From a plasmid, in sequence record NZ_CP102531.1: 64,000 bases of DNA; one strand, given 5' to 3'. Below the pieces are notes generated by a model. It saw nothing but the letters and a program-made list of their open reading frames with translations, was not told the origin of the DNA and did not search any database. The translations under genes were made by a program, and so were the position numbers. Shown here piece by piece: positions 1-64,000 of this stretch. How positions within the stretch are numbered: position 1 is the stretch's first letter; each line of letters opens with the position of its first letter.

Positions 1-1056
1 ATGAACCCAATAAATTCGAGTTTTAAATTTTACCAAGCGACAAAAGTTTACGGGACTCTTTTCTTTCAGTTTCCAAAAGTTCTTTTGTACAGTCCTACAT
101 ACAAAAACCTTTCTGCAGAAGCAAAGTTGGCGTACGTCATTTTGAAAGATCGACTGGAATATTCGCTTCACAATGACTGGGTGGACGAAAACGGAAATAT
201 TTACTTCATTTTTTCAAATACTGAGCTTCAACAGATTTTGAACTGCTCCGAACCCAAGGTAATCAAAACCAAAAAAGAGTTAGAACAAGCAAACCTCCTC
301 TTCCAGAAAAAAATGGGCTTTGATCCGAAAATGAAACGGAATAATCCCAATCGCTTATATTTGGGCGATCTCAATGTATCTGCAACCGACGTGTACAAAC
401 GCGAGAATGAAGCAAGTCAAAGTACTATATCCCCTGCTACAAGCGGAACTAAAAATTCTTTAGCCCGACATAAAATGCCTCAATCCCTTGCTACAAGCGG
501 AACTAAAAATTCTTTAGCCCGCGATAAAGTCCCTCAATCCCTTGCTACAAGCGGAACTGAAAATTCTTTAGTATATCAATATAAAGACTTAGAGACACAA
601 GCTAGAGACAATAAAGAGACAGAAAAGTTCGACTTTTCTACCGATCAATATTCCCCGGAAATTATTCGTAAACAAAATCAAGACCTAGTGAGAAGGGCCA
701 AAGATTATTTACCTGAATCAGCAAATGGCGGCCTCTTTCTCAACAAAGAAGGTGTTGAACTACTAGGGCTTTGGTGTCGCTCGCCTAAACAAATGCGTCG
801 CTTTCTAGGCATTATTCTAAATGCCAAAAAGGCTGTAGAAAGGGAACATGAAGGAACGGCAATTGTCCTAGATGATCCGCGGTGCCAAGAAATGATCAAC
901 AAGACTATGCGCCGGTTTTTTAACGTTTTACGTTCTGACAGTAAAAAAATTAACAATGTCGAAAATTACTTGTTTGGTGCTATGAAAGAGACCTTGGTGG
1001 CATACTGGAACAAATCACTCATGACAGCTAATGGAGGCGACCCTGATGAATTCTAA
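1..1056 (+). CDS. repA: Plasmid replication initiator protein, RepA_N family (theta replicon typical of Firmicutes plasmids)
   Basis: ATG at position 1, 351 aa. The N-terminal region (QATKVYGTLFFQFPKVLLYSPTYKNLSAEAKLAYVILKDRL...) matches the RepA_N domain as I recall it. The central part carries 18-aa protein repeats encoded by 54-bp DNA repeats. A downstream coupled rep-associated gene follows. Confidence 0.8.
   Translation: MNPINSSFKFYQATKVYGTLFFQFPKVLLYSPTYKNLSAEAKLAYVILKDRLEYSLHNDWVDENGNIYFIFSNTELQQILNCSEPKVIKTKKELEQANLLFQKKMGFDPKMKRNNPNRLYLGDLNVSATDVYKRENEASQSTISPATSGTKNSLARHKMPQSLATSGTKNSLARDKVPQSLATSGTENSLVYQYKDLETQARDNKETEKFDFSTDQYSPEIIRKQNQDLVRRAKDYLPESANGGLFLNKEGVELLGLWCRSPKQMRRFLGIILNAKKAVEREHEGTAIVLDDPRCQEMINKTMRRFFNVLRSDSKKINNVENYLFGAMKETLVAYWNKSLMTANGGDPDEF
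436..573. repeat. About 2.6 tandem copies of a 54-bp direct repeat inside repA: candidate iterons / replication origin embedded in the rep gene
   Basis: gctacaagcggaactaaaaattctttagcccg(a/c)(c/g)ataaa(a/g)t(g/c)cctcaatccctt occurs at 436-489 and 490-543, with a partial third copy to about 573. The coding frame is maintained, giving ATSGTKNSLAR(H/D)K(M/V)PQSL repeats. RepA_N plasmids typically carry oriV iterons within repA. Confidence 0.6.
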
Positions 1057-1783
1057 AGAGTTTAATCAACGGAAACGTGAAGCCTTTCCGGAAGAGGTAG
1101 CGCTCAAAAACCTCAAAGAGCTAACTGAGGCAGAACGTGCCGGTCTGCATTTACTCATGATTCAAACGAGTGATCCTGATGAACGAGAGGATATTCTGGC
1201 AGAGGCACAAAAAACTGCTAATCAACGAGCGGAAGAAGCTAGAAAGCACAGCTATGCCGCCGTCAAAGAACGCTTGATCCAGGAACAAACAGAGACTGAT
1301 ACGGAGTTAAAAGCCTTTACGCAGCATCGTAATCGTCACGTCAAGGTACTTGGAAAAGTTACTATGATGGCAGGTTACTTCATGACGCCAAAGCGCATTC
1401 GACCGACTAAATACTACTGGCTAGTCCCTGATGATTTGGTCATTCCGGATCGGCCATTAGGGCGAGTTGCGCATGTTCGTGGCAAAGATGGCCAGCTACA
1501 TGATGTGATGGTGCTTTATGTTACCAAACAAAAGCAGCGGCAATTACAAGATGGCCGGGTTGTACCAGATCAATTTATGATTGAGTTCACAAGCCAATAT
1601 GCCTCGTCTGTTCAAGTCAAACAAGGACAAAGAACTGAGCGACAACGACAGAAAGATTACCGGGGGCCATTTGATTCTGCACAGCAAAAACATAACCGAG
1701 TTCGTAAAGTGATTCGCCGCCATCATAGGGTTCGTGAAGAGTTAGCCAACCTAGAGAAGAGCAAAAAGAAAGACAAGAATTAG
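1046..1783 (+). CDS. Replication-associated protein (RepB-like, unknown mechanism), translationally coupled to repA
   Basis: The ORF track gives 1031..1783. An internal ATG at 1046 is preceded by GGAGG (1033-1037) and overlaps the repA stop (1054-1056). The protein is charged and Arg/Lys-rich. Its position matches the second rep gene of lactobacillus theta plasmids. Confidence 0.5.
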   Translation: MNSKEFNQRKREAFPEEVALKNLKELTEAERAGLHLLMIQTSDPDEREDILAEAQKTANQRAEEARKHSYAAVKERLIQEQTETDTELKAFTQHRNRHVKVLGKVTMMAGYFMTPKRIRPTKYYWLVPDDLVIPDRPLGRVAHVRGKDGQLHDVMVLYVTKQKQRQLQDGRVVPDQFMIEFTSQYASSVQVKQGQRTERQRQKDYRGPFDSAQQKHNRVRKVIRRHHRVREELANLEKSKKKDKN

Positions 1784-2193
1784 AAAAATTCTTGTCTAAA
1801 AAGGAACCAGGTCCTATAATAAATATAGGCGAACATTCGTTTGTCTACCTGCTCAATTCAACACATGTTTGCCTTACTTAATTTGTTCCTCTACACACTA
1901 ATGCTTGCATTCAAAAAATTCAAGTGTTATCTTGAATTCAGAATCAACAGTAGCAAGGGGAATACAAAAAAATAAGACAGCATCACAGCACTGACCTAGA
2001 CTACCAATCCAGGATAAGCGCACTGTGACTGTTACTAGAACTAGTCACCGCTAGCCTAGCAACTGCCGTCTTCACCGCGTTAAGCGCGGCAAGTTTATTT
2101 TAACAGACCTTGTGACCGCTGTGGAACTTCTCTTAGAGAAGTCTTAGAGCGAAAGTAGGAGACGTCAAAATAGCAGCCAAACAAGACGAAGTG

Positions 2194-2233
2194 AGGGGCG
2201 CGTTGCCAGCAGGCAGCGCGCCCCTTATTTTTG
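2194..2233 (+). terminator. Rho-independent terminator downstream of the rep operon
   Basis: GC-rich hairpin gaggggcgcg...cgcgcccct (ttgccagcaggcag between the arms) followed by TATTTTT. Confidence 0.7.
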
Positions 2234-2276
2234 TGTTTCTCTTGGTGCTGCTGATCCTAAGAAAGGAGTTGTTACA

Positions 2277-2504
2277 ATGGCTATTCTAGCACGTTCAGGA
2301 GTTGTAAGACAGGCATTTTGCGTTCGGACTTTTGATCGACGGGTGCTCATCAATCACGCGAATGGTTCCTTTTACGATCGGGATCATGCTTCGGTTGAGG
2401 CAATTGAACAGCTTTACCCCAAGATTCGCAGTGTTTACAACAGCGACCATACGATGATTGCCAAGCGCAAACATCCACAGGCGGCTTTATACAAGCTGTC
2501 ATAA
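2277..2504 (+). CDS. Hypothetical small protein (75 aa)
   Basis: ORF with a strong RBS (aaaggag, 7 nt upstream of the ATG). No recognisable motif. Confidence 0.45.
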   Translation: MAILARSGVVRQAFCVRTFDRRVLINHANGSFYDRDHASVEAIEQLYPKIRSVYNSDHTMIAKRKHPQAALYKLS

Positions 2505-3030
2505 TCACGCCAGTTCAACTCACAATATGATGCGTGCGTGTGAACGCACAACTAACTTTAGCTCTTTGAAATCTGAATAGCCTTAAACTCCCTCCGGCCT
2601 TTTTCGACGGTGTTCCTCACAGCCGGTATGTGAAGGGGAGATGGTTGCCCGCGAAATCAAGCGGGTGAGGAACGCCTCGGTATTCCGTGCCGCCACCAAT
2701 AGTCCGTGTCAACATCAAAACGGGCGAGACATAATGTGTTTGACCGTTCTTTGCTGCGGCTTAGAACCAGACCGTGAATCACTCGACGGTGAGTGTCAGC
2801 AAGTTTTTGCTTGGGTGGTAGTGAATGGCTGGAAAGGTCGTCAGCATATGCCTAGAGCTGTCAATCGAGCGTCATAGACGCTGAGGTTTAGCGAGTTTCA
2901 TGCCTAGAAAACTCGAGAATTTCACGCAATAAAAACGTTTATTAGCTTTTTAAGAAACCATGAGGTCAGACCTCACCTATGCTTCATGCGTAGGCATCAT
3001 ATTGTTAGTTGAACCAAAAGGAGTAGTGCC

Positions 3031-3267
3031 ATGCAACAGCGAAAAAAGCTACAGCAACATGAAGTTGTGACTGAGTTTGTCAACATGACTAAACTTGGCA
3101 AGATCACGACGGTTGAAGACTATTTTAAATATCGCCGCGCTCATATGCATGACTTGAGTCTGCAAGAACGCCACTTGTTAATGGCCTGGCTCAATCGCAG
3201 TAAGACCGTCAGGTTAAAGGGGAAACGTCACCAAAACGCTGTTCATTCAGAAATTGAAATGAGGTAA
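3031..3267 (+). CDS. Hypothetical small protein (78 aa), first gene of a 4-gene overlapping module
   Basis: RBS aaaggag upstream. It is followed by three ORFs whose starts overlap or abut the preceding stops. Confidence 0.45.
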   Translation: MQQRKKLQQHEVVTEFVNMTKLGKITTVEDYFKYRRAHMHDLSLQERHLLMAWLNRSKTVRLKGKRHQNAVHSEIEMR

Positions 3268-3274
3268 TCTAGAG

Positions 3275-3493
3275 ATGAAAGCAATCGACCAGTTACTTGT
3301 GTTTATGCAACAACATCGGCTGACGAGTATTTATTACGCAACTTATGATCGGGCGCGACGGTTATATGACCACGATCTGGTACGACAACGTGAATGGATT
3401 GAGATCTTAGCAGAAAGCAAGACCGATCAACGAATCGTCGTACGACATGGGGTATTAGGATCAAGTGTGAAGGCGGTGAGTTTGGGTGCTTAA
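3275..3493 (+). CDS. Hypothetical small protein (72 aa)
   Basis: Same-strand ORF 8 bp after the previous stop. It overlaps the next ORF by 8 nt. Confidence 0.45.
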   Translation: MKAIDQLLVFMQQHRLTSIYYATYDRARRLYDHDLVRQREWIEILAESKTDQRIVVRHGVLGSSVKAVSLGA

Positions 3494-3716
3494 ACAGACA
3501 AAAGTGCCTTTTGTTAATGGTGTGGGGAAGACTCTACCACATTTGGAAAAGGGCGTGCGTTATACTTTTGTTGATCATGGGTATTACATGACGGCTTTAA
3601 GACCAGGAGAAACTGAGGAGCTTAAACCGGAATTACCAGAGCAGGAATGGGCGTATCACCAACAACATCCAGTTAAGGAATGGCGAATAGGAGGCAATCA
3701 TCATGCGATTCTATGA
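3486..3716 (+). CDS. Hypothetical small protein (76 aa)
   Basis: Overlapping start, same strand. Consistent with an operon. Confidence 0.45.
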   Translation: MLKQTKVPFVNGVGKTLPHLEKGVRYTFVDHGYYMTALRPGETEELKPELPEQEWAYHQQHPVKEWRIGGNHHAIL

Positions 3717-3978
3717 GTTTAGAACTGAAGATCATGATTATTATGCATTGATTTCAGCTAATAGCCCAGAAGAAGCCATTGTAATTTACAAAGGGGAAAT
3801 TGACAACGCTTTTGATGAATTAAATCCTCATGAAGTTTCTCTGACGCGTGCAGCCGATATAACGCTTGAAGCGCATGACTTAGCAGACTTTCGTGATGCT
3901 TTAATTGAAAAAGAAAAGCAAACCTTACAACAGGAAGTAGCGCCAAGAGTCCTTGTCATTGATAGCAATTTGCTATAA
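3703..3978 (+). CDS. Hypothetical small acidic protein (91 aa)
   Basis: Overlaps the previous ORF by 14 nt. RBS aggagg precedes the ATG at 3703. Confidence 0.45.
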   Translation: MRFYEFRTEDHDYYALISANSPEEAIVIYKGEIDNAFDELNPHEVSLTRAADITLEAHDLADFRDALIEKEKQTLQQEVAPRVLVIDSNLL

Positions 3979-4015
3979 CCACGCATAAGAAGAGGCCAAA
4001 TAGGAGGCTGAAACA

Positions 4016-4114
4016 AATGAAAATGATGGTAAAAACGGGTGGGATCATTTTAGTGTCAGGGTTACTTTTAGCCGGATGTGGGTGTCAAACGTTTACCATC
4101 TCCAAAGAGCCCTG
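4016..4114 (+). CDS. Tiny predicted lipoprotein (32 aa, lipobox LLAGC)
   Basis: AGGAGG lies 9 nt upstream of the ATG at 4016. The peptide MKMMVKTGGIILVSGLLLAGCGCQTFTISKEP has a signal peptide plus lipobox. A 7-bp-stem hairpin with a T-run follows (4119-4151). Below the 60-aa ORF-track cutoff. Confidence 0.35.
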
Positions 4115-4196
4115 ACTGCTACCTAACTCGGTCGGGGTTTTTATGTTGCTGTAAAGGCACAAACGGCTTTAATATGATTAAAAGGAGGCGTGTACC

Positions 4197-4445
4197 ATGC
4201 TTGTAGCAGTTTGGAATTTACTAACGATCGTTTTGATATTGGTCATCATTTGGTTAACTCGCAAGAAAAAAATCACCACGCAAGAGGGACGGTACAATCG
4301 AGATTTTATGATCATTGTTGCGGTGATCCAAATCATTCTGATCATTGCGGGAATGCTGGTTACCAGACACTCGCTTTCGCTGCAAGCAGCCTCATTCACT
4401 TGTAGCATCGTACTACTGATAAGGGATCTGGTGCAAACAGTCTAA
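4197..4445 (+). pseudogene. Small two-TM membrane protein gene whose 3' end runs into the IS6 terminal repeat (C-terminus replaced by IS-derived codons)
   Basis: The ORF continues across the IS boundary at 4424. Its last about 7 codons are IS sequence (..RDLVQTV*). Confidence 0.4.
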
Positions 4446-5241
4446 GAGATGGACATCTACCCAGCTATTGATACTATGTTAAAGGTTAAGCAGCTAACAA
4501 TGCTTCTAATTCGTCCACGACTGAGAACCCGATGAGACTTAACTCTCGTCGGGTTCTTTTGCGTATTGCGTGAACAATTTCCACACCGCTCAACGTTGCA
4601 CTAGCGGTTCGAATGCTTTGAAAGCTTGCTGAGCGGACACGATGACGTTTAATGAATCGGTGGTCCTGTTCAATCAAATTATTTCGATATTTGGAACATT
4701 GGTGGGCTGATTTGCTCAAATAGTCTTGCTTTATCAGGTGCTTCACTGCTTTCAGTGTTGCCCGATATTGATCAGTGACTAATCGATCAGGCCGACCATT
4801 GGTCGTCAAGAGACGCTTCAAAAAGTGATAGGATGCGGTATAATCGCGGTGTTTTCGTAGCTCAAAATCCATGGTCAAACCGTTACTGTCAATAGCGCGA
4901 TACAAATAGGCCCAACGGCCTTTAACTCGAATATAGGTCTCATCGATTCGCCAACTTTTAGCGTGAGCTGTTTGATGCCGACGCCATAGAGCCTTAAAGA
5001 TGGGGCCATAGTGATGAACCCAACGCATGACCGTGGTGTGATGAACAGTGATACCCCGATCCCGAAGCAATTCAACGATGTCACGATAGCTGAGACTGAA
5101 TCTGAAATAGTAGCCAACGGCTACTAAGATGATGTCCTTTTGAAAGTGGCGTCCCTTAAAGTGATTCATGCGCGCAATCCCTCGTTTCTTGGCACCCAGT
5201 ATACTAAAATCAAGTCAGCGAGGAAAATTTGCACCAGAACC
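4424..5241 (-). mobile_element. IS6-family insertion sequence (IS26/IS257/ISS1/IS1216 group), copy 1 of 3
   Basis: 818-bp unit. Terminal inverted repeats are GGTTCTGGTGCAAATTTTCC (at 5241, reverse-complement) and GGATCTGGTGCAAACAG (at 4424), similar to the ISS1/IS26 GGTTCTGTTGCAAA ends. It encodes a 227-aa DDE transposase. No matching 8-bp flanking duplication. Confidence 0.85.
4486..5169 (-). CDS. IS6-family transposase (227 aa)
   Basis: MNHFKGRHFQKDIILVAVGYYFRF...NLIEQDHRFIKRHR is a typical IS6-family (IS26/IS257-like) transposase sequence. Identical proteins occur at 25083..25766 and 29787..30470. Confidence 0.9.
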   Translation of the reverse strand: MNHFKGRHFQKDIILVAVGYYFRFSLSYRDIVELLRDRGITVHHTTVMRWVHHYGPIFKALWRRHQTAHAKSWRIDETYIRVKGRWAYLYRAIDSNGLTMDFELRKHRDYTASYHFLKRLLTTNGRPDRLVTDQYRATLKAVKHLIKQDYLSKSAHQCSKYRNNLIEQDHRFIKRHRVRSASFQSIRTASATLSGVEIVHAIRKRTRRELSLIGFSVVDELEALLAA

Positions 5242-5388
5242 CTTGAAACCAGTCTCAAGGCACAAAAAAGCCGCCCACTGGCGGTACAGCAGACGGCGTA
5301 GCACTTAGCCACTCACATGTTAAGTGTACCGTATCTTGATGAGAATGCAACCAGTTAAACGAGCACTGTGGATAAGCTCTATCAGTGT

Positions 5389-5417
5389 TGATGGACAGGG
5401 CTTTCCCGTGCTATAAT
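5389..5417 (+). promoter_or_regulatory. Candidate sigma-A promoter (TTGATG - 18 nt - TATAAT)
   Basis: ttgatg at 5389-5394 and tataat at 5412-5417. It drives a short structured non-coding transcript. Confidence 0.4.
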
Positions 5418-5423
5418 ATAGAC

Positions 5424-5545
5424 ACAAACAGGGAGCACCCCCGAAAGAGTGCTCCCCTAGCAGAGCCGTTAAAGACGGCTGGCATTTCAACTTACAATCA
5501 AAAGACCGTCAGCCTTCAGCCACGAAGTTTAATGACGGTCTTTTT
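5424..5545 (+). ncRNA. Candidate small RNA (about 120 nt) between IS6 copy 1 and the 3' end of the mob operon
   Basis: The promoter is followed by a perfect 8-bp stem-loop, gggagcac/gtgctccc (5431-5456). A terminator-like hairpin aagaccgtca...tgacggtctt plus a T-run lies at 5502-5545. There is no convincing ORF; the 69-aa track ORF has no RBS. Confidence 0.3.
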
Positions 5546-5816
5546 GATTGTCTTGCATTGCTTTTACAAGGGTCACAAAGGTGTTCACAAGTGACAGTAC
5601 GAAACTGCCAAATGCTAACATCAACGTGATTGCCTCAGCAACGGACAAACAGGCACCTCCTTTCACTTAGATTTTGGACGTCTTTCATAGGCGACCACCT
5701 CTTTGTGATTGGATTTGCCAACCGTCATTAACTTTTCTGCTAATAATATTATAGCATATAAACGGCTATATCCATAGAGCCACAAGGGATATGGCCGTTT
5801 TGGTGTCCGCGGGTCT

Positions 5817-6006
5817 GCGAGCTTTTTGGCTTAACGTTAGTCGGCCAAGGCCGAGGAGCGTGGGCGTCTGCCCCGCCCACGCGCTCCAGGCAACGTACTA
5901 CGTCGTCTCATATAGCCAATCAAGTTTCTGTTAGGTAACGGACGAGGGAAACCACCTCGTCTTGTTACGTCGAGACAAGGGACGCCAAAAAGCTCGCAGA
6001 CCCGGT
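5817..6006. repeat. Nested inverted-repeat structure: a 21-bp perfect IR (cgggtctgcgagctttttggc) separated by about 145 bp that itself contains GC-rich palindromes
   Basis: Left arm 5820-5840, right arm 5984-6004 as its reverse complement. Internal palindromes are gagcgtgggcg..cgcccacgcgctc (5860-5895) and gacgagg..cctcgtc (5940-5960). The structure sits immediately 3' of the primase gene, whose stop is at 6016. Confidence 0.5.
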
Positions 6007-6015
6007 AATAGAAAA

Positions 6016-7407
6016 CTATCGCTCCAGCGCTTGATCATGATGCTTGGGTGCAATTCTAAGATTGGCCGTCACTGCCCGTTCTTTTGCTGCTGCTATTTTT
6101 TTATCCAAGGTCAAACCTTTGCTCTTTGAACGCTCATGGATTTGTAGTCGGTCATTCCAATCCTTTGGAACGTCCTGAACCACCTGAAAATCTCCGTTTT
6201 GGTATTGCCGCGCAACTCCTTTGATTCGGCCGACTAGGTTGTTACGATCCGTTGATGTTAAATCAGGGGCATGTTGCTTAAAGTAGGCTTGCCAATCGAT
6301 ACCGTTCGATTGTAGATACGGCTTGAGCTGTGTGGCAATTTCAGGTAAGTCTGCAAAAGAGCCTTTGGTAAGGGTATCCTGATAATGATAGCCGTTTGCT
6401 ATACCGTGACCGGGCTGTAAATTGACGGCGACTTTCAGATACGCCATCAAAGCGACGGTAGGAATGGCTGCCTGCTTTGCAGCACTGACAACTGGTGCTA
6501 GACACTCGTGTGGAATTGCTTGGTCAGCTGGGATTAGACTCGTATACGGCACACTCGCTAAAGCATGTTCAGCCCTCATCTGGTCATAAAAGACATGACC
6601 ACTCGGGTCATTGTCGACCCCAAAAGCAATCTCTGATGGCGCATGACCAGTTTTCTCGCAGAAATAAATCAGCCCTTGTTTGACCGTATTTGACTTCAAG
6701 CCGTCCATCGACATTAACGTGACGTGATTCAAGCCACGATGCAGTGACCAATAACTCAGGGCATCAATCGGCGCCTCAAACATTAAAAGTCGTTCAGGCT
6801 TGCCTAGTGACAAATTGAAGCCAAAGTTTTCTTGTGAGTTTTTGGCAATTTGCTTGAAGGTACCCCGTTTACCCAAATGCTCATGGTCAATTCTCGTGCC
6901 TTGTACCGTTGCCCCTACGATTTTGTCATTCCTTGACCAGACAAAGATGGCATTGCTATGCTCGTCTTGTTGGATAAAACCTTTGCGATGCAGTAAGTCC
7001 ACAATCTGTGGATCAAGTTTCCGAACCGTCGTTAGATACTTAGTTGCCTGCTCAAAGTTAGGACTATTTTTAAAGTTGTATTGAAACGGCTCACGAACCT
7101 TATGCGTGATAGTTTCAGCTCGCTCTAAAGCTGCATGATTCAGATACGCAACTGCCTCGCGAAAACTGCTGATGCCTAAATAATGCTGCACAAAATCTAA
7201 TGCACCGCCACCAACATCACGACTATTCCAACGGAAGAGATTCTTCTTGTCATTAATGACTAATGAGTCATGTTCGACCCCACGCCAATAGCCATTGGAC
7301 TGTTGCACTAGGGCAATGCCATTCGCTTCGGCAATCGCCACAATGGCAACGTGATTCGCGTGGTCAATCGTTGCTTTACTGAGTCGTTTCTGTTTGTTTG
7401 TGACCAT
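6016..7407 (-). CDS. Conjugative plasmid primase-like protein (DUF3991 + Toprim architecture, TraC/LtrC-like)
   Basis: 463 aa. It lies downstream of, and is co-directional with, the relaxase, the usual place for DUF3991-Toprim proteins in Firmicutes mobilisation modules. The family assignment is from memory of the domain pattern. Confidence 0.55.
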   Translation of the reverse strand: MVTNKQKRLSKATIDHANHVAIVAIAEANGIALVQQSNGYWRGVEHDSLVINDKKNLFRWNSRDVGGGALDFVQHYLGISSFREAVAYLNHAALERAETITHKVREPFQYNFKNSPNFEQATKYLTTVRKLDPQIVDLLHRKGFIQQDEHSNAIFVWSRNDKIVGATVQGTRIDHEHLGKRGTFKQIAKNSQENFGFNLSLGKPERLLMFEAPIDALSYWSLHRGLNHVTLMSMDGLKSNTVKQGLIYFCEKTGHAPSEIAFGVDNDPSGHVFYDQMRAEHALASVPYTSLIPADQAIPHECLAPVVSAAKQAAIPTVALMAYLKVAVNLQPGHGIANGYHYQDTLTKGSFADLPEIATQLKPYLQSNGIDWQAYFKQHAPDLTSTDRNNLVGRIKGVARQYQNGDFQVVQDVPKDWNDRLQIHERSKSKGLTLDKKIAAAKERAVTANLRIAPKHHDQALER

Positions 7408-7451
7408 CTCGGTTAACTCCTTTCTGCATCAAAAAAGGACGCCTAGGCGTC

Positions 7452-9659
7452 CTATCGTTCAATATCATGATGATGTTGCTGTTCTTGCTCTTCCTGGGGC
7501 GGTTCACCTTGTAAATCGTCCATTAAGTCAGCAATGTCCTCCCACTTGTTGACCATGATGGTTTGCTGCTTGAGACTTTGTTCTAATGACCGTAGGGTCT
7601 TTTCTTGGTCTGTGATGACACTCGCCATTTCTTCGTTAGTCAGTAGTGGGTTAAAGTCTTGGTTTTGCAAATGTAGCACGGCGGTTTGATACATATTAAT
7701 TTCATGTTGGTACTTCCTAGTGAGCCGGTGTTGCTCATTTGGTGAAACGTCCTCTAATTTGTCAATAATTGGTTGATATTGGTTGCGGGTAAAGATGAAC
7801 TTTGCTAAGTCGTTGTAGGTGGTAATCTTATCGTGAAGCATTTCAATTTTCTGCTGCACGTCATGGAGCTGCGCTTTGACCGTTGTTACCTGCCGGCCTA
7901 ATGACTGACGGTCAGTGATATGGTTGGCTCTCAATTCACCAAGCGTGGTTGACAAGCGCTTCACGTCAGCTTGCTGAGCTTGCATATATTGACGTTGCCG
8001 ATTGGCTATTAACCAACGTCCTAACACCGGCTGCGTTGACTTTAATGCAGGTTTCAACGCGGCTCCTGTCAAACTAACTGATTTTGGTTCTGGATCGTTC
8101 AACGTAGCAAAGGGCGTTGCATTGTAGTGCCAGTGATTGCCAATTTGCACTGTGTACTGTTGATGCAACCGGTCATAATTTACGGCGTCATTAGGGATAA
8201 AGACTCGTTCATAACCGGCATCAGGTAGCGTAATCGTTAGTCCCTTGTCAGAGTGACCAAAGACAGCTTGAGGAGGAACTTTTACCAGTTCAGGATTCAA
8301 TCCTTGATCAAGATCAATCGCATGTATCAATGCTTCACCACGGATTGAAACAGCGCGTGGCCGTTTTCCTGATTGATCCGTTAATGTGTAGTAATAATTG
8401 GCTTGTAGCGCAACTTGCAAATGATCAGAATCACCGCGCAATTCGTAACGATTCAAGTGAACTGTTAGCTGTCCTTCATTAGGCACTTCTAGTTGAACCA
8501 AAGCCCCCTTTTCATCAACACTTAGTACCTGATCCTCAGACAAGTCCATCAAGGTTTCGGTGTTGGTCATCTTCGACTTGGTTTGTTCCTGATACTCGGC
8601 TAAAACATCAGGAGCTGTCACCTTTGCTTTGAGAGCATTGGGGTCATGCCAATGCTCATTCATATAGTTTAGTTGGTAGGCAGGGGGTAGAAGTTCCGCG
8701 GGCACTTTAGTACCATCATGAAATGTGAATTGATAGCTACCATTGCGCTGCCGTTTGAGGGTAACATCATGTTCCTGTTGCAGCATGAAAATTAAATCAT
8801 CAAGGCTGTCACACATACCATACACATCATCAATTAAGGCCATCAATCGTTGTTGATTGTCAGCATTCTCAGCAGTGGTTGTTTTAATACCTTCCGACGT
8901 GTATGAACCAATATCAGATAGACTTTTGTCGCGAATATTGCGCTGCTGGTCAGGCAACCGATACCCCCTATCTTGACCACGCTTCGTTGTCGTGATTTCT
9001 AGCTGTTCACATAGCTGGTCAAACATTTCCGGTGATGTTGCACGAGACGCAACAAATCGCAGTCGGCGACGCAACTCCGCGCGGAATGATTGGTGAACAT
9101 CCTTCTCGTGAACAAAGCCATTTTTTTCGAGTTGTTCATCACGTCTCAAGGACACTGATAAACCATGTTCTGCCGTCAAACGATTACTGATTTCCTTGAT
9201 GCGATTAGCTGTGATATAAGGCTGGCTACGAAACTTTTTCAAAGTCGTCATGGAGTAAGCATTAAAGACAATGTGATTATGGATATGATCCTTATCAACG
9301 TGAGTTGCAATGACAAATTGATAGTCATTGCCAAGTAGCTCGCGCATGAGTTGAACCCCTATCGCATGAGCCTCTTCTGGGGTAACATGATCGTCTGGTG
9401 AAAAGGACTGAATCAGGTGGTAGCTCTTTGCTGATTGATGCCTTCGGATGCCATCGACATCGCGACCACCAACACGTTCATAATTACCATTGTAGCGATG
9501 TGACATATCAGCCAGCATCTCAAACTCAAATGATGCCGTGGGCACGTCACAATGAATGCCTTCTACGAGTTCTCCGTTTCGAGTTTTTAGCGGATCAATA
9601 ATGTACTTGATGGCGGCCTTGGTCGAGCGATTAATCGCGTGTATTTTCGTGATTGCCAT
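7452..9659 (-). CDS. Conjugative relaxase (MobA/MobL-type, MOBP/MOBQ class)
   Basis: 735 aa. The N-terminal relaxase domain carries the 3-His motif HVDKDHIHNHIVFN and a tyrosine-containing N-terminus. A long coiled C-terminus follows. The preceding gene is a MobC-family protein. Confidence 0.8.
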   Translation of the reverse strand: MAITKIHAINRSTKAAIKYIIDPLKTRNGELVEGIHCDVPTASFEFEMLADMSHRYNGNYERVGGRDVDGIRRHQSAKSYHLIQSFSPDDHVTPEEAHAIGVQLMRELLGNDYQFVIATHVDKDHIHNHIVFNAYSMTTLKKFRSQPYITANRIKEISNRLTAEHGLSVSLRRDEQLEKNGFVHEKDVHQSFRAELRRRLRFVASRATSPEMFDQLCEQLEITTTKRGQDRGYRLPDQQRNIRDKSLSDIGSYTSEGIKTTTAENADNQQRLMALIDDVYGMCDSLDDLIFMLQQEHDVTLKRQRNGSYQFTFHDGTKVPAELLPPAYQLNYMNEHWHDPNALKAKVTAPDVLAEYQEQTKSKMTNTETLMDLSEDQVLSVDEKGALVQLEVPNEGQLTVHLNRYELRGDSDHLQVALQANYYYTLTDQSGKRPRAVSIRGEALIHAIDLDQGLNPELVKVPPQAVFGHSDKGLTITLPDAGYERVFIPNDAVNYDRLHQQYTVQIGNHWHYNATPFATLNDPEPKSVSLTGAALKPALKSTQPVLGRWLIANRQRQYMQAQQADVKRLSTTLGELRANHITDRQSLGRQVTTVKAQLHDVQQKIEMLHDKITTYNDLAKFIFTRNQYQPIIDKLEDVSPNEQHRLTRKYQHEINMYQTAVLHLQNQDFNPLLTNEEMASVITDQEKTLRSLEQSLKQQTIMVNKWEDIADLMDDLQGEPPQEEQEQQHHHDIER

Positions 9660-10032
9660 TTAAGACCACCCGCTCATAATGTTTGACGACATCGAGACGA
9701 TGCAGCAAGTGGTCGTTGACCGCCCAGAACAGGTCATCAACTTCACTTTTAACCATGTTCATTTGTTCCTGCGTTAGCACTTCATTTTCGTTAGCAACGT
9801 GCGCAAGTTGATTCAGGTTATTCCCGATTCTAGCCATCTGTCTAATTAACTCTTTTGTGTCTGTAAAATCCACGTGAATGATCTTACTTGTTAAGAGCGC
9901 GCGGCAAGCATAGGCATTAAACTTGGGGTTCCCCGCAGTTGCTATTCTGAAATTGACCCATTCACGTTCCTCTGGGGTCATACGCACGGTGCTTCTTGAA
10001 GATCGAGTGCGATGCTCATCTGACTGCTTCAC
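9631..10032 (-). CDS. mobC: MobC-family relaxosome accessory protein
   Basis: 133 aa, basic N-terminus. Contains the LIRQMARIGNNLNQLAHVAN motif typical of the MobC/bacterial mobilisation family. It overlaps the relaxase start. Confidence 0.7.
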   Translation of the reverse strand: MKQSDEHRTRSSRSTVRMTPEEREWVNFRIATAGNPKFNAYACRALLTSKIIHVDFTDTKELIRQMARIGNNLNQLAHVANENEVLTQEQMNMVKSEVDDLFWAVNDHLLHRLDVVKHYERVVLNGNHENTRD

Positions 10033-10039
10033 ATGTTTC

Positions 10040-10270
10040 CCTCCATTGTTATTTTTAGTGAACTTAAGGCTGACGTTGCACTTGAACCAAACTCGTTGTC
10101 ACGAATTTCAAGATTTTGCTTTTTTGAAGTTTTTCTACTGTCGCGAGATTTGCAAGTGGACGTCCACTTGCGATAAATTGACTCATTATCAGCTTCGCTG
10201 ATAGTCAATTTTGTTTTGGGGGCACGCCCCCAATCCCCCGTTATTTTGAAGGGGTCTGCGACACCCTCCA
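10040..10270. promoter_or_regulatory. Candidate oriT plus promoter region of the mobC-relaxase operon
   Basis: A perfect 20-bp palindrome gcaagtggacgtccacttgc lies at 10152-10171. A second IR, ttgggggc-ac-gcccccaa, lies at 10216-10233. Both sit immediately upstream of mobC on the coding strand side. Confidence 0.5.
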
Positions 10271-10273
10271 AAA

Positions 10274-10549
10274 TCAAAGTTCAAACCCTTCTAAGCTCTC
10301 ATTTTGGCTCAGCCATTTCTGATAATCTTCGACCGAAAGGTCGCTTAATTTTCGGATCGTTTCGTCGTAACATTCGAGGGTAAATTCTTTCTCAATTGGA
10401 TCTGTGATACCCGTCAGGTCATTAGCAATATCATCACGTACTGCTTTAACCTTTTGTAGAATTGCCGGCGGTGTATCTTCGCTCACAGACTTGCGGTGAA
10501 GTAAGATAATGTCACGATCGAATTCGTTCATTTCGTCAATGGTTTTCAT
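10274..10549 (-). CDS. Hypothetical acidic protein (91 aa) adjacent to oriT
   Basis: ORF only; no motif recognised. Confidence 0.45.
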   Translation of the reverse strand: MKTIDEMNEFDRDIILLHRKSVSEDTPPAILQKVKAVRDDIANDLTGITDPIEKEFTLECYDETIRKLSDLSVEDYQKWLSQNESLEGFEL

Positions 10550-10636
10550 GTTGGTAATTCCTTTCTTGGGTGATCAAGGGCTGGAGAAAAGCAAGGGCTG
10601 GAGTGTCCTCTTGAGTCAGAGTATTCAACAAATGGG

Positions 10637-11620
10637 TTAGCGTGTTTTCTCCTGCGTTGCTTGCACCAGCCCTTGCTCTTTTTTTGCGATGTTTTCCGTT
10701 GTCGCAATGGTTTTAGCGCGTTCTATTTTTTGATCAAGCGTCAACGGTTTCTCACGAATCTTTTCGAGGTTTTGATCGACGGTTTTATTGAACTTTTCGG
10801 CGGTGGATTGGATACGCGTTAAGCTTTTGGAGAGCTGGGAAAGATCCTTATCTTTCGACCAAACAGCAAGGTAAGGGAACGTATAATCACTCGTGTCAAT
10901 TCCCAGATGTTGGCAAACGATAAACGCGGTACTTTCAGCTTCCAATTCCATGGTTGAACGATCCAATTTTAACTTCGGATCACAGTGTAATTCACTGTGC
11001 GCGAGTTCATGAATCAGCGTCTTAATGGTTTGCTTCTCGCTCATACCGGAACGCAATTGGATTTCTTTTTTGAGTGGGCGAGTAACACCCTTGGTTTCGC
11101 TGCTCGGCATCTCATGGCTAAAGCCCACATGAAAGTCAGTTGCTTGAACAAGTTTGCTATAAATAGTGGCATAATTTGGTACTTCACCAGTCAGCTCATG
11201 TGTGAACATTTTGATAGGCTCACCACTGGTCTGAGAGTAATCAAACACAGCTGCAGGTCGGCAGAATACTTTGCTCTCTTTTACGCGTTTAATGGTGCCA
11301 TCAGGTTGCCGAACTCTCTTTTCGTACTTGTGTTCACCACCCGCCAATATCCTGATACCTTTTTCGTGTTGATTAACTTGTCGATGGTACTGATTTTTCC
11401 ATGTGTGATACCCCGCAACAAAAGTGGCATGTGGGTTCTGTAAATAGATGAGTAACTGGTTTCTGACACTGTATTGATGAAACCCGCTGATGAACTTTAA
11501 ATACTCTCGATACTCGTCAGTAGAGAAGACCTTTTTGGCGCCATCTTGCGCCAACGCCAGTAACTCTTTGGTACTCTTTGGTGGTTGCTTTTCTTGGCTT
11601 GATGTTGGCATCTTTATCAC
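10637..11620 (-). CDS. ArdC-like protein (N-terminal ssDNA-binding ArdC domain + C-terminal HExxH metalloprotease-like domain)
   Basis: The N-terminus (YREYLKFISGFHQYSVRNQLLIYLQNPHATFVAGYHTWKN) resembles the ArdC N-domain. HELAH is present in the C-terminal half (TLIHELAHSELH). ArdC is an antirestriction protein of conjugative plasmids. Confidence 0.6.
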   Translation of the reverse strand: MIKMPTSSQEKQPPKSTKELLALAQDGAKKVFSTDEYREYLKFISGFHQYSVRNQLLIYLQNPHATFVAGYHTWKNQYHRQVNQHEKGIRILAGGEHKYEKRVRQPDGTIKRVKESKVFCRPAAVFDYSQTSGEPIKMFTHELTGEVPNYATIYSKLVQATDFHVGFSHEMPSSETKGVTRPLKKEIQLRSGMSEKQTIKTLIHELAHSELHCDPKLKLDRSTMELEAESTAFIVCQHLGIDTSDYTFPYLAVWSKDKDLSQLSKSLTRIQSTAEKFNKTVDQNLEKIREKPLTLDQKIERAKTIATTENIAKKEQGLVQATQEKTR

Positions 11621-11628
11621 GCTTTCCT

Positions 11629-12774
11629 TTACGAATTTGGGTTGTTACTTTCCCCTAATGTACTCAGGGCATGTTCAAATGTTTTAACGGTTTGCTTAGC
11701 TTGCTGACGCTTGTCTGCAGGTTGTTTCGGATCGCTTGCAATCTTGTTAAAAGCATCAATACCAGCCGCATACTTTTTCCCGACTTCAATCGCTTGGCTA
11801 ATGGTTGAGTCCTTTAGTTTGTCGTTGATTTTTTGAGCTTTGTCGAAGTCCTTTTGCCGCACATACCCCAGCGCAATCACCTCTGATAGTGTTTTGCTCT
11901 TGAGCTGCTCGTTAATCAGCTCAGCGGCATCGAATTGCTTAGTGTGAACATAGGCAATGGCGAGTTTGGCTTGGCGCTCCTGAGATAGCGTCACACGATT
12001 ACTCATCGCGATGACCTTTGAATAATCGTGTTGCAGGTAAGCAAGATCAAACAGTGTCTCAGCTTTTGGGTAGATACGTTGAAACTTAGCGAGTTGCTTC
12101 ACGTTACTTTGATCTGTGAGGGTTTTACGCACATCGTCCCGTCGATTCGGATACAACTTACCTGCTTGAAGATAGTCCCCCTTCTTAATCAGGGAGGTGT
12201 AGCTTGGGGCTGCGTTGTACGCATCAACGACTAGTTTTGTTCCAAACAAAAAACCGCCTGCTATTATCAGCAAAACGGCAATGGTTATCAGGTGTTTGAG
12301 AAACGATCGACTAACTTTTGGTAATGAAATTGAAGGTAATTTGATAGCAGTTCGTTTCGGTTTTTTGGCAACGGTTCTACGTGATCGGTTACGTGTCCTT
12401 TTTGGGGTTGTATCAGCCGCCAACGAGTCAGTAAAAACAGGTTCGGATGCAGAATCCGGTTCAGTTTCATTTGCTACTGAAACGTCTGTTGCTGGTGGTG
12501 AAATTACCTCTTGCCGCTGAGAAATTAAGTCTGTGATCAGATCTTCAATTTTCCCTTCAATCGGTAGCTTAATCTTGACGGAAAAGGCAACTTGGTCACG
12601 GTGATAGGCCGTGATTTGGCAGCTACCATGTTGCGCTAAATCAAACAGGTGATCACTAGCCGCTTGTAACTGTGCTAGCCCATCATCAAACGGTTGCGGG
12701 TCGGTTGCTAACGCGATCCCCTCTTGATTGGTAATCTTGATGGTGTCAGTCTCTTTATCTTTTTTCCGACCCAC
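11629..12774 (-). CDS. Membrane-anchored conjugation-module protein with helical repeat (TPR-like) C-terminal region
   Basis: 381 aa. One central TM segment (ITIAVLLIIAGGFLFG) and a basic proline-rich linker. Confidence 0.45.
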   Translation of the reverse strand: MGRKKDKETDTIKITNQEGIALATDPQPFDDGLAQLQAASDHLFDLAQHGSCQITAYHRDQVAFSVKIKLPIEGKIEDLITDLISQRQEVISPPATDVSVANETEPDSASEPVFTDSLAADTTPKRTRNRSRRTVAKKPKRTAIKLPSISLPKVSRSFLKHLITIAVLLIIAGGFLFGTKLVVDAYNAAPSYTSLIKKGDYLQAGKLYPNRRDDVRKTLTDQSNVKQLAKFQRIYPKAETLFDLAYLQHDYSKVIAMSNRVTLSQERQAKLAIAYVHTKQFDAAELINEQLKSKTLSEVIALGYVRQKDFDKAQKINDKLKDSTISQAIEVGKKYAAGIDAFNKIASDPKQPADKRQQAKQTVKTFEHALSTLGESNNPNS

Positions 12775-12809
12775 ATCAGTCCCTCCTTTCCATGTCTTTT
12801 ACATCATCA

Positions 12810-13040
12810 TTAATGAAACCCAGGGGCTTCATCATGTCCTTCTTTTTTAAGTAGCTTCGCAATGTCTTCATAAGTTAGATGGCTCTCAGATAACAACGCG
12901 TCAACCTTATCGGCTTTTAAGACTTTGAGATCACGCCTAGCGGCCGTCAGTTGTTGCTGCACCTTTTTTTGCTGCTCTTCTAGTTCTTTGATCCGGTTCT
13001 CTTTACTCTTGATTCGCTTTTCCAGACTCGTACTTGCCAT
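12810..13040 (-). CDS. Small coiled-coil protein (76 aa)
   Basis: Highly charged, with heptad-like repeats. Lies in the tra operon. Confidence 0.4.
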   Translation of the reverse strand: MASTSLEKRIKSKENRIKELEEQQKKVQQQLTAARRDLKVLKADKVDALLSESHLTYEDIAKLLKKEGHDEAPGFH

Positions 13041-13057
13041 TATTGATCGCTCCTTTA

Positions 13058-13582
13058 TTAGTCATGACTTGCCTGTGATTGATTGAGACGATATAGCGTG
13101 CACCCAATTATCTTTTGCTGCTTCATCGGCAAGCGCAGCACTATATCGTTTTTAATCCTGTTGCCGTCGCTGGTGATAGTGTATTCTAACCGCGCCATTG
13201 CGATTGTTTCGGAACCTACTTGTGTATAAGTAACCTCGCGATGCTGGTACGTCACCTTATAAGACAGATCCGGACCAACACCCGCTTTACCAATATTAGC
13301 CGGTGGTACGATTTGAGAAGCTATCGCTTTGGTCGATAGCTTCTCAAGCTGATCGTGTCGTTTTTGTTGATCCGCACGATATCCAAAAACTAAATCCGCA
13401 AAAACAAGGACTCTTTTATCTACCTTTTTTGATTCACCGCCTGTTATTGCGTTCAGATGCGTTTTTGTTTCTTGTAAGACGCTTTGACTGTCCGACCAAC
13501 GATACCAGCCTACGACCATCAAAACCGTTATTAGCACGGCATACAGCGGTAATAGCCAGTGGCGCCATCTGTGTCCTTCCAT
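13058..13582 (-). CDS. N-terminally membrane-anchored T4SS protein (possibly VirB8-like)
   Basis: 174 aa with a single N-terminal TM. It sits between the hydrolase and the coupled small genes. The VirB8-like assignment is by position only. Confidence 0.35.
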   Translation of the reverse strand: MEGHRWRHWLLPLYAVLITVLMVVGWYRWSDSQSVLQETKTHLNAITGGESKKVDKRVLVFADLVFGYRADQQKRHDQLEKLSTKAIASQIVPPANIGKAGVGPDLSYKVTYQHREVTYTQVGSETIAMARLEYTITSDGNRIKNDIVLRLPMKQQKIIGCTLYRLNQSQASHD

Positions 13583-13595
13583 CGTCTTCCTCCTT

Positions 13596-16073
13596 TTACC
13601 GTGGGTGAATATAGGTGTAAGCTCCCACGTTTCCTAACGTTTGCAAATTTGGCCCTGGTTGCTGCTTGAAGCCCGTTCCTCCCTGAGAGATGGTAATCGT
13701 CCCTTTATCCGAATCCACTGATTCCACATACGCCACATGCCCGTATACCGGGTCTGCCTGCCAATTACCAACCATTTGGCCTGCGGCAAAACTGACCAAT
13801 GCCCCTTGTTGAGGGGTATGATCGACGCTGAATCCTGCGGCGGCTGCTGAGCTACCCCAGTCAGCACCATTGCCCCAGTTATTAGCAGCCCATCCGGATC
13901 TGGCTTTTGCCCACCACGTACACTGACCTACAGGATAAGAATTACCACCATTATGCAGCGTGATATTACCGATTGAGTTACCACTCTTGAATCCAAAAAT
14001 GGCTAAAAGTTTGTTGACGTTGGGTACCCAGTTAAGATTCAGATTGTTAGGGTCATTAATGGCGCCAATAGGTGCATAGGCGGCGCCTAACTTCTGGACA
14101 GTATTCAAACCACGGGTAACAACTAAGTTATGCAACGTGTTCCCGGTGGCATCAATTCCGCCTTCTAAGGATGGATAGGCAATAATGGTTCCCCCGCTCA
14201 TCTGACCACTAGGATTATTAGCACCACGTACTGCTGCACTGGTTCCCCAAGAGGACTCAGTTCCCATGATAGCGGCAATTAGAGCGGGATTGACGCCCGC
14301 TTTCTTAGCAGCATCAATTGAGTAGCTTTCTTTGTCTGCTAAAACGCCATTAGAAAAATACTTAACCCAGGCAGCGTGAAATTTATTAGCATCGAAATCC
14401 TGACCAGTTAAATCGCCTCCACTTGTAACTAGTCCATAGGTAGTCGCATACGTGTATTTCACATTTGGTAAAGCAAAGGCAGGATTTAATTCTTCCTCAA
14501 CTGGTGGCAAAGGTGCTGAACTTGCCGCAACGGTTGAACTGAAAGCGGAGGAAGAGTTTTCTGAAGATAAACCTGGTGCCTGAGAGACGCTTTCTGAGGT
14601 GCTTGACAATGATGACGTTGATGAAGACTCGTCAGGAGCGCTCTGCTGCGTGATTTTGATAAGCTGAAGAGTGATGTTCTTTTCGCTAATTCCGATTTGA
14701 TCTCCTTTCTTGATTTCCTGGTTTGGTTTGACCGTCACGGCTTTGAGCCCACCGGTCACGGTTTGTTTACCATCAGTTGCGATCGTCACACTACTATTTC
14801 CAACTGCTGTGACGGTTCCTGACATGACAGCGACAATCTTTTTCCCAGTTTCGCTTGAAATCCGGATGTGATTGGACATATTCTTTTGTCCGCCACGCAT
14901 TCGCCAGGCGTACCGATCGTTGACCATGATTGTTGCATTCTGATCTTCAAAGGGCGACCCTAAAATTTCTTGCGTTCGATATTGACCCACTTGGCCCATT
15001 GCATCTAGCCGGTCTTTATCATCTTGTGAGAGTGCTTTAGGATGGTTCTTCTCCCACTCATCAAAGCTAGACAAATTGACGGTCACAGTTTTTGAATCAA
15101 CTGTGACCGACATCATTTGATCATGTAATTTTTTTATCTTTTGTTTGAACGCATCGTCGACTGTAAAGTCATCATATTTAATCGACAAGTAGGCCAACTC
15201 ACGGTCAAAGTCAGAGATTAATTCAATCCCGTCTGTTGTTGCTTCCTGACCATTGATAATCAGTGAACGTCCGTTTCCGTCCGTGTTAGCCATACTGTCA
15301 ATGACCTTCTTAGTGGCATCAGTGTCCAACTCCGTAATGTAACTGTAGGCATCAGTTAAGGGCTTAGAATCGGCTGTGGTCGACATCGTAGGCACCAACC
15401 AGCCAAACATGGAACTCATCAAGGCGATCAGACCAAACACAAGTCCCACTAATAGGAGAATAGCCATCGACTTGATCACGACTGGTAGCATCAGAATGGC
15501 CTTTAACAGATGCCTGATTGAACTAATAGGATGACGCCACGAGAAGGTAGCACCCTTTAAAGCACGCTGCTTCATCATTTTTCTGACGGATTTACGGCTG
15601 TATGAAGTTTGAACTGGCTTACCTAACTTTTTTGCTAGTCGCTTGCCTTTACGATTCCTATGGCGCTTCAACCGGGCTTTTAAGCGGCTCCCTCCTTGCG
15701 TTGTCTTTGACAACGTTTGGTAGGTTGGATCGTTTTGCTCTTCATTTTGCTGACCATTGGTAGCTGCCAGTACCGTACTCTTCTTAGCCGTTTCAATCGC
15801 GCCATGTTGAAGCGCTTCTCTACTACGGTGCCGAAAGCGTTTGACCCAACTAGCCTGTTTCTTTTTATGCTTAGCGTTTTGTGCTAAAAGGCCACGCCTA
15901 AACTGCCCTTTTTTTCGGACAAAAGGTTTGCCACCAAAGCCGCCAACGCCTTGTATGCGATATTTGTTACCGCGCAAGGCTTTCTTAAACCGGCTCGGAT
16001 CACTACTGACTAAAGTGTCTTTAGGGTCATGATGCTGCTTATTAAGCAGCATGTCTTTCCAATTATTCGCCAC
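13596..16073 (-). CDS. Conjugative peptidoglycan hydrolase, PrgK/TraG-like (LytM/M23-like + lysozyme-like + CHAP domains)
   Basis: 825 aa. Features are a basic N-terminus, a TM helix, an M23-like segment (HIRISSETGKKIVAVMSGTVTAVG...), a Ser-rich linker and a muramidase-like segment (IAAIMGTESSWG). A C-terminal CHAP domain follows (CTWWAKARSGW...GHVAYVESV). Confidence 0.7.
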   Translation of the reverse strand: MANNWKDMLLNKQHHDPKDTLVSSDPSRFKKALRGNKYRIQGVGGFGGKPFVRKKGQFRRGLLAQNAKHKKKQASWVKRFRHRSREALQHGAIETAKKSTVLAATNGQQNEEQNDPTYQTLSKTTQGGSRLKARLKRHRNRKGKRLAKKLGKPVQTSYSRKSVRKMMKQRALKGATFSWRHPISSIRHLLKAILMLPVVIKSMAILLLVGLVFGLIALMSSMFGWLVPTMSTTADSKPLTDAYSYITELDTDATKKVIDSMANTDGNGRSLIINGQEATTDGIELISDFDRELAYLSIKYDDFTVDDAFKQKIKKLHDQMMSVTVDSKTVTVNLSSFDEWEKNHPKALSQDDKDRLDAMGQVGQYRTQEILGSPFEDQNATIMVNDRYAWRMRGGQKNMSNHIRISSETGKKIVAVMSGTVTAVGNSSVTIATDGKQTVTGGLKAVTVKPNQEIKKGDQIGISEKNITLQLIKITQQSAPDESSSTSSLSSTSESVSQAPGLSSENSSSAFSSTVAASSAPLPPVEEELNPAFALPNVKYTYATTYGLVTSGGDLTGQDFDANKFHAAWVKYFSNGVLADKESYSIDAAKKAGVNPALIAAIMGTESSWGTSAAVRGANNPSGQMSGGTIIAYPSLEGGIDATGNTLHNLVVTRGLNTVQKLGAAYAPIGAINDPNNLNLNWVPNVNKLLAIFGFKSGNSIGNITLHNGGNSYPVGQCTWWAKARSGWAANNWGNGADWGSSAAAAGFSVDHTPQQGALVSFAAGQMVGNWQADPVYGHVAYVESVDSDKGTITISQGGTGFKQQPGPNLQTLGNVGAYTYIHPR

Positions 16074-18546
16074 TCACCTCGCCCCCATCCTCATGCAGTT
16101 TCTTGCGGGAAATATATTGCTCCATGTCCTCTGGTTTCGTGGACATAATCTTATAAAGCTTGGTCTTTTTCGGAAAGTCATTCTCAAATGGAATGACGGC
16201 GTCACCCGCAATCATCAAGCCATGGCCGGAGTCGGCATTGGTGATATAGCCTTCCTCCTGTTCAGACAGATGCAGCATTTCTGTGAGCTGATCACGGTCA
16301 TTGGCAGCTTGGTCAAGCAAAAGCACAAATTCACTGTTAGACAACATGCGGCGGGCATTATCACTCAGTAGCAAGGTTTCAACGTTTTGCGTAATCCCAG
16401 TAGGCAACGCGCCCCATTTACGGGCACGCGACCACAATTCAAAGAAGTAGTTAGATGCAAATTCATTGCTCAAGAGCAGCTGCATTTCATCAACGTAAAT
16501 CCACGTCCGTTTGCCTGAGTTCCGGTTCTTTGTAATCCGGTTCCAGATTTGGTCAAGCACAATCAACATACCCATTGACCGCAGGTTCTTACCTAAATCC
16601 TTGACGTCATAGACAACCACTGAATTGTCGTTGTCTACGTTCGTTTGATGCGCAAAAACAGACAACGACCCTTCAATATATGGCTCAAGCTCAAGCGCAA
16701 TTTGCTTTCCCTCTTCTTCGGGCTGTTGTTTAAGGGTATTTGATAGATCAACCATCGTTGGCATCGCTGTATGCTGCTCAAAATAGCGTTGATATGTTAA
16801 CCGACAAGCACGATCAATCAAAGTCCGGCGTTCGGCTGACAGCCCGTTTTTACCACCGAGTAACATGTCGCACATAGACAAAATGAAGTCTGTTTTGAAA
16901 ATGACAGGGTCTTCATCGTCACCATAATCTTCATTGATTTCCATTGGATTGATATGCGCTGCGGCACCTTGAGAGATCGGTATGACTTCGCCACCCAGCG
17001 CTTGTGTAACAGCTGAATACTCACGCTCTGGATCAATAATCAACACTTCGGAGTCAGCATCACGTAACCGTACAGACAGCATTTCCTGCTTGCTGGCAAA
17101 TGACTTACCAGCACCGGGACGACCTAAAATCATGCCGTTACCAGCTTTCAAGTTCCGACGATCCGCAGTCACTAGGTTTTGAGTAACTTGATTGACGCCA
17201 TAAACTAGACCGCTACTGTCACTTAGCTCTTGAGCAGTAAATGGTATAAAAATCGCGGCCGCTGAGGTTGTCAGTGTCCGCGATACTGGCACATAATTTT
17301 GTCCCCACATGAGCACAGAATTAAGGGCTTGTTCTTGGAGATAATCGAGATTTGCAAATTCGCAGCTATGTCTACGACCGGCCGCTTTAACTTGCTCGAT
17401 AATCTCATCAAGCTGTTGATCGGTCTTTCCCTGTGCCATGACGAGGAATGTCACGTCAAAGAGTTGCTGGTTATCGTCTTGCATCTGTTGGAGCAAGTCC
17501 TCAGCTTCATCAAGGCTGTGCGTCAGGTTCTCCGGTAGAATATCAGGATCATACCCCGCTTTCATCGCCTTCTGCTGCTCATCAGCTTTCTGCTTCTGCA
17601 TAAAGCCTTTCTTCGTCTGCACCATCTTCATGCCTTTTACTGGATCGATAGGGTGAATTTGAATGGCAATCTCCAAGTCCGCCATAATATCCGTTAAATC
17701 AGTAATCAGACGATCGCTGATTTCGGGTGGATAATCTCGCAAGTACAACACTTGTGCAACTTGGTCCCCCATTGTAAAACGGTTCTTTGCGTGTTTGAAA
17801 TTGAAGCTGGTTGGTGCAATTACTGAGTGTGTCGTCAAGCCACTATATTTGAGATCGTCATAGTCAAAATGCAACACACTGCCAGGCCTCAATGTGGCAT
17901 TAGCAAGTTGGAGTCGGCGCAAACCATTCAACGGACGCGCTGTTGATCCCATTTGATGAAAACTGGTAACCACATTCGCCTGTAGTTGATTCAAACTGGT
18001 TTTAGCACGTTGTCGATCATCAGCATGTTGCGTAAAGGTTACGTACTTCTCCTTTAGGAGACTCGTATTGCCGCTTTCAACTCTTTCTCGCATGATGTGG
18101 TTCATCTCATCACGGAGCGCGTTGAGATCATCAGGTCGATGCTTGAAGGACGTCTCCTGCATGAACTGGCGAATGTCCTTTCGCCTATTGATGATGTTAA
18201 TCTGAACAGTCGATTCACTGTCAAAGCCATTAAGAAACTCTGCATATTTGCTAAAGATGTCACTTTGATGATCGCGATCGCTAATTTGATAGTTAATATC
18301 GGAGATCGCAACACTCTTAGAAAAAACACCTGGTGCCACTTCACAGAGGCCGTCTTCATACATGGCACGATAAGCTAAACTGTCTTGAGTTGCTCTTGAT
18401 GGTGCATTTTTCCGCTCTTGCTTGCCACGTTCCTTTTTGTGGCGTTGTAACAACTTCAAGGCTTTACTATGGCCTGTCTTCTTTGTATTCTTTGATCTTT
18501 CCTCGGTTCTTGTGAACATGAAGGCTAACCTCCCTTCGATTTTCAT
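16063..18546 (-). CDS. VirB4-family T4SS ATPase (PrgJ/TraE-like)
   Basis: 827 aa. Walker A motif GRPGAGKS and Walker B-like DEMQLLL. Size and placement match VirB4. Confidence 0.85.
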   Translation of the reverse strand: MKIEGRLAFMFTRTEERSKNTKKTGHSKALKLLQRHKKERGKQERKNAPSRATQDSLAYRAMYEDGLCEVAPGVFSKSVAISDINYQISDRDHQSDIFSKYAEFLNGFDSESTVQINIINRRKDIRQFMQETSFKHRPDDLNALRDEMNHIMRERVESGNTSLLKEKYVTFTQHADDRQRAKTSLNQLQANVVTSFHQMGSTARPLNGLRRLQLANATLRPGSVLHFDYDDLKYSGLTTHSVIAPTSFNFKHAKNRFTMGDQVAQVLYLRDYPPEISDRLITDLTDIMADLEIAIQIHPIDPVKGMKMVQTKKGFMQKQKADEQQKAMKAGYDPDILPENLTHSLDEAEDLLQQMQDDNQQLFDVTFLVMAQGKTDQQLDEIIEQVKAAGRRHSCEFANLDYLQEQALNSVLMWGQNYVPVSRTLTTSAAAIFIPFTAQELSDSSGLVYGVNQVTQNLVTADRRNLKAGNGMILGRPGAGKSFASKQEMLSVRLRDADSEVLIIDPEREYSAVTQALGGEVIPISQGAAAHINPMEINEDYGDDEDPVIFKTDFILSMCDMLLGGKNGLSAERRTLIDRACRLTYQRYFEQHTAMPTMVDLSNTLKQQPEEEGKQIALELEPYIEGSLSVFAHQTNVDNDNSVVVYDVKDLGKNLRSMGMLIVLDQIWNRITKNRNSGKRTWIYVDEMQLLLSNEFASNYFFELWSRARKWGALPTGITQNVETLLLSDNARRMLSNSEFVLLLDQAANDRDQLTEMLHLSEQEEGYITNADSGHGLMIAGDAVIPFENDFPKKTKLYKIMSTKPEDMEQYISRKKLHEDGGEVSGE

Positions 18547-18838
18547 AAATTCTTAGCCCGTTCATTTGTTGGTAATGCAAGATGATGCCGATATACTTTT
18601 CTAATGGCATTCCTTTTGGCCTGATCCAGCCAAATGCCAACACTGGCATATCCAATGGGATTAGCACATTACCGGCACTATCCATTGACCAGTGCAACTT
18701 CCAGACCAGGAAATAGATAATGCCCGCTGAATAGATGAATGCGATCGTGGCACAGATTAGTTGCCGCAAATCCATTGTGCCTATGATACGTTCTTTGTAG
18801 GTCTTGATTTCTTTGGGTACTCTCACGCGTAAAGCCAC
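18467..18838 (-). CDS. VirB3-like small membrane protein (PrgI-like)
   Basis: 123 aa with two TM helices, directly upstream of VirB4. The true start is possibly internal (MDLRQL...). Confidence 0.5.
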   Translation of the reverse strand: MALRVRVPKEIKTYKERIIGTMDLRQLICATIAFIYSAGIIYFLVWKLHWSMDSAGNVLIPLDMPVLAFGWIRPKGMPLEKYIGIILHYQQMNGLRIYENRREVSLHVHKNRGKIKEYKEDRP

Positions 18839-18855
18839 TGTTACTCACTCCTTTC

Positions 18856-19707
18856 CTACATTGCTGTTGTCAGCGACTTCGCCCATGAGTTTGTTTGGAA
18901 GACCGCAAAAATTAGTAGAATTGAAAATCCCATCAATGATGCTATCAATGGAAGGACGCCACTTTTATCGACATTCGCAAATGCTGTTTTCATGAGGAAT
19001 GGATAGAACAGCTGCACCATATAAATGAGGGTTCCTTGTATGGATACTGCCATGAAGCTCTTGAAGAAGTTTTTAGCAATCCCTGAAAACTCATGATGGG
19101 GCATGGTTGCAATTGGAATAGGTGACACAGCCAAAAACACATACATCTGTAAAAACCGGCCGGTGACAACAACATTAACTAAGACTGTGGCAAGCATGGT
19201 AATGAGCATGACAAAAAGAAGAAGCACCATGATCATCAGCTTCGTCCAAAAACCTTCTTTTACTAAGGGACTATAAATATCATCAACGCTAATAACGGTG
19301 CCCATATGTCCAGAATTCACTAACTTACCGATACCCTGTGATAGCGTGATACTCACTTGCATAATGGCATTCATGAATAAATTCATGCTATCCATTGCAA
19401 TCTTACAAAAAGCCACCTTCACTAAGGCGGCTGAAATCAGCCTGACCCCTGCATCTGATCCACCTCCCATAGCTTCTACTTGTTCCGAAATTCGATATAG
19501 TTCTAGCAACGCAAACAACGCCAGAATCATATATCCGACCGGCATCATCACATTAGTCTGGATCGTTGTTGCGAATCCGTATAAGTCCTTGCTCCACCCT
19601 GCCAACGTTTCGGTAATGCCGTTAGCCTTTGCGGAACCAGAAACGGAGTTCAAGATAAACTTAATAAATCCCTTGATCGTGTTATCCACGCGGTTCCGCC
19701 TCCTCAC
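18856..19707 (-). CDS. VirB6-like polytopic membrane protein (PrgH/TrbL-like)
   Basis: 283 aa with at least 5 TM helices. Confidence 0.55.
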   Translation of the reverse strand: MRRRNRVDNTIKGFIKFILNSVSGSAKANGITETLAGWSKDLYGFATTIQTNVMMPVGYMILALFALLELYRISEQVEAMGGGSDAGVRLISAALVKVAFCKIAMDSMNLFMNAIMQVSITLSQGIGKLVNSGHMGTVISVDDIYSPLVKEGFWTKLMIMVLLLFVMLITMLATVLVNVVVTGRFLQMYVFLAVSPIPIATMPHHEFSGIAKNFFKSFMAVSIQGTLIYMVQLFYPFLMKTAFANVDKSGVLPLIASLMGFSILLIFAVFQTNSWAKSLTTAM

Positions 19708-19708
19708 A

Positions 19709-19915
19709 TCACGTTAGTGAAATAGAGTTGAACAATGCTCCAGCAGCAATGATTAAACCGCCACCTGCAATTGTCCAGATACCACTTTGAATACCAGGCC
19801 CATTGTGATCCTTCAAAGCACCACCAAGACCAACCAAGCCCCAAGCGGCGTAAATAGAACCACCTGCAATAGCAAATTTTGACATTAAAGAAATCGCTTG
19901 AGATAAAACGTTCAT
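19709..19915 (-). CDS. Small Gly-rich membrane protein (Maff2-like)
   Basis: 68 aa, two hydrophobic segments, GxxxG-rich. It lies between the coupling protein and VirB6. Confidence 0.45.
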   Translation of the reverse strand: MNVLSQAISLMSKFAIAGGSIYAAWGLVGLGGALKDHNGPGIQSGIWTIAGGGLIIAAGALFNSISLT

Positions 19916-19932
19916 GTGTTGTTCCTCCTTAT

Positions 19933-21828
19933 TTATCGATATGTGTCTAATAGATTGACATCAGTCAGGATATCCGAACCCTGTTCGTTCTCCTTGACGT
20001 CATCATCCTTGGTTTCCTCTTGACTGACATTAGCCAGGAAATCTGACTCTGATTTGGATTCTTCTGTTTCTACCTCACCACCTTTGTTGTTCTCGCTTTT
20101 AAGTTGAGGCTGATATACATAGTCTGAGTGATCCGTTTGAAGCTCCTTGTACCGTGGATGTTTTTCCAACGAATATTTTTGCGACAAAAATGGCGGCACA
20201 CCTCTGAGCATGTAAATACTCTGGTCGCCGCCAATTCGATCGACTTCATCAGGCGCTAACAAATCACGCGCGATTTTGTCGTAGTTTTGGTTGAATGAGC
20301 CATTATTGCCTTTGGATTCACCATAACGCTGAACGTCTATCGTTCCTTTGCCAAGAATCTTGGAAATGTACTGAGCGGTTTCACTGTCGTGTCCGCCAAG
20401 GTACAGCAGTGAATCCGAGGCACCGAGAATCGCCTGGTATGACTTTGGATAACGTTCTTTGAGCTGGCTGAGTTCCTGCACAATTGGCACACAGAAAATG
20501 CCCCGTGAACGCAAGGTATTGATACGCTTGTCAAATTGTGGAATCTGTCCACTGTTTGCAAACTCGTCCTGCCAACAAACGACTGTTTCATTAAGCCGGC
20601 CGTTGGCCTGATGGTCAGCACGTTCTACCAAAGTAGTAAACAATGTTTGGTAAACCAAGCTGACCAAGAAATTAAACGTTTCACTTTGATCAGGTAGGAT
20701 CAAAAATAGAATCCGTTTCTCTTCTCCCAATTTTTCAAGTTCTAATGTATCGTCACTGGTAATATCAATAATGCTAGGCACATCAAACGGTGCTAAACGA
20801 ACACCAAGGGAAATGACGATACTCATGGCTGTTTTGGCTGGTGCGAGTTTGAAGATACCATATTGTTTAAGCCCAAACGCATCCGGGAAGTCCTTTTTGA
20901 ATTCTTCAAATATTAAGTCAAGTGGCGTTGTGTTCCCACCAGCGTCCTCCTCAATTGTTGCTGCTCTGACTAAGTCCAAAACATTGGGTACGTTGGCAAC
21001 AACACGGTTGTCAGGATTGCCAGACTCTAAACGTAAATAATCAAACAAGGCTTGCATGAGCGCTTTTTCGCCTTTATCAAAGAACGGATCGCTTTTACTT
21101 TGCGGTGAGGTTGTGTTTTGCATGATAGCATTCACAACTTCAATGACATCATCCTCATTGTTGATATAAGCGAATACATTGAAATGATCAGTGTGTTTGC
21201 GAGTCACCAAATCAAAGACCTTAATCTTATAGCCAGACTTCTCAAAAAAGTTACCCACCCATCTAAGCGTCTGTCCTTTGGTATCAGTAACAACATAGGA
21301 GCTGGAACGCTGCAATAGATTAGGTACGACAACGGTTCTGGTTTTACCAGAACCAGCACCCCCGATGACCGTCACAAATTGATTTCGCTGCAGTTTCATT
21401 GGCCGTTTATGATCCAAGTCATTCAAATACAGCTTTTCCGTGGCCGTCATAATCAGGTTGTTATCTGGGTTTTTGGTATCCTCAAATGGGAGAATATCCT
21501 TATGAGTCCCCCATTTTGCGCTCCCGTGTTCCTCACCTGGTCGATAATTTTTCTTATTGGTCAAGGCATATAAAACTACCAGCGCTACAACTGCCAGTAG
21601 AATAAGACCACCTAGGAATGGTTTGCCATTGAAAGTCGGCGGCCACCAAGAAACCTTGCCAAGATTGTTAGACACGTACAGTATTTTGTCGAGTATAGAC
21701 TTAGCGTCTTTGTCCTGGACGTTATAGGCGGCTCGCGTTAAACCACTGCCAACGATATATACCGCAGAACTACCAATAGCCACAAGGCCGAAATTCCAGA
21801 CTAGGTTTTTCGCTTTTTCTTTGTCCAT
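19933..21828 (-). CDS. Type IV coupling protein (VirD4/TraG/PcfC-like)
   Basis: 631 aa. N-terminal TM helices, Walker A GGAGSGKT, TraG/TraD-family core and an acidic C-terminal tail. Confidence 0.8.
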   Translation of the reverse strand: MDKEKAKNLVWNFGLVAIGSSAVYIVGSGLTRAAYNVQDKDAKSILDKILYVSNNLGKVSWWPPTFNGKPFLGGLILLAVVALVVLYALTNKKNYRPGEEHGSAKWGTHKDILPFEDTKNPDNNLIMTATEKLYLNDLDHKRPMKLQRNQFVTVIGGAGSGKTRTVVVPNLLQRSSSYVVTDTKGQTLRWVGNFFEKSGYKIKVFDLVTRKHTDHFNVFAYINNEDDVIEVVNAIMQNTTSPQSKSDPFFDKGEKALMQALFDYLRLESGNPDNRVVANVPNVLDLVRAATIEEDAGGNTTPLDLIFEEFKKDFPDAFGLKQYGIFKLAPAKTAMSIVISLGVRLAPFDVPSIIDITSDDTLELEKLGEEKRILFLILPDQSETFNFLVSLVYQTLFTTLVERADHQANGRLNETVVCWQDEFANSGQIPQFDKRINTLRSRGIFCVPIVQELSQLKERYPKSYQAILGASDSLLYLGGHDSETAQYISKILGKGTIDVQRYGESKGNNGSFNQNYDKIARDLLAPDEVDRIGGDQSIYMLRGVPPFLSQKYSLEKHPRYKELQTDHSDYVYQPQLKSENNKGGEVETEESKSESDFLANVSQEETKDDDVKENEQGSDILTDVNLLDTYR

Positions 21829-22313
21829 CAGCGCTCACGTTCCTTGCTACGCTGTCGCGGCTTTTTCTCTTTTTGATTGCGTTCCTTTGCGGTCACTTTA
21901 GCCTTTTCAATCTTTTCTTGAAGCGTTTGGCCGTGTTCGGGTGTTTTGTCAAAGTCCTTAACAACCTTCTGCAAAACAAGTTGAACTCGGTCTACATCAG
22001 CACCCTTAAAAAAGACATGGTACATGCCCGTTTCCTTGTCTCGGCGGATAGAAAAGTCAACGTGATACTTTTTAAACTTCTTTCCGAGCGCGCGCAGATC
22101 GGTTTTACTAATATCCACGTGTTCTAGCGCACCCCTTTTTTGCAATTCCGCAATGTTTTGTTTACCAGTCGTCCGCTGATGATGGATTGCTTGTTTGCTC
22201 ATATCCATTGCTTTACTTGGCAACTTGACGGCCAGTGCTTTAAGGAGCGCTTGCGCGGACAAGGTGCTTAACCGTAGAACATACTCTGCTGCTTGGTTGT
22301 CCATTTGATTCAC
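21828..22313 (-). CDS. PcfB-like (DUF3801-type) conjugation protein
   Basis: 161 aa, basic. It sits immediately upstream of the coupling protein, as in enterococcal and lactococcal plasmids. Confidence 0.45.
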   Translation of the reverse strand: MNQMDNQAAEYVLRLSTLSAQALLKALAVKLPSKAMDMSKQAIHHQRTTGKQNIAELQKRGALEHVDISKTDLRALGKKFKKYHVDFSIRRDKETGMYHVFFKGADVDRVQLVLQKVVKDFDKTPEHGQTLQEKIEKAKVTAKERNQKEKKPRQRSKERER

Positions 22314-22322
22314 CTACCCTTT

Positions 22323-23870
22323 TTAGACCGTTTCACTGACTGTTACGGTCAAATTTTGCGTTGTTGTTTGGCCGAATTTATCCGTCACGGTATAAGTCAG
22401 CACATAGCTGCCAGGTTTACTGGTATCAACCGAACCTTCGACATCAACAGTGACATCGCCATAAGAACTGGTAGCCGTAACACTAGCCTTTGGATCAAAG
22501 TGATCGCCAACTTTGAGTTTTGTCGGTACTTTAGACAGATCAAGGGTTGGCTTGTCAGCCACAACGTTGATAGTTACTTCCTTGACGGTCTTCTGTCCAA
22601 ACTTGTCAGTGGCTGTATAAGCAAGCTCATAGCTACCAGGCTTGCTGGTGTCAACTGATCCATCTACAGCCACAATCACATCGCCATAAGGACTAACCGC
22701 TGTGACATTGGCCTTCGGGTTAAACTGGTCTCCCACCTTGAGTTCCGTTGGAACCTTCGACACATCAAGTGTCGGTGCCGTGGCAAACACCGTAACCGAA
22801 CGTTTCAGCGTTGTCACAGCACCATTCTTATCAGTGACGGTATAAATTAGTTCGTAATCACCAAGTTTGCTGGTATCAACGTCTCCTGCAACCTTGATTT
22901 CCGTTGTGAGGTCACCATCTTGATAATCATCAGCCGTAACACCTTGTAACGGATCAAAGGCATGACCAACCTCAGTTTGATTGTTCCCCGAGACATGAAT
23001 AACGGGAGCGTCATTAGTCACGACAACATCACGCGTAGCACTCGTTTTGTGCCCTGCGCTGTCTGTCACTTGGTAGGTCACTTGATAAGTCCCCTCCGTG
23101 TTAACGTCCACAGTGCTGCATAACACAACCTTGTTGGTCAAATCACCATCTTTTACATCATGAGCACTTACACCGTCCATTAAATTGAAGGATTTTTGAC
23201 CTAAATGCAGATGCAGGTCATCAGCAAAGGATATGGTCGGGGCTTGGTCAACTGGTGCTGGTGTTGGATTCGGATCTGGCGTTGGGTTTGGCTCTGGTGT
23301 TGGCGTTGGATTCGGATCTGGCGTCGGGTTTGGCTCTGGTATTGGTTCCGGCGCTGGATTTGGTGTTGAACTAGGTTCCACCGATGGCGTCGTCTTGGTA
23401 TCAGTCGTCTGTTTATCTGTTAACGGTTTAGGTTCAGGCGTTGTTCCTGTATTGTCTGCCGCTTTTGGCGTGTTCTGTTCCGCTGTTGCCTGATCTGCCA
23501 ACGAAATAAGGCTTTGACTATTACTCGACTCAAGCTGTTTGCTCAAATCATTTTTACTGAAAGGAAAGGCGACTACTGTTTGATCACTTTTATCGCTATT
23601 CGGCAGATCCGGAGCCAGGGCATCTTTTATGGTCTGATCGGCTTTGTTAGAGGAAGGCTTTGTGTTCTTCTGTTTTTGCTCGACCTTTTTTGACGGCGTC
23701 CGCCATTGCTTAGATGGAGTGCTACTTTTCTTGACTGATTGCGAAGCGGGGGCAGCGTTTAACTGATAAGCCGTATAGCCGCCGCCTCCCAAGACAATCG
23801 CACTTATCAGCAAGATTGCTGCTGTTTTCTTTTTGTTGTTTGCCATGAATGAATCCTCCTTTTTCCGCAT
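22323..23870 (-). CDS. Membrane-anchored surface protein with Pro/Thr-rich linker and three Ig-like (DUF5011/Big-like) repeats; probable mating adhesin
   Basis: 515 aa. An N-terminal TM anchor is followed by the PEPNPTPDPNPTP linker and then a repeated motif, DxSKVPTxLKVGDxFxPKAxVTAxSxYGDVxVxVxGSVDTSKPGSYxLxYTxTDKFGQ. Confidence 0.55.
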   Translation of the reverse strand: MRKKEDSFMANNKKKTAAILLISAIVLGGGGYTAYQLNAAPASQSVKKSSTPSKQWRTPSKKVEQKQKNTKPSSNKADQTIKDALAPDLPNSDKSDQTVVAFPFSKNDLSKQLESSNSQSLISLADQATAEQNTPKAADNTGTTPEPKPLTDKQTTDTKTTPSVEPSSTPNPAPEPIPEPNPTPDPNPTPTPEPNPTPDPNPTPAPVDQAPTISFADDLHLHLGQKSFNLMDGVSAHDVKDGDLTNKVVLCSTVDVNTEGTYQVTYQVTDSAGHKTSATRDVVVTNDAPVIHVSGNNQTEVGHAFDPLQGVTADDYQDGDLTTEIKVAGDVDTSKLGDYELIYTVTDKNGAVTTLKRSVTVFATAPTLDVSKVPTELKVGDQFNPKANVTAVSPYGDVIVAVDGSVDTSKPGSYELAYTATDKFGQKTVKEVTINVVADKPTLDLSKVPTKLKVGDHFDPKASVTATSSYGDVTVDVEGSVDTSKPGSYVLTYTVTDKFGQTTTQNLTVTVSETV

Positions 23871-24136
23871 TAATATGCTTCAACAAATCGCTTAAACTCG
23901 TTCTGAGGGCGAACATAAGCCACGATCACGCGCTCTTTGCTTGGTAACACCCGCACGATCTCACCAATACAAGTTGTATCTGGCAGAATAGGCCAACCGG
24001 TTTCGATACTTAACACGGCATGACGCAACTTCAACATCAATGCCTTCTCCTTTGGGGGTGGGAATCTGATTTCAAGAAGACCATTGTGCCGCTTAGCTTC
24101 CTTGATGTCTTTTGTTTGAAGAACCAAATTGAACAT
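23870..24136 (-). CDS. Hypothetical protein (88 aa), second gene of the tra operon
   Basis: ORF tightly packed with its neighbours. Confidence 0.45.
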   Translation of the reverse strand: MFNLVLQTKDIKEAKRHNGLLEIRFPPPKEKALMLKLRHAVLSIETGWPILPDTTCIGEIVRVLPSKERVIVAYVRPQNEFKRFVEAY

Positions 24137-24147
24137 ATGATCACCTC

Positions 24148-24426
24148 TTATATCAAGTTTTTTGGGACGGACTTAATGCGTTCTCCGCTAATCACTAGAC
24201 TGCCGTCTTTTTTTAATTCAGCTGACACCACCTTTAGAACCAAAACATTTTTCAGCTGGTTAGGCGGCTTAATATTGCCAATCACCACCGTCATACCAGG
24301 CTTAATTGGATAATCAGCATGATCCTTAACCCATGAAGCTCGGACTCGATAAGAAAGAGCATCATGATCTTTCGAAATCAACTTCAAATTGCGATCATGT
24401 AACCAAATACCTACAGGTTCAGCCAT
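24148..24426 (-). CDS. Hypothetical protein (about 93 aa), first gene of the tra operon
   Basis: The ORF track gives 24148..24546. An internal ATG at 24426 carries a strong RBS (gaaaggagactgaacATG), so the shorter form is preferred. Confidence 0.4.
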   Translation of the reverse strand: MAEPVGIWLHDRNLKLISKDHDALSYRVRASWVKDHADYPIKPGMTVVIGNIKPPNQLKNVLVLKVVSAELKKDGSLVISGERIKSVPKNLI

Positions 24427-24624
24427 GTTCAGTCTCCTTTCTTTAACGCAAAAAACACCTGCAATTAGCTGGCATTTGGCGTTCATTATTTTGGCATTAG
24501 CCAAGGCCGCTTCGTGGAATCGAACCACGTTTCCCAGTAGCGGCATTTGTTGTCCAGTGACACACCATTAAATTGCGTAGCAGAGCACAACTTTGGTAAA
24601 ATGGAGGTACGTTAATACCTAATA

Positions 24625-24651
24625 AAAACGCGCCCTAGGGCGCGCTTTTTG
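24625..24651. terminator. Bidirectional rho-independent terminator
   Basis: aaaaacgcgccctagggcgcgcttttt: a perfect GC stem flanked by an A-run and a T-run. Confidence 0.7.
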
Positions 24652-24793
24652 CTTGTTGACGATGTTTTTCAAGAGCTTCCTGTCGTTCCTCTTCACGAGA
24701 ACACAATCCGCTAATCCGAATAGTTGCAAGCTCACACAAAAGGATAAAGCCTAGTAATACCCAAAAACTGCATTTGAAAATCAGCCACAACAT
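24635..24793 (-). CDS. Small hydrophobic peptide (52 aa; TM helix + charged tail)
   Basis: RBS gaggag lies 8 nt upstream of the ATG (reverse-complement of 24791-24793). The peptide is MLWLIFKCSFWVLLGFILLCELATIRISGLCSREEERQEALEKHRQQAKSAP. Its stop lies inside the terminator stem. Below the ORF-track size cutoff. Confidence 0.3.
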   Translation of the reverse strand: MLWLIFKCSFWVLLGFILLCELATIRISGLCSREEERQEALEKHRQQAKSAP

Positions 24794-24805
24794 CTTAATC
24801 TCTCC

Positions 24806-24994
24806 TCACTTTTCAGTTTTTGAATTGTAGGACGGTAAAAAGCCTGAATCATAAAGTCTTTTCTCAGTAGCAATCAACCGACACACCAATGTTGAGGGTC
24901 GTTCCTTAGTAACCTGACAAAGAGCTTTAAGCTGCTGCTTCTCTTCTGGCGTCAAGGTGATTTGGTAACGTTGATTATTTTTGTTGGCTGTCAT
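24806..24994 (-). CDS. Small ribbon-helix-helix (CopG/RHH-like) DNA-binding protein
   Basis: The track ORF 24806..25084 starts inside the IS. The internal ATG at 24994 has a strong RBS (tggaggaaagATG). The QITLTPEEKQQLKAL motif is RHH-like. Confidence 0.4.
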   Translation of the reverse strand: MTANKNNQRYQITLTPEEKQQLKALCQVTKERPSTLVCRLIATEKRLYDSGFLPSYNSKTEK

Positions 24995-25010
24995 CTTTCC
25001 TCCATTCAAA

Positions 25011-25828
25011 GGTTCTGGTGCAAATTTTCCTCGCTGACTTGATTTTAGTATACTGGGTGCCAAGAAACGAGGGATTGCGCGCATGAATCACTTTAAGGGA
25101 CGCCACTTTCAAAAGGACATCATCTTAGTAGCCGTTGGCTACTATTTCAGATTCAGTCTCAGCTATCGTGACATCGTTGAATTGCTTCGGGATCGGGGTA
25201 TCACTGTTCATCACACCACGGTCATGCGTTGGGTTCATCACTATGGCCCCATCTTTAAGGCTCTATGGCGTCGGCATCAAACAGCTCACGCTAAAAGTTG
25301 GCGAATCGATGAGACCTATATTCGAGTTAAAGGCCGTTGGGCCTATTTGTATCGCGCTATTGACAGTAACGGTTTGACCATGGATTTTGAGCTACGAAAA
25401 CACCGCGATTATACCGCATCCTATCACTTTTTGAAGCGTCTCTTGACGACCAATGGTCGGCCTGATCGATTAGTCACTGATCAATATCGGGCAACACTGA
25501 AAGCAGTGAAGCACCTGATAAAGCAAGACTATTTGAGCAAATCAGCCCACCAATGTTCCAAATATCGAAATAATTTGATTGAACAGGACCACCGATTCAT
25601 TAAACGTCATCGTGTCCGCTCAGCAAGCTTTCAAAGCATTCGAACCGCTAGTGCAACGTTGAGCGGTGTGGAAATTGTTCACGCAATACGCAAAAGAACC
25701 CGACGAGAGTTAAGTCTCATCGGGTTCTCAGTCGTGGACGAATTAGAAGCATTGTTAGCTGCTTAACCTTTAACATAGTATCAATAGCTGGGTAGATGTC
25801 CATCTCTTAGACTGTTTGCACCAGATCC
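25011..25828 (+). mobile_element. IS6-family insertion sequence, copy 2 of 3
   Basis: IRL GGTTCTGGTGCAAATTTTCC at 25011. IRR is ..CTGTTTGCACCAGATCC, ending at 25828. Identical to copy 1. Confidence 0.85.
25083..25766 (+). CDS. IS6-family transposase
   Basis: Identical 227-aa protein. Confidence 0.9.
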   Translation: MNHFKGRHFQKDIILVAVGYYFRFSLSYRDIVELLRDRGITVHHTTVMRWVHHYGPIFKALWRRHQTAHAKSWRIDETYIRVKGRWAYLYRAIDSNGLTMDFELRKHRDYTASYHFLKRLLTTNGRPDRLVTDQYRATLKAVKHLIKQDYLSKSAHQCSKYRNNLIEQDHRFIKRHRVRSASFQSIRTASATLSGVEIVHAIRKRTRRELSLIGFSVVDELEALLAA

Positions 25829-25840
25829 TTGTGAAGTAGT

Positions 25841-26581
25841 ATGGCAACCACAGCAGAAATATTGCAACAAGTGGCGGCAGGGCAATTAAGTCCGACGGTG
25901 GCTGCCCAACAGTTAGAAGCAGGCAAAACAGCGGCATTAGGTTTTGCCAATGTCGATTTAGATCGTCAACGCCGCAATGGCTTTCCTGAGGTCATCTACG
26001 GTGCTGGTAAGACGGCAACCCAAATTGTGGGTATCGTGCAAGCCTTGTCCCAACAGACGTTGCCGATTTTAACGACCCGGTTATCCGCAGAAAAATTCGC
26101 GGCACTCCAACCGGCGTTACCAACGGCTGTCTATCATGCCACTGCGCAGTGTATGACGGTCGGAGAACAACCGGCACCGAAAACACCAGGGTACATTGCC
26201 GTGGTGACGGCGGGGACCTCCGATCAACCGGTCGCTGAAGAAGCAGCAGTAACCGCGGAAACTTTTGGCAATCATGTTGAACGGGTCTATGACGTGGGTG
26301 TTGCAGGAATCCACCGACTGTTTGCCAAGTTGGATGTGATTCGTGGTGCCCGGGTGGTCATTGTGATCGCGGGCATGGAAGGTGCGCTGGCCAGTGTCGT
26401 TGGTGGACTAGTTGATAAGCCCGTGATTGCAGTGCCGACCAGCGTTGGTTATGGTACTAGTTTTCAAGGTATGACCGCGCTATTGACCATGCTCAATAGC
26501 TGTGCGTCGGGGATTACCGTTGTCAACATTGATAACGGCTTTGGTGCCGCCTACTCAGCTAGTATGATCAATCAAATGTAA
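25841..26581 (+). CDS. larB: LarB, pyridinium-3,5-biscarboxylic acid mononucleotide synthase (PurE-like NPN cofactor biosynthesis)
   Basis: 246 aa with a PurE-like C-terminal half ([19 protein letters not shown]). It is followed by larC, larD and larE in the lar operon order. Confidence 0.75.
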
Positions 26582-26611
26582 GATTCAGTTAACTGAACAA
26601 GGAGAAGATAA

Positions 26612-27874
26612 ATGCAAACACTTTATTTAGACGCTTTTTCGGGGATTAGCGGTGATATGTTTCTGGGCGCGTTACTCGATTTAGGACTTGATTTTGAGCA
26701 ATTAAAAACCGAATTGGCTAAGTTACACGTGCACGGTTATGAATTAACGCAGCAACGGGAAGCCCAGAGTAGCATCTATGGCACGAGCTTTGATGTTCAG
26801 GTTGCGGGTGGTAAGGACCATGGTTTTGTGGAACATCACCATCATCAGCATGAAGCTGGGCATCATCATGATCATGAAGCGCGTCATTTAGCTGATATTG
26901 AGGCGTTAATTGACGGCAGTGACTTATCAGATACCGTGAAACACCACGCGAAAGCGATCTTTATGGAAATTGCGCAAGCGGAAGCAGCGGTTCATCACAT
27001 GCCACTAGCTGAAGTTCATTTCCATGAAGTGGGCGCGTTGGATTCGATTGTTGATATTGTGGGCTGCTGTATTGGGTTGGAATTGATGCAGATTGATACC
27101 ATCATGGCTTCACCGTTAAGTGATGGTAGTGGTTTTATTAACGTTGCCCATGGTCAGATGCCAGTTCCCGTCCCAGCCGTGATGCAGATGCGAGTTGGTA
27201 GTGCCATTCCGATTCAACAACGGTTGGATGTGCATACTGAATTGATTACCCCCACTGGGATGGGCTTGGTCAAGACGCTCGTACGTGAATTCGGACCGTT
27301 ACCGGAAAATGCCGTGCCAACTAAAGTTGGTTATGGGTTTGGTAAACGGGACACGGGCGGTTTCAATGCACTGCGAGCCGTATTATTCGAAAAAAAAAAA
27401 CTAAGTCAGCAAATCGTTAACCGGACGGCTGATGCTGTCTTAATGATTGAAGCTAATCTAGATGATCAGACGGGTGAAGGACTGGGGTACGTGATGAACC
27501 AGTTATTAACGGCGGGCGCATACGATGTGTTCTTCACGCCCATTCAGATGAAGAAAGATCGGCCGGCGACAAAGTTAACGGTTTTGGGAAACGTTAACGA
27601 TAAGGACTTACTGACTAAGTTGATTTTACAAGAAACGACGACGATTGGTGTACGTTACCAGACGTGGCAACGTACTATTATGCAACGGCACTTCCTGACG
27701 GTCGCAACGCCGTACGGTGACGTTCAAGTTAAAGTGGCGACATATCAAGATATTGAGAAGAAGATGCCGGAATATGCGGATTGTGCCCAGCTGGCGCAGC
27801 AATTTCATATTCCGTTTAGAACGGTCTACCAGGCAGCCTTAGTGGCGGTAGATCAATTAGATGAGGAGGCGTAA
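26612..27874 (+). CDS. larC: LarC, nickel-insertion (CTP-dependent nickelochelatase) protein; here a single uninterrupted reading frame
   Basis: 420 aa, DUF111/LarC family (MQTLYLDAFSGISGDMFLGALLDLGL..). Contains a His-rich stretch (HHHHQHEAGHHHDHEARH). An in-frame A11 tract lies at 27390-27400. Confidence 0.75.
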   Translation: MQTLYLDAFSGISGDMFLGALLDLGLDFEQLKTELAKLHVHGYELTQQREAQSSIYGTSFDVQVAGGKDHGFVEHHHHQHEAGHHHDHEARHLADIEALIDGSDLSDTVKHHAKAIFMEIAQAEAAVHHMPLAEVHFHEVGALDSIVDIVGCCIGLELMQIDTIMASPLSDGSGFINVAHGQMPVPVPAVMQMRVGSAIPIQQRLDVHTELITPTGMGLVKTLVREFGPLPENAVPTKVGYGFGKRDTGGFNALRAVLFEKKKLSQQIVNRTADAVLMIEANLDDQTGEGLGYVMNQLLTAGAYDVFFTPIQMKKDRPATKLTVLGNVNDKDLLTKLILQETTTIGVRYQTWQRTIMQRHFLTVATPYGDVQVKVATYQDIEKKMPEYADCAQLAQQFHIPFRTVYQAALVAVDQLDEEA

Positions 27875-28595
27875 TTTTTTGGTACATCAGTTGATTGCTG
27901 AATTTATGGGCACAGCCCTAATGATTATTTTTGGGGTGGGTGTTCATTGTAGTTCCGTATTAAAGGGAACCAAGTATCGGGGTTCCGGTCATATTTTTGC
28001 CATTACAACTTGGGGTTTTGGGATTAGCGTTGCCTTATTCATTTTTGGCAATGTTTGCATTAACCCGGCAATGGTTTTGGCGCAGTGTCTATTAGGAAAC
28101 ATCGCATGGTCCTTATTTATTCCGTATTCCGTTGCGGAAGTGCTTGGTGGGGTCGTGGGCTCAGTGATCGTTTGGATCATGTATGCTGATCATTTTAAAG
28201 CCTCAACAGATGAGATTTCACCCATTACAATTCGGAACTTATTCTGTACGGCACCAGCCGTTCGTAACTTGCCGCGGAATTTCTTTGTGGAATTATTTGA
28301 TACATTTATTTTTATTTCGGGTATTTTAGCGATTTCTGAGATTAAAACGCCGGGAATCGTGCCAATTGGCGTTGGCCTACTTGTATGGGCCATTGGGATG
28401 GGACTTGGTGGTCCAACCGGATTCGCAATGAACTTAGCCCGAGATATGGGGCCCCGGATTGCCCACGCCATCTTACCAATTGCCAATAAAGCCGATAGTG
28501 ATTGGCAATACGGTATCATTGTGCCAGGAATTGCGCCCTTTGTCGGGGCAGCAATTGCCGCTTGGTTTATGCATGGCTTTTTTGGAATTAATTAA
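27861..28595 (+). CDS. larD: LarD, MIP-family aquaglyceroporin-like lactate channel
   Basis: 244 aa with 6 TM segments. Has an NPA motif (INPAM) and a second NPA-like motif (NLARDMGPRIAH). The start codon is uncertain, as it overlaps the larC end. Confidence 0.65.
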   Translation: MRRRNFLVHQLIAEFMGTALMIIFGVGVHCSSVLKGTKYRGSGHIFAITTWGFGISVALFIFGNVCINPAMVLAQCLLGNIAWSLFIPYSVAEVLGGVVGSVIVWIMYADHFKASTDEISPITIRNLFCTAPAVRNLPRNFFVELFDTFIFISGILAISEIKTPGIVPIGVGLLVWAIGMGLGGPTGFAMNLARDMGPRIAHAILPIANKADSDWQYGIIVPGIAPFVGAAIAAWFMHGFFGIN

Positions 28596-28619
28596 ATTAA
28601 ATAGAAGAAGGGTTTTATT

Positions 28620-29450
28620 ATGGCAACATTAGCAACAAAAAAAGCAACGTTAGTAGCAGCATTAAAGGATTTACAACGGGTCACCGTGGCCTTTTCTGGT
28701 GGAATCGACAGTACCTTAGTTTTGAAGATGGCCCTCGATGTTTTAGGCCGTGACAATGTGACCGCTGTGGTTGCGAACTCTGAATTATTTATGGATGAAG
28801 AATTCGATAAAGCGATGAGTTTAGCCGAAGAACTAGGTGCTAACGTTCAAGGAACTACGCTAGACTACTTGAGCGATGACCACATCAAGAACAACACGCC
28901 TGATAGCTGGTACTATGCGAAGAAGATGTTCTACAGCCGGTTGAATGACATTGCGGCTAATAACGGTAGTGCCGCTGTCCTAGACGGTATGATCAAGAAT
29001 GATGAAAATGATTATCGTCCTGGTTTGAAGGCCCGTAGTGAAGCGGGGGCCCGGAGCTTGTTACAAGAAGCTGATTTCTTCAAGACTGACGTTCGGGCCT
29101 TGGCACAAGAACTCGGTTTGACGAACTGGAATAAAGTGGCGTCATGCTCTGTATCTTCACGGTTCCCATACGGGACGACGTTGACACATGACAATATTGC
29201 TCAAGTAATGGCCGCCGAAAAATATTTGCGTAGTTTAGGTTTTCCAACGGTCCGGGTTCGTTTCCACGATGATATTGCGCGGATCGAATTACCAGAAGCA
29301 CGGATTGGTGATTTCTTAGTCTTTAACGACCGCGTTAACCGTCAATTGCAATCACTTGGATTCCGCTACGTTACCCTTGACTTAGGTGGCTTCCGTAGTG
29401 GCCGAATGAATGATACGTTGACCAAGGCACAATTGGCCACTTTCGCCTAG
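28620..29450 (+). CDS. larE: LarE, ATP-dependent sacrificial sulfur transferase (PP-loop ATP pyrophosphatase family)
   Basis: 276 aa. Contains the PP-loop motif SGGIDS and the conserved Cys-containing region (KVASCSVSSRFPYG). Confidence 0.75.
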   Translation: MATLATKKATLVAALKDLQRVTVAFSGGIDSTLVLKMALDVLGRDNVTAVVANSELFMDEEFDKAMSLAEELGANVQGTTLDYLSDDHIKNNTPDSWYYAKKMFYSRLNDIAANNGSAAVLDGMIKNDENDYRPGLKARSEAGARSLLQEADFFKTDVRALAQELGLTNWNKVASCSVSSRFPYGTTLTHDNIAQVMAAEKYLRSLGFPTVRVRFHDDIARIELPEARIGDFLVFNDRVNRQLQSLGFRYVTLDLGGFRSGRMNDTLTKAQLATFA

Positions 29451-29596
29451 GTCTAATCAAATTAATGATAGTGGTGTCGGGATTAATCGGAGATGGGCGG
29501 CTGAACGGCGGTGATCATGGTTCATTCGCCTATCCGATGATAATCGTAACCCCAGCCGATACGCACATGTTGCGATTATCGCCTGACACCCCAAAA

Positions 29597-29630
29597 AGCG
29601 CAGTTCAAGGCCGTCCTTGAACTGCGTTTT
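29597..29630. terminator. Rho-independent (bidirectional) terminator after larE
   Basis: aaaaagcgcagttcaagg-ccgt-ccttgaactgcgttttt. Confidence 0.65.
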
Positions 29631-29734
29631 TCGTATCTTCATTTTTAGATCAACAGGCGTCAAAAGTCACGACGAGTTTACCAACGACTTGACCAGCTTG
29701 GAGTTGTTGTAAACCAGTTACAAGGGATCTGGTG

Positions 29735-30542
29735 CAAACAGTCTAAGAGATGGACATCTACCCAGCTATTGATACTATGTTAAAGGTTAAGCAGCTAACA
29801 ATGCTTCTAATTCGTCCACGACTGAGAACCCGATGAGACTTAACTCTCGTCGGGTTCTTTTGCGTATTGCGTGAACAATTTCCACACCGCTCAACGTTGC
29901 ACTAGCGGTTCGAATGCTTTGAAAGCTTGCTGAGCGGACACGATGACGTTTAATGAATCGGTGGTCCTGTTCAATCAAATTATTTCGATATTTGGAACAT
30001 TGGTGGGCTGATTTGCTCAAATAGTCTTGCTTTATCAGGTGCTTCACTGCTTTCAGTGTTGCCCGATATTGATCAGTGACTAATCGATCAGGCCGACCAT
30101 TGGTCGTCAAGAGACGCTTCAAAAAGTGATAGGATGCGGTATAATCGCGGTGTTTTCGTAGCTCAAAATCCATGGTCAAACCGTTACTGTCAATAGCGCG
30201 ATACAAATAGGCCCAACGGCCTTTAACTCGAATATAGGTCTCATCGATTCGCCAACTTTTAGCGTGAGCTGTTTGATGCCGACGCCATAGAGCCTTAAAG
30301 ATGGGGCCATAGTGATGAACCCAACGCATGACCGTGGTGTGATGAACAGTGATACCCCGATCCCGAAGCAATTCAACGATGTCACGATAGCTGAGACTGA
30401 ATCTGAAATAGTAGCCAACGGCTACTAAGATGATGTCCTTTTGAAAGTGGCGTCCCTTAAAGTGATTCATGCGCGCAATCCCTCGTTTCTTGGCACCCAG
30501 TATACTAAAATCAAGTCAGCGAGGAAAATTTGCACCAGAACC
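29735..30542 (-). mobile_element. IS6-family insertion sequence, copy 3 of 3
   Basis: GGATCTGGTGCAAACAG at 29735. Reverse-complement of GGTTCTGGTGCAAATTTTCC ends at 30542. Identical to copies 1 and 2, and in the same orientation as copy 1. Confidence 0.85.
29787..30470 (-). CDS. IS6-family transposase
   Basis: Identical 227-aa protein. Confidence 0.9.
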   Translation of the reverse strand: MNHFKGRHFQKDIILVAVGYYFRFSLSYRDIVELLRDRGITVHHTTVMRWVHHYGPIFKALWRRHQTAHAKSWRIDETYIRVKGRWAYLYRAIDSNGLTMDFELRKHRDYTASYHFLKRLLTTNGRPDRLVTDQYRATLKAVKHLIKQDYLSKSAHQCSKYRNNLIEQDHRFIKRHRVRSASFQSIRTASATLSGVEIVHAIRKRTRRELSLIGFSVVDELEALLAA

Positions 30543-30559
30543 TCAGAAAGGACTTCAAT

Positions 30560-31453
30560 ATGAAATTAACAACAAAATGGTTTTTAGCCCTCAGTACAGT
30601 ATTAGCAATTAGTATCAGTGGTTGTTCAGCCGTTCAAGGATCGAACACAAGTCAATCAAGTACAACCAAATCCGCTGCTTCCTCTGCTACATCGACGAGG
30701 ACTACTGAGACTGCGCAGACAAACAGTGATCTTGCCAACTTGCCATTTGATCTGACAAAGTACCCGCAAAACTACACAACGCTTAATCAAAACGTTCCAA
30801 TCTTCGTAAATGGTTTTAAGCAAACAGTAGCTGCCGCCCAGAAAGCGAAAACCACACGCGCTCAAACTTACTTTGAAGGCTTGGATGATCTAGGAAGAAC
30901 GCAAAGTGTTTCTGCCATTGTGACCTACAGTATAATGCACAGTCACGCAAGCTCTGTACGCAAGCGACCAGCCTTTCCTAAAACCACGAAGGTTGCCGGT
31001 GAGTACGCTGATGGCGTGTATAACAAAAACCTGCAACAATGGTTTGGCCGCAGCAACAATAACCGAATGGTCCAACTTAACGGTTATCGAGGTTATCTGT
31101 ATAATAAAAGCCACCTGTTAGCGTGGTCGCTAGGTGGCGATATGCAGACTCATAATGTGATTCTTGGCACTCGTGCTCAAAATGTTGGTACCAATGACCA
31201 ACGAAATCCCGGTGGTATGGCTTACACAGAAACTCTGACGCGCAATTATCTTAGCTCACACCAAGACGATGCGGTCGCTTATCAGGTTATTCCCGTGTAC
31301 GTTGGCCAAGAACTGGTACCGCGTGGCACACACGTTTTGGTGCAGTCGATTAACAATCCATCACAGTTTCAAGCTAATGTCTGGGTCTTCAATACGCAAT
31401 CAGGGGTAACTATTAACTACAATAACGGCTCATTTCAACTGAATGGAGAGTGA
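30560..31453 (+). CDS. Lipoprotein DNA-entry nuclease family protein (NucA/EndA-like non-specific endonuclease)
   Basis: The track ORF starts at 30530, inside the IS. The ATG at 30560 gives MKLTTKWFLALSTVLAISISGCS, a signal peptide plus lipobox. A Ser/Thr-rich linker follows. A beta-beta-alpha-Me-like region YNKSHLLAWSLGG...NVILGTRAQNVGTND resembles the DRGHL..LGG..N motif of B. subtilis NucA / S. pneumoniae EndA. Confidence 0.6.
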   Translation: MKLTTKWFLALSTVLAISISGCSAVQGSNTSQSSTTKSAASSATSTRTTETAQTNSDLANLPFDLTKYPQNYTTLNQNVPIFVNGFKQTVAAAQKAKTTRAQTYFEGLDDLGRTQSVSAIVTYSIMHSHASSVRKRPAFPKTTKVAGEYADGVYNKNLQQWFGRSNNNRMVQLNGYRGYLYNKSHLLAWSLGGDMQTHNVILGTRAQNVGTNDQRNPGGMAYTETLTRNYLSSHQDDAVAYQVIPVYVGQELVPRGTHVLVQSINNPSQFQANVWVFNTQSGVTINYNNGSFQLNGE

Positions 31454-31818
31454 TCGAATTGAATCGTGAAGTGGTTCGTAAACTAGTCCAAGTCTATATC
31501 GACAGGAACAAGCTTAGCAATCCAGAATTTGCCAAACAAGCCAAGATCAATGATCGGACTGTACGTCGCTTGCTAAACTCTGAGGACAGTATTTCTGACC
31601 AAACCTTAGAGAAAATGGCGGCTGTTTGCGAAAAACGTAAATTTGCCGTCATCGGCTTTAGCACGGGGAAGATTTATTTTCGGGGTGAACATCACGCTGA
31701 CTGCACCCGGTGGATCAATGAACAAGCAGTCCAGATAAAAAAAGCCCACAGCCATAAGAAAATCGCACTTAATATGAAAGAACCAATGATCATTCAGCGC
31801 TTGCCATTTGCATCTTAG
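31450..31818 (+). CDS. Small protein translationally coupled to the nuclease (possible Nin-like nuclease inhibitor/immunity protein; HTH-like segment)
   Basis: 122 aa. Overlaps the nuclease stop in an ATGA arrangement. B. subtilis nucA is followed by nin, its inhibitor; the parallel is by gene order only. Confidence 0.35.
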   Translation: MIELNREVVRKLVQVYIDRNKLSNPEFAKQAKINDRTVRRLLNSEDSISDQTLEKMAAVCEKRKFAVIGFSTGKIYFRGEHHADCTRWINEQAVQIKKAHSHKKIALNMKEPMIIQRLPFAS

Positions 31819-31825
31819 GGCCTGT

Positions 31826-32296
31826 CTAGTATCTTTTAAGAACTATCTTCAGGAAGGCCAATACAACCATTTGAAGACTGCTGTTAAGGGCGCGTTCACA
31901 GTTTTTCCAAAGTCGCCGACATTTCTCTAGCCAACTCCATGAACGTTCAATGATCCATCGTTGCGGTAACACCGTGAACATATGCAACTCGTTGCGTTTA
32001 GCTACCGTCGTCTTAGCATTCAAAATGAGCTTCACCTGATCCGCAAAGTCATTGCCAGTGTAGCCACCATCAACCATGACATGCTGAACCAGCTCTAAAT
32101 TTTGGCTAGCCAAACTAAACATAGCCAATGCACCTGAACGATCTAATACATTAGCTCGTATCACGAGAATGGCTTGTGGTAAACCGTTAATATCAACCGC
32201 CATATGACGCTTAATCCCTGAAATCTTTTTGGCGCCATCGTAGCCACTATTTTTCGTTAAATCAGTGGTTTTAACACTTTGAGCATCAACAATCAC
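31826..32296 (-). CDS. IS5-family transposase OrfB (DDE catalytic part)
   Basis: [21 protein letters not shown]...VDGGYTG. Confidence 0.75.
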
Positions 32297-32613
32297 AAAC
32301 GACGTTCGGGCCGATCGGCCCTGTGCAAAGCGATAGGAAGCAACAGTTTTTTTAAAAGCCTTTCTAATAGCGAATCAGCTGTCGGGTCTGGTTTATCTCG
32401 CCACATATCGTAATAGCGGTAGACAGTGTGCCATTCCGGGAAATCGTGCGGTAATTCACGCCATTGACACCCTGTAGTAAGCGAGTAAAGAATGGCATTG
32501 AATACGTCATAAAGATCATAACGACGCGGTCTTGTATGCTTGCGGAAGTTTTCTAAATCAGGTTGTATTAACGCAAATTGCGCTCGAGAAATATTGCTTG
32601 GATAATCTGGCAT
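32293..32613 (-). CDS. IS5-family transposase OrfA (N-terminal part)
   Basis: [25 protein letters not shown]... The stop overlaps the orfB start (ATGA), consistent with a programmed frameshift. Confidence 0.75.
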
Positions 32614-32680
32614 GACAAACTCCTCAGTCGGTTTTCCACAATTCTACCAGATTCAGCAGATACTAGACAGGTTCTAAGAA

Positions 32681-33307
32681 TCAGCAAAACATCTTTTGTA
32701 GATACCCTTTTTTAAGTTCTTGGAGTTTTTCAAGCTTACGCTGATGAAGAGCGATAGTGTCGTCTAACTGTTTGAAAAATGAGCCGATTTTTTGTTGTTC
32801 ATCTACTATCTTAGGAACAACTAGTAGAGTATTAAAAAAATCAGTAGGTGCAATATTTAGTAACCCATGATTACGAGCCCCTTCTGCCGCATTCTTAGAA
32901 ACCTCCCGGTACCATCTAGTGGTATCGTAATATGAAACTAGAAACTGAGAATTGATTTTCGTAGGTCTAAAGACTATATAAAGTGTCGATAGAACGCCCA
33001 TATCATACTTATCTAAACGCTTAATAGCGCCCCATGGATATCCATTTGAATAACTTTTATTATATGCAAACTCACCATTTTTAACTAAAAAATATCCAGT
33101 AACATCACGACTCGCTACTTGCTTATTGAAAAAATCATTTTGATCTACCAAACCATCTTGTGCAGATATTGTTAGCGGAAGAGTCGACTCATTATTTTTG
33201 TTTTTTCTAGTAACACGCTCTGAGATGCTAGATAACTTACGCTCTTCCCAAGGATCAGTAAACCCTTTAAATCTTAACTGCGGGTAACTAGCTTGTTGAT
33301 CTTTCAT
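32681..33307 (-). CDS. hsdS: Type I restriction-modification specificity subunit, half-size (single target-recognition domain)
   Basis: 208 aa, where typical HsdS is about 400 aa. It has one TRD followed by the central conserved coiled-coil region (IALHQRKLEKLQELKKGYLQKMF) and then a stop. Its start overlaps the hsdM stop. An IS5 end lies 5 bp past the stop. Confidence 0.7.
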   Translation of the reverse strand: MKDQQASYPQLRFKGFTDPWEERKLSSISERVTRKNKNNESTLPLTISAQDGLVDQNDFFNKQVASRDVTGYFLVKNGEFAYNKSYSNGYPWGAIKRLDKYDMGVLSTLYIVFRPTKINSQFLVSYYDTTRWYREVSKNAAEGARNHGLLNIAPTDFFNTLLVVPKIVDEQQKIGSFFKQLDDTIALHQRKLEKLQELKKGYLQKMFC

Positions 33308-34920
33308 TTGTGGGCCTCCGGTTTTGACTGGTCATTAACCTGGGTGGTCACTAACTGGCTAGCTAATTCATTAAAGGCTTGCTCATTCTGACTGATTTCC
33401 TCGTCCAGTTGCTTCAGATCAGCTTTAACTTGGTTCAGATCAATCTCGGGTTCCGGTTCAAACGTATCAACGTAGCGCGGAATATTTAAATTATAATCAT
33501 TTTCCTTGATTTCCGCCGGTGAGGCCACATGAGCATATTTATCAACATCTTGCCGGTTTTGATAAGTGGTCACAATTTTTTGAATATTCGCTGCCGTTAG
33601 CTTATTTTGATTCTTGTCCTTTTCAAATTCCCGGGACGCATCAATAAACAAGACGTCGTCAGTGGTTTTGTGTTTCTTTAAAATCATGATTAACGTTGGA
33701 ATACCAGTGGAATGAAAAATATTGGCAGGTAGCCCAATAATGGCATCAATCCGGTTATCCATTAATAGTTTTTGCCGGATTTTGCCCTCCTTAGCCCCCC
33801 GAAATAGCACGCCATGGGGTAAGACAATGCCCATAGTCCCGTGTTCCTGCAAATGATAAAAGCCGTGTAGCAGAAAGGCAAAGTCGGCTTTAGATTTAGG
33901 TGGTAAGACGCCATAGTCGCGGAAACGGGGATCAGACAAGCGTTTATCACTGTTATCCCAGTGTGCCGAGTAGGGCGGGTTCATGACGACCGCATCAAAT
34001 AAGTAAGGTTCGTCAACCGGCCAATCTTTACTTAACGTGTCACCATTGCGTAAGTGCATATCGTCATACGAGACTCCATGTAACATTAGGTTCATACGGG
34101 CCAGGTTATAGGTCGTGGTGTTCAATTCTTGGCCGTGATAACTCACTAAATTGGGGTCTTGCACGTGCTGTCCGACATTTAATAGCAGTGAACCGGAACC
34201 AACCGCTGGATCATAGATAGTCCGCACTTGGTTGTCACCTGCATTGCGCTGATAAGTCACAATCTGGGCAATAATGTCGGACACCTGCCGTGGAGTATAA
34301 AATTCACCCGCCTTCTTACCAGAATCACTGGCAAATTGCGCGATTAAGTATTCATAGGCGTCACCTAAGACGTCGCCTTGATGATGGACGAGATCAATCG
34401 CATTTAAAGCTAACATGGTATCACTGATAGTTTGATTCCGTTGTTGTAAAGAACTGCCTAATTTATTACTACTTAAATCCACATCGGCAAACAAGCCCGA
34501 AAAGTCTTGCGCTGAAGATAGATTTTGTGTCGACTGTTCCAGATCATGAAGTGCTTGAGATAAATCGTCTAACGCAAAAGTATGGGCTTGAATCTTGCCA
34601 ATCAGGGTGGTGTACAACGCTTGTGGTTGAATTAAATAGCCGAGCGTGTTTTGCAAATACTCCACTAAACTGGGCTGCACCGAGACGCCTTCCAATTCAA
34701 ACTGAGGATCCATATACTGAGCATATTTCCGGGTGACATTTTCGGTTTCGCCTGCCCAATCACTAAAGGTCGTTAAGGTTTTCTCAGATAGAAACCGATA
34801 AAAAATTAACCCCAATAAATAATTTTTATATTCAGAAGCGTCCATTTTCCCGCGTAAGACATCGGCCGCATTCCATAGGGCGCTTTCAAGTTGACTAGCT
34901 TGCGTTGTTTTTTCTGACAT
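33304..34920 (-). CDS. hsdM: Type I R-M N6-adenine DNA methyltransferase subunit
   Basis: 538 aa. Has the HsdM N-domain and the NPPY motif (VVMNPPYSAHW). Confidence 0.85.
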   Translation of the reverse strand: MSEKTTQASQLESALWNAADVLRGKMDASEYKNYLLGLIFYRFLSEKTLTTFSDWAGETENVTRKYAQYMDPQFELEGVSVQPSLVEYLQNTLGYLIQPQALYTTLIGKIQAHTFALDDLSQALHDLEQSTQNLSSAQDFSGLFADVDLSSNKLGSSLQQRNQTISDTMLALNAIDLVHHQGDVLGDAYEYLIAQFASDSGKKAGEFYTPRQVSDIIAQIVTYQRNAGDNQVRTIYDPAVGSGSLLLNVGQHVQDPNLVSYHGQELNTTTYNLARMNLMLHGVSYDDMHLRNGDTLSKDWPVDEPYLFDAVVMNPPYSAHWDNSDKRLSDPRFRDYGVLPPKSKADFAFLLHGFYHLQEHGTMGIVLPHGVLFRGAKEGKIRQKLLMDNRIDAIIGLPANIFHSTGIPTLIMILKKHKTTDDVLFIDASREFEKDKNQNKLTAANIQKIVTTYQNRQDVDKYAHVASPAEIKENDYNLNIPRYVDTFEPEPEIDLNQVKADLKQLDEEISQNEQAFNELASQLVTTQVNDQSKPEAHK

Positions 34921-34933
34921 TGTTTAACCTCAC

Positions 34934-44799: not shown

Positions 44800-46533
44800 T
44801 CAAAGATTGGATTCAACAAAATCAAGTGCCTTGTCACCATTGTTGGTTAATTCAATGTATTGCCGACCAGTTGTTGTGACCAGCTTGACGCCATACTTAT
44901 CGGTGATCTTTTTTAAATTACCTTTCATGCTTTCCATTTGCGGCGCAAGGATGACCATGTTCATATCTTTGATCAAATCCATATCCTGTCCATAAGCGCG
45001 GGCGGCGGCCGAGAGCTTTAAACCGCGTTCCTTAGACAGTTTGTTTAGCGCGTTGGCAAGAATACCGCTTGTTCCACCACCAGCACACAACACTAAAACA
45101 TTAACTTCATTTTGTTTGAAATAGGCTTCGCCGTGGGCAGATGGGGCTGTTTCAGGCAACACATGGGTCGCATCGTCGTCTGTGGCAGTCGCAACAGTCA
45201 AACCAGTCGGGATAGAAGGTGACACTGTGTCACTCGCCAGAACAGCCATGCCGTCGTCTTCAATGACCTCTTCCTTAGCTTTTTCTTCAGCTAAGAGTGT
45301 GCTGTCATAAACGCGAATGAATGGGAAGTATATCGCAACGTCCAGAACCAACGTCAGTAGAACAAAGACGAAAGCCAACGGGGCAAACCCAGTCGAAATC
45401 AAAATCCCAATCGGTCCCGGAACTGTCCATGGCATGGTGTACATCATACTGTTCATGCCAAGTACACTCACAAAGAATTTGAATAAGCAAACGTTCACGA
45501 TCGGGGTTGCTAAGAACGGAATGAAGAAAATGGGATTCATGATAATCGGCATTCCGAACAAAACAGGTTCATTGACCCCGAAAGTGCATGGCACAAAGGC
45601 AGCCTTACCAACGGCTTTTAATTGCGCTGATCGGGCCGCAAACAGCATGATGAAAGCTACCACAAATGTTGCTCCGGTTCCACCAAAATTCATGACGTAG
45701 TCCATCGTGTTCATGGCCAAAACGTGCGAGACATGTTGCCCTGCCTGATATTGCTGCAAGTTAGCTGCTGTATTCGCAATCATAATCGGGACAACAGCCG
45801 GCTGAACAATTGATGGGCCTTGGACACCACAGAACCAGAAGAAAGCCATCGCGCCAGCAATCAGGGCTAAGCCTAGATAAGAATCGCTGGCTTGGAAAAG
45901 CGGCGAAAGTACTTGAATGATCCAGCGTGGCAATACAGTACCCGTTGCCGCTTTGAAGCCAACACCGAAAAGCCAGAAGGCTGTCACAGAAAGGCCCATC
46001 GGGATAAGGTCTTTAAATGACTGGGCGATATTACCTGGTACCTGCTCTGGTAATTTAATCGTGACATTGTTCTTAATACAGACGTAGTAAATATTTGGCA
46101 CGATCAACCCAACGATATAAGCGCAGATCAATCCCTGAGTCCCCATGTAAGTCAGGTCAACACCGGTTTTAAGCGGCAAGATCGACAAAATGACAAAAGA
46201 AATTTCAGACGCCACAATGACGGCCACTGGATTAATTTGATTTGTTTTCGGTAATTCAAGGTTCTTGCTGTCAGTCAAGTTTTTACCAGTCGTTCCCGCC
46301 ACAAACAGTGCCAGCAAGCCCATGGAATAGTTATAAGCAACCATCAACGTATTCGTTACGTTGTCTGGCCAGTAAAACCCCCAAGCGTTCGGAACATAAG
46401 CAACCATCATAAAGATACTTGAGAAGATGATGATCGGCATACATGCGATAAAGCCATCACGAATCGCGGAAATATATTTGTTAGCAGCGATGGCTTCAAA
46501 AACCGGTTTTAATTTATCAAAAACCTTATTCAT
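44800..46533 (-). CDS. lacE: PTS lactose-specific EIICB component
   Basis: The track ORF extends to 46617. The ATG at 46533 is preceded by aggagg (MNKVFDKLKPVFEA...). It has a polytopic IIC domain and a C-terminal IIB domain with the catalytic Cys (LVLCAGGGTSG). Confidence 0.75.
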   Translation of the reverse strand: MNKVFDKLKPVFEAIAANKYISAIRDGFIACMPIIIFSSIFMMVAYVPNAWGFYWPDNVTNTLMVAYNYSMGLLALFVAGTTGKNLTDSKNLELPKTNQINPVAVIVASEISFVILSILPLKTGVDLTYMGTQGLICAYIVGLIVPNIYYVCIKNNVTIKLPEQVPGNIAQSFKDLIPMGLSVTAFWLFGVGFKAATGTVLPRWIIQVLSPLFQASDSYLGLALIAGAMAFFWFCGVQGPSIVQPAVVPIMIANTAANLQQYQAGQHVSHVLAMNTMDYVMNFGGTGATFVVAFIMLFAARSAQLKAVGKAAFVPCTFGVNEPVLFGMPIIMNPIFFIPFLATPIVNVCLFKFFVSVLGMNSMMYTMPWTVPGPIGILISTGFAPLAFVFVLLTLVLDVAIYFPFIRVYDSTLLAEEKAKEEVIEDDGMAVLASDTVSPSIPTGLTVATATDDDATHVLPETAPSAHGEAYFKQNEVNVLVLCAGGGTSGILANALNKLSKERGLKLSAAARAYGQDMDLIKDMNMVILAPQMESMKGNLKKITDKYGVKLVTTTGRQYIELTNNGDKALDFVESNL

Positions 46534-46653
46534 GAGTCTTTTCCTCCTGAGCGCTTGGAAGCCAAAGCATAAGCGTGCTTGAAGCAAACTGGCCCAATCT
46601 TTGGTAGATTGCTTCAAAGCCCTTATGTGTAGGCTTCTACGACTGCGAGCGCG
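46534..46653 (-). promoter_or_regulatory. lacT-lacE intergenic leader (expected RAT/terminator site for LacT antitermination)
   Basis: About 120 nt between the lacT stop and the lacE RBS, with imperfect inverted repeats. By analogy with L. casei lacTEGF, where a second RAT-terminator lies here. Confidence 0.35.
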
Positions 46654-47532
46654 TTATAATGAATCGTTTTGTGAATGATTCTGGGCTGGTGCTTCGTTTA
46701 TCAATCGCTGAATGTGGATGATGAAGTAAAGTCGTTCGTCCTCACTCATACTGCGATAGAGTTGATCCTTAATTTCATCGAAAATTTCTGAGGCAATCTT
46801 GTAAGACTGCGGATAGTTTTGCTTAAGTTCAGTGGCAACCTCAGGGACAATGGTAACGGCATATGTATCAACACGCTGCAGTCGGTCGATGAGATACTGG
46901 AGATGAATCATAAATCGGTCATAGTAGTTGCCATTTGAATGAGAGCGAGTAATGTGATGACGCTTCAACACTTCTTGTACAAGTTGACTAAGTGAGGCTT
47001 CATTGCTTTTACCAAAAACCTGCTCGCCATCGTCTTCGCCGGAAGCGTTGATAAAGTGCAACGCCAGATTTTTTATTTCCGACTGTGGAAACTGAACGCC
47101 AAGGTTCGTGGCAATGATTTGCAGTGCCTGTTTAGCCACCGCATATTCGGCCGGATATTGAATATGAAAATCTGGTACCATTGTTTCTTGATAAGTCCCT
47201 GCCTGATAGCGTTTATATGCCTCGTAAATATGATCACTCAAGGTAATGTAGATATAATCAAGCACTTTCAGTCGATATTGTTTCTGGGCAACATCAATAA
47301 TTTCATAGGTAGTCGTCACCACGTCAATCGGAATATTTTTTAAGAGAAAGTACAAATTTTGTCGGGAAGTCTCGTTCGCTAGATAAAAGATCTTCTCTAT
47401 CTGCTTTGTCGGAATAACATCTCCTCGCCTCTTCTGAAAAGCGATGCCACGTCCCCTTACAACGGCTTGGCCGCGGTTGTCTAGATCAACCAAGGCCACG
47501 TTGTTGTTAAAAATCTGAGATATTTTTGGCAA
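46654..47532 (-). CDS. lacT: BglG/LicT-family PRD transcription antiterminator
   Basis: CAT RNA-binding N-domain (ISQIFNNNVALVDLDNRGQAVVRGRGIAFQKRRGD) plus two PRDs. The probable TTG start at 47532 is preceded by GGGAGG. The upstream part of the track ORF is leader sequence. Confidence 0.7.
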   Translation of the reverse strand: MPKISQIFNNNVALVDLDNRGQAVVRGRGIAFQKRRGDVIPTKQIEKIFYLANETSRQNLYFLLKNIPIDVVTTTYEIIDVAQKQYRLKVLDYIYITLSDHIYEAYKRYQAGTYQETMVPDFHIQYPAEYAVAKQALQIIATNLGVQFPQSEIKNLALHFINASGEDDGEQVFGKSNEASLSQLVQEVLKRHHITRSHSNGNYYDRFMIHLQYLIDRLQRVDTYAVTIVPEVATELKQNYPQSYKIASEIFDEIKDQLYRSMSEDERLYFIIHIQRLINEAPAQNHSQNDSL

Positions 47533-47539
47533 GTTGTCA

Positions 47540-47640
47540 TCACCTCCCAGTGCAAAGAAAAAACCACAAATCACGCGCTGCGATCAGCACTGCGATCAGC
47601 ACTGCGATTTGTGGTCTCGCCTAATTAAATAGTCACAATC
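47540..47640 (-). promoter_or_regulatory. lac leader: RAT-like sequence overlapping a rho-independent terminator; contains a 12-bp tandem repeat
   Basis: On the minus strand the hairpin is ccacaaatc[gcagtgctgatcgcagtgctgatcgcagcgcgt]gatttgtgg followed by TTTTTTT, just upstream of the lacT RBS. The loop carries 2.5 copies of tgcgatcagcac. Confidence 0.5.
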
Positions 47641-47668
47641 CACATTGAATATTCCTATCAACAAACAA

Positions 47669-47703
47669 ATTGTACCATATCTGAACAGAATGTAAACGTT
47701 TTA
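47669..47703 (-). promoter_or_regulatory. Candidate lac promoter (TTTACA - 16 nt - TGnTACAAT) with overlapping cre-like box TGTAAACGTTTTAT
   Basis: Reverse-complement reads acgTTTACAttctgttcagatatggTACAAT. The cre consensus TGWAANCGNTNWCA is matched at 12 of 14 positions, overlapping the -35. Confidence 0.35.
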
Positions 47704-47878
47704 TTTTATTTTTTGTAGCATCTTTAGTTTGCTGTTCTTTTTTCTTTTTCAACAGTGTCCATCCAGCAAGCCATCGTCAGTTTTTTAGGACAATTATCTG
47801 TGTTGCCTTTTGTTCTTTAATGATCAGTGCTAGTCATGTCTCTACAAACGAATCACTTTATTTGACGCCTCCGTTAAT

Positions 47879-48188
47879 TTGACGATAATGATCAAAACGA
47901 GCTTCAAGGAGGCAATTACGTCGAACTTAGATTTAACCATCGTTGTGCCAACTTACAATTTAGGTCATTATCTGCCTGAGACATTAAAAAGTATCCAGCA
48001 ACAAACAATTGATTTTGAACTTTGGCTCATCGACGATGCCTCTACTGATGGTACCGCTCAGACAGTGGCTGATTTTGTTAAAGGTATCCCTAATTTTCAC
48101 GCGACCGGTTTTAATGACCATCGTGGCATCGGTGCTGCGCGAAACTTTGGCATTGATCATGCCACTGGTCAAGCTGTGGCGTTTGTTG
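47879..48188 (+). pseudogene. 5' fragment of a family-2 glycosyltransferase gene truncated by IS5 copy B3
   Basis: The GT2 N-terminus (TIVVPTYNLGHYLPETLKSIQQQT...WLIDDASTDGT) reads straight into the IS5 IR at 48189. Confidence 0.6.
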
Positions 48189-48197
48189 AGAACCTGT

Positions 48198-48668
48198 CTA
48201 GCATCTTTTAAGAACTATGTTCAAGAAGGCCAATACAACCATTTGAAGACTGCTGTTAAGGGCACGTTCACAGTTTTTCCAAAGTCGCCGACATTTGTCT
48301 AGCCAACTCCATGAACGTTCAACGATCCATCGTTGCGGTAACACCGTGAACATATGCAACTCGTTGCGTTTAGCTACCGTCGTCTTAGCATTCAAAATGA
48401 GCTTCACCTGATCCGCAAAGTCATTGCCAGTGTAGCCACCATCAACCATGACATGCTGAACCAGCTCTAAATTTTGGCTAGCCAAACTAAGCATAGCCAA
48501 TGCACCTGAACGATCTGATACATTAGCTCGTGTCACGAGAATGGCTTGTGGTAAACCGTTAATATCAACCGCCATATGACGCTTAATCTCTGAAATCTTT
48601 TTGCCGCCATCGTAGCCACTATTTTTCGTTAAATCAGTGGTTTTAACACTTTGAGCATCAATAATCAC
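48198..48668 (-). CDS. IS5-family transposase OrfB
   Basis: As the other copies. Confidence 0.75.
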
Positions 48669-48985
48669 AAACGACGTTCGGGCCGATCGGCCCTGTGCAA
48701 AACGATAGGAAGCGACAGTTTTTTTAAAAGCCTTTCTAATAGCGAATCAGCTGTCGGGTCTGGTTTATCTCGCCACATATCGTAATAGCGGTAGACAGTG
48801 TGCCATTCTGGGAAATCGTGCGGTAATTCACGCCATTGACACCCTGTAGTAAGCGAGTAAAGGATGGCATTGAATACGTCATAAAGATCATAACGACGCG
48901 GTCTTGTATGCTTGCGGAAGTTTTCTAAATCAGGTTGTATTAACGCAAATTGCGCTCGAGAAATATTGCTTGGATAATCTGGCAT
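48665..48985 (-). CDS. IS5-family transposase OrfA
   Basis: As the other copies. Confidence 0.75.
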
Positions 48986-49046
48986 GACAAACTCCTCAGT
49001 CGGTTTTCCACAATTCTACCAGATTCAGCAGATACTAGACAGGTTC

Positions 49047-49331
49047 TTAAAGAGTTGCTTTCAATTGATCTAATCGCCATTGGCACCATGAAATAAAGGC
49101 TAATTCGTCAATCTTTGGAATGCCATAGGTTCTAGCATACGTTAACTTTTGAGTGGTAAGTAGTTGATCATAGGGTTTGCTAATAATACCAACCACAAGG
49201 ATATCGACATTTTTGTCAATCCCGTTGACAGGTTTTGCTCCTAGAATAGTTGCTAACTGTTGTGCCTGGAAACGACGAAAAGATCGCAAACGGCCGGTAA
49301 AGAGAATTCGTTTGCCCCTTAAATCTATCAT
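49047..49331 (-). CDS. Stand-alone BRCT-domain protein (94 aa); its stop codon overlaps the IS5 terminus
   Basis: GKRILFTGRL...LVVG...GIPKIDELAFISW is a BRCT-like pattern. The last base of the IS forms part of the stop, so the C-terminus is possibly truncated. Confidence 0.4.
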   Translation of the reverse strand: MIDLRGKRILFTGRLRSFRRFQAQQLATILGAKPVNGIDKNVDILVVGIISKPYDQLLTTQKLTYARTYGIPKIDELAFISWCQWRLDQLKATL

Positions 49332-49336
49332 GATAT

Positions 49337-49987
49337 TTACCTCTCACTACGAGGAACATTTGCTAGATCTTCTGCCTGATACTTTTCGATGCGATATAAG
49401 GTTACTGGTGCAATACCTAACATGCGGGCAATTTGTCGCTTGGTCAGAGTTTCATCTCCGTCTTTCTTCCTATTTAAAAGGCGACAGGCTTCTTTATAAA
49501 TATAGCGTTTTTGACGATTAGGTGAATGAGGACCATATTCGCGAATTTTGCCTTTATATTTGCCCTGGCGTTTGGCAATTTCTATGCCTTGTTGTTGCCG
49601 TATCTTAATAGTTTCGCGCTCTTCTTGAGCAATATACTTATATAGTTCGACAATAATTGTCGTAATCAAGTTACGAAGGTTAGGATCTTCAATACTTGCA
49701 AAGCTAGGTAGATTTAGAACGTTCAATTGAGCTCCACGATGCCGAATGGTTTCGATGATGTCAGTCAAATCATGAGAATTGCGACCAAGTCGATCAAGGC
49801 TCAGTACCACTACTTCATCATCATCACGAATATAGTCTAACATTGCTTTCAGTTGAGGACGATCGGCATTTTTACCTGAAAGCTTCTCTTGAAAGATTTT
49901 ATTAACACCGGCATCATGTAGCTGTTCAATTTGACGCGCCAGATTTTGATCACGCGTACTAACACGCGCATAACCGATTTTAGACAA
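49337..49987 (-). CDS. Serine recombinase (resolvase/invertase family)
   Basis: The N-terminus MSKIGYARVSTRDQNLARQ carries the catalytic Ser motif. A C-terminal HTH is present. 216 aa. Confidence 0.8.
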   Translation of the reverse strand: MSKIGYARVSTRDQNLARQIEQLHDAGVNKIFQEKLSGKNADRPQLKAMLDYIRDDDEVVVLSLDRLGRNSHDLTDIIETIRHRGAQLNVLNLPSFASIEDPNLRNLITTIIVELYKYIAQEERETIKIRQQQGIEIAKRQGKYKGKIREYGPHSPNRQKRYIYKEACRLLNRKKDGDETLTKRQIARMLGIAPVTLYRIEKYQAEDLANVPRSER

Positions 49988-49989
49988 TT

Positions 49990-50260
49990 CTAGATCACCT
50001 CCGGGTCACTTATATGTAACTAATAATACTCCCTTCTCTCTTTAGTTACAATAGGGTACACTTCACTGAACTCTTTCTAAAATAAAACGTATTTATAAAC
50101 CCTCTTTTTGGATTTATAAATATATATATATAAATAAAGCCGTTTTTTAATAAACACTTGATTCTGTGACTTTATAATTATACACTTGTTAAGTGCCGTA
50201 TTTAAGACAATGCTAGATCATCAGAAAGTATGTCACAAGAAATAAAAAGGCGGTGTTTTA
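49990..50260. promoter_or_regulatory. AT-rich resolvase upstream region (candidate res site/promoter) containing a (TA)7 microsatellite
   Basis: tatatatatatata at about 50119-50133, in very AT-rich flanks. Confidence 0.3.
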
Positions 50261-50728
50261 ATGATTTTTATCACCCTGTCAGCTCAACGAGCGGCACTTC
50301 TAAATTACCCTAATGAACCTTCAGTAAAATGGGTTGGTTATTCGTTCAATGCAACTGATTCGGAACTCTGGGATCATAATAAAGGAGTTTGGCGTTTAGG
50401 CGCGAGAGTCAATTCTGAGGAATATGTTGCGCTTTGTTTTGAAGGAGAGGTAAAACTAGTCGCACACTTTTCTGGCGTGGCTCTTTATCCTAATTCATCA
50501 AGATACTTCTTTGTAGGCGGTCGCCCCTTAACTAAAGGCGAAGCTCCATACGACAAATGGATTGGACAGCGTGTTAAAGGTACTAGAAATCCGATTCGTT
50601 ATGAATATGATCCAGACATTGACGGGTGGAAATGGAAAACAGATAAGGGTGTTGCAAAAGTTTTGGATGACTTACAAGCCAAATACCCAAGAAGAGATGA
50701 GTTCCTTTATCATTTAAAGAATATTTAG
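50261..50728 (+). CDS. Hypothetical protein (155 aa, Trp/Tyr-rich)
   Basis: ORF followed by a clean terminator. No motif recognised. Confidence 0.45.
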   Translation: MIFITLSAQRAALLNYPNEPSVKWVGYSFNATDSELWDHNKGVWRLGARVNSEEYVALCFEGEVKLVAHFSGVALYPNSSRYFFVGGRPLTKGEAPYDKWIGQRVKGTRNPIRYEYDPDIDGWKWKTDKGVAKVLDDLQAKYPRRDEFLYHLKNI

Positions 50729-50753
50729 CATGCTTTGCAGGTCAAAGTTAAAC

Positions 50754-50786
50754 GATCATTTTGAGGCAGTTACCGAATGGGTAACT
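50754..50786 (+). terminator. Rho-independent terminator
   Basis: aggcagttacc-gaatg-ggtaactgcct followed by TTTTTT. Confidence 0.65.
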
Positions 50787-50924
50787 GCCTTTTTTGGGGG
50801 GAGTTTAAGAAAGGTTCTATACTTCCCTCCTAGAGCTTGATTTTGGGAATTTACTCTTGATTATCCTGATTTTTGCTAGATACCAAACAGACTCTAAGAA
50901 GTTGTTTGATGTCTTCAATGCAGT

Positions 50925-51123
50925 ACTTTACGATTGGCTAATATGCTGATCAATGATTTCATTCATTAAGTCAGAGATATCTGTTTCTAAAGCAATAGAT
51001 AATTTATACAGAGTTTCTAGGCTAGGCAGATTATGACCGTTCTCAATATTTGTTAAAGTTTTTTCGGATATCCATTCTGCAGGAAGTAATCCCTTATTGA
51101 CGCAACTATCTAGTGGCTGGTGA
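50925..51123 (-). pseudogene. Start-less remnant of an Xre-type HTH regulator gene
   Basis: The minus-strand frame reads ..LPAEWISEKTLTNIENGHNLPSLETLYKLSIALETDISDLMNEIIDQHISQS*, with no upstream start codon. Confidence 0.35.
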
Positions 51124-51124
51124 A

Positions 51125-51400
51125 TTAGGCAACATTCCGGCTACCTGAAACGTGAATTTGATAGTGAATTAAGATGGATTCCTGCTTATATTTTACAAAA
51201 ATCAAAATTGATCCATTAAAAAGCCTTAATAGCATCTTTAGGTTGGCTAGATTGATCGCAATATCAATCGTCACTGCGATGCTGGCTACCGTTTTAGTCC
51301 GCACCAATGAAAGGCCCAAAGGGCCTTTCATGAAGGCAAAACCGCGTTCAATTTTCCCGCGCCGCTTCTCTGCGTCACGATCAACTTGCCGCTGCTTAGC
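51125..51400 (-). pseudogene. C-terminal remnant of an IS1182/IS5-like transposase, fused in the ORF track to IS3 sequence
   Basis: The end of the 161-aa ORF, ..KRRGKIERGFAFMKGPLGLSLVRTKTVASIAVTIDIAINLANLKMLLRL, resembles IS1182-family transposase C-termini. Confidence 0.35.
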
Positions 51401-52640
51401 ATCCATCTTTTTAGACTTACGTCCTAAACGTGGTCCCGACAACCTAATGCCTAGTCGTTGACAGTGGTAGCCCAGTGAACTATGAATTCTCTTCCTATTG
51501 TAGAAAGCATGCACATATTCAAAAAGGACGGCAGCGGCAGTTTCATAATCTTCAAAGACCGGCACTGGATAAACACATTCCTTTTTGAGGGAAGCGTGAA
51601 AGGATTCCATTGGCGCATTATCATACGGACAACCCTTACGGCTGTATGAGTGCGGATATGTAGTTCAGTTAAACGTTGATTGTAATTATCGCTGGTATAC
51701 TGTGATCCTAAATCCGTATGGATAATCAGGTCCCCAGTAATGGTTCGATTTTTAACCGCGCTTTCAAGGGTCTTTAAGACTAAATCAGTAGCCATCTTTT
51801 TTGAGAACGAATAGCCGATAATCCGTCGTGAGTGCAGGTCCATGATGGTTGATAAGTAACACCAGCCATTACGCTTCGTTTGAATATAGGTCATATCAGC
51901 GGTCCATTTTTGATTTAAACCAGTGGTCGAGAAATCCTGCTTAAGCAAGTTGGGACGCTGTTCAACCTTGGTTTTGGAAGCCGAAGCCGCTTTCCACTTA
52001 TTGACGGTACCGGAGTGGATATCCAGTTCCTTCATGAGCCGGGAAATCCGTCGTGGACTGCACCGAAGCTGCAGTGGTTGAAGTTCCAGATTCAATTCAT
52101 GGTGGCTCTTCATAACACCGTATCGCTGCTTAAATTCCGCAAAGATCCGCAGAATCAGTTGTTTCAAGTCCGCATCTTCGGCCCGTCGTTTTCAAGGTTT
52201 GGGGGATCGATAACGATAATACTGAGCTCTGGAAACACCGAGGATTCGGCACATCTTGGTTACCTGGTGGTGATGGCTTTCTTGGTGAATGTAATCAAAG
52301 ATATTGGTTACTTCTGCGCAAGGAAGTGCAGGGCTTTTTTTAGGATTTCGTTCTCCTCAGACAGCGAAGCCAGTCGCTTTTCCATCGCTTTTATTCCGTC
52401 TGGCGATTTACCGGATTGATTTTTGGCCTGGCCCTGGATCCACTTATGAACTGTTGAATAGCCAATGCCATATTCTCTGGCTAGTTGGGCAGCTGATTCG
52501 CCTTGCTTATATAGGTTGATAATGTTTTGTTTGAATTCTTTGTCGTAACGAGTTGGCATGTAAAAATTCCTTCCTTTTGAGAGACGATTTATTCATTATA
52601 CCCTCTCTTAAAAGTTGTCTCAGGAATCAGCTTACATCCA
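51400..52640 (-). mobile_element. Degenerate IS3-family element (orfA intact; orfB interrupted by an in-frame stop and frameshifts)
   Basis: OrfA (52308-52559, HTH + leucine zipper) is intact. The OrfB region has an in-frame TGA near 52191 (..YRYRSPKP*KRRAEDADLKQ..). The DDE core (HTDLGSQYTS) is present, but the C-terminal part shifts frame at about 51451-51610. Boundaries are approximate. Confidence 0.55.
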
Positions 52641-52883
52641 GGAAGTACGTCGAATTCTTAAGAAACCCATAGTTTACTGTTAACGCCATTACTTCAAGCG
52701 TGTCGACTTTTGACACGCTTTTTTTATGCTATTGGATACAAATCATTCAATAAAAATGAAGTATCAAAAAAGACGGCTTCCACTATGGAAAGTCGTCTCC
52801 GATGAACCTGGTTTTCTAATAATCATTCATGTCGCATCGTCTCGCTACAAAAGTATTCAGTATCGAAATTTGTGACATATACC

Positions 52884-55800
52884 TTATTGACGTTCTCGTC
52901 TGTAAGGTTTGAAAAAGCTATAAACGAATAAGCCAAGAACCGAAAGTATCCCAATCAGTGTCATGCCAACGTTATTGACATCTCCTGTATTTGGCATTTT
53001 TTGACCATTGCCGTGATTGTCATTGGTGTTTGGTGGTGTACTCTTCTTAAAGTTCTTCGCCACAACCACAGCCGATTCATTATTGAGTTGAAGCTTGACC
53101 GTAAACGATATTTTTTCGTTACTCAGTTTATAACCAGCTGGTGCTGCTGTTTCAACAAAGTAGTAGTCGCCTGGCTTCAAATCATTGACTTGGATCTGGC
53201 CTTTAGCATCTGTCGTCAAACCGCTAGCGATCTTAGTGCCATTCTTCTTGTACAGATCGAACACTGCACCAGCAAGAGTTTTACCAGTATCGCCGTCTGT
53301 CTTGTTCAAAACAACTGAACCCGTCTTCTCGGCATTTGTTGCAGAAACGGTCGCAACTTTGGTTGTGGTTTGTAATTCAACCGTGAAGTTCAGCTTACTA
53401 TCATTTAGTTCATAGCCAGCTGGCGCTGCTGTTTCGACAAAGTAGTAGTCGCCTGGCTTCAAATCATTGACCTTGATTTGACCCTTAGCATCTGTCGTTA
53501 AACCGCTAGCGATCTTAGTGCCATTCTTCTTATACAGATCAAATACTGCACCAGCAAGAGTTTTACCAGTATCACTATCCGTCTTGTTCAAAACAACTGA
53601 ACCCGTCTTCTCGGCATTTGTTGCAGAAACGGTCGCAACCTTGGTTGTGGTTTGTAACTCGACCGTGAAGTTCAGCTTACTATCATTTAGTTCATAGCCA
53701 GCTGGTGCTGCTGTTTCGACAAAGTAGTAGTCGCCTGGCTTCAAGTCATTGACCTGGATTTGACCCTTAGCATCTGTGGTCAAACCACTAGCAAGCTTTG
53801 TGCCGTCCTTCTTATACAGATCAAATACTGCACCAGCAAGAGTTTTACCAGTATCACTATCCGTCTTGTTCAAGACAACTGAGCCAGTCTTCTCAGCATT
53901 TGTTGCAGAAACGGTCGCAACTTTGGCTGTGGTTTGTAATTCAACCGTGAAGTTCAGCTTACTGTCATTTAGTTCATAGCCAGCTGGCGCTGCTGTTTCG
54001 ACAAAGTAGTAGTCGCTTGGCTTCAAATCATTGACCTTGATTTGACCCTTAGCATCTGTGGTCAAACCACTAGCAACCTTAGTCCCATCCTTCTTATACA
54101 GATCAAATACTGCACCAGCAAGAGTTTTACCAGTATCACTATCCGTCTTGTTCAAGACAACTGAGCCAGTCTTCTCAGCATTTGTTGCAGAAACGGTCGC
54201 AACTTTGGCTGTGGTTTGTAATTCAACCGTGAAGTTCAGCTTACTGTCATTTAGTTCATAGCCAGCTGGCGCTGCTGTTTCGACAAAGTAGTAGTCGCCT
54301 GGCTTCAAATCATTGACCTTGATTTGACCCTTAGCATCTGTCATCAAACCGCTAGCGATCTTAGTACCGTCCTTCTTATAAAGATCGAACACGGCACCGG
54401 AAAGAGCTTTACCAGTATCACTATCCGTCTTGTTCAAAACAACTGAGCCAGTCTTCTCAGCATTTGTTGCAGAAACGGTCGCAACTTTGGCTGTGGTTTG
54501 TAATTCAACCGTGAAGTTCAGCTTACTGTCATTTAGTTCATAGCCAGCTGGCGCTGCTGTTTCGACAAAGTAGTAGTCGCCTGGCTTCAAATCATTGACC
54601 TTGATTTGACCCTTAGCATCTGTCGTCAAACCGCTAGCGATCTTAGTACCGTCTTTCTTATAAAGATCGAATACTGCACCAGCAAGAGTTTTACCAGTAT
54701 CGCCGTCGGTCTTGTTCAAAACAACTGAACCAGTCTTCTCAGCATTCGTTGCCGAGACGGTCGCAACCTTGGTTGTTTCCTGAAATTCAACCGTGAAGTT
54801 CAGCTTACTGTTGTTCAATTGATAACCAGCTGGCGCTGTTGTTTCGATAAAGTAGTAGTCACCTGGCTTCAAGTCATTGACCTTGATTTGACCCTTAGCA
54901 TCTGTGGTCAAACCACTAGCAACCTTAGTCCCATCCTTCTTATACAGATCAAATACTGCACCAGAAAGAGTTTTACCAGTATCACTATCCGTCTTGTTCA
55001 AGACACCTGAGCCAGTCTTCTCAGCATTTGTTGCAGAAACGGTCGCAACTTTGGCTGTGGTTTGTAATTCAACCGTGAAGTTCAGCTTACTGTCATTTAG
55101 TTCATAGCCAGCTGGCGCTGCTGTTTCGACAAAGTAGTAGTCGCCTGGCTTCAAGTCATTGACCTGGATTTGACCCTTAGCATCTGTGGTCAAACCGCTA
55201 GCGATCTTAGTACCGTCTTTCTTATAAAGATCGAATACTGCACCAGCAAGAGTTTTACCAGTATCGCCGTCGGTCTTGTTCAAAACAACTGAACCAGTCT
55301 TCTCAGCATTCGTTGCCGAGACGGTCGCAACCTTGGTTGTTTCCTGAAATTCAACCGTGAAGTTCAGCTTACTGTTGTTCAATTGATAACCAGCTGGCGC
55401 TGTTGTTTCGATAAAGTAGTAGTCACCTGGCTTCAAGTCATTGACCTTGATTTGACCCTTAGCATCTGTGGTCAAACCACTAGCAACCTTAGTCCCATCC
55501 TTCTTATACAGATCAAATACTGCACCAGAAAGAGTTTTACCAGTATCACTATCCGTCTTGTTCAAGACAACTGAGCCAGTCTTCTCAGCATTTGTTGCAG
55601 AAACGGTCGCAACTTTGGCTGTGGTTTGTAATTCAACCGTGAAGTTCAATTTACTGTCGTTTAGTTCATAACCAGCTGGTGCTGCTGTTTCGACAAAGTA
55701 GTAGTCGCTTGGCTTCAAATCATTGACCTTGATTTGACCCTTAGCATCTGTGGTCAAACCACTAGCAACCTTAGTCCCATCCTTCTTATACAGATCAAAT

Positions 55801-58800
55801 ACTGCACCAGCAAGAGTTTTACCAGTATCACTATCCGTCTTGTTCAAGACAACTGAGCCAGTCTTCTCAGCATTTGTTGCAGAAACGGTCGCAACTTTGG
55901 CTGTGGTTTGTAATTCAACCGTGAAGTTCAGCTTACTGTCATTTAGTTCATAGCCAGCTGGCGCTGCTGTTTCGACAAAGTAGTAGTCGCCTGGCTTCAA
56001 ATCATTGACCTTGATTTGACCCTTAGCATCTGTCATCAAACCGCTAGCGATCTTAGTACCGTCCTTCTTATAAAGATCGAACACGGCACCGGAAAGAGCT
56101 TTACCAGTATCACTATCCGTCTTGTTCAAAACAACTGAGCCAGTCTTCTCAGCATTTGTTGCAGAAACGGTCGCAACTTTGGCTGTGGTTTGTAATTCAA
56201 CCGTGAAGTTCAGCTTACTGTCATTTAGTTCATAGCCAGCTGGCGCTGCTGTTTCGACAAAGTAGTAGTCGCCTGGCTTCAAATCATTGACCTTGATTTG
56301 ACCCTTAGCATCTGTCATCAAACCGCTAGCGATCTTAGTACCGTCCTTCTTATAAAGATCGAACACGGCACCGGAAAGAGCTTTACCAGTATCACTATCC
56401 GTCTTGTTCAAAACAACTGAGCCAGTCTTCTCAGCATTTGTTGCAGAAACGGTCGCAACTTTGGCTGTGGTTTGTAATTCAACCGTGAAGTTCAGCTTAC
56501 TGTCATTTAGTTCATAGCCAGCTGGCGCTGCTGTTTCGACAAAGTAGTAGTCGCCTGGCTTCAAATCATTGACCTTGATTTGACCCTTAGCATCTGTCGT
56601 CAAACCGCTAGCGATCTTAGTACCGTCTTTCTTATAAAGATCGAATACTGCACCAGCAAGAGTTTTACCAGTATCGCCGTCGGTCTTGTTCAAAACAACT
56701 GAACCAGTCTTCTCAGCATTCGTTGCCGAGACGGTCGCAACCTTGGTTGTTTCCTGAAATTCAACCGTGAAGTTCAGCTTACTGTTGTTCAATTGATAAC
56801 CAGCTGGCGCTGTTGTTTCGATAAAGTAGTAGTCACCTGGCTTCAAGTCATTGACCTTGATTTGACCTTTAGCATCTGTCGTCAAACCACTAGCAAGCTT
56901 TGTGCCGTCCTTCTTATACAGATCGAACACGGCACCGGAAAGAACTTTACCAGTATCACCATCTGTCTTTGTTAGAAGAACGCTCCCTAATGCTTTATCA
57001 TTTGTGACTGGAACTTTTAATTGAATACTATCGCTATTAATTGTAAAGGCATGCTGAATATCATCTAGCTTATATCCATCAGGTGCCTTTGTTTCGATAA
57101 TATAATAGTCTCCAGCATTAAGACCGGTATAACTTACAGTGCCATCTAATCCCGTCTTAAGATTCGAAGCAACCTTAGTCCCGTCTTTCTTATAAAGATC
57201 AAATATTGCTCCAGCTAAAGGACTTGAGTTATCAGCATCAGACTTTTCAATCGTGACCTTACCTTTTTGATTAGTGGCAGAAACCAAGACATTATTATCA
57301 GCATTTGCTTCTTTATACTGAAGATTGATTTCTTTTCCATTTGTCAAACTGGTAGAAATCACATAGCCATCTGGGGCCTTTGTTTCAACTAAAATGTATT
57401 TTCCAGATTTAAGATTATTCCATGTGATACTGCCTGCAGCATCCGTTGTCCCTGTACGAAGCTTCTGCCCTTTTTGTCCGGAAACATCCGACCAAAGTTC
57501 AAAAGAAGCTCCAGCAATTGACTTTTTGGTGTCAGCATCACTCTTGGTAAGAACGATATTGGTGTTCTTACCCGTTGCCGATCCGTAGTTGTTTACTACT
57601 TGTGTCGATCCGTTGGTATTGTTATCAACATCCTTTTCGCCCTTGCCTGATATCGATGCTGTGTTTGTCAACGTATCATTAATTTTTGACGAATTGATCA
57701 GTGAACGATAATGAATCGAGTAAGCCGAACTAATTTCCTTTGCAAAGGAAATCTTCATCGTTTGCTTACCAGTTACATTATCAGTTTGCAGATCCACAGA
57801 GTAATCCTTACCAAGTACTAATGGATTACTCGTATCTTCAGTAAAGTCACCATTAGCAGCGACCTTCCCTGGATAGATCACAATAGAGCTTTCGCCAATA
57901 ATTTGATTGTCAGAAGGCTCATCGGTAACAACTGCATCGCTGAAAGTTGACTGTGCTTTATTGACCCATATCGTCCACAATGCATAAGCAGAGTTCGTTG
58001 GGTCTTGTTTGCCACTTTTATCCAGAACATTGCCACTGTATGGCACTGTCACCTTAGCCGTCAAATCACTAGATTTTTTGTTATTTGTATAGGTCGCTGT
58101 ATTGTCATACGACTTTTGATCAATGACCTTACCAGAGAGACTAGTTTGGTAAGTCAAGACATAAGCCTTAGAACTATCATTTGGTAATTTAGCAGTAAGC
58201 TGTTTCTTAGTACTGTCAAAGGAAATATTAGCGGAAGCAACTTGTGTTCCCAAAATATATGAGCCATTTGTGTTAATAGAAGCTTCATACAACTTGGCGC
58301 TACCTGCTACATAGTCTTGGTCACCAATAATTGGATCAGTAATAGAGGCATTGCTAAGTTTACGTTGATTATAGTTAGCAACCACGGTCCAAGTAATTTG
58401 TTTAGAAACAGCATTATAACTCCCCGACTTGCTGCCATCATTTTTAAACTCAGTCTTAGGGGTGAAGTCTGCCTGTCCCTTATTTGTATGATCTTGGCCG
58501 TCTTTATCAGTCCAAGTTGCCGTAGCAGTGTTAGTCCACTTACCCCCATTCGGAAGGCTATTCGTTTCAAAGTCAGTTTTATAACTCAGAGTATACCAAC
58601 TTGTAGCATGCTTTTTTAAAGCATTAGCGAAGGATATGGTAAAACCGTTCCCTTGCTTGCTAATCACATAGTCCGTTCCTTCAGTGAGGGTTGTATTATG
58701 ATCTTTATCTTTCAGAACAAAGGAATCATAATCTACAGTCAGCCCATCCGGGACTGGATCGGTCATTGACCAATTGCTCATATTTTGGCGGGCCATATTG

Positions 58801-60749
58801 ATATCAAAGTTCCATGTAACAGTCTTAGCATTATAGTCAACGCTACCGAGGGACTTAGTTAGTCCCTGCTGTCCGACTGAATTATTTTCAGAATTAGAGG
58901 TTTGGCCGTTGCTATCTACCCTGTTACTAATCTTTTGGCCTTTATCACCAATTGGGTCTGTTACTTGTGACTGATATGAAATTTTGACTCCCTTGTTCAG
59001 CCCATTGGGGAAAACAATAGTCATTTCAGTTCTATCAACATTGTAAGTTACTTTATAGTCATCAGTACTGATAGGCGTACCAGCCTCATCAACTAATGAA
59101 AGCTTATTGTCCTCCGGGAATGTTTGGCCCGTTGATAACGTATCTACCAACTTAGTATTGGCAGAAAGTGTCTTTTCGCCATAATTGTAATAAATATGCC
59201 AATTATACTTTTGACTACCATTCTTATCCTGACCGTCAAAACTCTTGTTTAAAAGTTTCCCGTAGTTAGCCTTTACTGTCGCACTAGCTGGAGAGTCTTT
59301 ATCACCGTTAGTTAAGGTAGCATTGTTCGTAAAGGTTAAGATTCCGCCATTATCTGGTAATTTACTCGAATCGATGTCGCTAGTGTATGCAATCTTAAAA
59401 GCCTGATAGGTATCTGCATATGCACCAACAAATGTGATTTTTCCATTTTCAACCTTGTAATCCGTACCTTCTTTAAGGGGATCGCCAGTTTTAGTCACAT
59501 TCCCCTTCAGATTAACTGTCAAGGGATATACACTAACCGATTTCAGCGTGGTCGGCACAGTGTTGGTAGTATCACTTGGCATTGGATCAGAAATTGTTGC
59601 ATTCTTTAGCTCTTTACCATTGGTATTAATTGTGACGTTCCACGTAATCCCTGTTGGGTTATTTCCAGATGTGTTAGCCCCGGTTAGTTGGCCAGTTTTA
59701 GCAATATCATTGCCACCTGATGGATGGACAACAATCGGTATTTCAACAGGACCGCTTGTCTTATCAATTTTAATTGTATCTTTGCCAGATGATGAATCAC
59801 TACTAATAGTAGCGGTGTACCCAAATGTTCCTTCAATATTGTTCACACTTTCAACATTGCTATTAAAGATGAACTTAACTGTGCCATCAGCAGCTATGCT
59901 ATAAGTTCCATAGTCATCAAGAGTTCCCGTACCTGGTTTATAGGTAATTCCTTCGGGTAACTTAAATGAGAAATAGTCACCATCTTTAAGCTGATACCCA
60001 TCTTTCATATCATTCGGAATTGCCCACGTATATTGAAAATTAAGATTGGTATCTTTTGTCACTTGTGTGCGATCAACAGTATGACCATCGCTATCTGTGA
60101 ATTCAATCTTTGCTCCAGTAATGATTGTCCCTTTGGAGTCATCTGGCAAATACTTTGAAATATCATTGCCCTCAGTACTCTTAGAAACTGCCTTTTCACC
60201 TTGGCTTGTCGCCGTAACACTAGGCGCAGCTTTGCTGCTAGCATTGGTCGAAGGCTTATCAGCTTTTGTTTTCTCAATAGAATCAGTCAGCTTTGCAACA
60301 ACATTTTGACTATCCGTCGAAAAATTGACAGATCCTTCTAAGGATGAAGCCTCCGTGAGACTTAGTTGGATAGTTGCTGTGCCAGAAACATTACCTAAAA
60401 CCTCTAACTCTAATTTGTTGGCCGAATAGGTATATTTCCCGACAACTTTTTGATTGGCATCAAGAATATTAGAATTGCTCGTATCTTTCAGTTGCTGATT
60501 GTTAGAAACAGATACTGAAACTTCCTTATGAATACTTTCATCTGTTGAATTATTTAATGAAAGCTTCAGGTCAATGTTCCGTGATCCAGCAGCTTCTTGA
60601 GTTGCCCCTAGAAGTTGAACCTCTGTCGAATGATCGGCCGCACTGGGGCTAGATGTAACGGCTCCTACAACTTGAGCTGATGATTGTAAGAACAGCAAAA
60701 AAATCAGAACCAAAGAATATATTTGCTGTCCTATTTTCTTCTTGTTCAT
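52884..60749 (-). CDS. Giant cell-wall-anchored adhesin (2621 aa): signal peptide, about 1000-aa non-repetitive N-terminal region, about 16 Cna-B-type 94-aa repeats, C-terminal sorting signal with MPNTG motif
   Basis: The N-terminal signal peptide is MNKKKIGQQIYSLVLIFLLFLQSSAQVVGA. The repeats read TGSVVLNKTD(S/G)DTGK(T/A)L(A/S)GAVFDLYKKDGTK(V/I/L)ASGL(T/M)TDAKGQI(K/Q)VNDLKPGDYYF(V/I)ET(A/T)APAGY(E/Q)LN(D/N)SKLNFTVE(L/F)Q(T/E)T(A/T)KVATVSATNAEK. The C-terminus has ..QKMPNTGD, a hydrophobic stretch and KPYRRERQ. Confidence 0.8.
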   Translation of the reverse strand: MNKKKIGQQIYSLVLIFLLFLQSSAQVVGAVTSSPSAADHSTEVQLLGATQEAAGSRNIDLKLSLNNSTDESIHKEVSVSVSNNQQLKDTSNSNILDANQKVVGKYTYSANKLELEVLGNVSGTATIQLSLTEASSLEGSVNFSTDSQNVVAKLTDSIEKTKADKPSTNASSKAAPSVTATSQGEKAVSKSTEGNDISKYLPDDSKGTIITGAKIEFTDSDGHTVDRTQVTKDTNLNFQYTWAIPNDMKDGYQLKDGDYFSFKLPEGITYKPGTGTLDDYGTYSIAADGTVKFIFNSNVESVNNIEGTFGYTATISSDSSSGKDTIKIDKTSGPVEIPIVVHPSGGNDIAKTGQLTGANTSGNNPTGITWNVTINTNGKELKNATISDPMPSDTTNTVPTTLKSVSVYPLTVNLKGNVTKTGDPLKEGTDYKVENGKITFVGAYADTYQAFKIAYTSDIDSSKLPDNGGILTFTNNATLTNGDKDSPASATVKANYGKLLNKSFDGQDKNGSQKYNWHIYYNYGEKTLSANTKLVDTLSTGQTFPEDNKLSLVDEAGTPISTDDYKVTYNVDRTEMTIVFPNGLNKGVKISYQSQVTDPIGDKGQKISNRVDSNGQTSNSENNSVGQQGLTKSLGSVDYNAKTVTWNFDINMARQNMSNWSMTDPVPDGLTVDYDSFVLKDKDHNTTLTEGTDYVISKQGNGFTISFANALKKHATSWYTLSYKTDFETNSLPNGGKWTNTATATWTDKDGQDHTNKGQADFTPKTEFKNDGSKSGSYNAVSKQITWTVVANYNQRKLSNASITDPIIGDQDYVAGSAKLYEASINTNGSYILGTQVASANISFDSTKKQLTAKLPNDSSKAYVLTYQTSLSGKVIDQKSYDNTATYTNNKKSSDLTAKVTVPYSGNVLDKSGKQDPTNSAYALWTIWVNKAQSTFSDAVVTDEPSDNQIIGESSIVIYPGKVAANGDFTEDTSNPLVLGKDYSVDLQTDNVTGKQTMKISFAKEISSAYSIHYRSLINSSKINDTLTNTASISGKGEKDVDNNTNGSTQVVNNYGSATGKNTNIVLTKSDADTKKSIAGASFELWSDVSGQKGQKLRTGTTDAAGSITWNNLKSGKYILVETKAPDGYVISTSLTNGKEINLQYKEANADNNVLVSATNQKGKVTIEKSDADNSSPLAGAIFDLYKKDGTKVASNLKTGLDGTVSYTGLNAGDYYIIETKAPDGYKLDDIQHAFTINSDSIQLKVPVTNDKALGSVLLTKTDGDTGKVLSGAVFDLYKKDGTKLASGLTTDAKGQIKVNDLKPGDYYFIETTAPAGYQLNNSKLNFTVEFQETTKVATVSATNAEKTGSVVLNKTDGDTGKTLAGAVFDLYKKDGTKIASGLTTDAKGQIKVNDLKPGDYYFVETAAPAGYELNDSKLNFTVELQTTAKVATVSATNAEKTGSVVLNKTDSDTGKALSGAVFDLYKKDGTKIASGLMTDAKGQIKVNDLKPGDYYFVETAAPAGYELNDSKLNFTVELQTTAKVATVSATNAEKTGSVVLNKTDSDTGKALSGAVFDLYKKDGTKIASGLMTDAKGQIKVNDLKPGDYYFVETAAPAGYELNDSKLNFTVELQTTAKVATVSATNAEKTGSVVLNKTDSDTGKTLAGAVFDLYKKDGTKVASGLTTDAKGQIKVNDLKPSDYYFVETAAPAGYELNDSKLNFTVELQTTAKVATVSATNAEKTGSVVLNKTDSDTGKTLSGAVFDLYKKDGTKVASGLTTDAKGQIKVNDLKPGDYYFIETTAPAGYQLNNSKLNFTVEFQETTKVATVSATNAEKTGSVVLNKTDGDTGKTLAGAVFDLYKKDGTKIASGLTTDAKGQIQVNDLKPGDYYFVETAAPAGYELNDSKLNFTVELQTTAKVATVSATNAEKTGSGVLNKTDSDTGKTLSGAVFDLYKKDGTKVASGLTTDAKGQIKVNDLKPGDYYFIETTAPAGYQLNNSKLNFTVEFQETTKVATVSATNAEKTGSVVLNKTDGDTGKTLAGAVFDLYKKDGTKIASGLTTDAKGQIKVNDLKPGDYYFVETAAPAGYELNDSKLNFTVELQTTAKVATVSATNAEKTGSVVLNKTDSDTGKALSGAVFDLYKKDGTKIASGLMTDAKGQIKVNDLKPGDYYFVETAAPAGYELNDSKLNFTVELQTTAKVATVSATNAEKTGSVVLNKTDSDTGKTLAGAVFDLYKKDGTKVASGLTTDAKGQIKVNDLKPSDYYFVETAAPAGYELNDSKLNFTVELQTTAKVATVSATNAEKTGSVVLNKTDSDTGKTLAGAVFDLYKKDGTKLASGLTTDAKGQIQVNDLKPGDYYFVETAAPAGYELNDSKLNFTVELQTTTKVATVSATNAEKTGSVVLNKTDSDTGKTLAGAVFDLYKKNGTKIASGLTTDAKGQIKVNDLKPGDYYFVETAAPAGYELNDSKLNFTVELQTTTKVATVSATNAEKTGSVVLNKTDGDTGKTLAGAVFDLYKKNGTKIASGLTTDAKGQIQVNDLKPGDYYFVETAAPAGYKLSNEKISFTVKLQLNNESAVVVAKNFKKSTPPNTNDNHGNGQKMPNTGDVNNVGMTLIGILSVLGLFVYSFFKPYRRERQ
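53040..57000. repeat. About 14 near-identical tandem 282-bp repeats (with flanking, more divergent copies) encoding the Cna-B domain array
   Basis: Identical antisense ORFs recur at 53776, 54058, 54904, 55468 and 55750, all multiples of 282 bp apart. Long stretches of DNA are identical between units. Confidence 0.8.
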
Positions 60750-61226
60750 AGTTTACCTCTATTTCGAAATAGTCAATTTTTATTTTTTGAACCCAATTTT
60801 AACAAATAAAGTTTGCCCCTCTCCTTTCTAAAAAAACATATATATGTATCCTATAAGTCGTGGATTCAGTCACAACTCGAAAGATTTAAGCTATAGGTTA
60901 CACATGTTAAATATACAACAATTTTGCTTATACTAATAGTTATTATCGGGTCTAGAATTTTTGGTGTTGGAAAGTATTTCCATTCCAAAAGTACTAGGCC
61001 CTTTTTGATAACAAAAAAAGGCATCTAAGCCTCCCTAGTGCTATGATTTAAGCGGGGTAGGAATAGATGTCTCAACTAGATAATACACTTAAATTACTGC
61101 CTCAATTTTCAAGTCAAGTGCAACGATGATAACGAATTCTTGATAGTGGTCTAGGCTGTTAGGGTCTGTACTAGAATTTCGGACAGAAACATAAGAGAAT
61201 TGATTTATCCGAAAGGAGTCCTCAAA

Positions 61227-61508
61227 ATGACCTATTCACGCAATCGCTACGACCAAGATTTTAAGAAAAATGCGGTACATTTGAGTTTTAACTCTTCCAA
61301 ACCAGTTAAAATCATTGCCTCCGAACTTGGTGTTCCTGAAAGTGCCCTGTATCGTTGGCGGAAGCTATATACCGAAGATGGAAAGCAAACACCGTTTGCT
61401 TCTTTAGAAGCTGAGAACCGTGCCTTAAAACGTGAAAATGCCGAATTAGCATTGGAGCGTGATATGTTAAAAAAAGCCGCCGCCTACTTTGCCAGTCTCC
61501 AGAAGTAA
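61227..61508 (+). CDS. IS3-family transposase OrfA
   Basis: RBS aaaggag. MTYSRNRYDQDFKKNAVHL... has an HTH and a leucine zipper (ENRALKRENAELALERDMLKK). Confidence 0.7.
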   Translation: MTYSRNRYDQDFKKNAVHLSFNSSKPVKIIASELGVPESALYRWRKLYTEDGKQTPFASLEAENRALKRENAELALERDMLKKAAAYFASLQK

Positions 61509-61531
61509 CCCCCAGCGATAAGTATGCTTTT

Positions 61532-62389
61532 ATGTTGAGGGAAACCTCTGTTTCTGTGGTAAGGTGGGCGCGTTTGTTAGACGTATCAACGAGTGGTTAT
61601 TATGCTTGGCGGAGAGCTTTGCCAAAGCGAAACGCCAAAGAAAGGCAATATCGTCAACGAATCAAACACTTTTTTGATCAAGGACAGGGCACTTACGGGC
61701 CCAAACGCATCTGCGGTTTATTGCGTAAAAATGGTAATAAAGCTTCCTATCACCGAGTTGCCCGTCTGATGGCTGATGCCGGTCTGTATTCAACGCTACG
61801 TTGTCGTCATCCGAAGAGTTTGACCGATAGCCGCCTTGCTCGTCAAGGTGATTATCCCAATCTAGTGAAACACCAATCTTTTAAGCCGTTTGAAGCCTTA
61901 TCAAGTGACATTACACAGACGACAACATCAGAAGGAAAAGCTTACATTTGCCAAATAAGGGATTTGAACAGCAACCTAGTGTTAGCTCATCAAATATCCA
62001 ATCATATGGACACGGATTTAGTCTTAGCGACACTTAAACAAGCCCACCAAAGGTGGGCTTTGCCAGAAACGTGTATTTTTCATAGTGACCGTGGTAGCCA
62101 ATACACGGCCAAAGAAGTGACAAAGTTGGTCAACCAATATCATTGGCAACGTAGCTTCTCAGCATTGGGAAAACCGGGTGATAACGCTTGGAGCGAAAGC
62201 TTCTTTGCCATCATGAAGAAAGAGCTCATTTATCAGATACAATTTAAAGATATCAATGAACTGAGAGCGCAAGTCTTCGCTTACATCGAGACCTTTTACA
62301 ACCGCGTAAGGGTACAAGCACGCTTAGACTATCTTGCACCAGTAGCATGGCTTTCCTTGTATGACCAAGCTTCACAAAAAGTCGCTTAG
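61532..62389 (+). CDS. IS3-family transposase OrfB (DDE integrase core)
   Basis: HSDRGSQYTAKEV...DNAWSESFF motifs. Probably expressed by -1 frameshift fusion with OrfA. Confidence 0.7.
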   Translation: MLRETSVSVVRWARLLDVSTSGYYAWRRALPKRNAKERQYRQRIKHFFDQGQGTYGPKRICGLLRKNGNKASYHRVARLMADAGLYSTLRCRHPKSLTDSRLARQGDYPNLVKHQSFKPFEALSSDITQTTTSEGKAYICQIRDLNSNLVLAHQISNHMDTDLVLATLKQAHQRWALPETCIFHSDRGSQYTAKEVTKLVNQYHWQRSFSALGKPGDNAWSESFFAIMKKELIYQIQFKDINELRAQVFAYIETFYNRVRVQARLDYLAPVAWLSLYDQASQKVA

Positions 62390-62456
62390 CAAACTGTCCG
62401 AAAAAGTGTTGACTTCCCTGTCGTCAGGGTGTTGCACTTGAATTGTAAACTGGGGA

Positions 62457-62544
62457 GAAATATTGCTTGGATAATCTGGCATGACAAACTCCTCAGTCGG
62501 TTTTCCACAATTCTACCAGATTCAGCAGATACTAGACAGGTTCT
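62457..62544 (-). mobile_element. Solo terminal fragment (about 88 bp) of the IS5-family element, abutting the IS3
   Basis: atattgcttggataatctggcatgacaaactcctcagtcggttttccacaattctaccagattcagcagatactagacaggttct is identical to the orfA-proximal end of copies B1-B3. It includes the IR and the first codons of orfA in reverse-complement. Confidence 0.6.
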
Positions 62545-62624
62545 AAGATTCAACAACATAACCAAGTTTGAACTATCAAACATAGGGGGAAAAACAAATG
62601 GATTAAGTCGAAGAATGGCTGGCT

Positions 62625-62942
62625 TTACTCTTCGTCAAATTCAATTTCCGACACCGTTTCTTCTAAATTATCTAACACTTCGTTACCTTCAATAAAGTTA
62701 ACCCAACTGTCATAAGGCTGAAACTTATTTTCTTTAATGTTAGTTTTGAGCTTATCGTATACGTTGTCAATAAACTGACTGACCATTTTATCGACAGCAC
62801 TTGTTACAGCTGTTTCACTCCATCGCTTTGATGCAGAACGCTGACGATTTCTACTATGTTGGTAAGTCAAAGCCTGGCTGCGGAAAATAGCAACCACACG
62901 ACTATTAGCATTCAAATACGTTTCAAATTCTTCACAATCCAT
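62625..62942 (-). CDS. Hypothetical protein with acidic C-terminus (105 aa), divergent from yolD
   Basis: ORF only. Confidence 0.4.
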   Translation of the reverse strand: MDCEEFETYLNANSRVVAIFRSQALTYQHSRNRQRSASKRWSETAVTSAVDKMVSQFIDNVYDKLKTNIKENKFQPYDSWVNFIEGNEVLDNLEETVSEIEFDEE

Positions 62943-63135
62943 TGTGCTTCCTCCTCAAAACAAGATTCAATTCATAGCAAGGCTTCAGCAAAAGGCATGT
63001 CATCCTACATGCCTTTTTTACTGTTGTCTTTCAATTTCAGTATAAAACGTCCTGCGGTTTTAGGCAAACGTATGTTTGCAATCGAGAACGTGTGTTTGTA
63101 TAATAACTATAAAATACATAAAGGAGGTCAGTATT

Positions 63136-63519
63136 ATGGAAAACAATGTGCCGCAAGAAAAGTGGCTTTATCCTGATCGGTGCATGAAGAAATGGCTCGG
63201 TTGGATTCTCAGTGATCATTCTGCCTATATGGAGAAAGCTTCCATTTCTGAACGTCCTGTCGAACCAAAGCCAGAACAGTCTCAAGAAACCATTAGCGAC
63301 ATCCTTGAAGATGCCTGGCAAAATGCAAAAATCGTAGCCGTTCAAATTGGCACACCCTACGATGATCGGTTGCTACCAGATATTGAGGGCGCCGTCATTG
63401 GTCATTGGGACGATCAGGTTTATTTACAACTCAAGAACGGCGACACCCAATCAGTCAATGCAGCTGATATTCGTAACGTAGCTTTGCTCAATCCTGATCG
63501 GTGGTGGGCATTAGCATGA
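63136..63519 (+). CDS. yolD: YolD-like protein (accessory gene found upstream of Y-family polymerase genes in Firmicutes)
   Basis: The track ORF starts at 63076. The ATG at 63136 is preceded by aaaggagg. Its stop overlaps the start of the umuC-like gene (ATGA). Confidence 0.55.
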   Translation: MENNVPQEKWLYPDRCMKKWLGWILSDHSAYMEKASISERPVEPKPEQSQETISDILEDAWQNAKIVAVQIGTPYDDRLLPDIEGAVIGHWDDQVYLQLKNGDTQSVNAADIRNVALLNPDRWWALA

Positions 63520-64000
63520 CCACGCCACTAGATGATCCAACGAGACTACCGGTACACGACATCATGTGTATTGACTGCAAGTCCTTTTACGCATCAGTTG
63601 AGGCCATTCGACGCGGCATTCACCCGCTGGCAGCTGATATTGCCGTGCTTAGCAAAGGCGATTCTCCTGGCGGCCTGGTGTTAGCTGCTAGTCCCAACTG
63701 CAAGAAACGTTACCATGTTGGCTTGAGCACGCGCCGCTTTCAATTACGGGACGACATGCAGATTGAACTGGCCGAACCACGGATGGCGGATTACATTCGC
63801 AAGAATTACGGGATTAATCGTATTTATCGCCAGTTTACTGACGATGCTTATTGGTACCCCTATTCCATTGATGAATCCTTTATTGACGTCACCCACTCAC
63901 ACAATCTCTTCGGTACCAATCAAGAAATTGCAACGCAAATTCAAAGAAAGGTGTTTGATCAGTTTGGCATTATCACGACCGTTGGGATTGGTCAGAATCC
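63516..64000 (+). CDS. Y-family DNA polymerase (UmuC/ImpB/DinB-like), 5' part; gene continues past the window end
   Basis: MTTPLDDPTRLPVHDIMCIDCKSFYASVEAIRRGIHPL... carries the characteristic D..D..SFYASVE start of Y-family polymerases. It is coupled to yolD. Confidence 0.75.
   Translation, partial: MTTPLDDPTRLPVHDIMCIDCKSFYASVEAIRRGIHPLAADIAVLSKGDSPGGLVLAASPNCKKRYHVGLSTRRFQLRDDMQIELAEPRMADYIRKNYGINRIYRQFTDDAYWYPYSIDESFIDVTHSHNLFGTNQEIATQIQRKVFDQFGIITTVGIGQN

Follow-up and report, generated by a model that had tools for sequence, protein, structure and literature searches.

The larB, larC, larD and larE genes in the stretch of Lacticaseibacillus paracasei plasmid DNA analysed here (the window; 64,000 nt of sequence record NZ_CP102531.1) are very probably what is left, on the 3′ side, of a plasmid-borne lar locus that derives from Lactiplantibacillus and was cut short by an IS6-family element. 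The relic of an IS-mediated deletion was one of two explanations offered by an earlier sequence-only reading, and it is strongly supported by a near-identical complete locus on plasmid pFAM18149.23, by an identical IS6 copy upstream of that locus, and by an 11-nt scar of larA next to the IS end in the window. The features on which this reading is based are compiled in Table 1.

Table 1. Positions of the IS6 copies, the lar genes and neighbouring features in the window
Feature	Position	Strand	Description
IS6-family insertion sequence, copy A	25011–25828	+	818 bp; sequence comparison and Pfam
Copy A transposase ORF	25083–25766	+	directed toward larB
larA 3′ remnant	25829–25839	+	last 11 nt (..tt gtg aag TAG); alignment to pFAM18149.23
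larB	25841–26581	+	246 aa; pyridinium-3,5-biscarboxylic acid mononucleotide synthase; AIRC Pfam domain
larC	26612–27874	+	420 aa; single ORF; nickel-inserting cyclometallase
larD	27879–28595	+	238 aa from TTG 27879 (alternative ATG 27861); MIP-family lactic acid channel
larE	28620–29450	+	276 aa; sacrificial sulfur transferase
Bidirectional intrinsic terminator	29598–29633		hairpin 29598–29626, then TTTTT
Convergent Zn-ADH/quinone oxidoreductase gene, 3′ end	29650–29724	−	last 24 codons and stop; Lactiplantibacillus chromosome gene
IS6-family insertion sequence, copy B	29725–30542	−	transposase ORF 29787–30470
IS6-family insertion sequence, copy C	4424–5241	−	absent from the sequence-only reading

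A complete lar locus on plasmid pFAM18149.23

The L. paracasei plasmid pFAM18149.23 (NZ_CP017264.1) harbors a full lar locus consisting of larO/Q/M, larR and larA to larE. Window positions 25829–29724 align to positions 8001–11896 of this plasmid with a single mismatch in 3896 bp. In this alignment, the break in synteny falls at the end of copy A, 11 nt before the end of the larA stop codon. On pFAM18149.23, larA (6737–8011) and larB (from 8013) are separated by 1 nt. An IS at 2152–2969, 100% identical to copy A and in the same orientation, lies 5 kb further upstream, and the right-hand IS6 occupies exactly the insertion site of copy B, but is a 98.9% variant. The segment missing from the window corresponds to positions 2970–8000 (5031 bp); LarR, the larR-larA intergenic region and the nickel importer (larMN/Q/O), all located at 3289–6736, are absent from the window. 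Compared with the window, pFAM18149.23 thus keeps 5031 bp with a hypothetical gene, larO/Q/M, larR and larA, and its outer flanks are unlike. As the flank on the IRL side of the corresponding IS does not resemble that of copy A, we regard this plasmid as a model of the ancestor rather than as the direct parent.

The 8.9-kb piece of pFAM18149.23 that extends exactly from IS to IS (2970–11896) contains larO/Q/M, larR and larA-B-C-D-E together with the hypothetical gene and a 3′ quinone oxidoreductase gene fragment, and is colinear with a Lactiplantibacillus chromosomal contig at 98.2% identity. Likewise, the chromosomal lar locus of L. plantarum (larR, larMN/Q/O, larA-B-C1-C2-D-E) shares the gene order of the window, is 98–99% identical in sequence, and has a quinone oxidoreductase gene followed by thiM as its downstream neighbours. 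It differs from the window in that larA, LarR and the nickel importer are present and flanking IS elements are lacking. A summary of how the locus is organised and controlled by LarR is given in PMC10250755. The larA-B-C-D-E order which the sequence-only reading had given for L. plantarum was found in the Lactiplantibacillus-type loci that we compared.

The IS-larB junction carries the end of larA

Copy A ends at 25828 and the larB ATG is at 25841, which leaves a gap of 12 nt as described before. Position 25829 of the window corresponds to position 8001 of pFAM18149.23, where larA ends at 8011, and the single nucleotide that natively separates larA from larB is at position 25840. The 11 nt at 25829–25839 mark the deletion junction. 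A microhomology deletion was considered, since TGTGA is found both after the IS of pFAM18149.23 and at the end of larA. However, the extra T in the junction (GATCC followed by TTGTGAAG) agrees with the attachment of an IS end to its target, and a microhomology join was therefore rejected.

No further larA sequence was detected in the window, as had been claimed: a tblastn search with an L. plantarum-type LarA gave a best E value of 7.6, and there was no Lar_N domain among the larger window ORFs that were checked or annotated. Of the gene for a Lar_N/LarA_C protein, the last 11 nt alone remain. In the larA frame upstream of larB there is just a 7-codon, TTG-started ORF that ends at the TAG, and no upstream ORF extends larB or restores coupling, with an in-frame TGA located at 25832–25834. 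Translational coupling of larB to larA would accordingly be lost in the remnant, from which no lactate racemase is expected. Reports place the lar promoter in the larR-larA intergenic region; the LarR-dependent promoter and the dedicated nickel importer would have disappeared with the deletion.

Retained genes and expression signals

The ORFs of larB, larC, larD and larE are all intact, each with the expected Pfam domains, and the hairpin with its T-stretch (Table 1) agrees with the terminator described in the sequence-only reading. LarB, LarC and LarE are near-identical to solved L. plantarum structures. LarB, a PurE-like carboxylase/hydrolase, matches PDB 7MJ0 over its full length (E 1e-151); LarC, a CTP-dependent nickel insertase with both LarC1 and LarC2, carries the Pfam domain Ni_insertion (E 9e-137), and its residues 272–420 match L. 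plantarum LarC2 (PDB 6BWO); LarE, a PP-loop sulfur transferase, is identical to PDB 5UDQ at 274 of 276 residues with the cysteine of ASCSVSS intact. The length of the A-tract at 27390–27400 sets whether larC is a fused ORF or split into larC1 and larC2. It is A11 in the window, where larC is therefore one ORF, in contrast to A10 in plasmid pBD-II; the larC of L. plantarum is split at A10 and translated by programmed frameshifting (PMC13510736). The terminator downstream of larE is common to the convergent oxidoreductase gene, which is interrupted by copy B.

It had been suggested that copy A drives larBCDE by donating an outward −35 element. The best hybrid promoter is TTTGCA-16-TAGTAT, with the −35 at 25815–25820 and the −10 at 25837–25842. 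This TAGTAT is the sole −10 at suitable spacing and overlaps the larB ATG, so that transcripts would begin inside larB. Hence, copy A and larB would not form an IS257/IS26-type hybrid promoter, in which an outward −35 combines with a −10 of the flank upstream of the start, and a promoter scan of the + strand of the junction found none. While the donated −35 does not suit this geometry, read-through from the co-oriented transposase gene into larB may occur, as there is no terminator between them (no terminator-like structure in the RNA fold of 25760–25860; z = 0.27). Any expression of larBCDE would come only from such read-through. The predicted anti-SD duplex energies are −1.4 kcal/mol for larB, which has no Shine-Dalgarno sequence, −8.5 kcal/mol for larC, −12.3 kcal/mol for larD (from TTG 27879), which has a strong Shine-Dalgarno sequence and the best of the cluster, and −5.3 kcal/mol for larE.

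With four intact genes that are co-oriented with the transposase gene and not separated from it by a terminator, the remnant may retain some residual function.

IS6 copies in the window

Copies A, B and C are 100% identical to one another over 818 bp each. Copies A and B are the inverted, identical pair which the sequence-only reading had recognised on either side of larBCDE, and are the IS parts (25011–25828 and 29725–30542) of a larger inverted repeat (25001–25828/29725–30552); copy C lies in direct orientation to B and in inverted orientation to A. Both A and B have a single ORF of 227 aa, in which a DDE_Tnp_IS240 domain (PF13610; E 3.4e-39) is recognised. The terminal inverted repeats, GGTTCTGGTGCAAA and GGATCTGGTGCAAA, are 14 bp long and match at 13 of 14 positions. 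Thus, the copies show the features of the IS6 family, i.e., a length of ~0.8 kb, a single IS240/IS26-type DDE transposase and short GG(T/A)TCTG-type inverted repeats. Comparison of the 8- and 12-bp IS flanks in direct and reverse-complement pairings revealed no 8-bp target-site duplication at the three copies of the window or the three copies of pFAM18149.23. Such absence is expected after deletion, cointegration or recombination, and is no argument against IS6 membership.

The outer flanks of the IS-lar-IS unit are unlike (CATTCAAA versus TCAGAAAG). The repeat finder indicated a 13-nt match between the flanks of copies C and A, but by eye this came down to a 7-nt AGTAGTA coincidence plus a T. 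When plasmids were searched for an empty site with an artificial join of the left flank of copy A and the IRL flank of copy C, the two halves were never contiguous. In pWX2, the left flank of copy A is followed by the DNA that lies to the left of copy C, in reverse complement.

Adjacent deletions, cointegrates and pseudo-compound transposons are established behaviour of IS26/IS257-type elements of the IS6 family. The window resembles such systems in that the passenger DNA lies between identical IS copies, a truncated gene directly adjoins an IS end, no target-site duplications are left after recombination, and the segment enclosed by a direct pair (C and B) is missing from a sister plasmid. 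In contrast to IS26/IS257-type pseudo-compound transposons, the copies that flank the lar genes are inverted rather than direct, and the lar segment is therefore no classic translocatable unit.

Distribution among plasmids

The window matches plasmids pBD-II, pW56 and pACT. Positions 24500–31000 are identical to pBD-II 19265–25764 except for one A in the larC poly-A tract, and the plasmid of the window is larger than pBD-II, with an extra lactose PTS segment. The same IS-larB junction is present in the independent assemblies pBD-II, pW56, pACT and CP192308.1 as well as on one gut metagenome contig. Contig L097 has a different left flank, equal to that of copy C, which reflects an inversion isomer or else the route taken through the repeat during assembly; the pACT draft shows an artefact-like 19-bp duplication at an IS boundary.

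The sister plasmid pLC2W corresponds to the window with 25,301 bp taken out, which make up one IS and the 24.5-kb conjugation-plus-lar segment enclosed by the direct copies C and B. As pLC2W has no lar unit, the lar remnant is dispensable.

Broadbent et al. (2012, BMC Genomics 13:533; PMC3496567) have described a ‘partial lar operon’ of Lactobacillus casei BD-II that lies between transposases, noting five of the six lar genes and their horizontal transfer from L. plantarum. The account of this operon in that paper gives neither the deletion junction nor a complete plasmid-borne progenitor. The racemase-less remnant has been known since then, and is ordinary.

Origin of the remnant and alternative explanations

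The ancestral state would have been an 8.9-kb piece of Lactiplantibacillus chromosome between two IS6 copies, as on pFAM18149.23. From there, the left IS may have moved by intramolecular transposition to a site within the final larA codons; alternatively, a new IS copy may have inserted in the end of larA and then recombined with the left IS. By either route 5031 bp would be lost, from the hypothetical gene through larO/Q/M, larR and the larR-larA intergenic region to all but the final 11 nt of larA. Afterwards, recombination among three identical IS6 copies could have brought the remnant into a conjugative plasmid of the pBD-II/pW56/pACT type and wiped out every target-site duplication. One more recombination or conversion event is needed because copies A and B are 100% identical, yet the IS at the copy B site on pFAM18149.23 is a 98.9% variant. 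The lar genes would appear intact because the deletion was presumably very recent.

In about 15% of genomes, larBCE occur without larA, which suggests that there are users of the nickel-pincer cofactor (NPN) other than LarA (PMC11796402). Genomes with only larB/C/E, e.g., of cyanobacteria, for which a non-LarA NPN acceptor is presumed, have biosynthetic genes without larA as in the window (PMC11796402), whereas the lack of larA in the window is explained by a very recent deletion with a visible scar and does not reflect a stable conserved set. Such genomes, together with the four intact ORFs near-identical to characterised enzymes and the terminator-free gap behind a co-oriented transposase gene, would be compatible with a functional form of the second proposal of the sequence-only reading, a mobile NPN cassette. 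In this form, IS-expressed larBCE would supply a LarA-family or non-LarA enzyme of the L. paracasei chromosome and the IS6 pair would move the unit. We consider this highly improbable. Intactness is uninformative when only one SNP in 3.9 kb separates the remnant from the complete locus, the same deletion took away LarR and the nickel importer, and larB has no Shine-Dalgarno sequence and is uncoupled from larA. Mobility found no support either: the unit was seen neither at two or more unrelated sites nor with a flanking 8-bp duplication, every occurrence lies in the single pBD-II-type backbone lineage, no movement to a second site was observed, and pLC2W lacks the unit. Moreover, the 80 best LarA loci from species reference genomes included none of L. 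paracasei, L. casei or L. rhamnosus, a literature search on LarA homologues in L. paracasei returned nothing, and the supplement of PMC11770544 had no entry. That the remnant is transcribed by read-through and its NPN used by an acceptor encoded on the L. paracasei chromosome, be it non-LarA or a distant LarA-family protein, seems even less probable.

Retention of the remnant for LarD alone, an aquaglyceroporin-type channel that would confer an NPN-independent benefit under acid stress or for lactate flux, with larB, larC and larE as passengers, is improbable as well. The ribosome-binding site of larD is the strongest of the cluster, the annotation reads D/L-lactic acid transporter, and a lactic acid channel function is on record (summarised in PMC10250755), but larD has no dedicated promoter and would need the same putative read-through, the event is too recent for a sequence signal of selection, and the gene is missing from pLC2W. 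A mis-join of reads across the 818-bp repeat at the IS-larB junction, which the three identical IS copies, the pACT duplication and the left flank of L097 would favour, can practically be dismissed, as the join of IS end and larB lies outside the repeat, recurs in at least five independent assemblies and the gut metagenome contig, and keeps the exact 3′ end of larA.

Implications

Truncation by IS6 makes this locus a precise case of such an element stripping the racemase from a horizontally acquired, plasmid-borne lar locus; commercial probiotic strains belong to the lineage concerned. Beyond bookkeeping, its importance is slight. It also calls for caution, as ‘larBCE without larA’ can reflect a fresh deletion scar and need not point to a new NPN-dependent enzyme. 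If strain W56 is in essence BL23 with this plasmid added, W56 and BL23 would form a ready isogenic pair in which to seek an NPN acceptor. With regard to D-lactate and strain safety, the truncated plasmids should not confer lactate racemisation, whereas plasmids of the pFAM18149.23 type should.

The IS6-flanked lar genes

Four intact, co-oriented lar ORFs followed by a terminator lie between two inverted IS6 copies, as the sequence-only reading had described. These copies (A and B, 818 bp each) are 100% identical, end in 14-bp terminal inverted repeats (GGTTCTGGTGCAAA and GGATCTGGTGCAAA) and each carry a single ORF of 227 aa with an IS6-type DDE domain (PF13610, E 3.4e-39). A third copy (C), absent from that reading, is also 100% identical. 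Profile searches showed that the Lar proteins carry the expected Pfam domains. LarB and LarC are nearly identical to the solved L. plantarum proteins LarB (7MJ0) and LarC2 (6BWO), and LarE shares 274 of 276 residues with L. plantarum LarE (5UDQ) and retains its cysteine motif. The larB ATG lies only 12 nt beyond the end of copy A, and larA is indeed missing: tblastn with LarA gave no match in the window (best E 7.6), and none of the larger checked or annotated ORFs encodes a LarA-like product.

Coordinates of IS elements, lar genes and other features in the window
Feature	Coordinates	Strand	Remarks
IS6 copy C	4424–5241	−	
IS6 copy A	25011–25828	+	
larB	25841–26581	+	ORF, Pfam domain
larC	26612–27874	+	ORF, Pfam domain
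larD	27879–28595	+	TTG start with strong ribosome-binding site; alternative ATG 27861
larE	28620–29450	+	ORF, Pfam domain
Terminator 3′ of larE	29598–29633		G+C-rich hairpin and T-run
IS6 copy B	29725–30542	−	
IS5-like copies	31821–32677, 41579–42450, 48178–49047		
Specificity gene	32681–33307	−	type I restriction-modification, 208 aa
hsdM	33304–34920		beside specificity gene
hsdR	34934–38101		beside specificity gene
Cargo block 1	38845–41485		cysteine synthase, Cys-Met PLP enzyme, hexapeptide acetyltransferase
Cargo block 2	43349–47574		lactose-type: PRD antiterminator, PTS EIICB, GH1 phospho-beta-galactosidase
2621-aa ORF	52884–60749	−	

A complete plasmid-borne locus and the deletion in larA

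L001, the complete lar locus on the L. paracasei plasmid pFAM18149.23 (NZ_CP017264.1), has the order IS6 (2152–2969, +), hypothetical gene, ABC ATPase, ECF T component, CbiM, Crp/Fnr regulator (LarR), larA-larB-larC-larD-larE, IS6 (11897–12714, −). Its left IS6 is 100% identical to the window copies and oriented like copy A; its right IS6 occupies the exact insertion site of copy B, yet is a 98.9% variant. L001 8001–11896 matches window 25829–29724 with one mismatch (window 25844, G versus T). With the last larA nucleotide at L001 8011 and larB beginning at 8013, window 25829–25839 (TTGTGAAGTAG) corresponds to the final 11 nt of larA, and 25840 to the native 1-nt larA–larB spacer. The synteny break, which the sequence-only reading had proposed to locate by alignment, is at 25828/25829, within larA and 11 nt before its end, where copy A is joined directly to the gene. 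Missing from the window are 5031 bp (L001 2970–8000), comprising a putative Ni importer, LarR, the larR–larA intergenic region and larA.

The comparison indicates that the remnant is what the earlier note had offered as one of two readings, a relic of an IS-mediated deletion. Both adjacent deletion and insertion plus recombination are established mechanisms for the IS6 family. Adjacent deletion by intramolecular replicative transposition would leave the IS end abutting the interior of larA; a fresh IS6 insertion followed by recombination between direct copies would give the same product and is equally expected. A simple microhomology deletion is ruled out by an additional T at the junction.

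The stretch between the two IS6 copies that flank the complete locus, precisely L001 2970–11896, aligns colinearly at 98.2% identity with a Lactiplantibacillus chromosomal contig, and LarB proteins identical to that of the window are common among chromosomal loci ordered transporter, Crp, LarA, LarB, LarC1, LarC2, MIP, LarE, Zn-ADH, thiM. Moreover, copy B interrupts a convergent Zn-ADH/quinone oxidoreductase gene of which the last 24 codons remain (29650–29724). Together, these comparisons indicate that the lar module is a captured segment of a Lactiplantibacillus chromosome, in agreement with the conclusion of Broadbent et al. for BD-II (PMC3496567).

The plasmid around the remnant is of a conjugative type (relaxase, VirB4, VirD4). 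Window 24500–31000 is the same as in the L. paracasei plasmids pBD-II (NC_017476.1) and pW56 (HE970765.1) bar one base. Plasmid pACT from an Actimel isolate differs there by the same base and by a 19-bp duplication at the IS boundary which looks like an assembly artefact, and is 100% identical to window 1–24500.

The larC poly-A tract (window 27390–27400; L001 9562–9572; about 22155 in L003, corresponding to pBD-II) has eleven residues in the window, pFAM18149.23 and Apilactobacillus micheneri (L018), giving one 420-aa ORF; LarC is also a single 420-aa protein on metagenome contig L097. Ten residues, which split larC1 and larC2, are found in pBD-II, pACT, an L. plantarum plasmid and about 25 chromosomal loci of Lactiplantibacillus, Loigolactobacillus, Latilactobacillus, Apilactobacillus and Sporolactobacillus kofuensis, and split genes are also annotated in pW56 and CP192308.1. 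It is the out-of-frame A10 state that is conserved, consistent with the programmed frameshift known for larC (PMC13510736); A11 could be genuine slippage variation or an error in sequencing the homopolymer.

Expression of the remnant

The lar promoter reportedly lies upstream of larA. This site, the remainder of the larR–larA intergenic region and LarR are all deleted in the window; in L. plantarum, LarR controls lar expression, with the two gene clusters arranged divergently (PMC10250755). The earlier suggestion that the IS end donates a −35 element to larBCDE found no support. A consensus scan detected no plus-strand promoter at the IS/larB junction, and a relaxed scan gave TTTGCA (25815–25820) and, after a 16-nt spacer, TAGTAT (25837–25842), the only suitably spaced −10. 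As this −10 box overlaps the larB ATG, transcripts from such a promoter would begin inside larB. Copy A also contains a weak internal candidate (TTGTTA at 25752, TAGTAT ending at 25781). The promoter of the transposase gene points in the same direction as larB and no terminator was found between the transposase stop (25766) and larB, so that read-through from this gene would be the only plausible source of larBCDE transcripts.

Shine-Dalgarno pairing is essentially lacking for larB (−1.4 kcal/mol) and amounts to −8.5, −12.3 and −5.3 kcal/mol for larC, larD and larE. A start codon 1 nt past an upstream stop is the classic layout for translational coupling, and larB begins 1 nt beyond the larA stop in the native locus. 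No comparable upstream ORF ends just before larB in the window, and larB has probably lost its coupling to larA.

IS6 rearrangements

In the sister plasmid pLC2W (NC_017475.1), 25,301 bp bounded by the direct copies C and B are absent, namely one IS and the segment with the whole conjugation region, copy A and larBCDE; the sequence to either side matches the window at 100% identity. It follows that this segment acts like one arm of an IS6 cointegrate or deletion and that the lar remnant can be dispensed with. The two plasmids are an IS6 cointegrate/resolution pair from sister strains. Plasmid pWX2, an IS-free relative, joins the DNA left of copy A (window 21211–25010) to the reverse complement of what lies left of copy C, which places the 19.8-kb conjugation region (5242–25010) in inverted orientation between C and A, themselves inverted copies. 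At this join pWX2 has 86 bp (L088 3801–3886), a stretch with a hairpin, that the window lacks. On L097 the order is copy C-side flank, IS, larB, as in the opposite isomer, although this could be a wrong assembly path across the 818-bp repeat.

The IRL-end neighbour of copy C (AAACCAGTCTCAAGG, 5246–5260) matches the IRR-end neighbour of copy B (AAACCAGTTACAAG plus the first G of the IS, 29710–29724) at 13 of 15 positions, and these two flanks both fold into short hairpins. Several IRR-side flanks start with CTT (CTTGTAAC, CTTATCAG, CTTCAAAC). Preferred targets or coincidence could account for such resemblance. The IRL end of copy B is separated by 17 nt (30543–30559) from a downstream DNA/RNA non-specific endonuclease gene (ATG at 30560). 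This junction, also present in pLC2W, is another site where an IS end could affect an adjoining gene.

A possible client enzyme

The other reading, a mobile cassette supplying nickel-pincer cofactor to a client enzyme encoded elsewhere, is legitimate in general, as about 15% of genomes have larBCE but no larA and non-LarA acceptors are possible (PMC11796402). For this remnant we found no support. That the genes are intact is uninformative, because a single SNP in 3.9 kb relative to the complete locus leaves no time for decay. Flanks, pLC2W, pWX2, L097 and junction occurrences gave no sign that IS-larBCDE-IS moves as a unit: 8-bp target-site duplications are absent at every IS6 copy compared, the outer flanks of the A–B unit are unlike each other, and the truncated IS–larB junction was seen only in the pBD-II/pW56/pACT lineage and once in metagenomes, on a human gut contig. 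Searching reference genomes, one per species, with LarA gave 243 relatives. Among the best 80 of these, each with 80% identity or more, are L. saniviri and one Lacticaseibacillus MAG but none from L. paracasei, casei or rhamnosus. This speaks against a plantarum-type larA being present in the reference genome of the species and has no bearing on distant LarA homologues. Read-through expression and a hidden client are possible for what we regard as a deletion relic.

Other features of the window

The 2621-aa ORF, whose pBD-II counterpart carries the annotation SpaA isopeptide-forming pilin-related protein, includes a 282-nt (94-aa) unit repeated in tandem 14 times with 85–92% identity (53089–57083); the number of repeats probably varies among assemblies. 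Three IS5-like copies (~98% mutual identity) bracket two cargo blocks; the lactose block, between inverted copies, can be aligned to pLC2W and not to the best pBD-II match. The restriction-modification specificity gene appears truncated or half-sized, given its length and its position against an IS5-like element. PLSDB/RGI labels a 75-aa hypothetical ORF (window about 2277–2504; L086, i.e., pLC2W, 1857–2084) as APH(2'')-Ie with 100% identity, probably a database artefact as the ORF is much too short for a phosphotransferase.

Relation to previous work

A partial lar operon is already known and is ordinary for IS6-rich lactobacillus plasmids. For BD-II, Broadbent et al. (2012, PMC3496567) describe a plasmid-borne cluster that has five of the six L. 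plantarum lar operon genes, is 98–99% identical to L. plantarum and is flanked by transposase genes on either side; they ascribe it to horizontal transfer and assign it no role. To this account our analysis adds the third IS copy, the relations to pLC2W and pWX2, the exact junction, a complete plasmid-borne progenitor-like locus and the loss of LarR and the Ni importer.

Follow-up and report, generated by a model that had tools for sequence, protein, structure and literature searches.

Identity of the gene

A 64,000-nucleotide stretch of plasmid DNA (record NZ_CP102531.1; here called the window) carries on its minus strand a 2621-aa open reading frame dominated by near-identical 282-bp repeats and ending in an unusual MPNTG sorting motif, and the question raised by this locus is what the protein is, how its repeats and its anchor should be read, and whether the repeat number in the assembly can be relied upon. 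The frame is almost certainly an intact allele of aggLb, encoding AggLb, the auto-aggregation and collagen- and fibronectin-binding factor of Lacticaseibacillus paracasei. The gene is therefore already known, having been published and experimentally tested in strain BGNJ1-64 (plasmid pNJ1, HG008907.2; Miljkovic et al., 2015, PMC4425601; 2016, PMC5014864). The features of the locus are as follows.

51451–52559, minus: IS3-family element on the 3' flank (orfA 52308–52559; DDE orfB 51451–52167), from sequence and annotation
52696–52720, strand not assigned: terminator-like palindromic hairpin (11-bp stem) with T-run, downstream of the stop codon; called on the plus strand, the stem being symmetric
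52884–60749, minus: aggLb allele, 2621 aa (279 kDa), ATG start; exact protein WP_240578199.1
52887–52910, minus: positively charged tail KPYRRERQ, aa 2614–2621, from sequence
52911–52970, minus: hydrophobic membrane-spanning stretch, aa 2594–2613, from sequence; Gram_pos_anchor (PF00746) on the tail
52983–52997, minus: MPNTG sorting pentapeptide, aa 2585–2589, codons ATG CCA AAT ACA GGA, from sequence
53055–57002, minus: stalk array of 14 in-register 282-bp/94-aa CnaB-type units, R3–R16, aa 1250–2565, by dissection
57003–57578, minus: two divergent CnaB-type (Pfam SpaA, PF17802) domains, R1 and R2, aa 1058–1249, by Pfam and dissection
57609–60125, minus: six divergent Ig-like 'collagen-binding' domains, aa 209–1047, by Pfam and model; the published functional region
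60174–60281, minus: Ser/Thr/Ala/Lys-rich linker, aa ~157–192, predicted to be disordered (pLDDT about 24)
60285–60626, minus: N-terminal tip domain, aa ~42–155, beta-sandwich predicted with confidence, lacking any Pfam match
60660–60749, minus: signal peptide, aa 1–30 (MNKKKIGQQIYSLVLIFLLFLQSSAQVVGA), from sequence
60756–60760, minus: ribosome-binding site AGAGG, 6 nt upstream of the ATG, read from sequence
61200–62389, plus: IS3-like ISL1 transposase on the 5' flank, from sequence and annotation

Identity with aggLb (HG008907.2) was established indirectly, through the published primers, the published repeat unit and shared relatives. All six published primers match with no mismatches at their published positions (pairs at 80–99/668–687, 2112–2131/2867–2886 and 7356–7372/7800–7814 of the gene, 7356 being 8484 minus 1128), the published 94-aa unit occurs exactly at three places (aa 1443, 1537 and 2101), and the published gene (8994 bp) exceeds that of the window (7866 bp) by exactly 4 × 282 bp. 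Over its first 4523 bp aggLb shares 99% identity with the genes of W56, LC2W and BD-II (PMC4425601), and the records of these three are 100% identical to the window between 57000 and 62500. Threonine content (12.2%), lysine content (10.2%) and unit mass (9.909 kDa) agree with the AggLb values (PMC4425601; PMC5014864), and the protein has the leader peptide, the six collagen-binding-type domains, the two divergent and many near-identical 94-aa repeats and the C-terminal anchor of AggLb. N-terminal domain coordinates are alike in the two proteins, the repeats begin at aa 1255 in both, and each gene is plasmid-borne between transposase genes. The alleles differ in the number of near-identical units, 14 in the window (2621 aa) versus 18 in BGNJ1-64 (2998 aa), and in the order of unit variants inside the array, published aggLb containing two perfect repeats of 1196 bp and the window no exact run above 737 bp.

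The N-terminal head

AggLb causes strong cell-cell clumping and auto-aggregation (PMC4425601); in the published experiments both this activity and the binding of collagen and fibronectin work through the N-terminal Ig-like 'collagen-binding' domains, and the CnaB array serves as a stalk that can be dispensed with (PMC4425601; PMC5014864). The 14-unit allele would be expected to aggregate and to bind collagen and fibronectin likewise, the function being carried over from the 18-unit allele of BGNJ1-64. Its N-terminus comprises MNKKK and a hydrophobic core, with a cleavage region of AQVVGA type, and cleavage of the AggLb signal peptide has been predicted between residues 30 and 31 (PMC4425601).

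A preliminary description of the locus had regarded the N-terminal ~1000 aa as unique and probably ligand-binding. Ligand binding is borne out by the deletions reported for this gene (PMC5014864), but the region is composite, consisting of the tip beta-sandwich, the linker and the six Ig-like domains rather than of one unique domain. These six are one Big_8 domain followed by five of Collagen_bind type (PF05737), four of which exceed the Pfam threshold (59.5, 43.9, 62.2 and 61.9 bits) and one of which falls below it (20.7 bits); the whole architecture by Pfam is SpaA ×16, Collagen_bind, Big_8 and Gram_pos_anchor. A sequence search of the PDB with the N-terminal 1028 aa returned nothing at E ≤ 0.01, so that a fold search was needed. 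The AlphaFold2 model of aa 31–1058 is all-beta (pLDDT 87.6), and its Foldseek matches, which include Cna, Cnm, SdrD, ClfB and SdrE, are generic Ig-string and MSCRAMM structures with TM-scores kept low by the multi-domain geometry. The combination of Collagen_bind Ig-like A-region domains with CnaB-type B repeats is that of MSCRAMM/Cna-type proteins.

Cna of Staphylococcus aureus and Cnm of Streptococcus mutans (PDB: 2F6A, 2F68, 8JL8) share with AggLb the order of PF05737 Ig-like domains, B-repeat stalk and wall anchor, and match its head by Foldseek with E of about 1e-10 to 1e-11, although sequence identity is only 14–16%. AggLb differs from both in having six tandem divergent domains rather than an N1N2 pair, and strong homotypic aggregation as its main phenotype. 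Closer in sequence is AggL of Lactococcus lactis BGKP1 (P0050, 'aggregation promoting factor'), which, with its enterococcal and lactococcal relatives, is 43–45% identical over 97% of the N-terminal region. AggL is likewise plasmid-borne, drives aggregation, and has a signal peptide, Ig-like collagen-binding domains, a CnaB-type stalk and a sorting signal; unlike AggLb it is 1774 aa long, its stalk domains are of Cna_B (PF05738) type and not near-identical, and its anchor reads LPKTS. An AggL/AggLb hybrid is non-functional (PMC5014864).

The repeat array

Tandem Repeats Finder reports a period of 282 bp, 13.6 copies and 92% matches at 53125–56969 (score 6234, far beyond chance), and manual dissection and Pfam (SpaA, PF17802) both give 16 CnaB-type domains in total. 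The array of near-identical Cna-B repeats noted at the outset is therefore real, but the 'about 15' copies resolve into 14 near-identical units and two diverged domains (R1, aa 1058–1157; R2, aa 1158–1249). Near-identity of the DNA likewise holds for subsets of the units (R4=R11; R5=R6=R12; R8 and R10 one nucleotide apart) and not for all pairs, which range from 70.6 to 100% identity with a mean of 89%, rising to 93% among the inner units R4–R15; the first and last units of the array are the most divergent. With an offset of seven units, stretches of up to 737 bp are exactly repeated, and the units form an ordered mosaic of ten protein variants.

The unit matches BcpA, 8BDW and the parent domain of SpyCatcher. 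With the last of these it shares 42% identity, and the reactive Lys and catalytic Glu of that domain fall opposite K7 (VVLNK) and E57 (FVETAAP) of the unit when the numbering offset is derived from the SpyTag Asp; the last strand of the unit has an Asn (SATN). The structural matches of the unit, together with the Pfam matches of the head, the 16 SpaA domains and a TIGR01167 match, uphold the original view of a 2621-aa sortase-type surface adhesin with a CnaB stalk.

Complete alleles differ from that of the window by whole 94-aa units (5, 6, 7, 9, 10, 11 or 12 fewer, or 4 more), spanning 2 to 18 units. The comparison shows an array that gains and loses whole 282-bp units to give size-variable alleles, to judge from the sequences by in-register homologous recombination, and with the identical units and exact runs it supports the recent multi-unit duplications proposed earlier. 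Bap of S. aureus, Esp and the alpha C/Rib family also have long DNA-identical tandem arrays whose copy number varies by recombination; their repeat folds and heads are unrelated to those of AggLb, and the likeness is one of analogy only.

Could the count of 14 be an artefact of assembly, the true number in the plasmid being different or heterogeneous? The identical units and the longest exact repeats are beyond short-read resolution, and the shortest alleles, of two or three units, lie in older records on near-identical plasmid backbones, which means either that some assemblies of the locus are wrong or that the locus changes very fast. However, collapse makes arrays shorter, never longer, and the array of the window is in frame, an exact multiple of 282 bp, and an ordered mosaic of variants as opposed to a consensus smear. 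The same count of 14 is seen in the independent record pFAM18149.25, whose interior units are different, and the 18 units of BGNJ1-64 were confirmed by restriction mapping and hybridisation (PMC4425601). We consider an artefactual count in the window improbable. The concern over assembly collapse applies instead to the older, shorter records: a repeat number of 2 to 18 among near-identical plasmids makes collapsed versions likely in older reference plasmids, and pBD-II, pLC2W, pW56 and pACT may be such cases, the window having a long form.

The MPNTG sorting signal

The protein ends in GNGQK-MPNTG-DVNN-VGMTLIGILSVLGLFVYSFF-KPYRRERQ, and so has, with the signal peptide, the hydrophobic stretch and positively charged tail of a sortase substrate; relative to LPXTG the P, T and G are kept and position 1 is Met. 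The AggLb papers name the anchor 'LPXTG', with no remark on the Met (PMC4425601; PMC5014864). The motif and the segments that follow it stand as first described, being seen in the translation and in seven independent plasmid records. A sequencing error is ruled out since MPNTG is common to all seven, including a 90%-identical allele with differing flanking residues (EMPNTGDANNIG). Among Lacticaseibacillus orthologues the pentapeptide is MPNTG or MPATG, and one of them, P0009, has LPATG, in a tail that is in all other residues the same as in P0008, an MPATG orthologue.

A full-text literature search for MPNTG, MPxTG and similar strings gave a single match, the MPQTG anchor recorded for L. paracasei CnbB (Smokvina et al., 2013, PMC3716772). 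This 'collagen-binding protein' (their Table 2) resembles AggLb by description, as a putatively plasmid-encoded CnaB-domain surface protein with a Met-first anchor, but is only about 750 aa long with three or four CnaB domains. A protein search with the 55-aa C-terminal tail for other MPxTG-bearing proteins recovered just two fragments of aggLb itself, and a separate literature search on sortase tolerance of Met at position 1 yielded only a review lacking such data.

The preliminary description had also raised the prospect of a dedicated sortase accepting MPxTG. A TLxTC scan of the open reading frames found no sortase in the window, the annotation of pBD-II lists none, and an 11.4-kb clone with only aggLb and transposases is enough to make Lactococcus lactis and Enterococcus faecalis aggregate, both of them hosts expected to lack a Lacticaseibacillus-specific sortase (PMC4425601); the idea of such an enzyme encoded alongside aggLb is thus not upheld. 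The same clone bears on a broader proposal, that MPNTG is not a substrate of the housekeeping sortase, leaving the protein membrane-tethered or partly released, or dependent on a specialised chromosomal sortase. In its favour are the Met itself, whose conservation across the clade could reflect co-adaptation with a particular sortase, the several sortases of L. paracasei (srtC1 and srtC2 are named in PMC3716772), and a whole-protein PF00746 score below the gathering threshold (18.2 vs 20). On the 64-aa tail alone, however, PF00746 is passed (25.0 vs 20), as is the TIGR01167 cut-off (19.8 vs 15.9), and Leu and Met have exchanged between the orthologues whose tails otherwise agree. Partial tolerance of Met at position 1 has reportedly been seen in peptide-library work with S. 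aureus SrtA, which we also count against this proposal. We therefore think it quite unlikely that MPNTG escapes the housekeeping enzyme.

Plasmid context and alternative roles

The window is collinear with plasmid pBD-II, and WP_240578199.1 is encoded on a 66,795-bp plasmid contig; the plasmid is conjugative and of pBD-II type, with aggLb flanked on both sides by IS3-family elements. This setting bears on two other readings of the protein. Its NCBI name, 'SpaA isopeptide-forming pilin-related protein', together with a match to NF033902 ('SpaH/EbpB family major pilin'), would make it a sortase-polymerised pilin subunit, and there are indeed 16 E-box-like YxxxETxAPxGY motifs and an NF033902 score of 448.8 bits. 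That score, however, accrues from 16 partial matches confined to the repeated CnaB domain, the YPK pilin motif is absent from the entire protein, neither a class C sortase nor further pilin genes are present in the window or on pBD-II, and in the published work one gene is by itself responsible for the phenotype (PMC4425601). We regard the pilin reading as ruled out, its probability being close to nil.

Alternatively, the chief selected role of AggLb could be to form mating aggregates for its conjugative plasmid, in the manner of enterococcal aggregation substance or lactococcal CluA, adhesion to host matrix being secondary. A full MOBP/MPF_T transfer region (relaxase, VirD4-like, VirB4-like, PrgI, PcfB, CHAP) occupies ~6–24 kb of the window, and the strong clumping caused by AggLb (PMC4425601) would suit such a role. 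Yet about 29 kb separate aggLb, a cargo module flanked by IS elements, from the transfer operon, and the gene is found also on the merely mobilizable plasmids pLC2W, pFAM18149.25 and pMGB0625-1, so we judge mating aggregation unlikely as the principal function.

Model and significance

In the adhesin model that we favour, AggLb would be exported by its Sec signal peptide and anchored at the cell surface by an LPXTG-class sorting signal with Met first, cleavage and wall linkage being most likely the work of the host housekeeping class A sortase. Its 16 CnaB-type domains, which include the 14 near-identical units of 94 aa and which probably, by homology, contain internal Lys-Asn isopeptide bonds, would form a rigid stalk holding out the head of six divergent Ig-like 'collagen-binding' domains and tip beta-sandwich.

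The significance of the identification is mainly for annotation and strain characterisation: despite the characterised identity of AggLb, the gene stands in public records as a 'hypothetical protein' or under the SpaA name given above. Minor but previously unreported is the reading of the AggLb anchor as MPNTG rather than LPXTG, with the Met at position 1 conserved in the clade. More speculatively, and with little confidence, Met-first signals (MPNTG, MPATG, MPQTG) may be a functional, clade-specific variant of Lacticaseibacillus plasmid adhesins, and, as a separate matter, AggLb may double as a mating-aggregation factor on pBD-II-type conjugative plasmids. If the former holds, Met-first signals might tune the efficiency or choice of sortase, and thereby how AggLb is divided among wall-anchored, membrane-held and released forms.

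Identity of the adhesin gene

The window carries, on the minus strand at 52884–60749, a single open reading frame of 2621 aa. Its product matches the Pfam SpaA/prealbumin-fold (CnaB-type) domain 16 times, together with Collagen_bind, Big_8 and Gram_pos_anchor, and scores above the NCBIfam TIGR01167 cut-off. DNA searches identify the window as a Lacticaseibacillus paracasei plasmid of the pBD-II/pW56/pLC2W/pACT type, and the exact protein match, WP_240578199.1, is carried by a 66,795-bp plasmid contig. Among the BLASTP matches to the N-terminal 1029 aa was the 'aggregation promoting factor' AggL of Lactococcus lactis BGKP1 (44% identity), which led to the AggLb literature. Judged by sequence, the window holds another allele of the aggLb described in L. 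paracasei BGNJ1-64 (PMC4425601). The published 94-aa unit (PMC4425601) is found exactly at aa 1443, 1537 and 2101, and six diagnostic primers (S1 Table) match with zero mismatches, 6/6 at the published coordinates, with the third pair displaced by exactly 1128 bp. The length gap between the published and window genes is the same (8994 bp − 7866 bp = 1128 = 4 × 282). The first 4523 bp of aggLb share 99% identity with the W56, LC2W and BD-II genes (PMC4425601), and these three records are 100% identical to window 57000–62500. The two proteins also begin their repeats at the same residue (aa 1255), are alike in Thr and Lys content, and have units of closely similar mass (9.909 kDa in the window, 9.916 kDa published). 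All testable defining features of aggLb are present, and the gene is already known under that name.

In work on the published 18-unit allele, aggregation was lost when the gene was deleted, and cells aggregated more, became more hydrophobic and bound more collagen when it was overexpressed; Lactococcus lactis and Enterococcus faecalis both gained aggregation from an 11.4-kb clone whose only genes were aggLb and three for transposases (PMC4425601). Domain deletions showed that strong aggregation and collagen/fibronectin binding need the N-terminal collagen-binding-type domains, especially II–IV; the 18 CnaB-like repeats are dispensable, with an 'antenna' role, and shortened variants shift to biofilm formation (PMC5014864).

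Structure of the repeat array

Tandem Repeats Finder reports one array (53125–56969; period 282 bp, 13.6 copies, 92% matches, score 6234). Dissection anchored on the conserved GAxFxL motif resolves 16 CnaB-type domains, numbered from the N-terminal side.

CnaB-type domains of window AggLb (minus strand)
aa 1058–1157: R1, divergent domain
aa 1158–1249: R2, divergent domain
aa 1250–2565 (window 53055–57002): R3–R16, 14 units each exactly 94 aa / 282 bp

The preliminary description was right about the array but not about its count of about 15 near-identical repeats: there are 14 units and two divergent domains. DNA identity between unit pairs runs from 70.6% to 100% (mean 89%), the inner units R4–R15 averaging 93% and the terminal ones being the most divergent. 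R4 is identical to R11, R5 to R6 and R12, and R8 is one base from R10; blocks R4–R7 and R11–R13 have an exact 737-bp run in common, and R8–R9 and R10–R11 share 381 bp. Most of the changes that separate one unit from another are synonymous (mean pS 0.28, pN 0.055). On this evidence the array consists of older unit lineages, kept under purifying selection and rearranged into a mosaic by recent duplications of several units at a time; it is not the product of one-step expansion from a single unit.

Allele length and assembly

Complete alleles depart from the window allele in whole 94-aa steps, having 5, 6, 7, 9, 10, 11 or 12 units fewer, or, in BGNJ1-64, 4 more.

Unit typing of other alleles
pACT: 2 units, only R3 and R16
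pBD-II and pLC2W: 3 units, R3-like, R15-like and R16
pMGB0625-1: 9 units, diverged
pFAM18149.25: 14 units, interior units different

The window and pBD-II are otherwise collinear, with 9 mismatches in 36.9 kb, the sole differences being an insert of 6.3 kb and 11 more units in the window; pBD-II (57,362 bp) plus about 6.3 kb and 3.1 kb gives approximately the 66.8-kb contig carrying WP_240578199.1. With 2, 3 or 14 units on backbones that are nearly the same, either the arrays of older records are collapsed or recombination is very fast. The 14-unit count of the window is plausible: the reading frame is kept, the units make up an ordered mosaic, and an independent record also has 14; for the 18-unit allele, hybridisation confirmed the count (PMC4425601). 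That independent record, pFAM18149.25 (NZ_CP017266.1, 4185–11147), has interior units 5–14 nt from any window unit (53055–57002), and agreement in length but not in content points to gene conversion or to arrays with separate histories. Its aggLb is 5'-truncated at about window coordinate 59944. In the N1115 plasmid (NZ_CP007124.1), across the record origin, aggLb is broken within the array into frames of 1496 aa and 337 aa, which reflects either a pseudogene with a frameshift or misassembly of the repeats.

Head and stalk

The N-terminal ~1000 aa, previously described as unique, comprise several domains rather than one. Pfam gives no match at aa 31–208, followed by Big_8 and five Collagen_bind-type domains, four of the five above threshold. 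Modelled with AlphaFold2 from 30 homologues, aa 31–1058 are all-beta with mean pLDDT 87.6, and after a linker show a string of Ig-like domains.

Predicted features of the tip (minus strand)
aa ~42–155 (window 60285–60626): confidently predicted beta-sandwich, pLDDT 82–91, no Pfam match
aa ~157–192: predicted disordered Ser/Thr-rich linker between tip and rest of head

Published domain maps begin at aa 209, beyond the tip domain. Foldseek against the PDB returns strings of alpha-2-macroglobulin MG domains, and MSCRAMMs of Gram-positive bacteria (SdrD, Cnm, Cna, ClfB, SdrE, UafA and the SspB/SpaP C-terminal domains); the beads-on-a-string geometry keeps the TM-scores low.

For the repeat unit, the matches are BcpA, 8BDW and the SpyCatcher parent CnaB2 domain. 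When the unit is aligned with the last of these (42% identity), its K7 (VVLNK) and E57 (FVETAAP) lie opposite the reactive Lys and catalytic Glu, and the last strand holds an Asn, which makes internal isopeptide bonds plausible.

Sorting signal

The C-terminus reads ...GNGQK MPNTG DVNN VGMTLIGILSVLGLFVYSFF KPYRRERQ. The non-canonical MPNTG in place of LPxTG is genuine: seven plasmid records read the same, among them pMGB0625-1, a 90%-identical allele with different flanking residues. Among homologues, MPNTG occurs in L. nasuensis, L. salsurivasis and L. paracasei plasmid alleles, and MPATG in L. yichunensis, L. porcinae and Lapidilactobacillus luobeiensis; the L. kribbianus tail departs from the MPATG one only in reading LPATG, and more distant relatives have LPKTG, LPKTS, LPATG, LPQTG, LPHTG or LPNTG. 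Leu and Met thus interchange at the first position among close orthologues. A change of TTG or CTG to ATG takes one base. The isolated 64-aa tail passes Pfam Gram_pos_anchor (25.0, threshold 20). No sortase gene was found in the window or on pBD-II, which gives a dedicated MPxTG enzyme no support, and aggLb works alone in other genera. The most economical reading is that MPNTG is a tolerated variant and a putative substrate of housekeeping sortase A. The AggLb papers name the motif LPXTG (PMC4425601, PMC5014864), and a full-text literature search found no mention of MPNTG; an 'MPQTG anchor' was tabulated earlier for CnbB, another CnaB protein of L. paracasei and putatively plasmid-encoded (PMC3716772).

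Other plasmid cargo

The 6.3-kb segment without counterpart in pBD-II (42157–48473) looks like a composite-transposon-like lactose module.

Features of the lac and lar segments and the restriction-modification locus
41579–42435 and 48193–49047: inverted IS5-family copies bracketing the lac segment
43349–44773: lacG, 6-phospho-beta-galactosidase
44800–46617: lacE, lactose PTS EIICB
46654–47574: lacT
25083–25766 and 29787–30470: IS6 copies either side of the lar cluster
33304–34920: HsdM
34934–38101: HsdR

The nickel-pincer cofactor/lactate racemase accessory cluster (25083–29450) holds larB, larC, larD and larE, and no larA; larC is a single 420-aa ORF matching the LarC1 and LarC2 models, annotated as two CDSs in pBD-II. 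In the type I restriction-modification locus (32681–38101), a 208-aa ORF (32681–33307) without an NCBIfam match adjoins HsdM and an IS5 element, and the locus may lack all or part of its specificity subunit. Cysteine synthase, a cystathionine lyase-type PLP enzyme and serine O-acetyltransferase (cysK-ctl-cysE type) lie at 38845–41485. A 228-bp hypothetical ORF of pBD-II (54404–54631) is tagged 'APH(2'')-Ie, identity 100%' by PLSDB/RGI, probably a spurious resistance call because an aminoglycoside phosphotransferase would need a far longer ORF; its window counterpart should lie near 2277–2504.

A complete Gram-positive conjugation region (~6000–23900), matching the pBD-II annotation, encodes relaxase, MobC, an ArdC-like protein, a CHAP-domain hydrolase, VirB4-like, PrgI, VirD4-like and PcfB proteins. 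The 515-aa Ig-like-domain protein at its head (22323–23870) could be a transfer-associated surface adhesin.

Relation to known adhesins

The pilin reading implied by the NCBI name is rejected, there being no YPK motif in the protein and no class C sortase in the window or on pBD-II. AggLb acts in the manner of a Cna-type MSCRAMM on a CnaB stalk, but its head has six domains in tandem and its homotypic aggregation is strong. The remaining interest is modest, and lies in the probable array collapse in several reference plasmids, in a Met-first anchor conserved within a clade and, speculatively, in a link between AggLb and conjugative mating.
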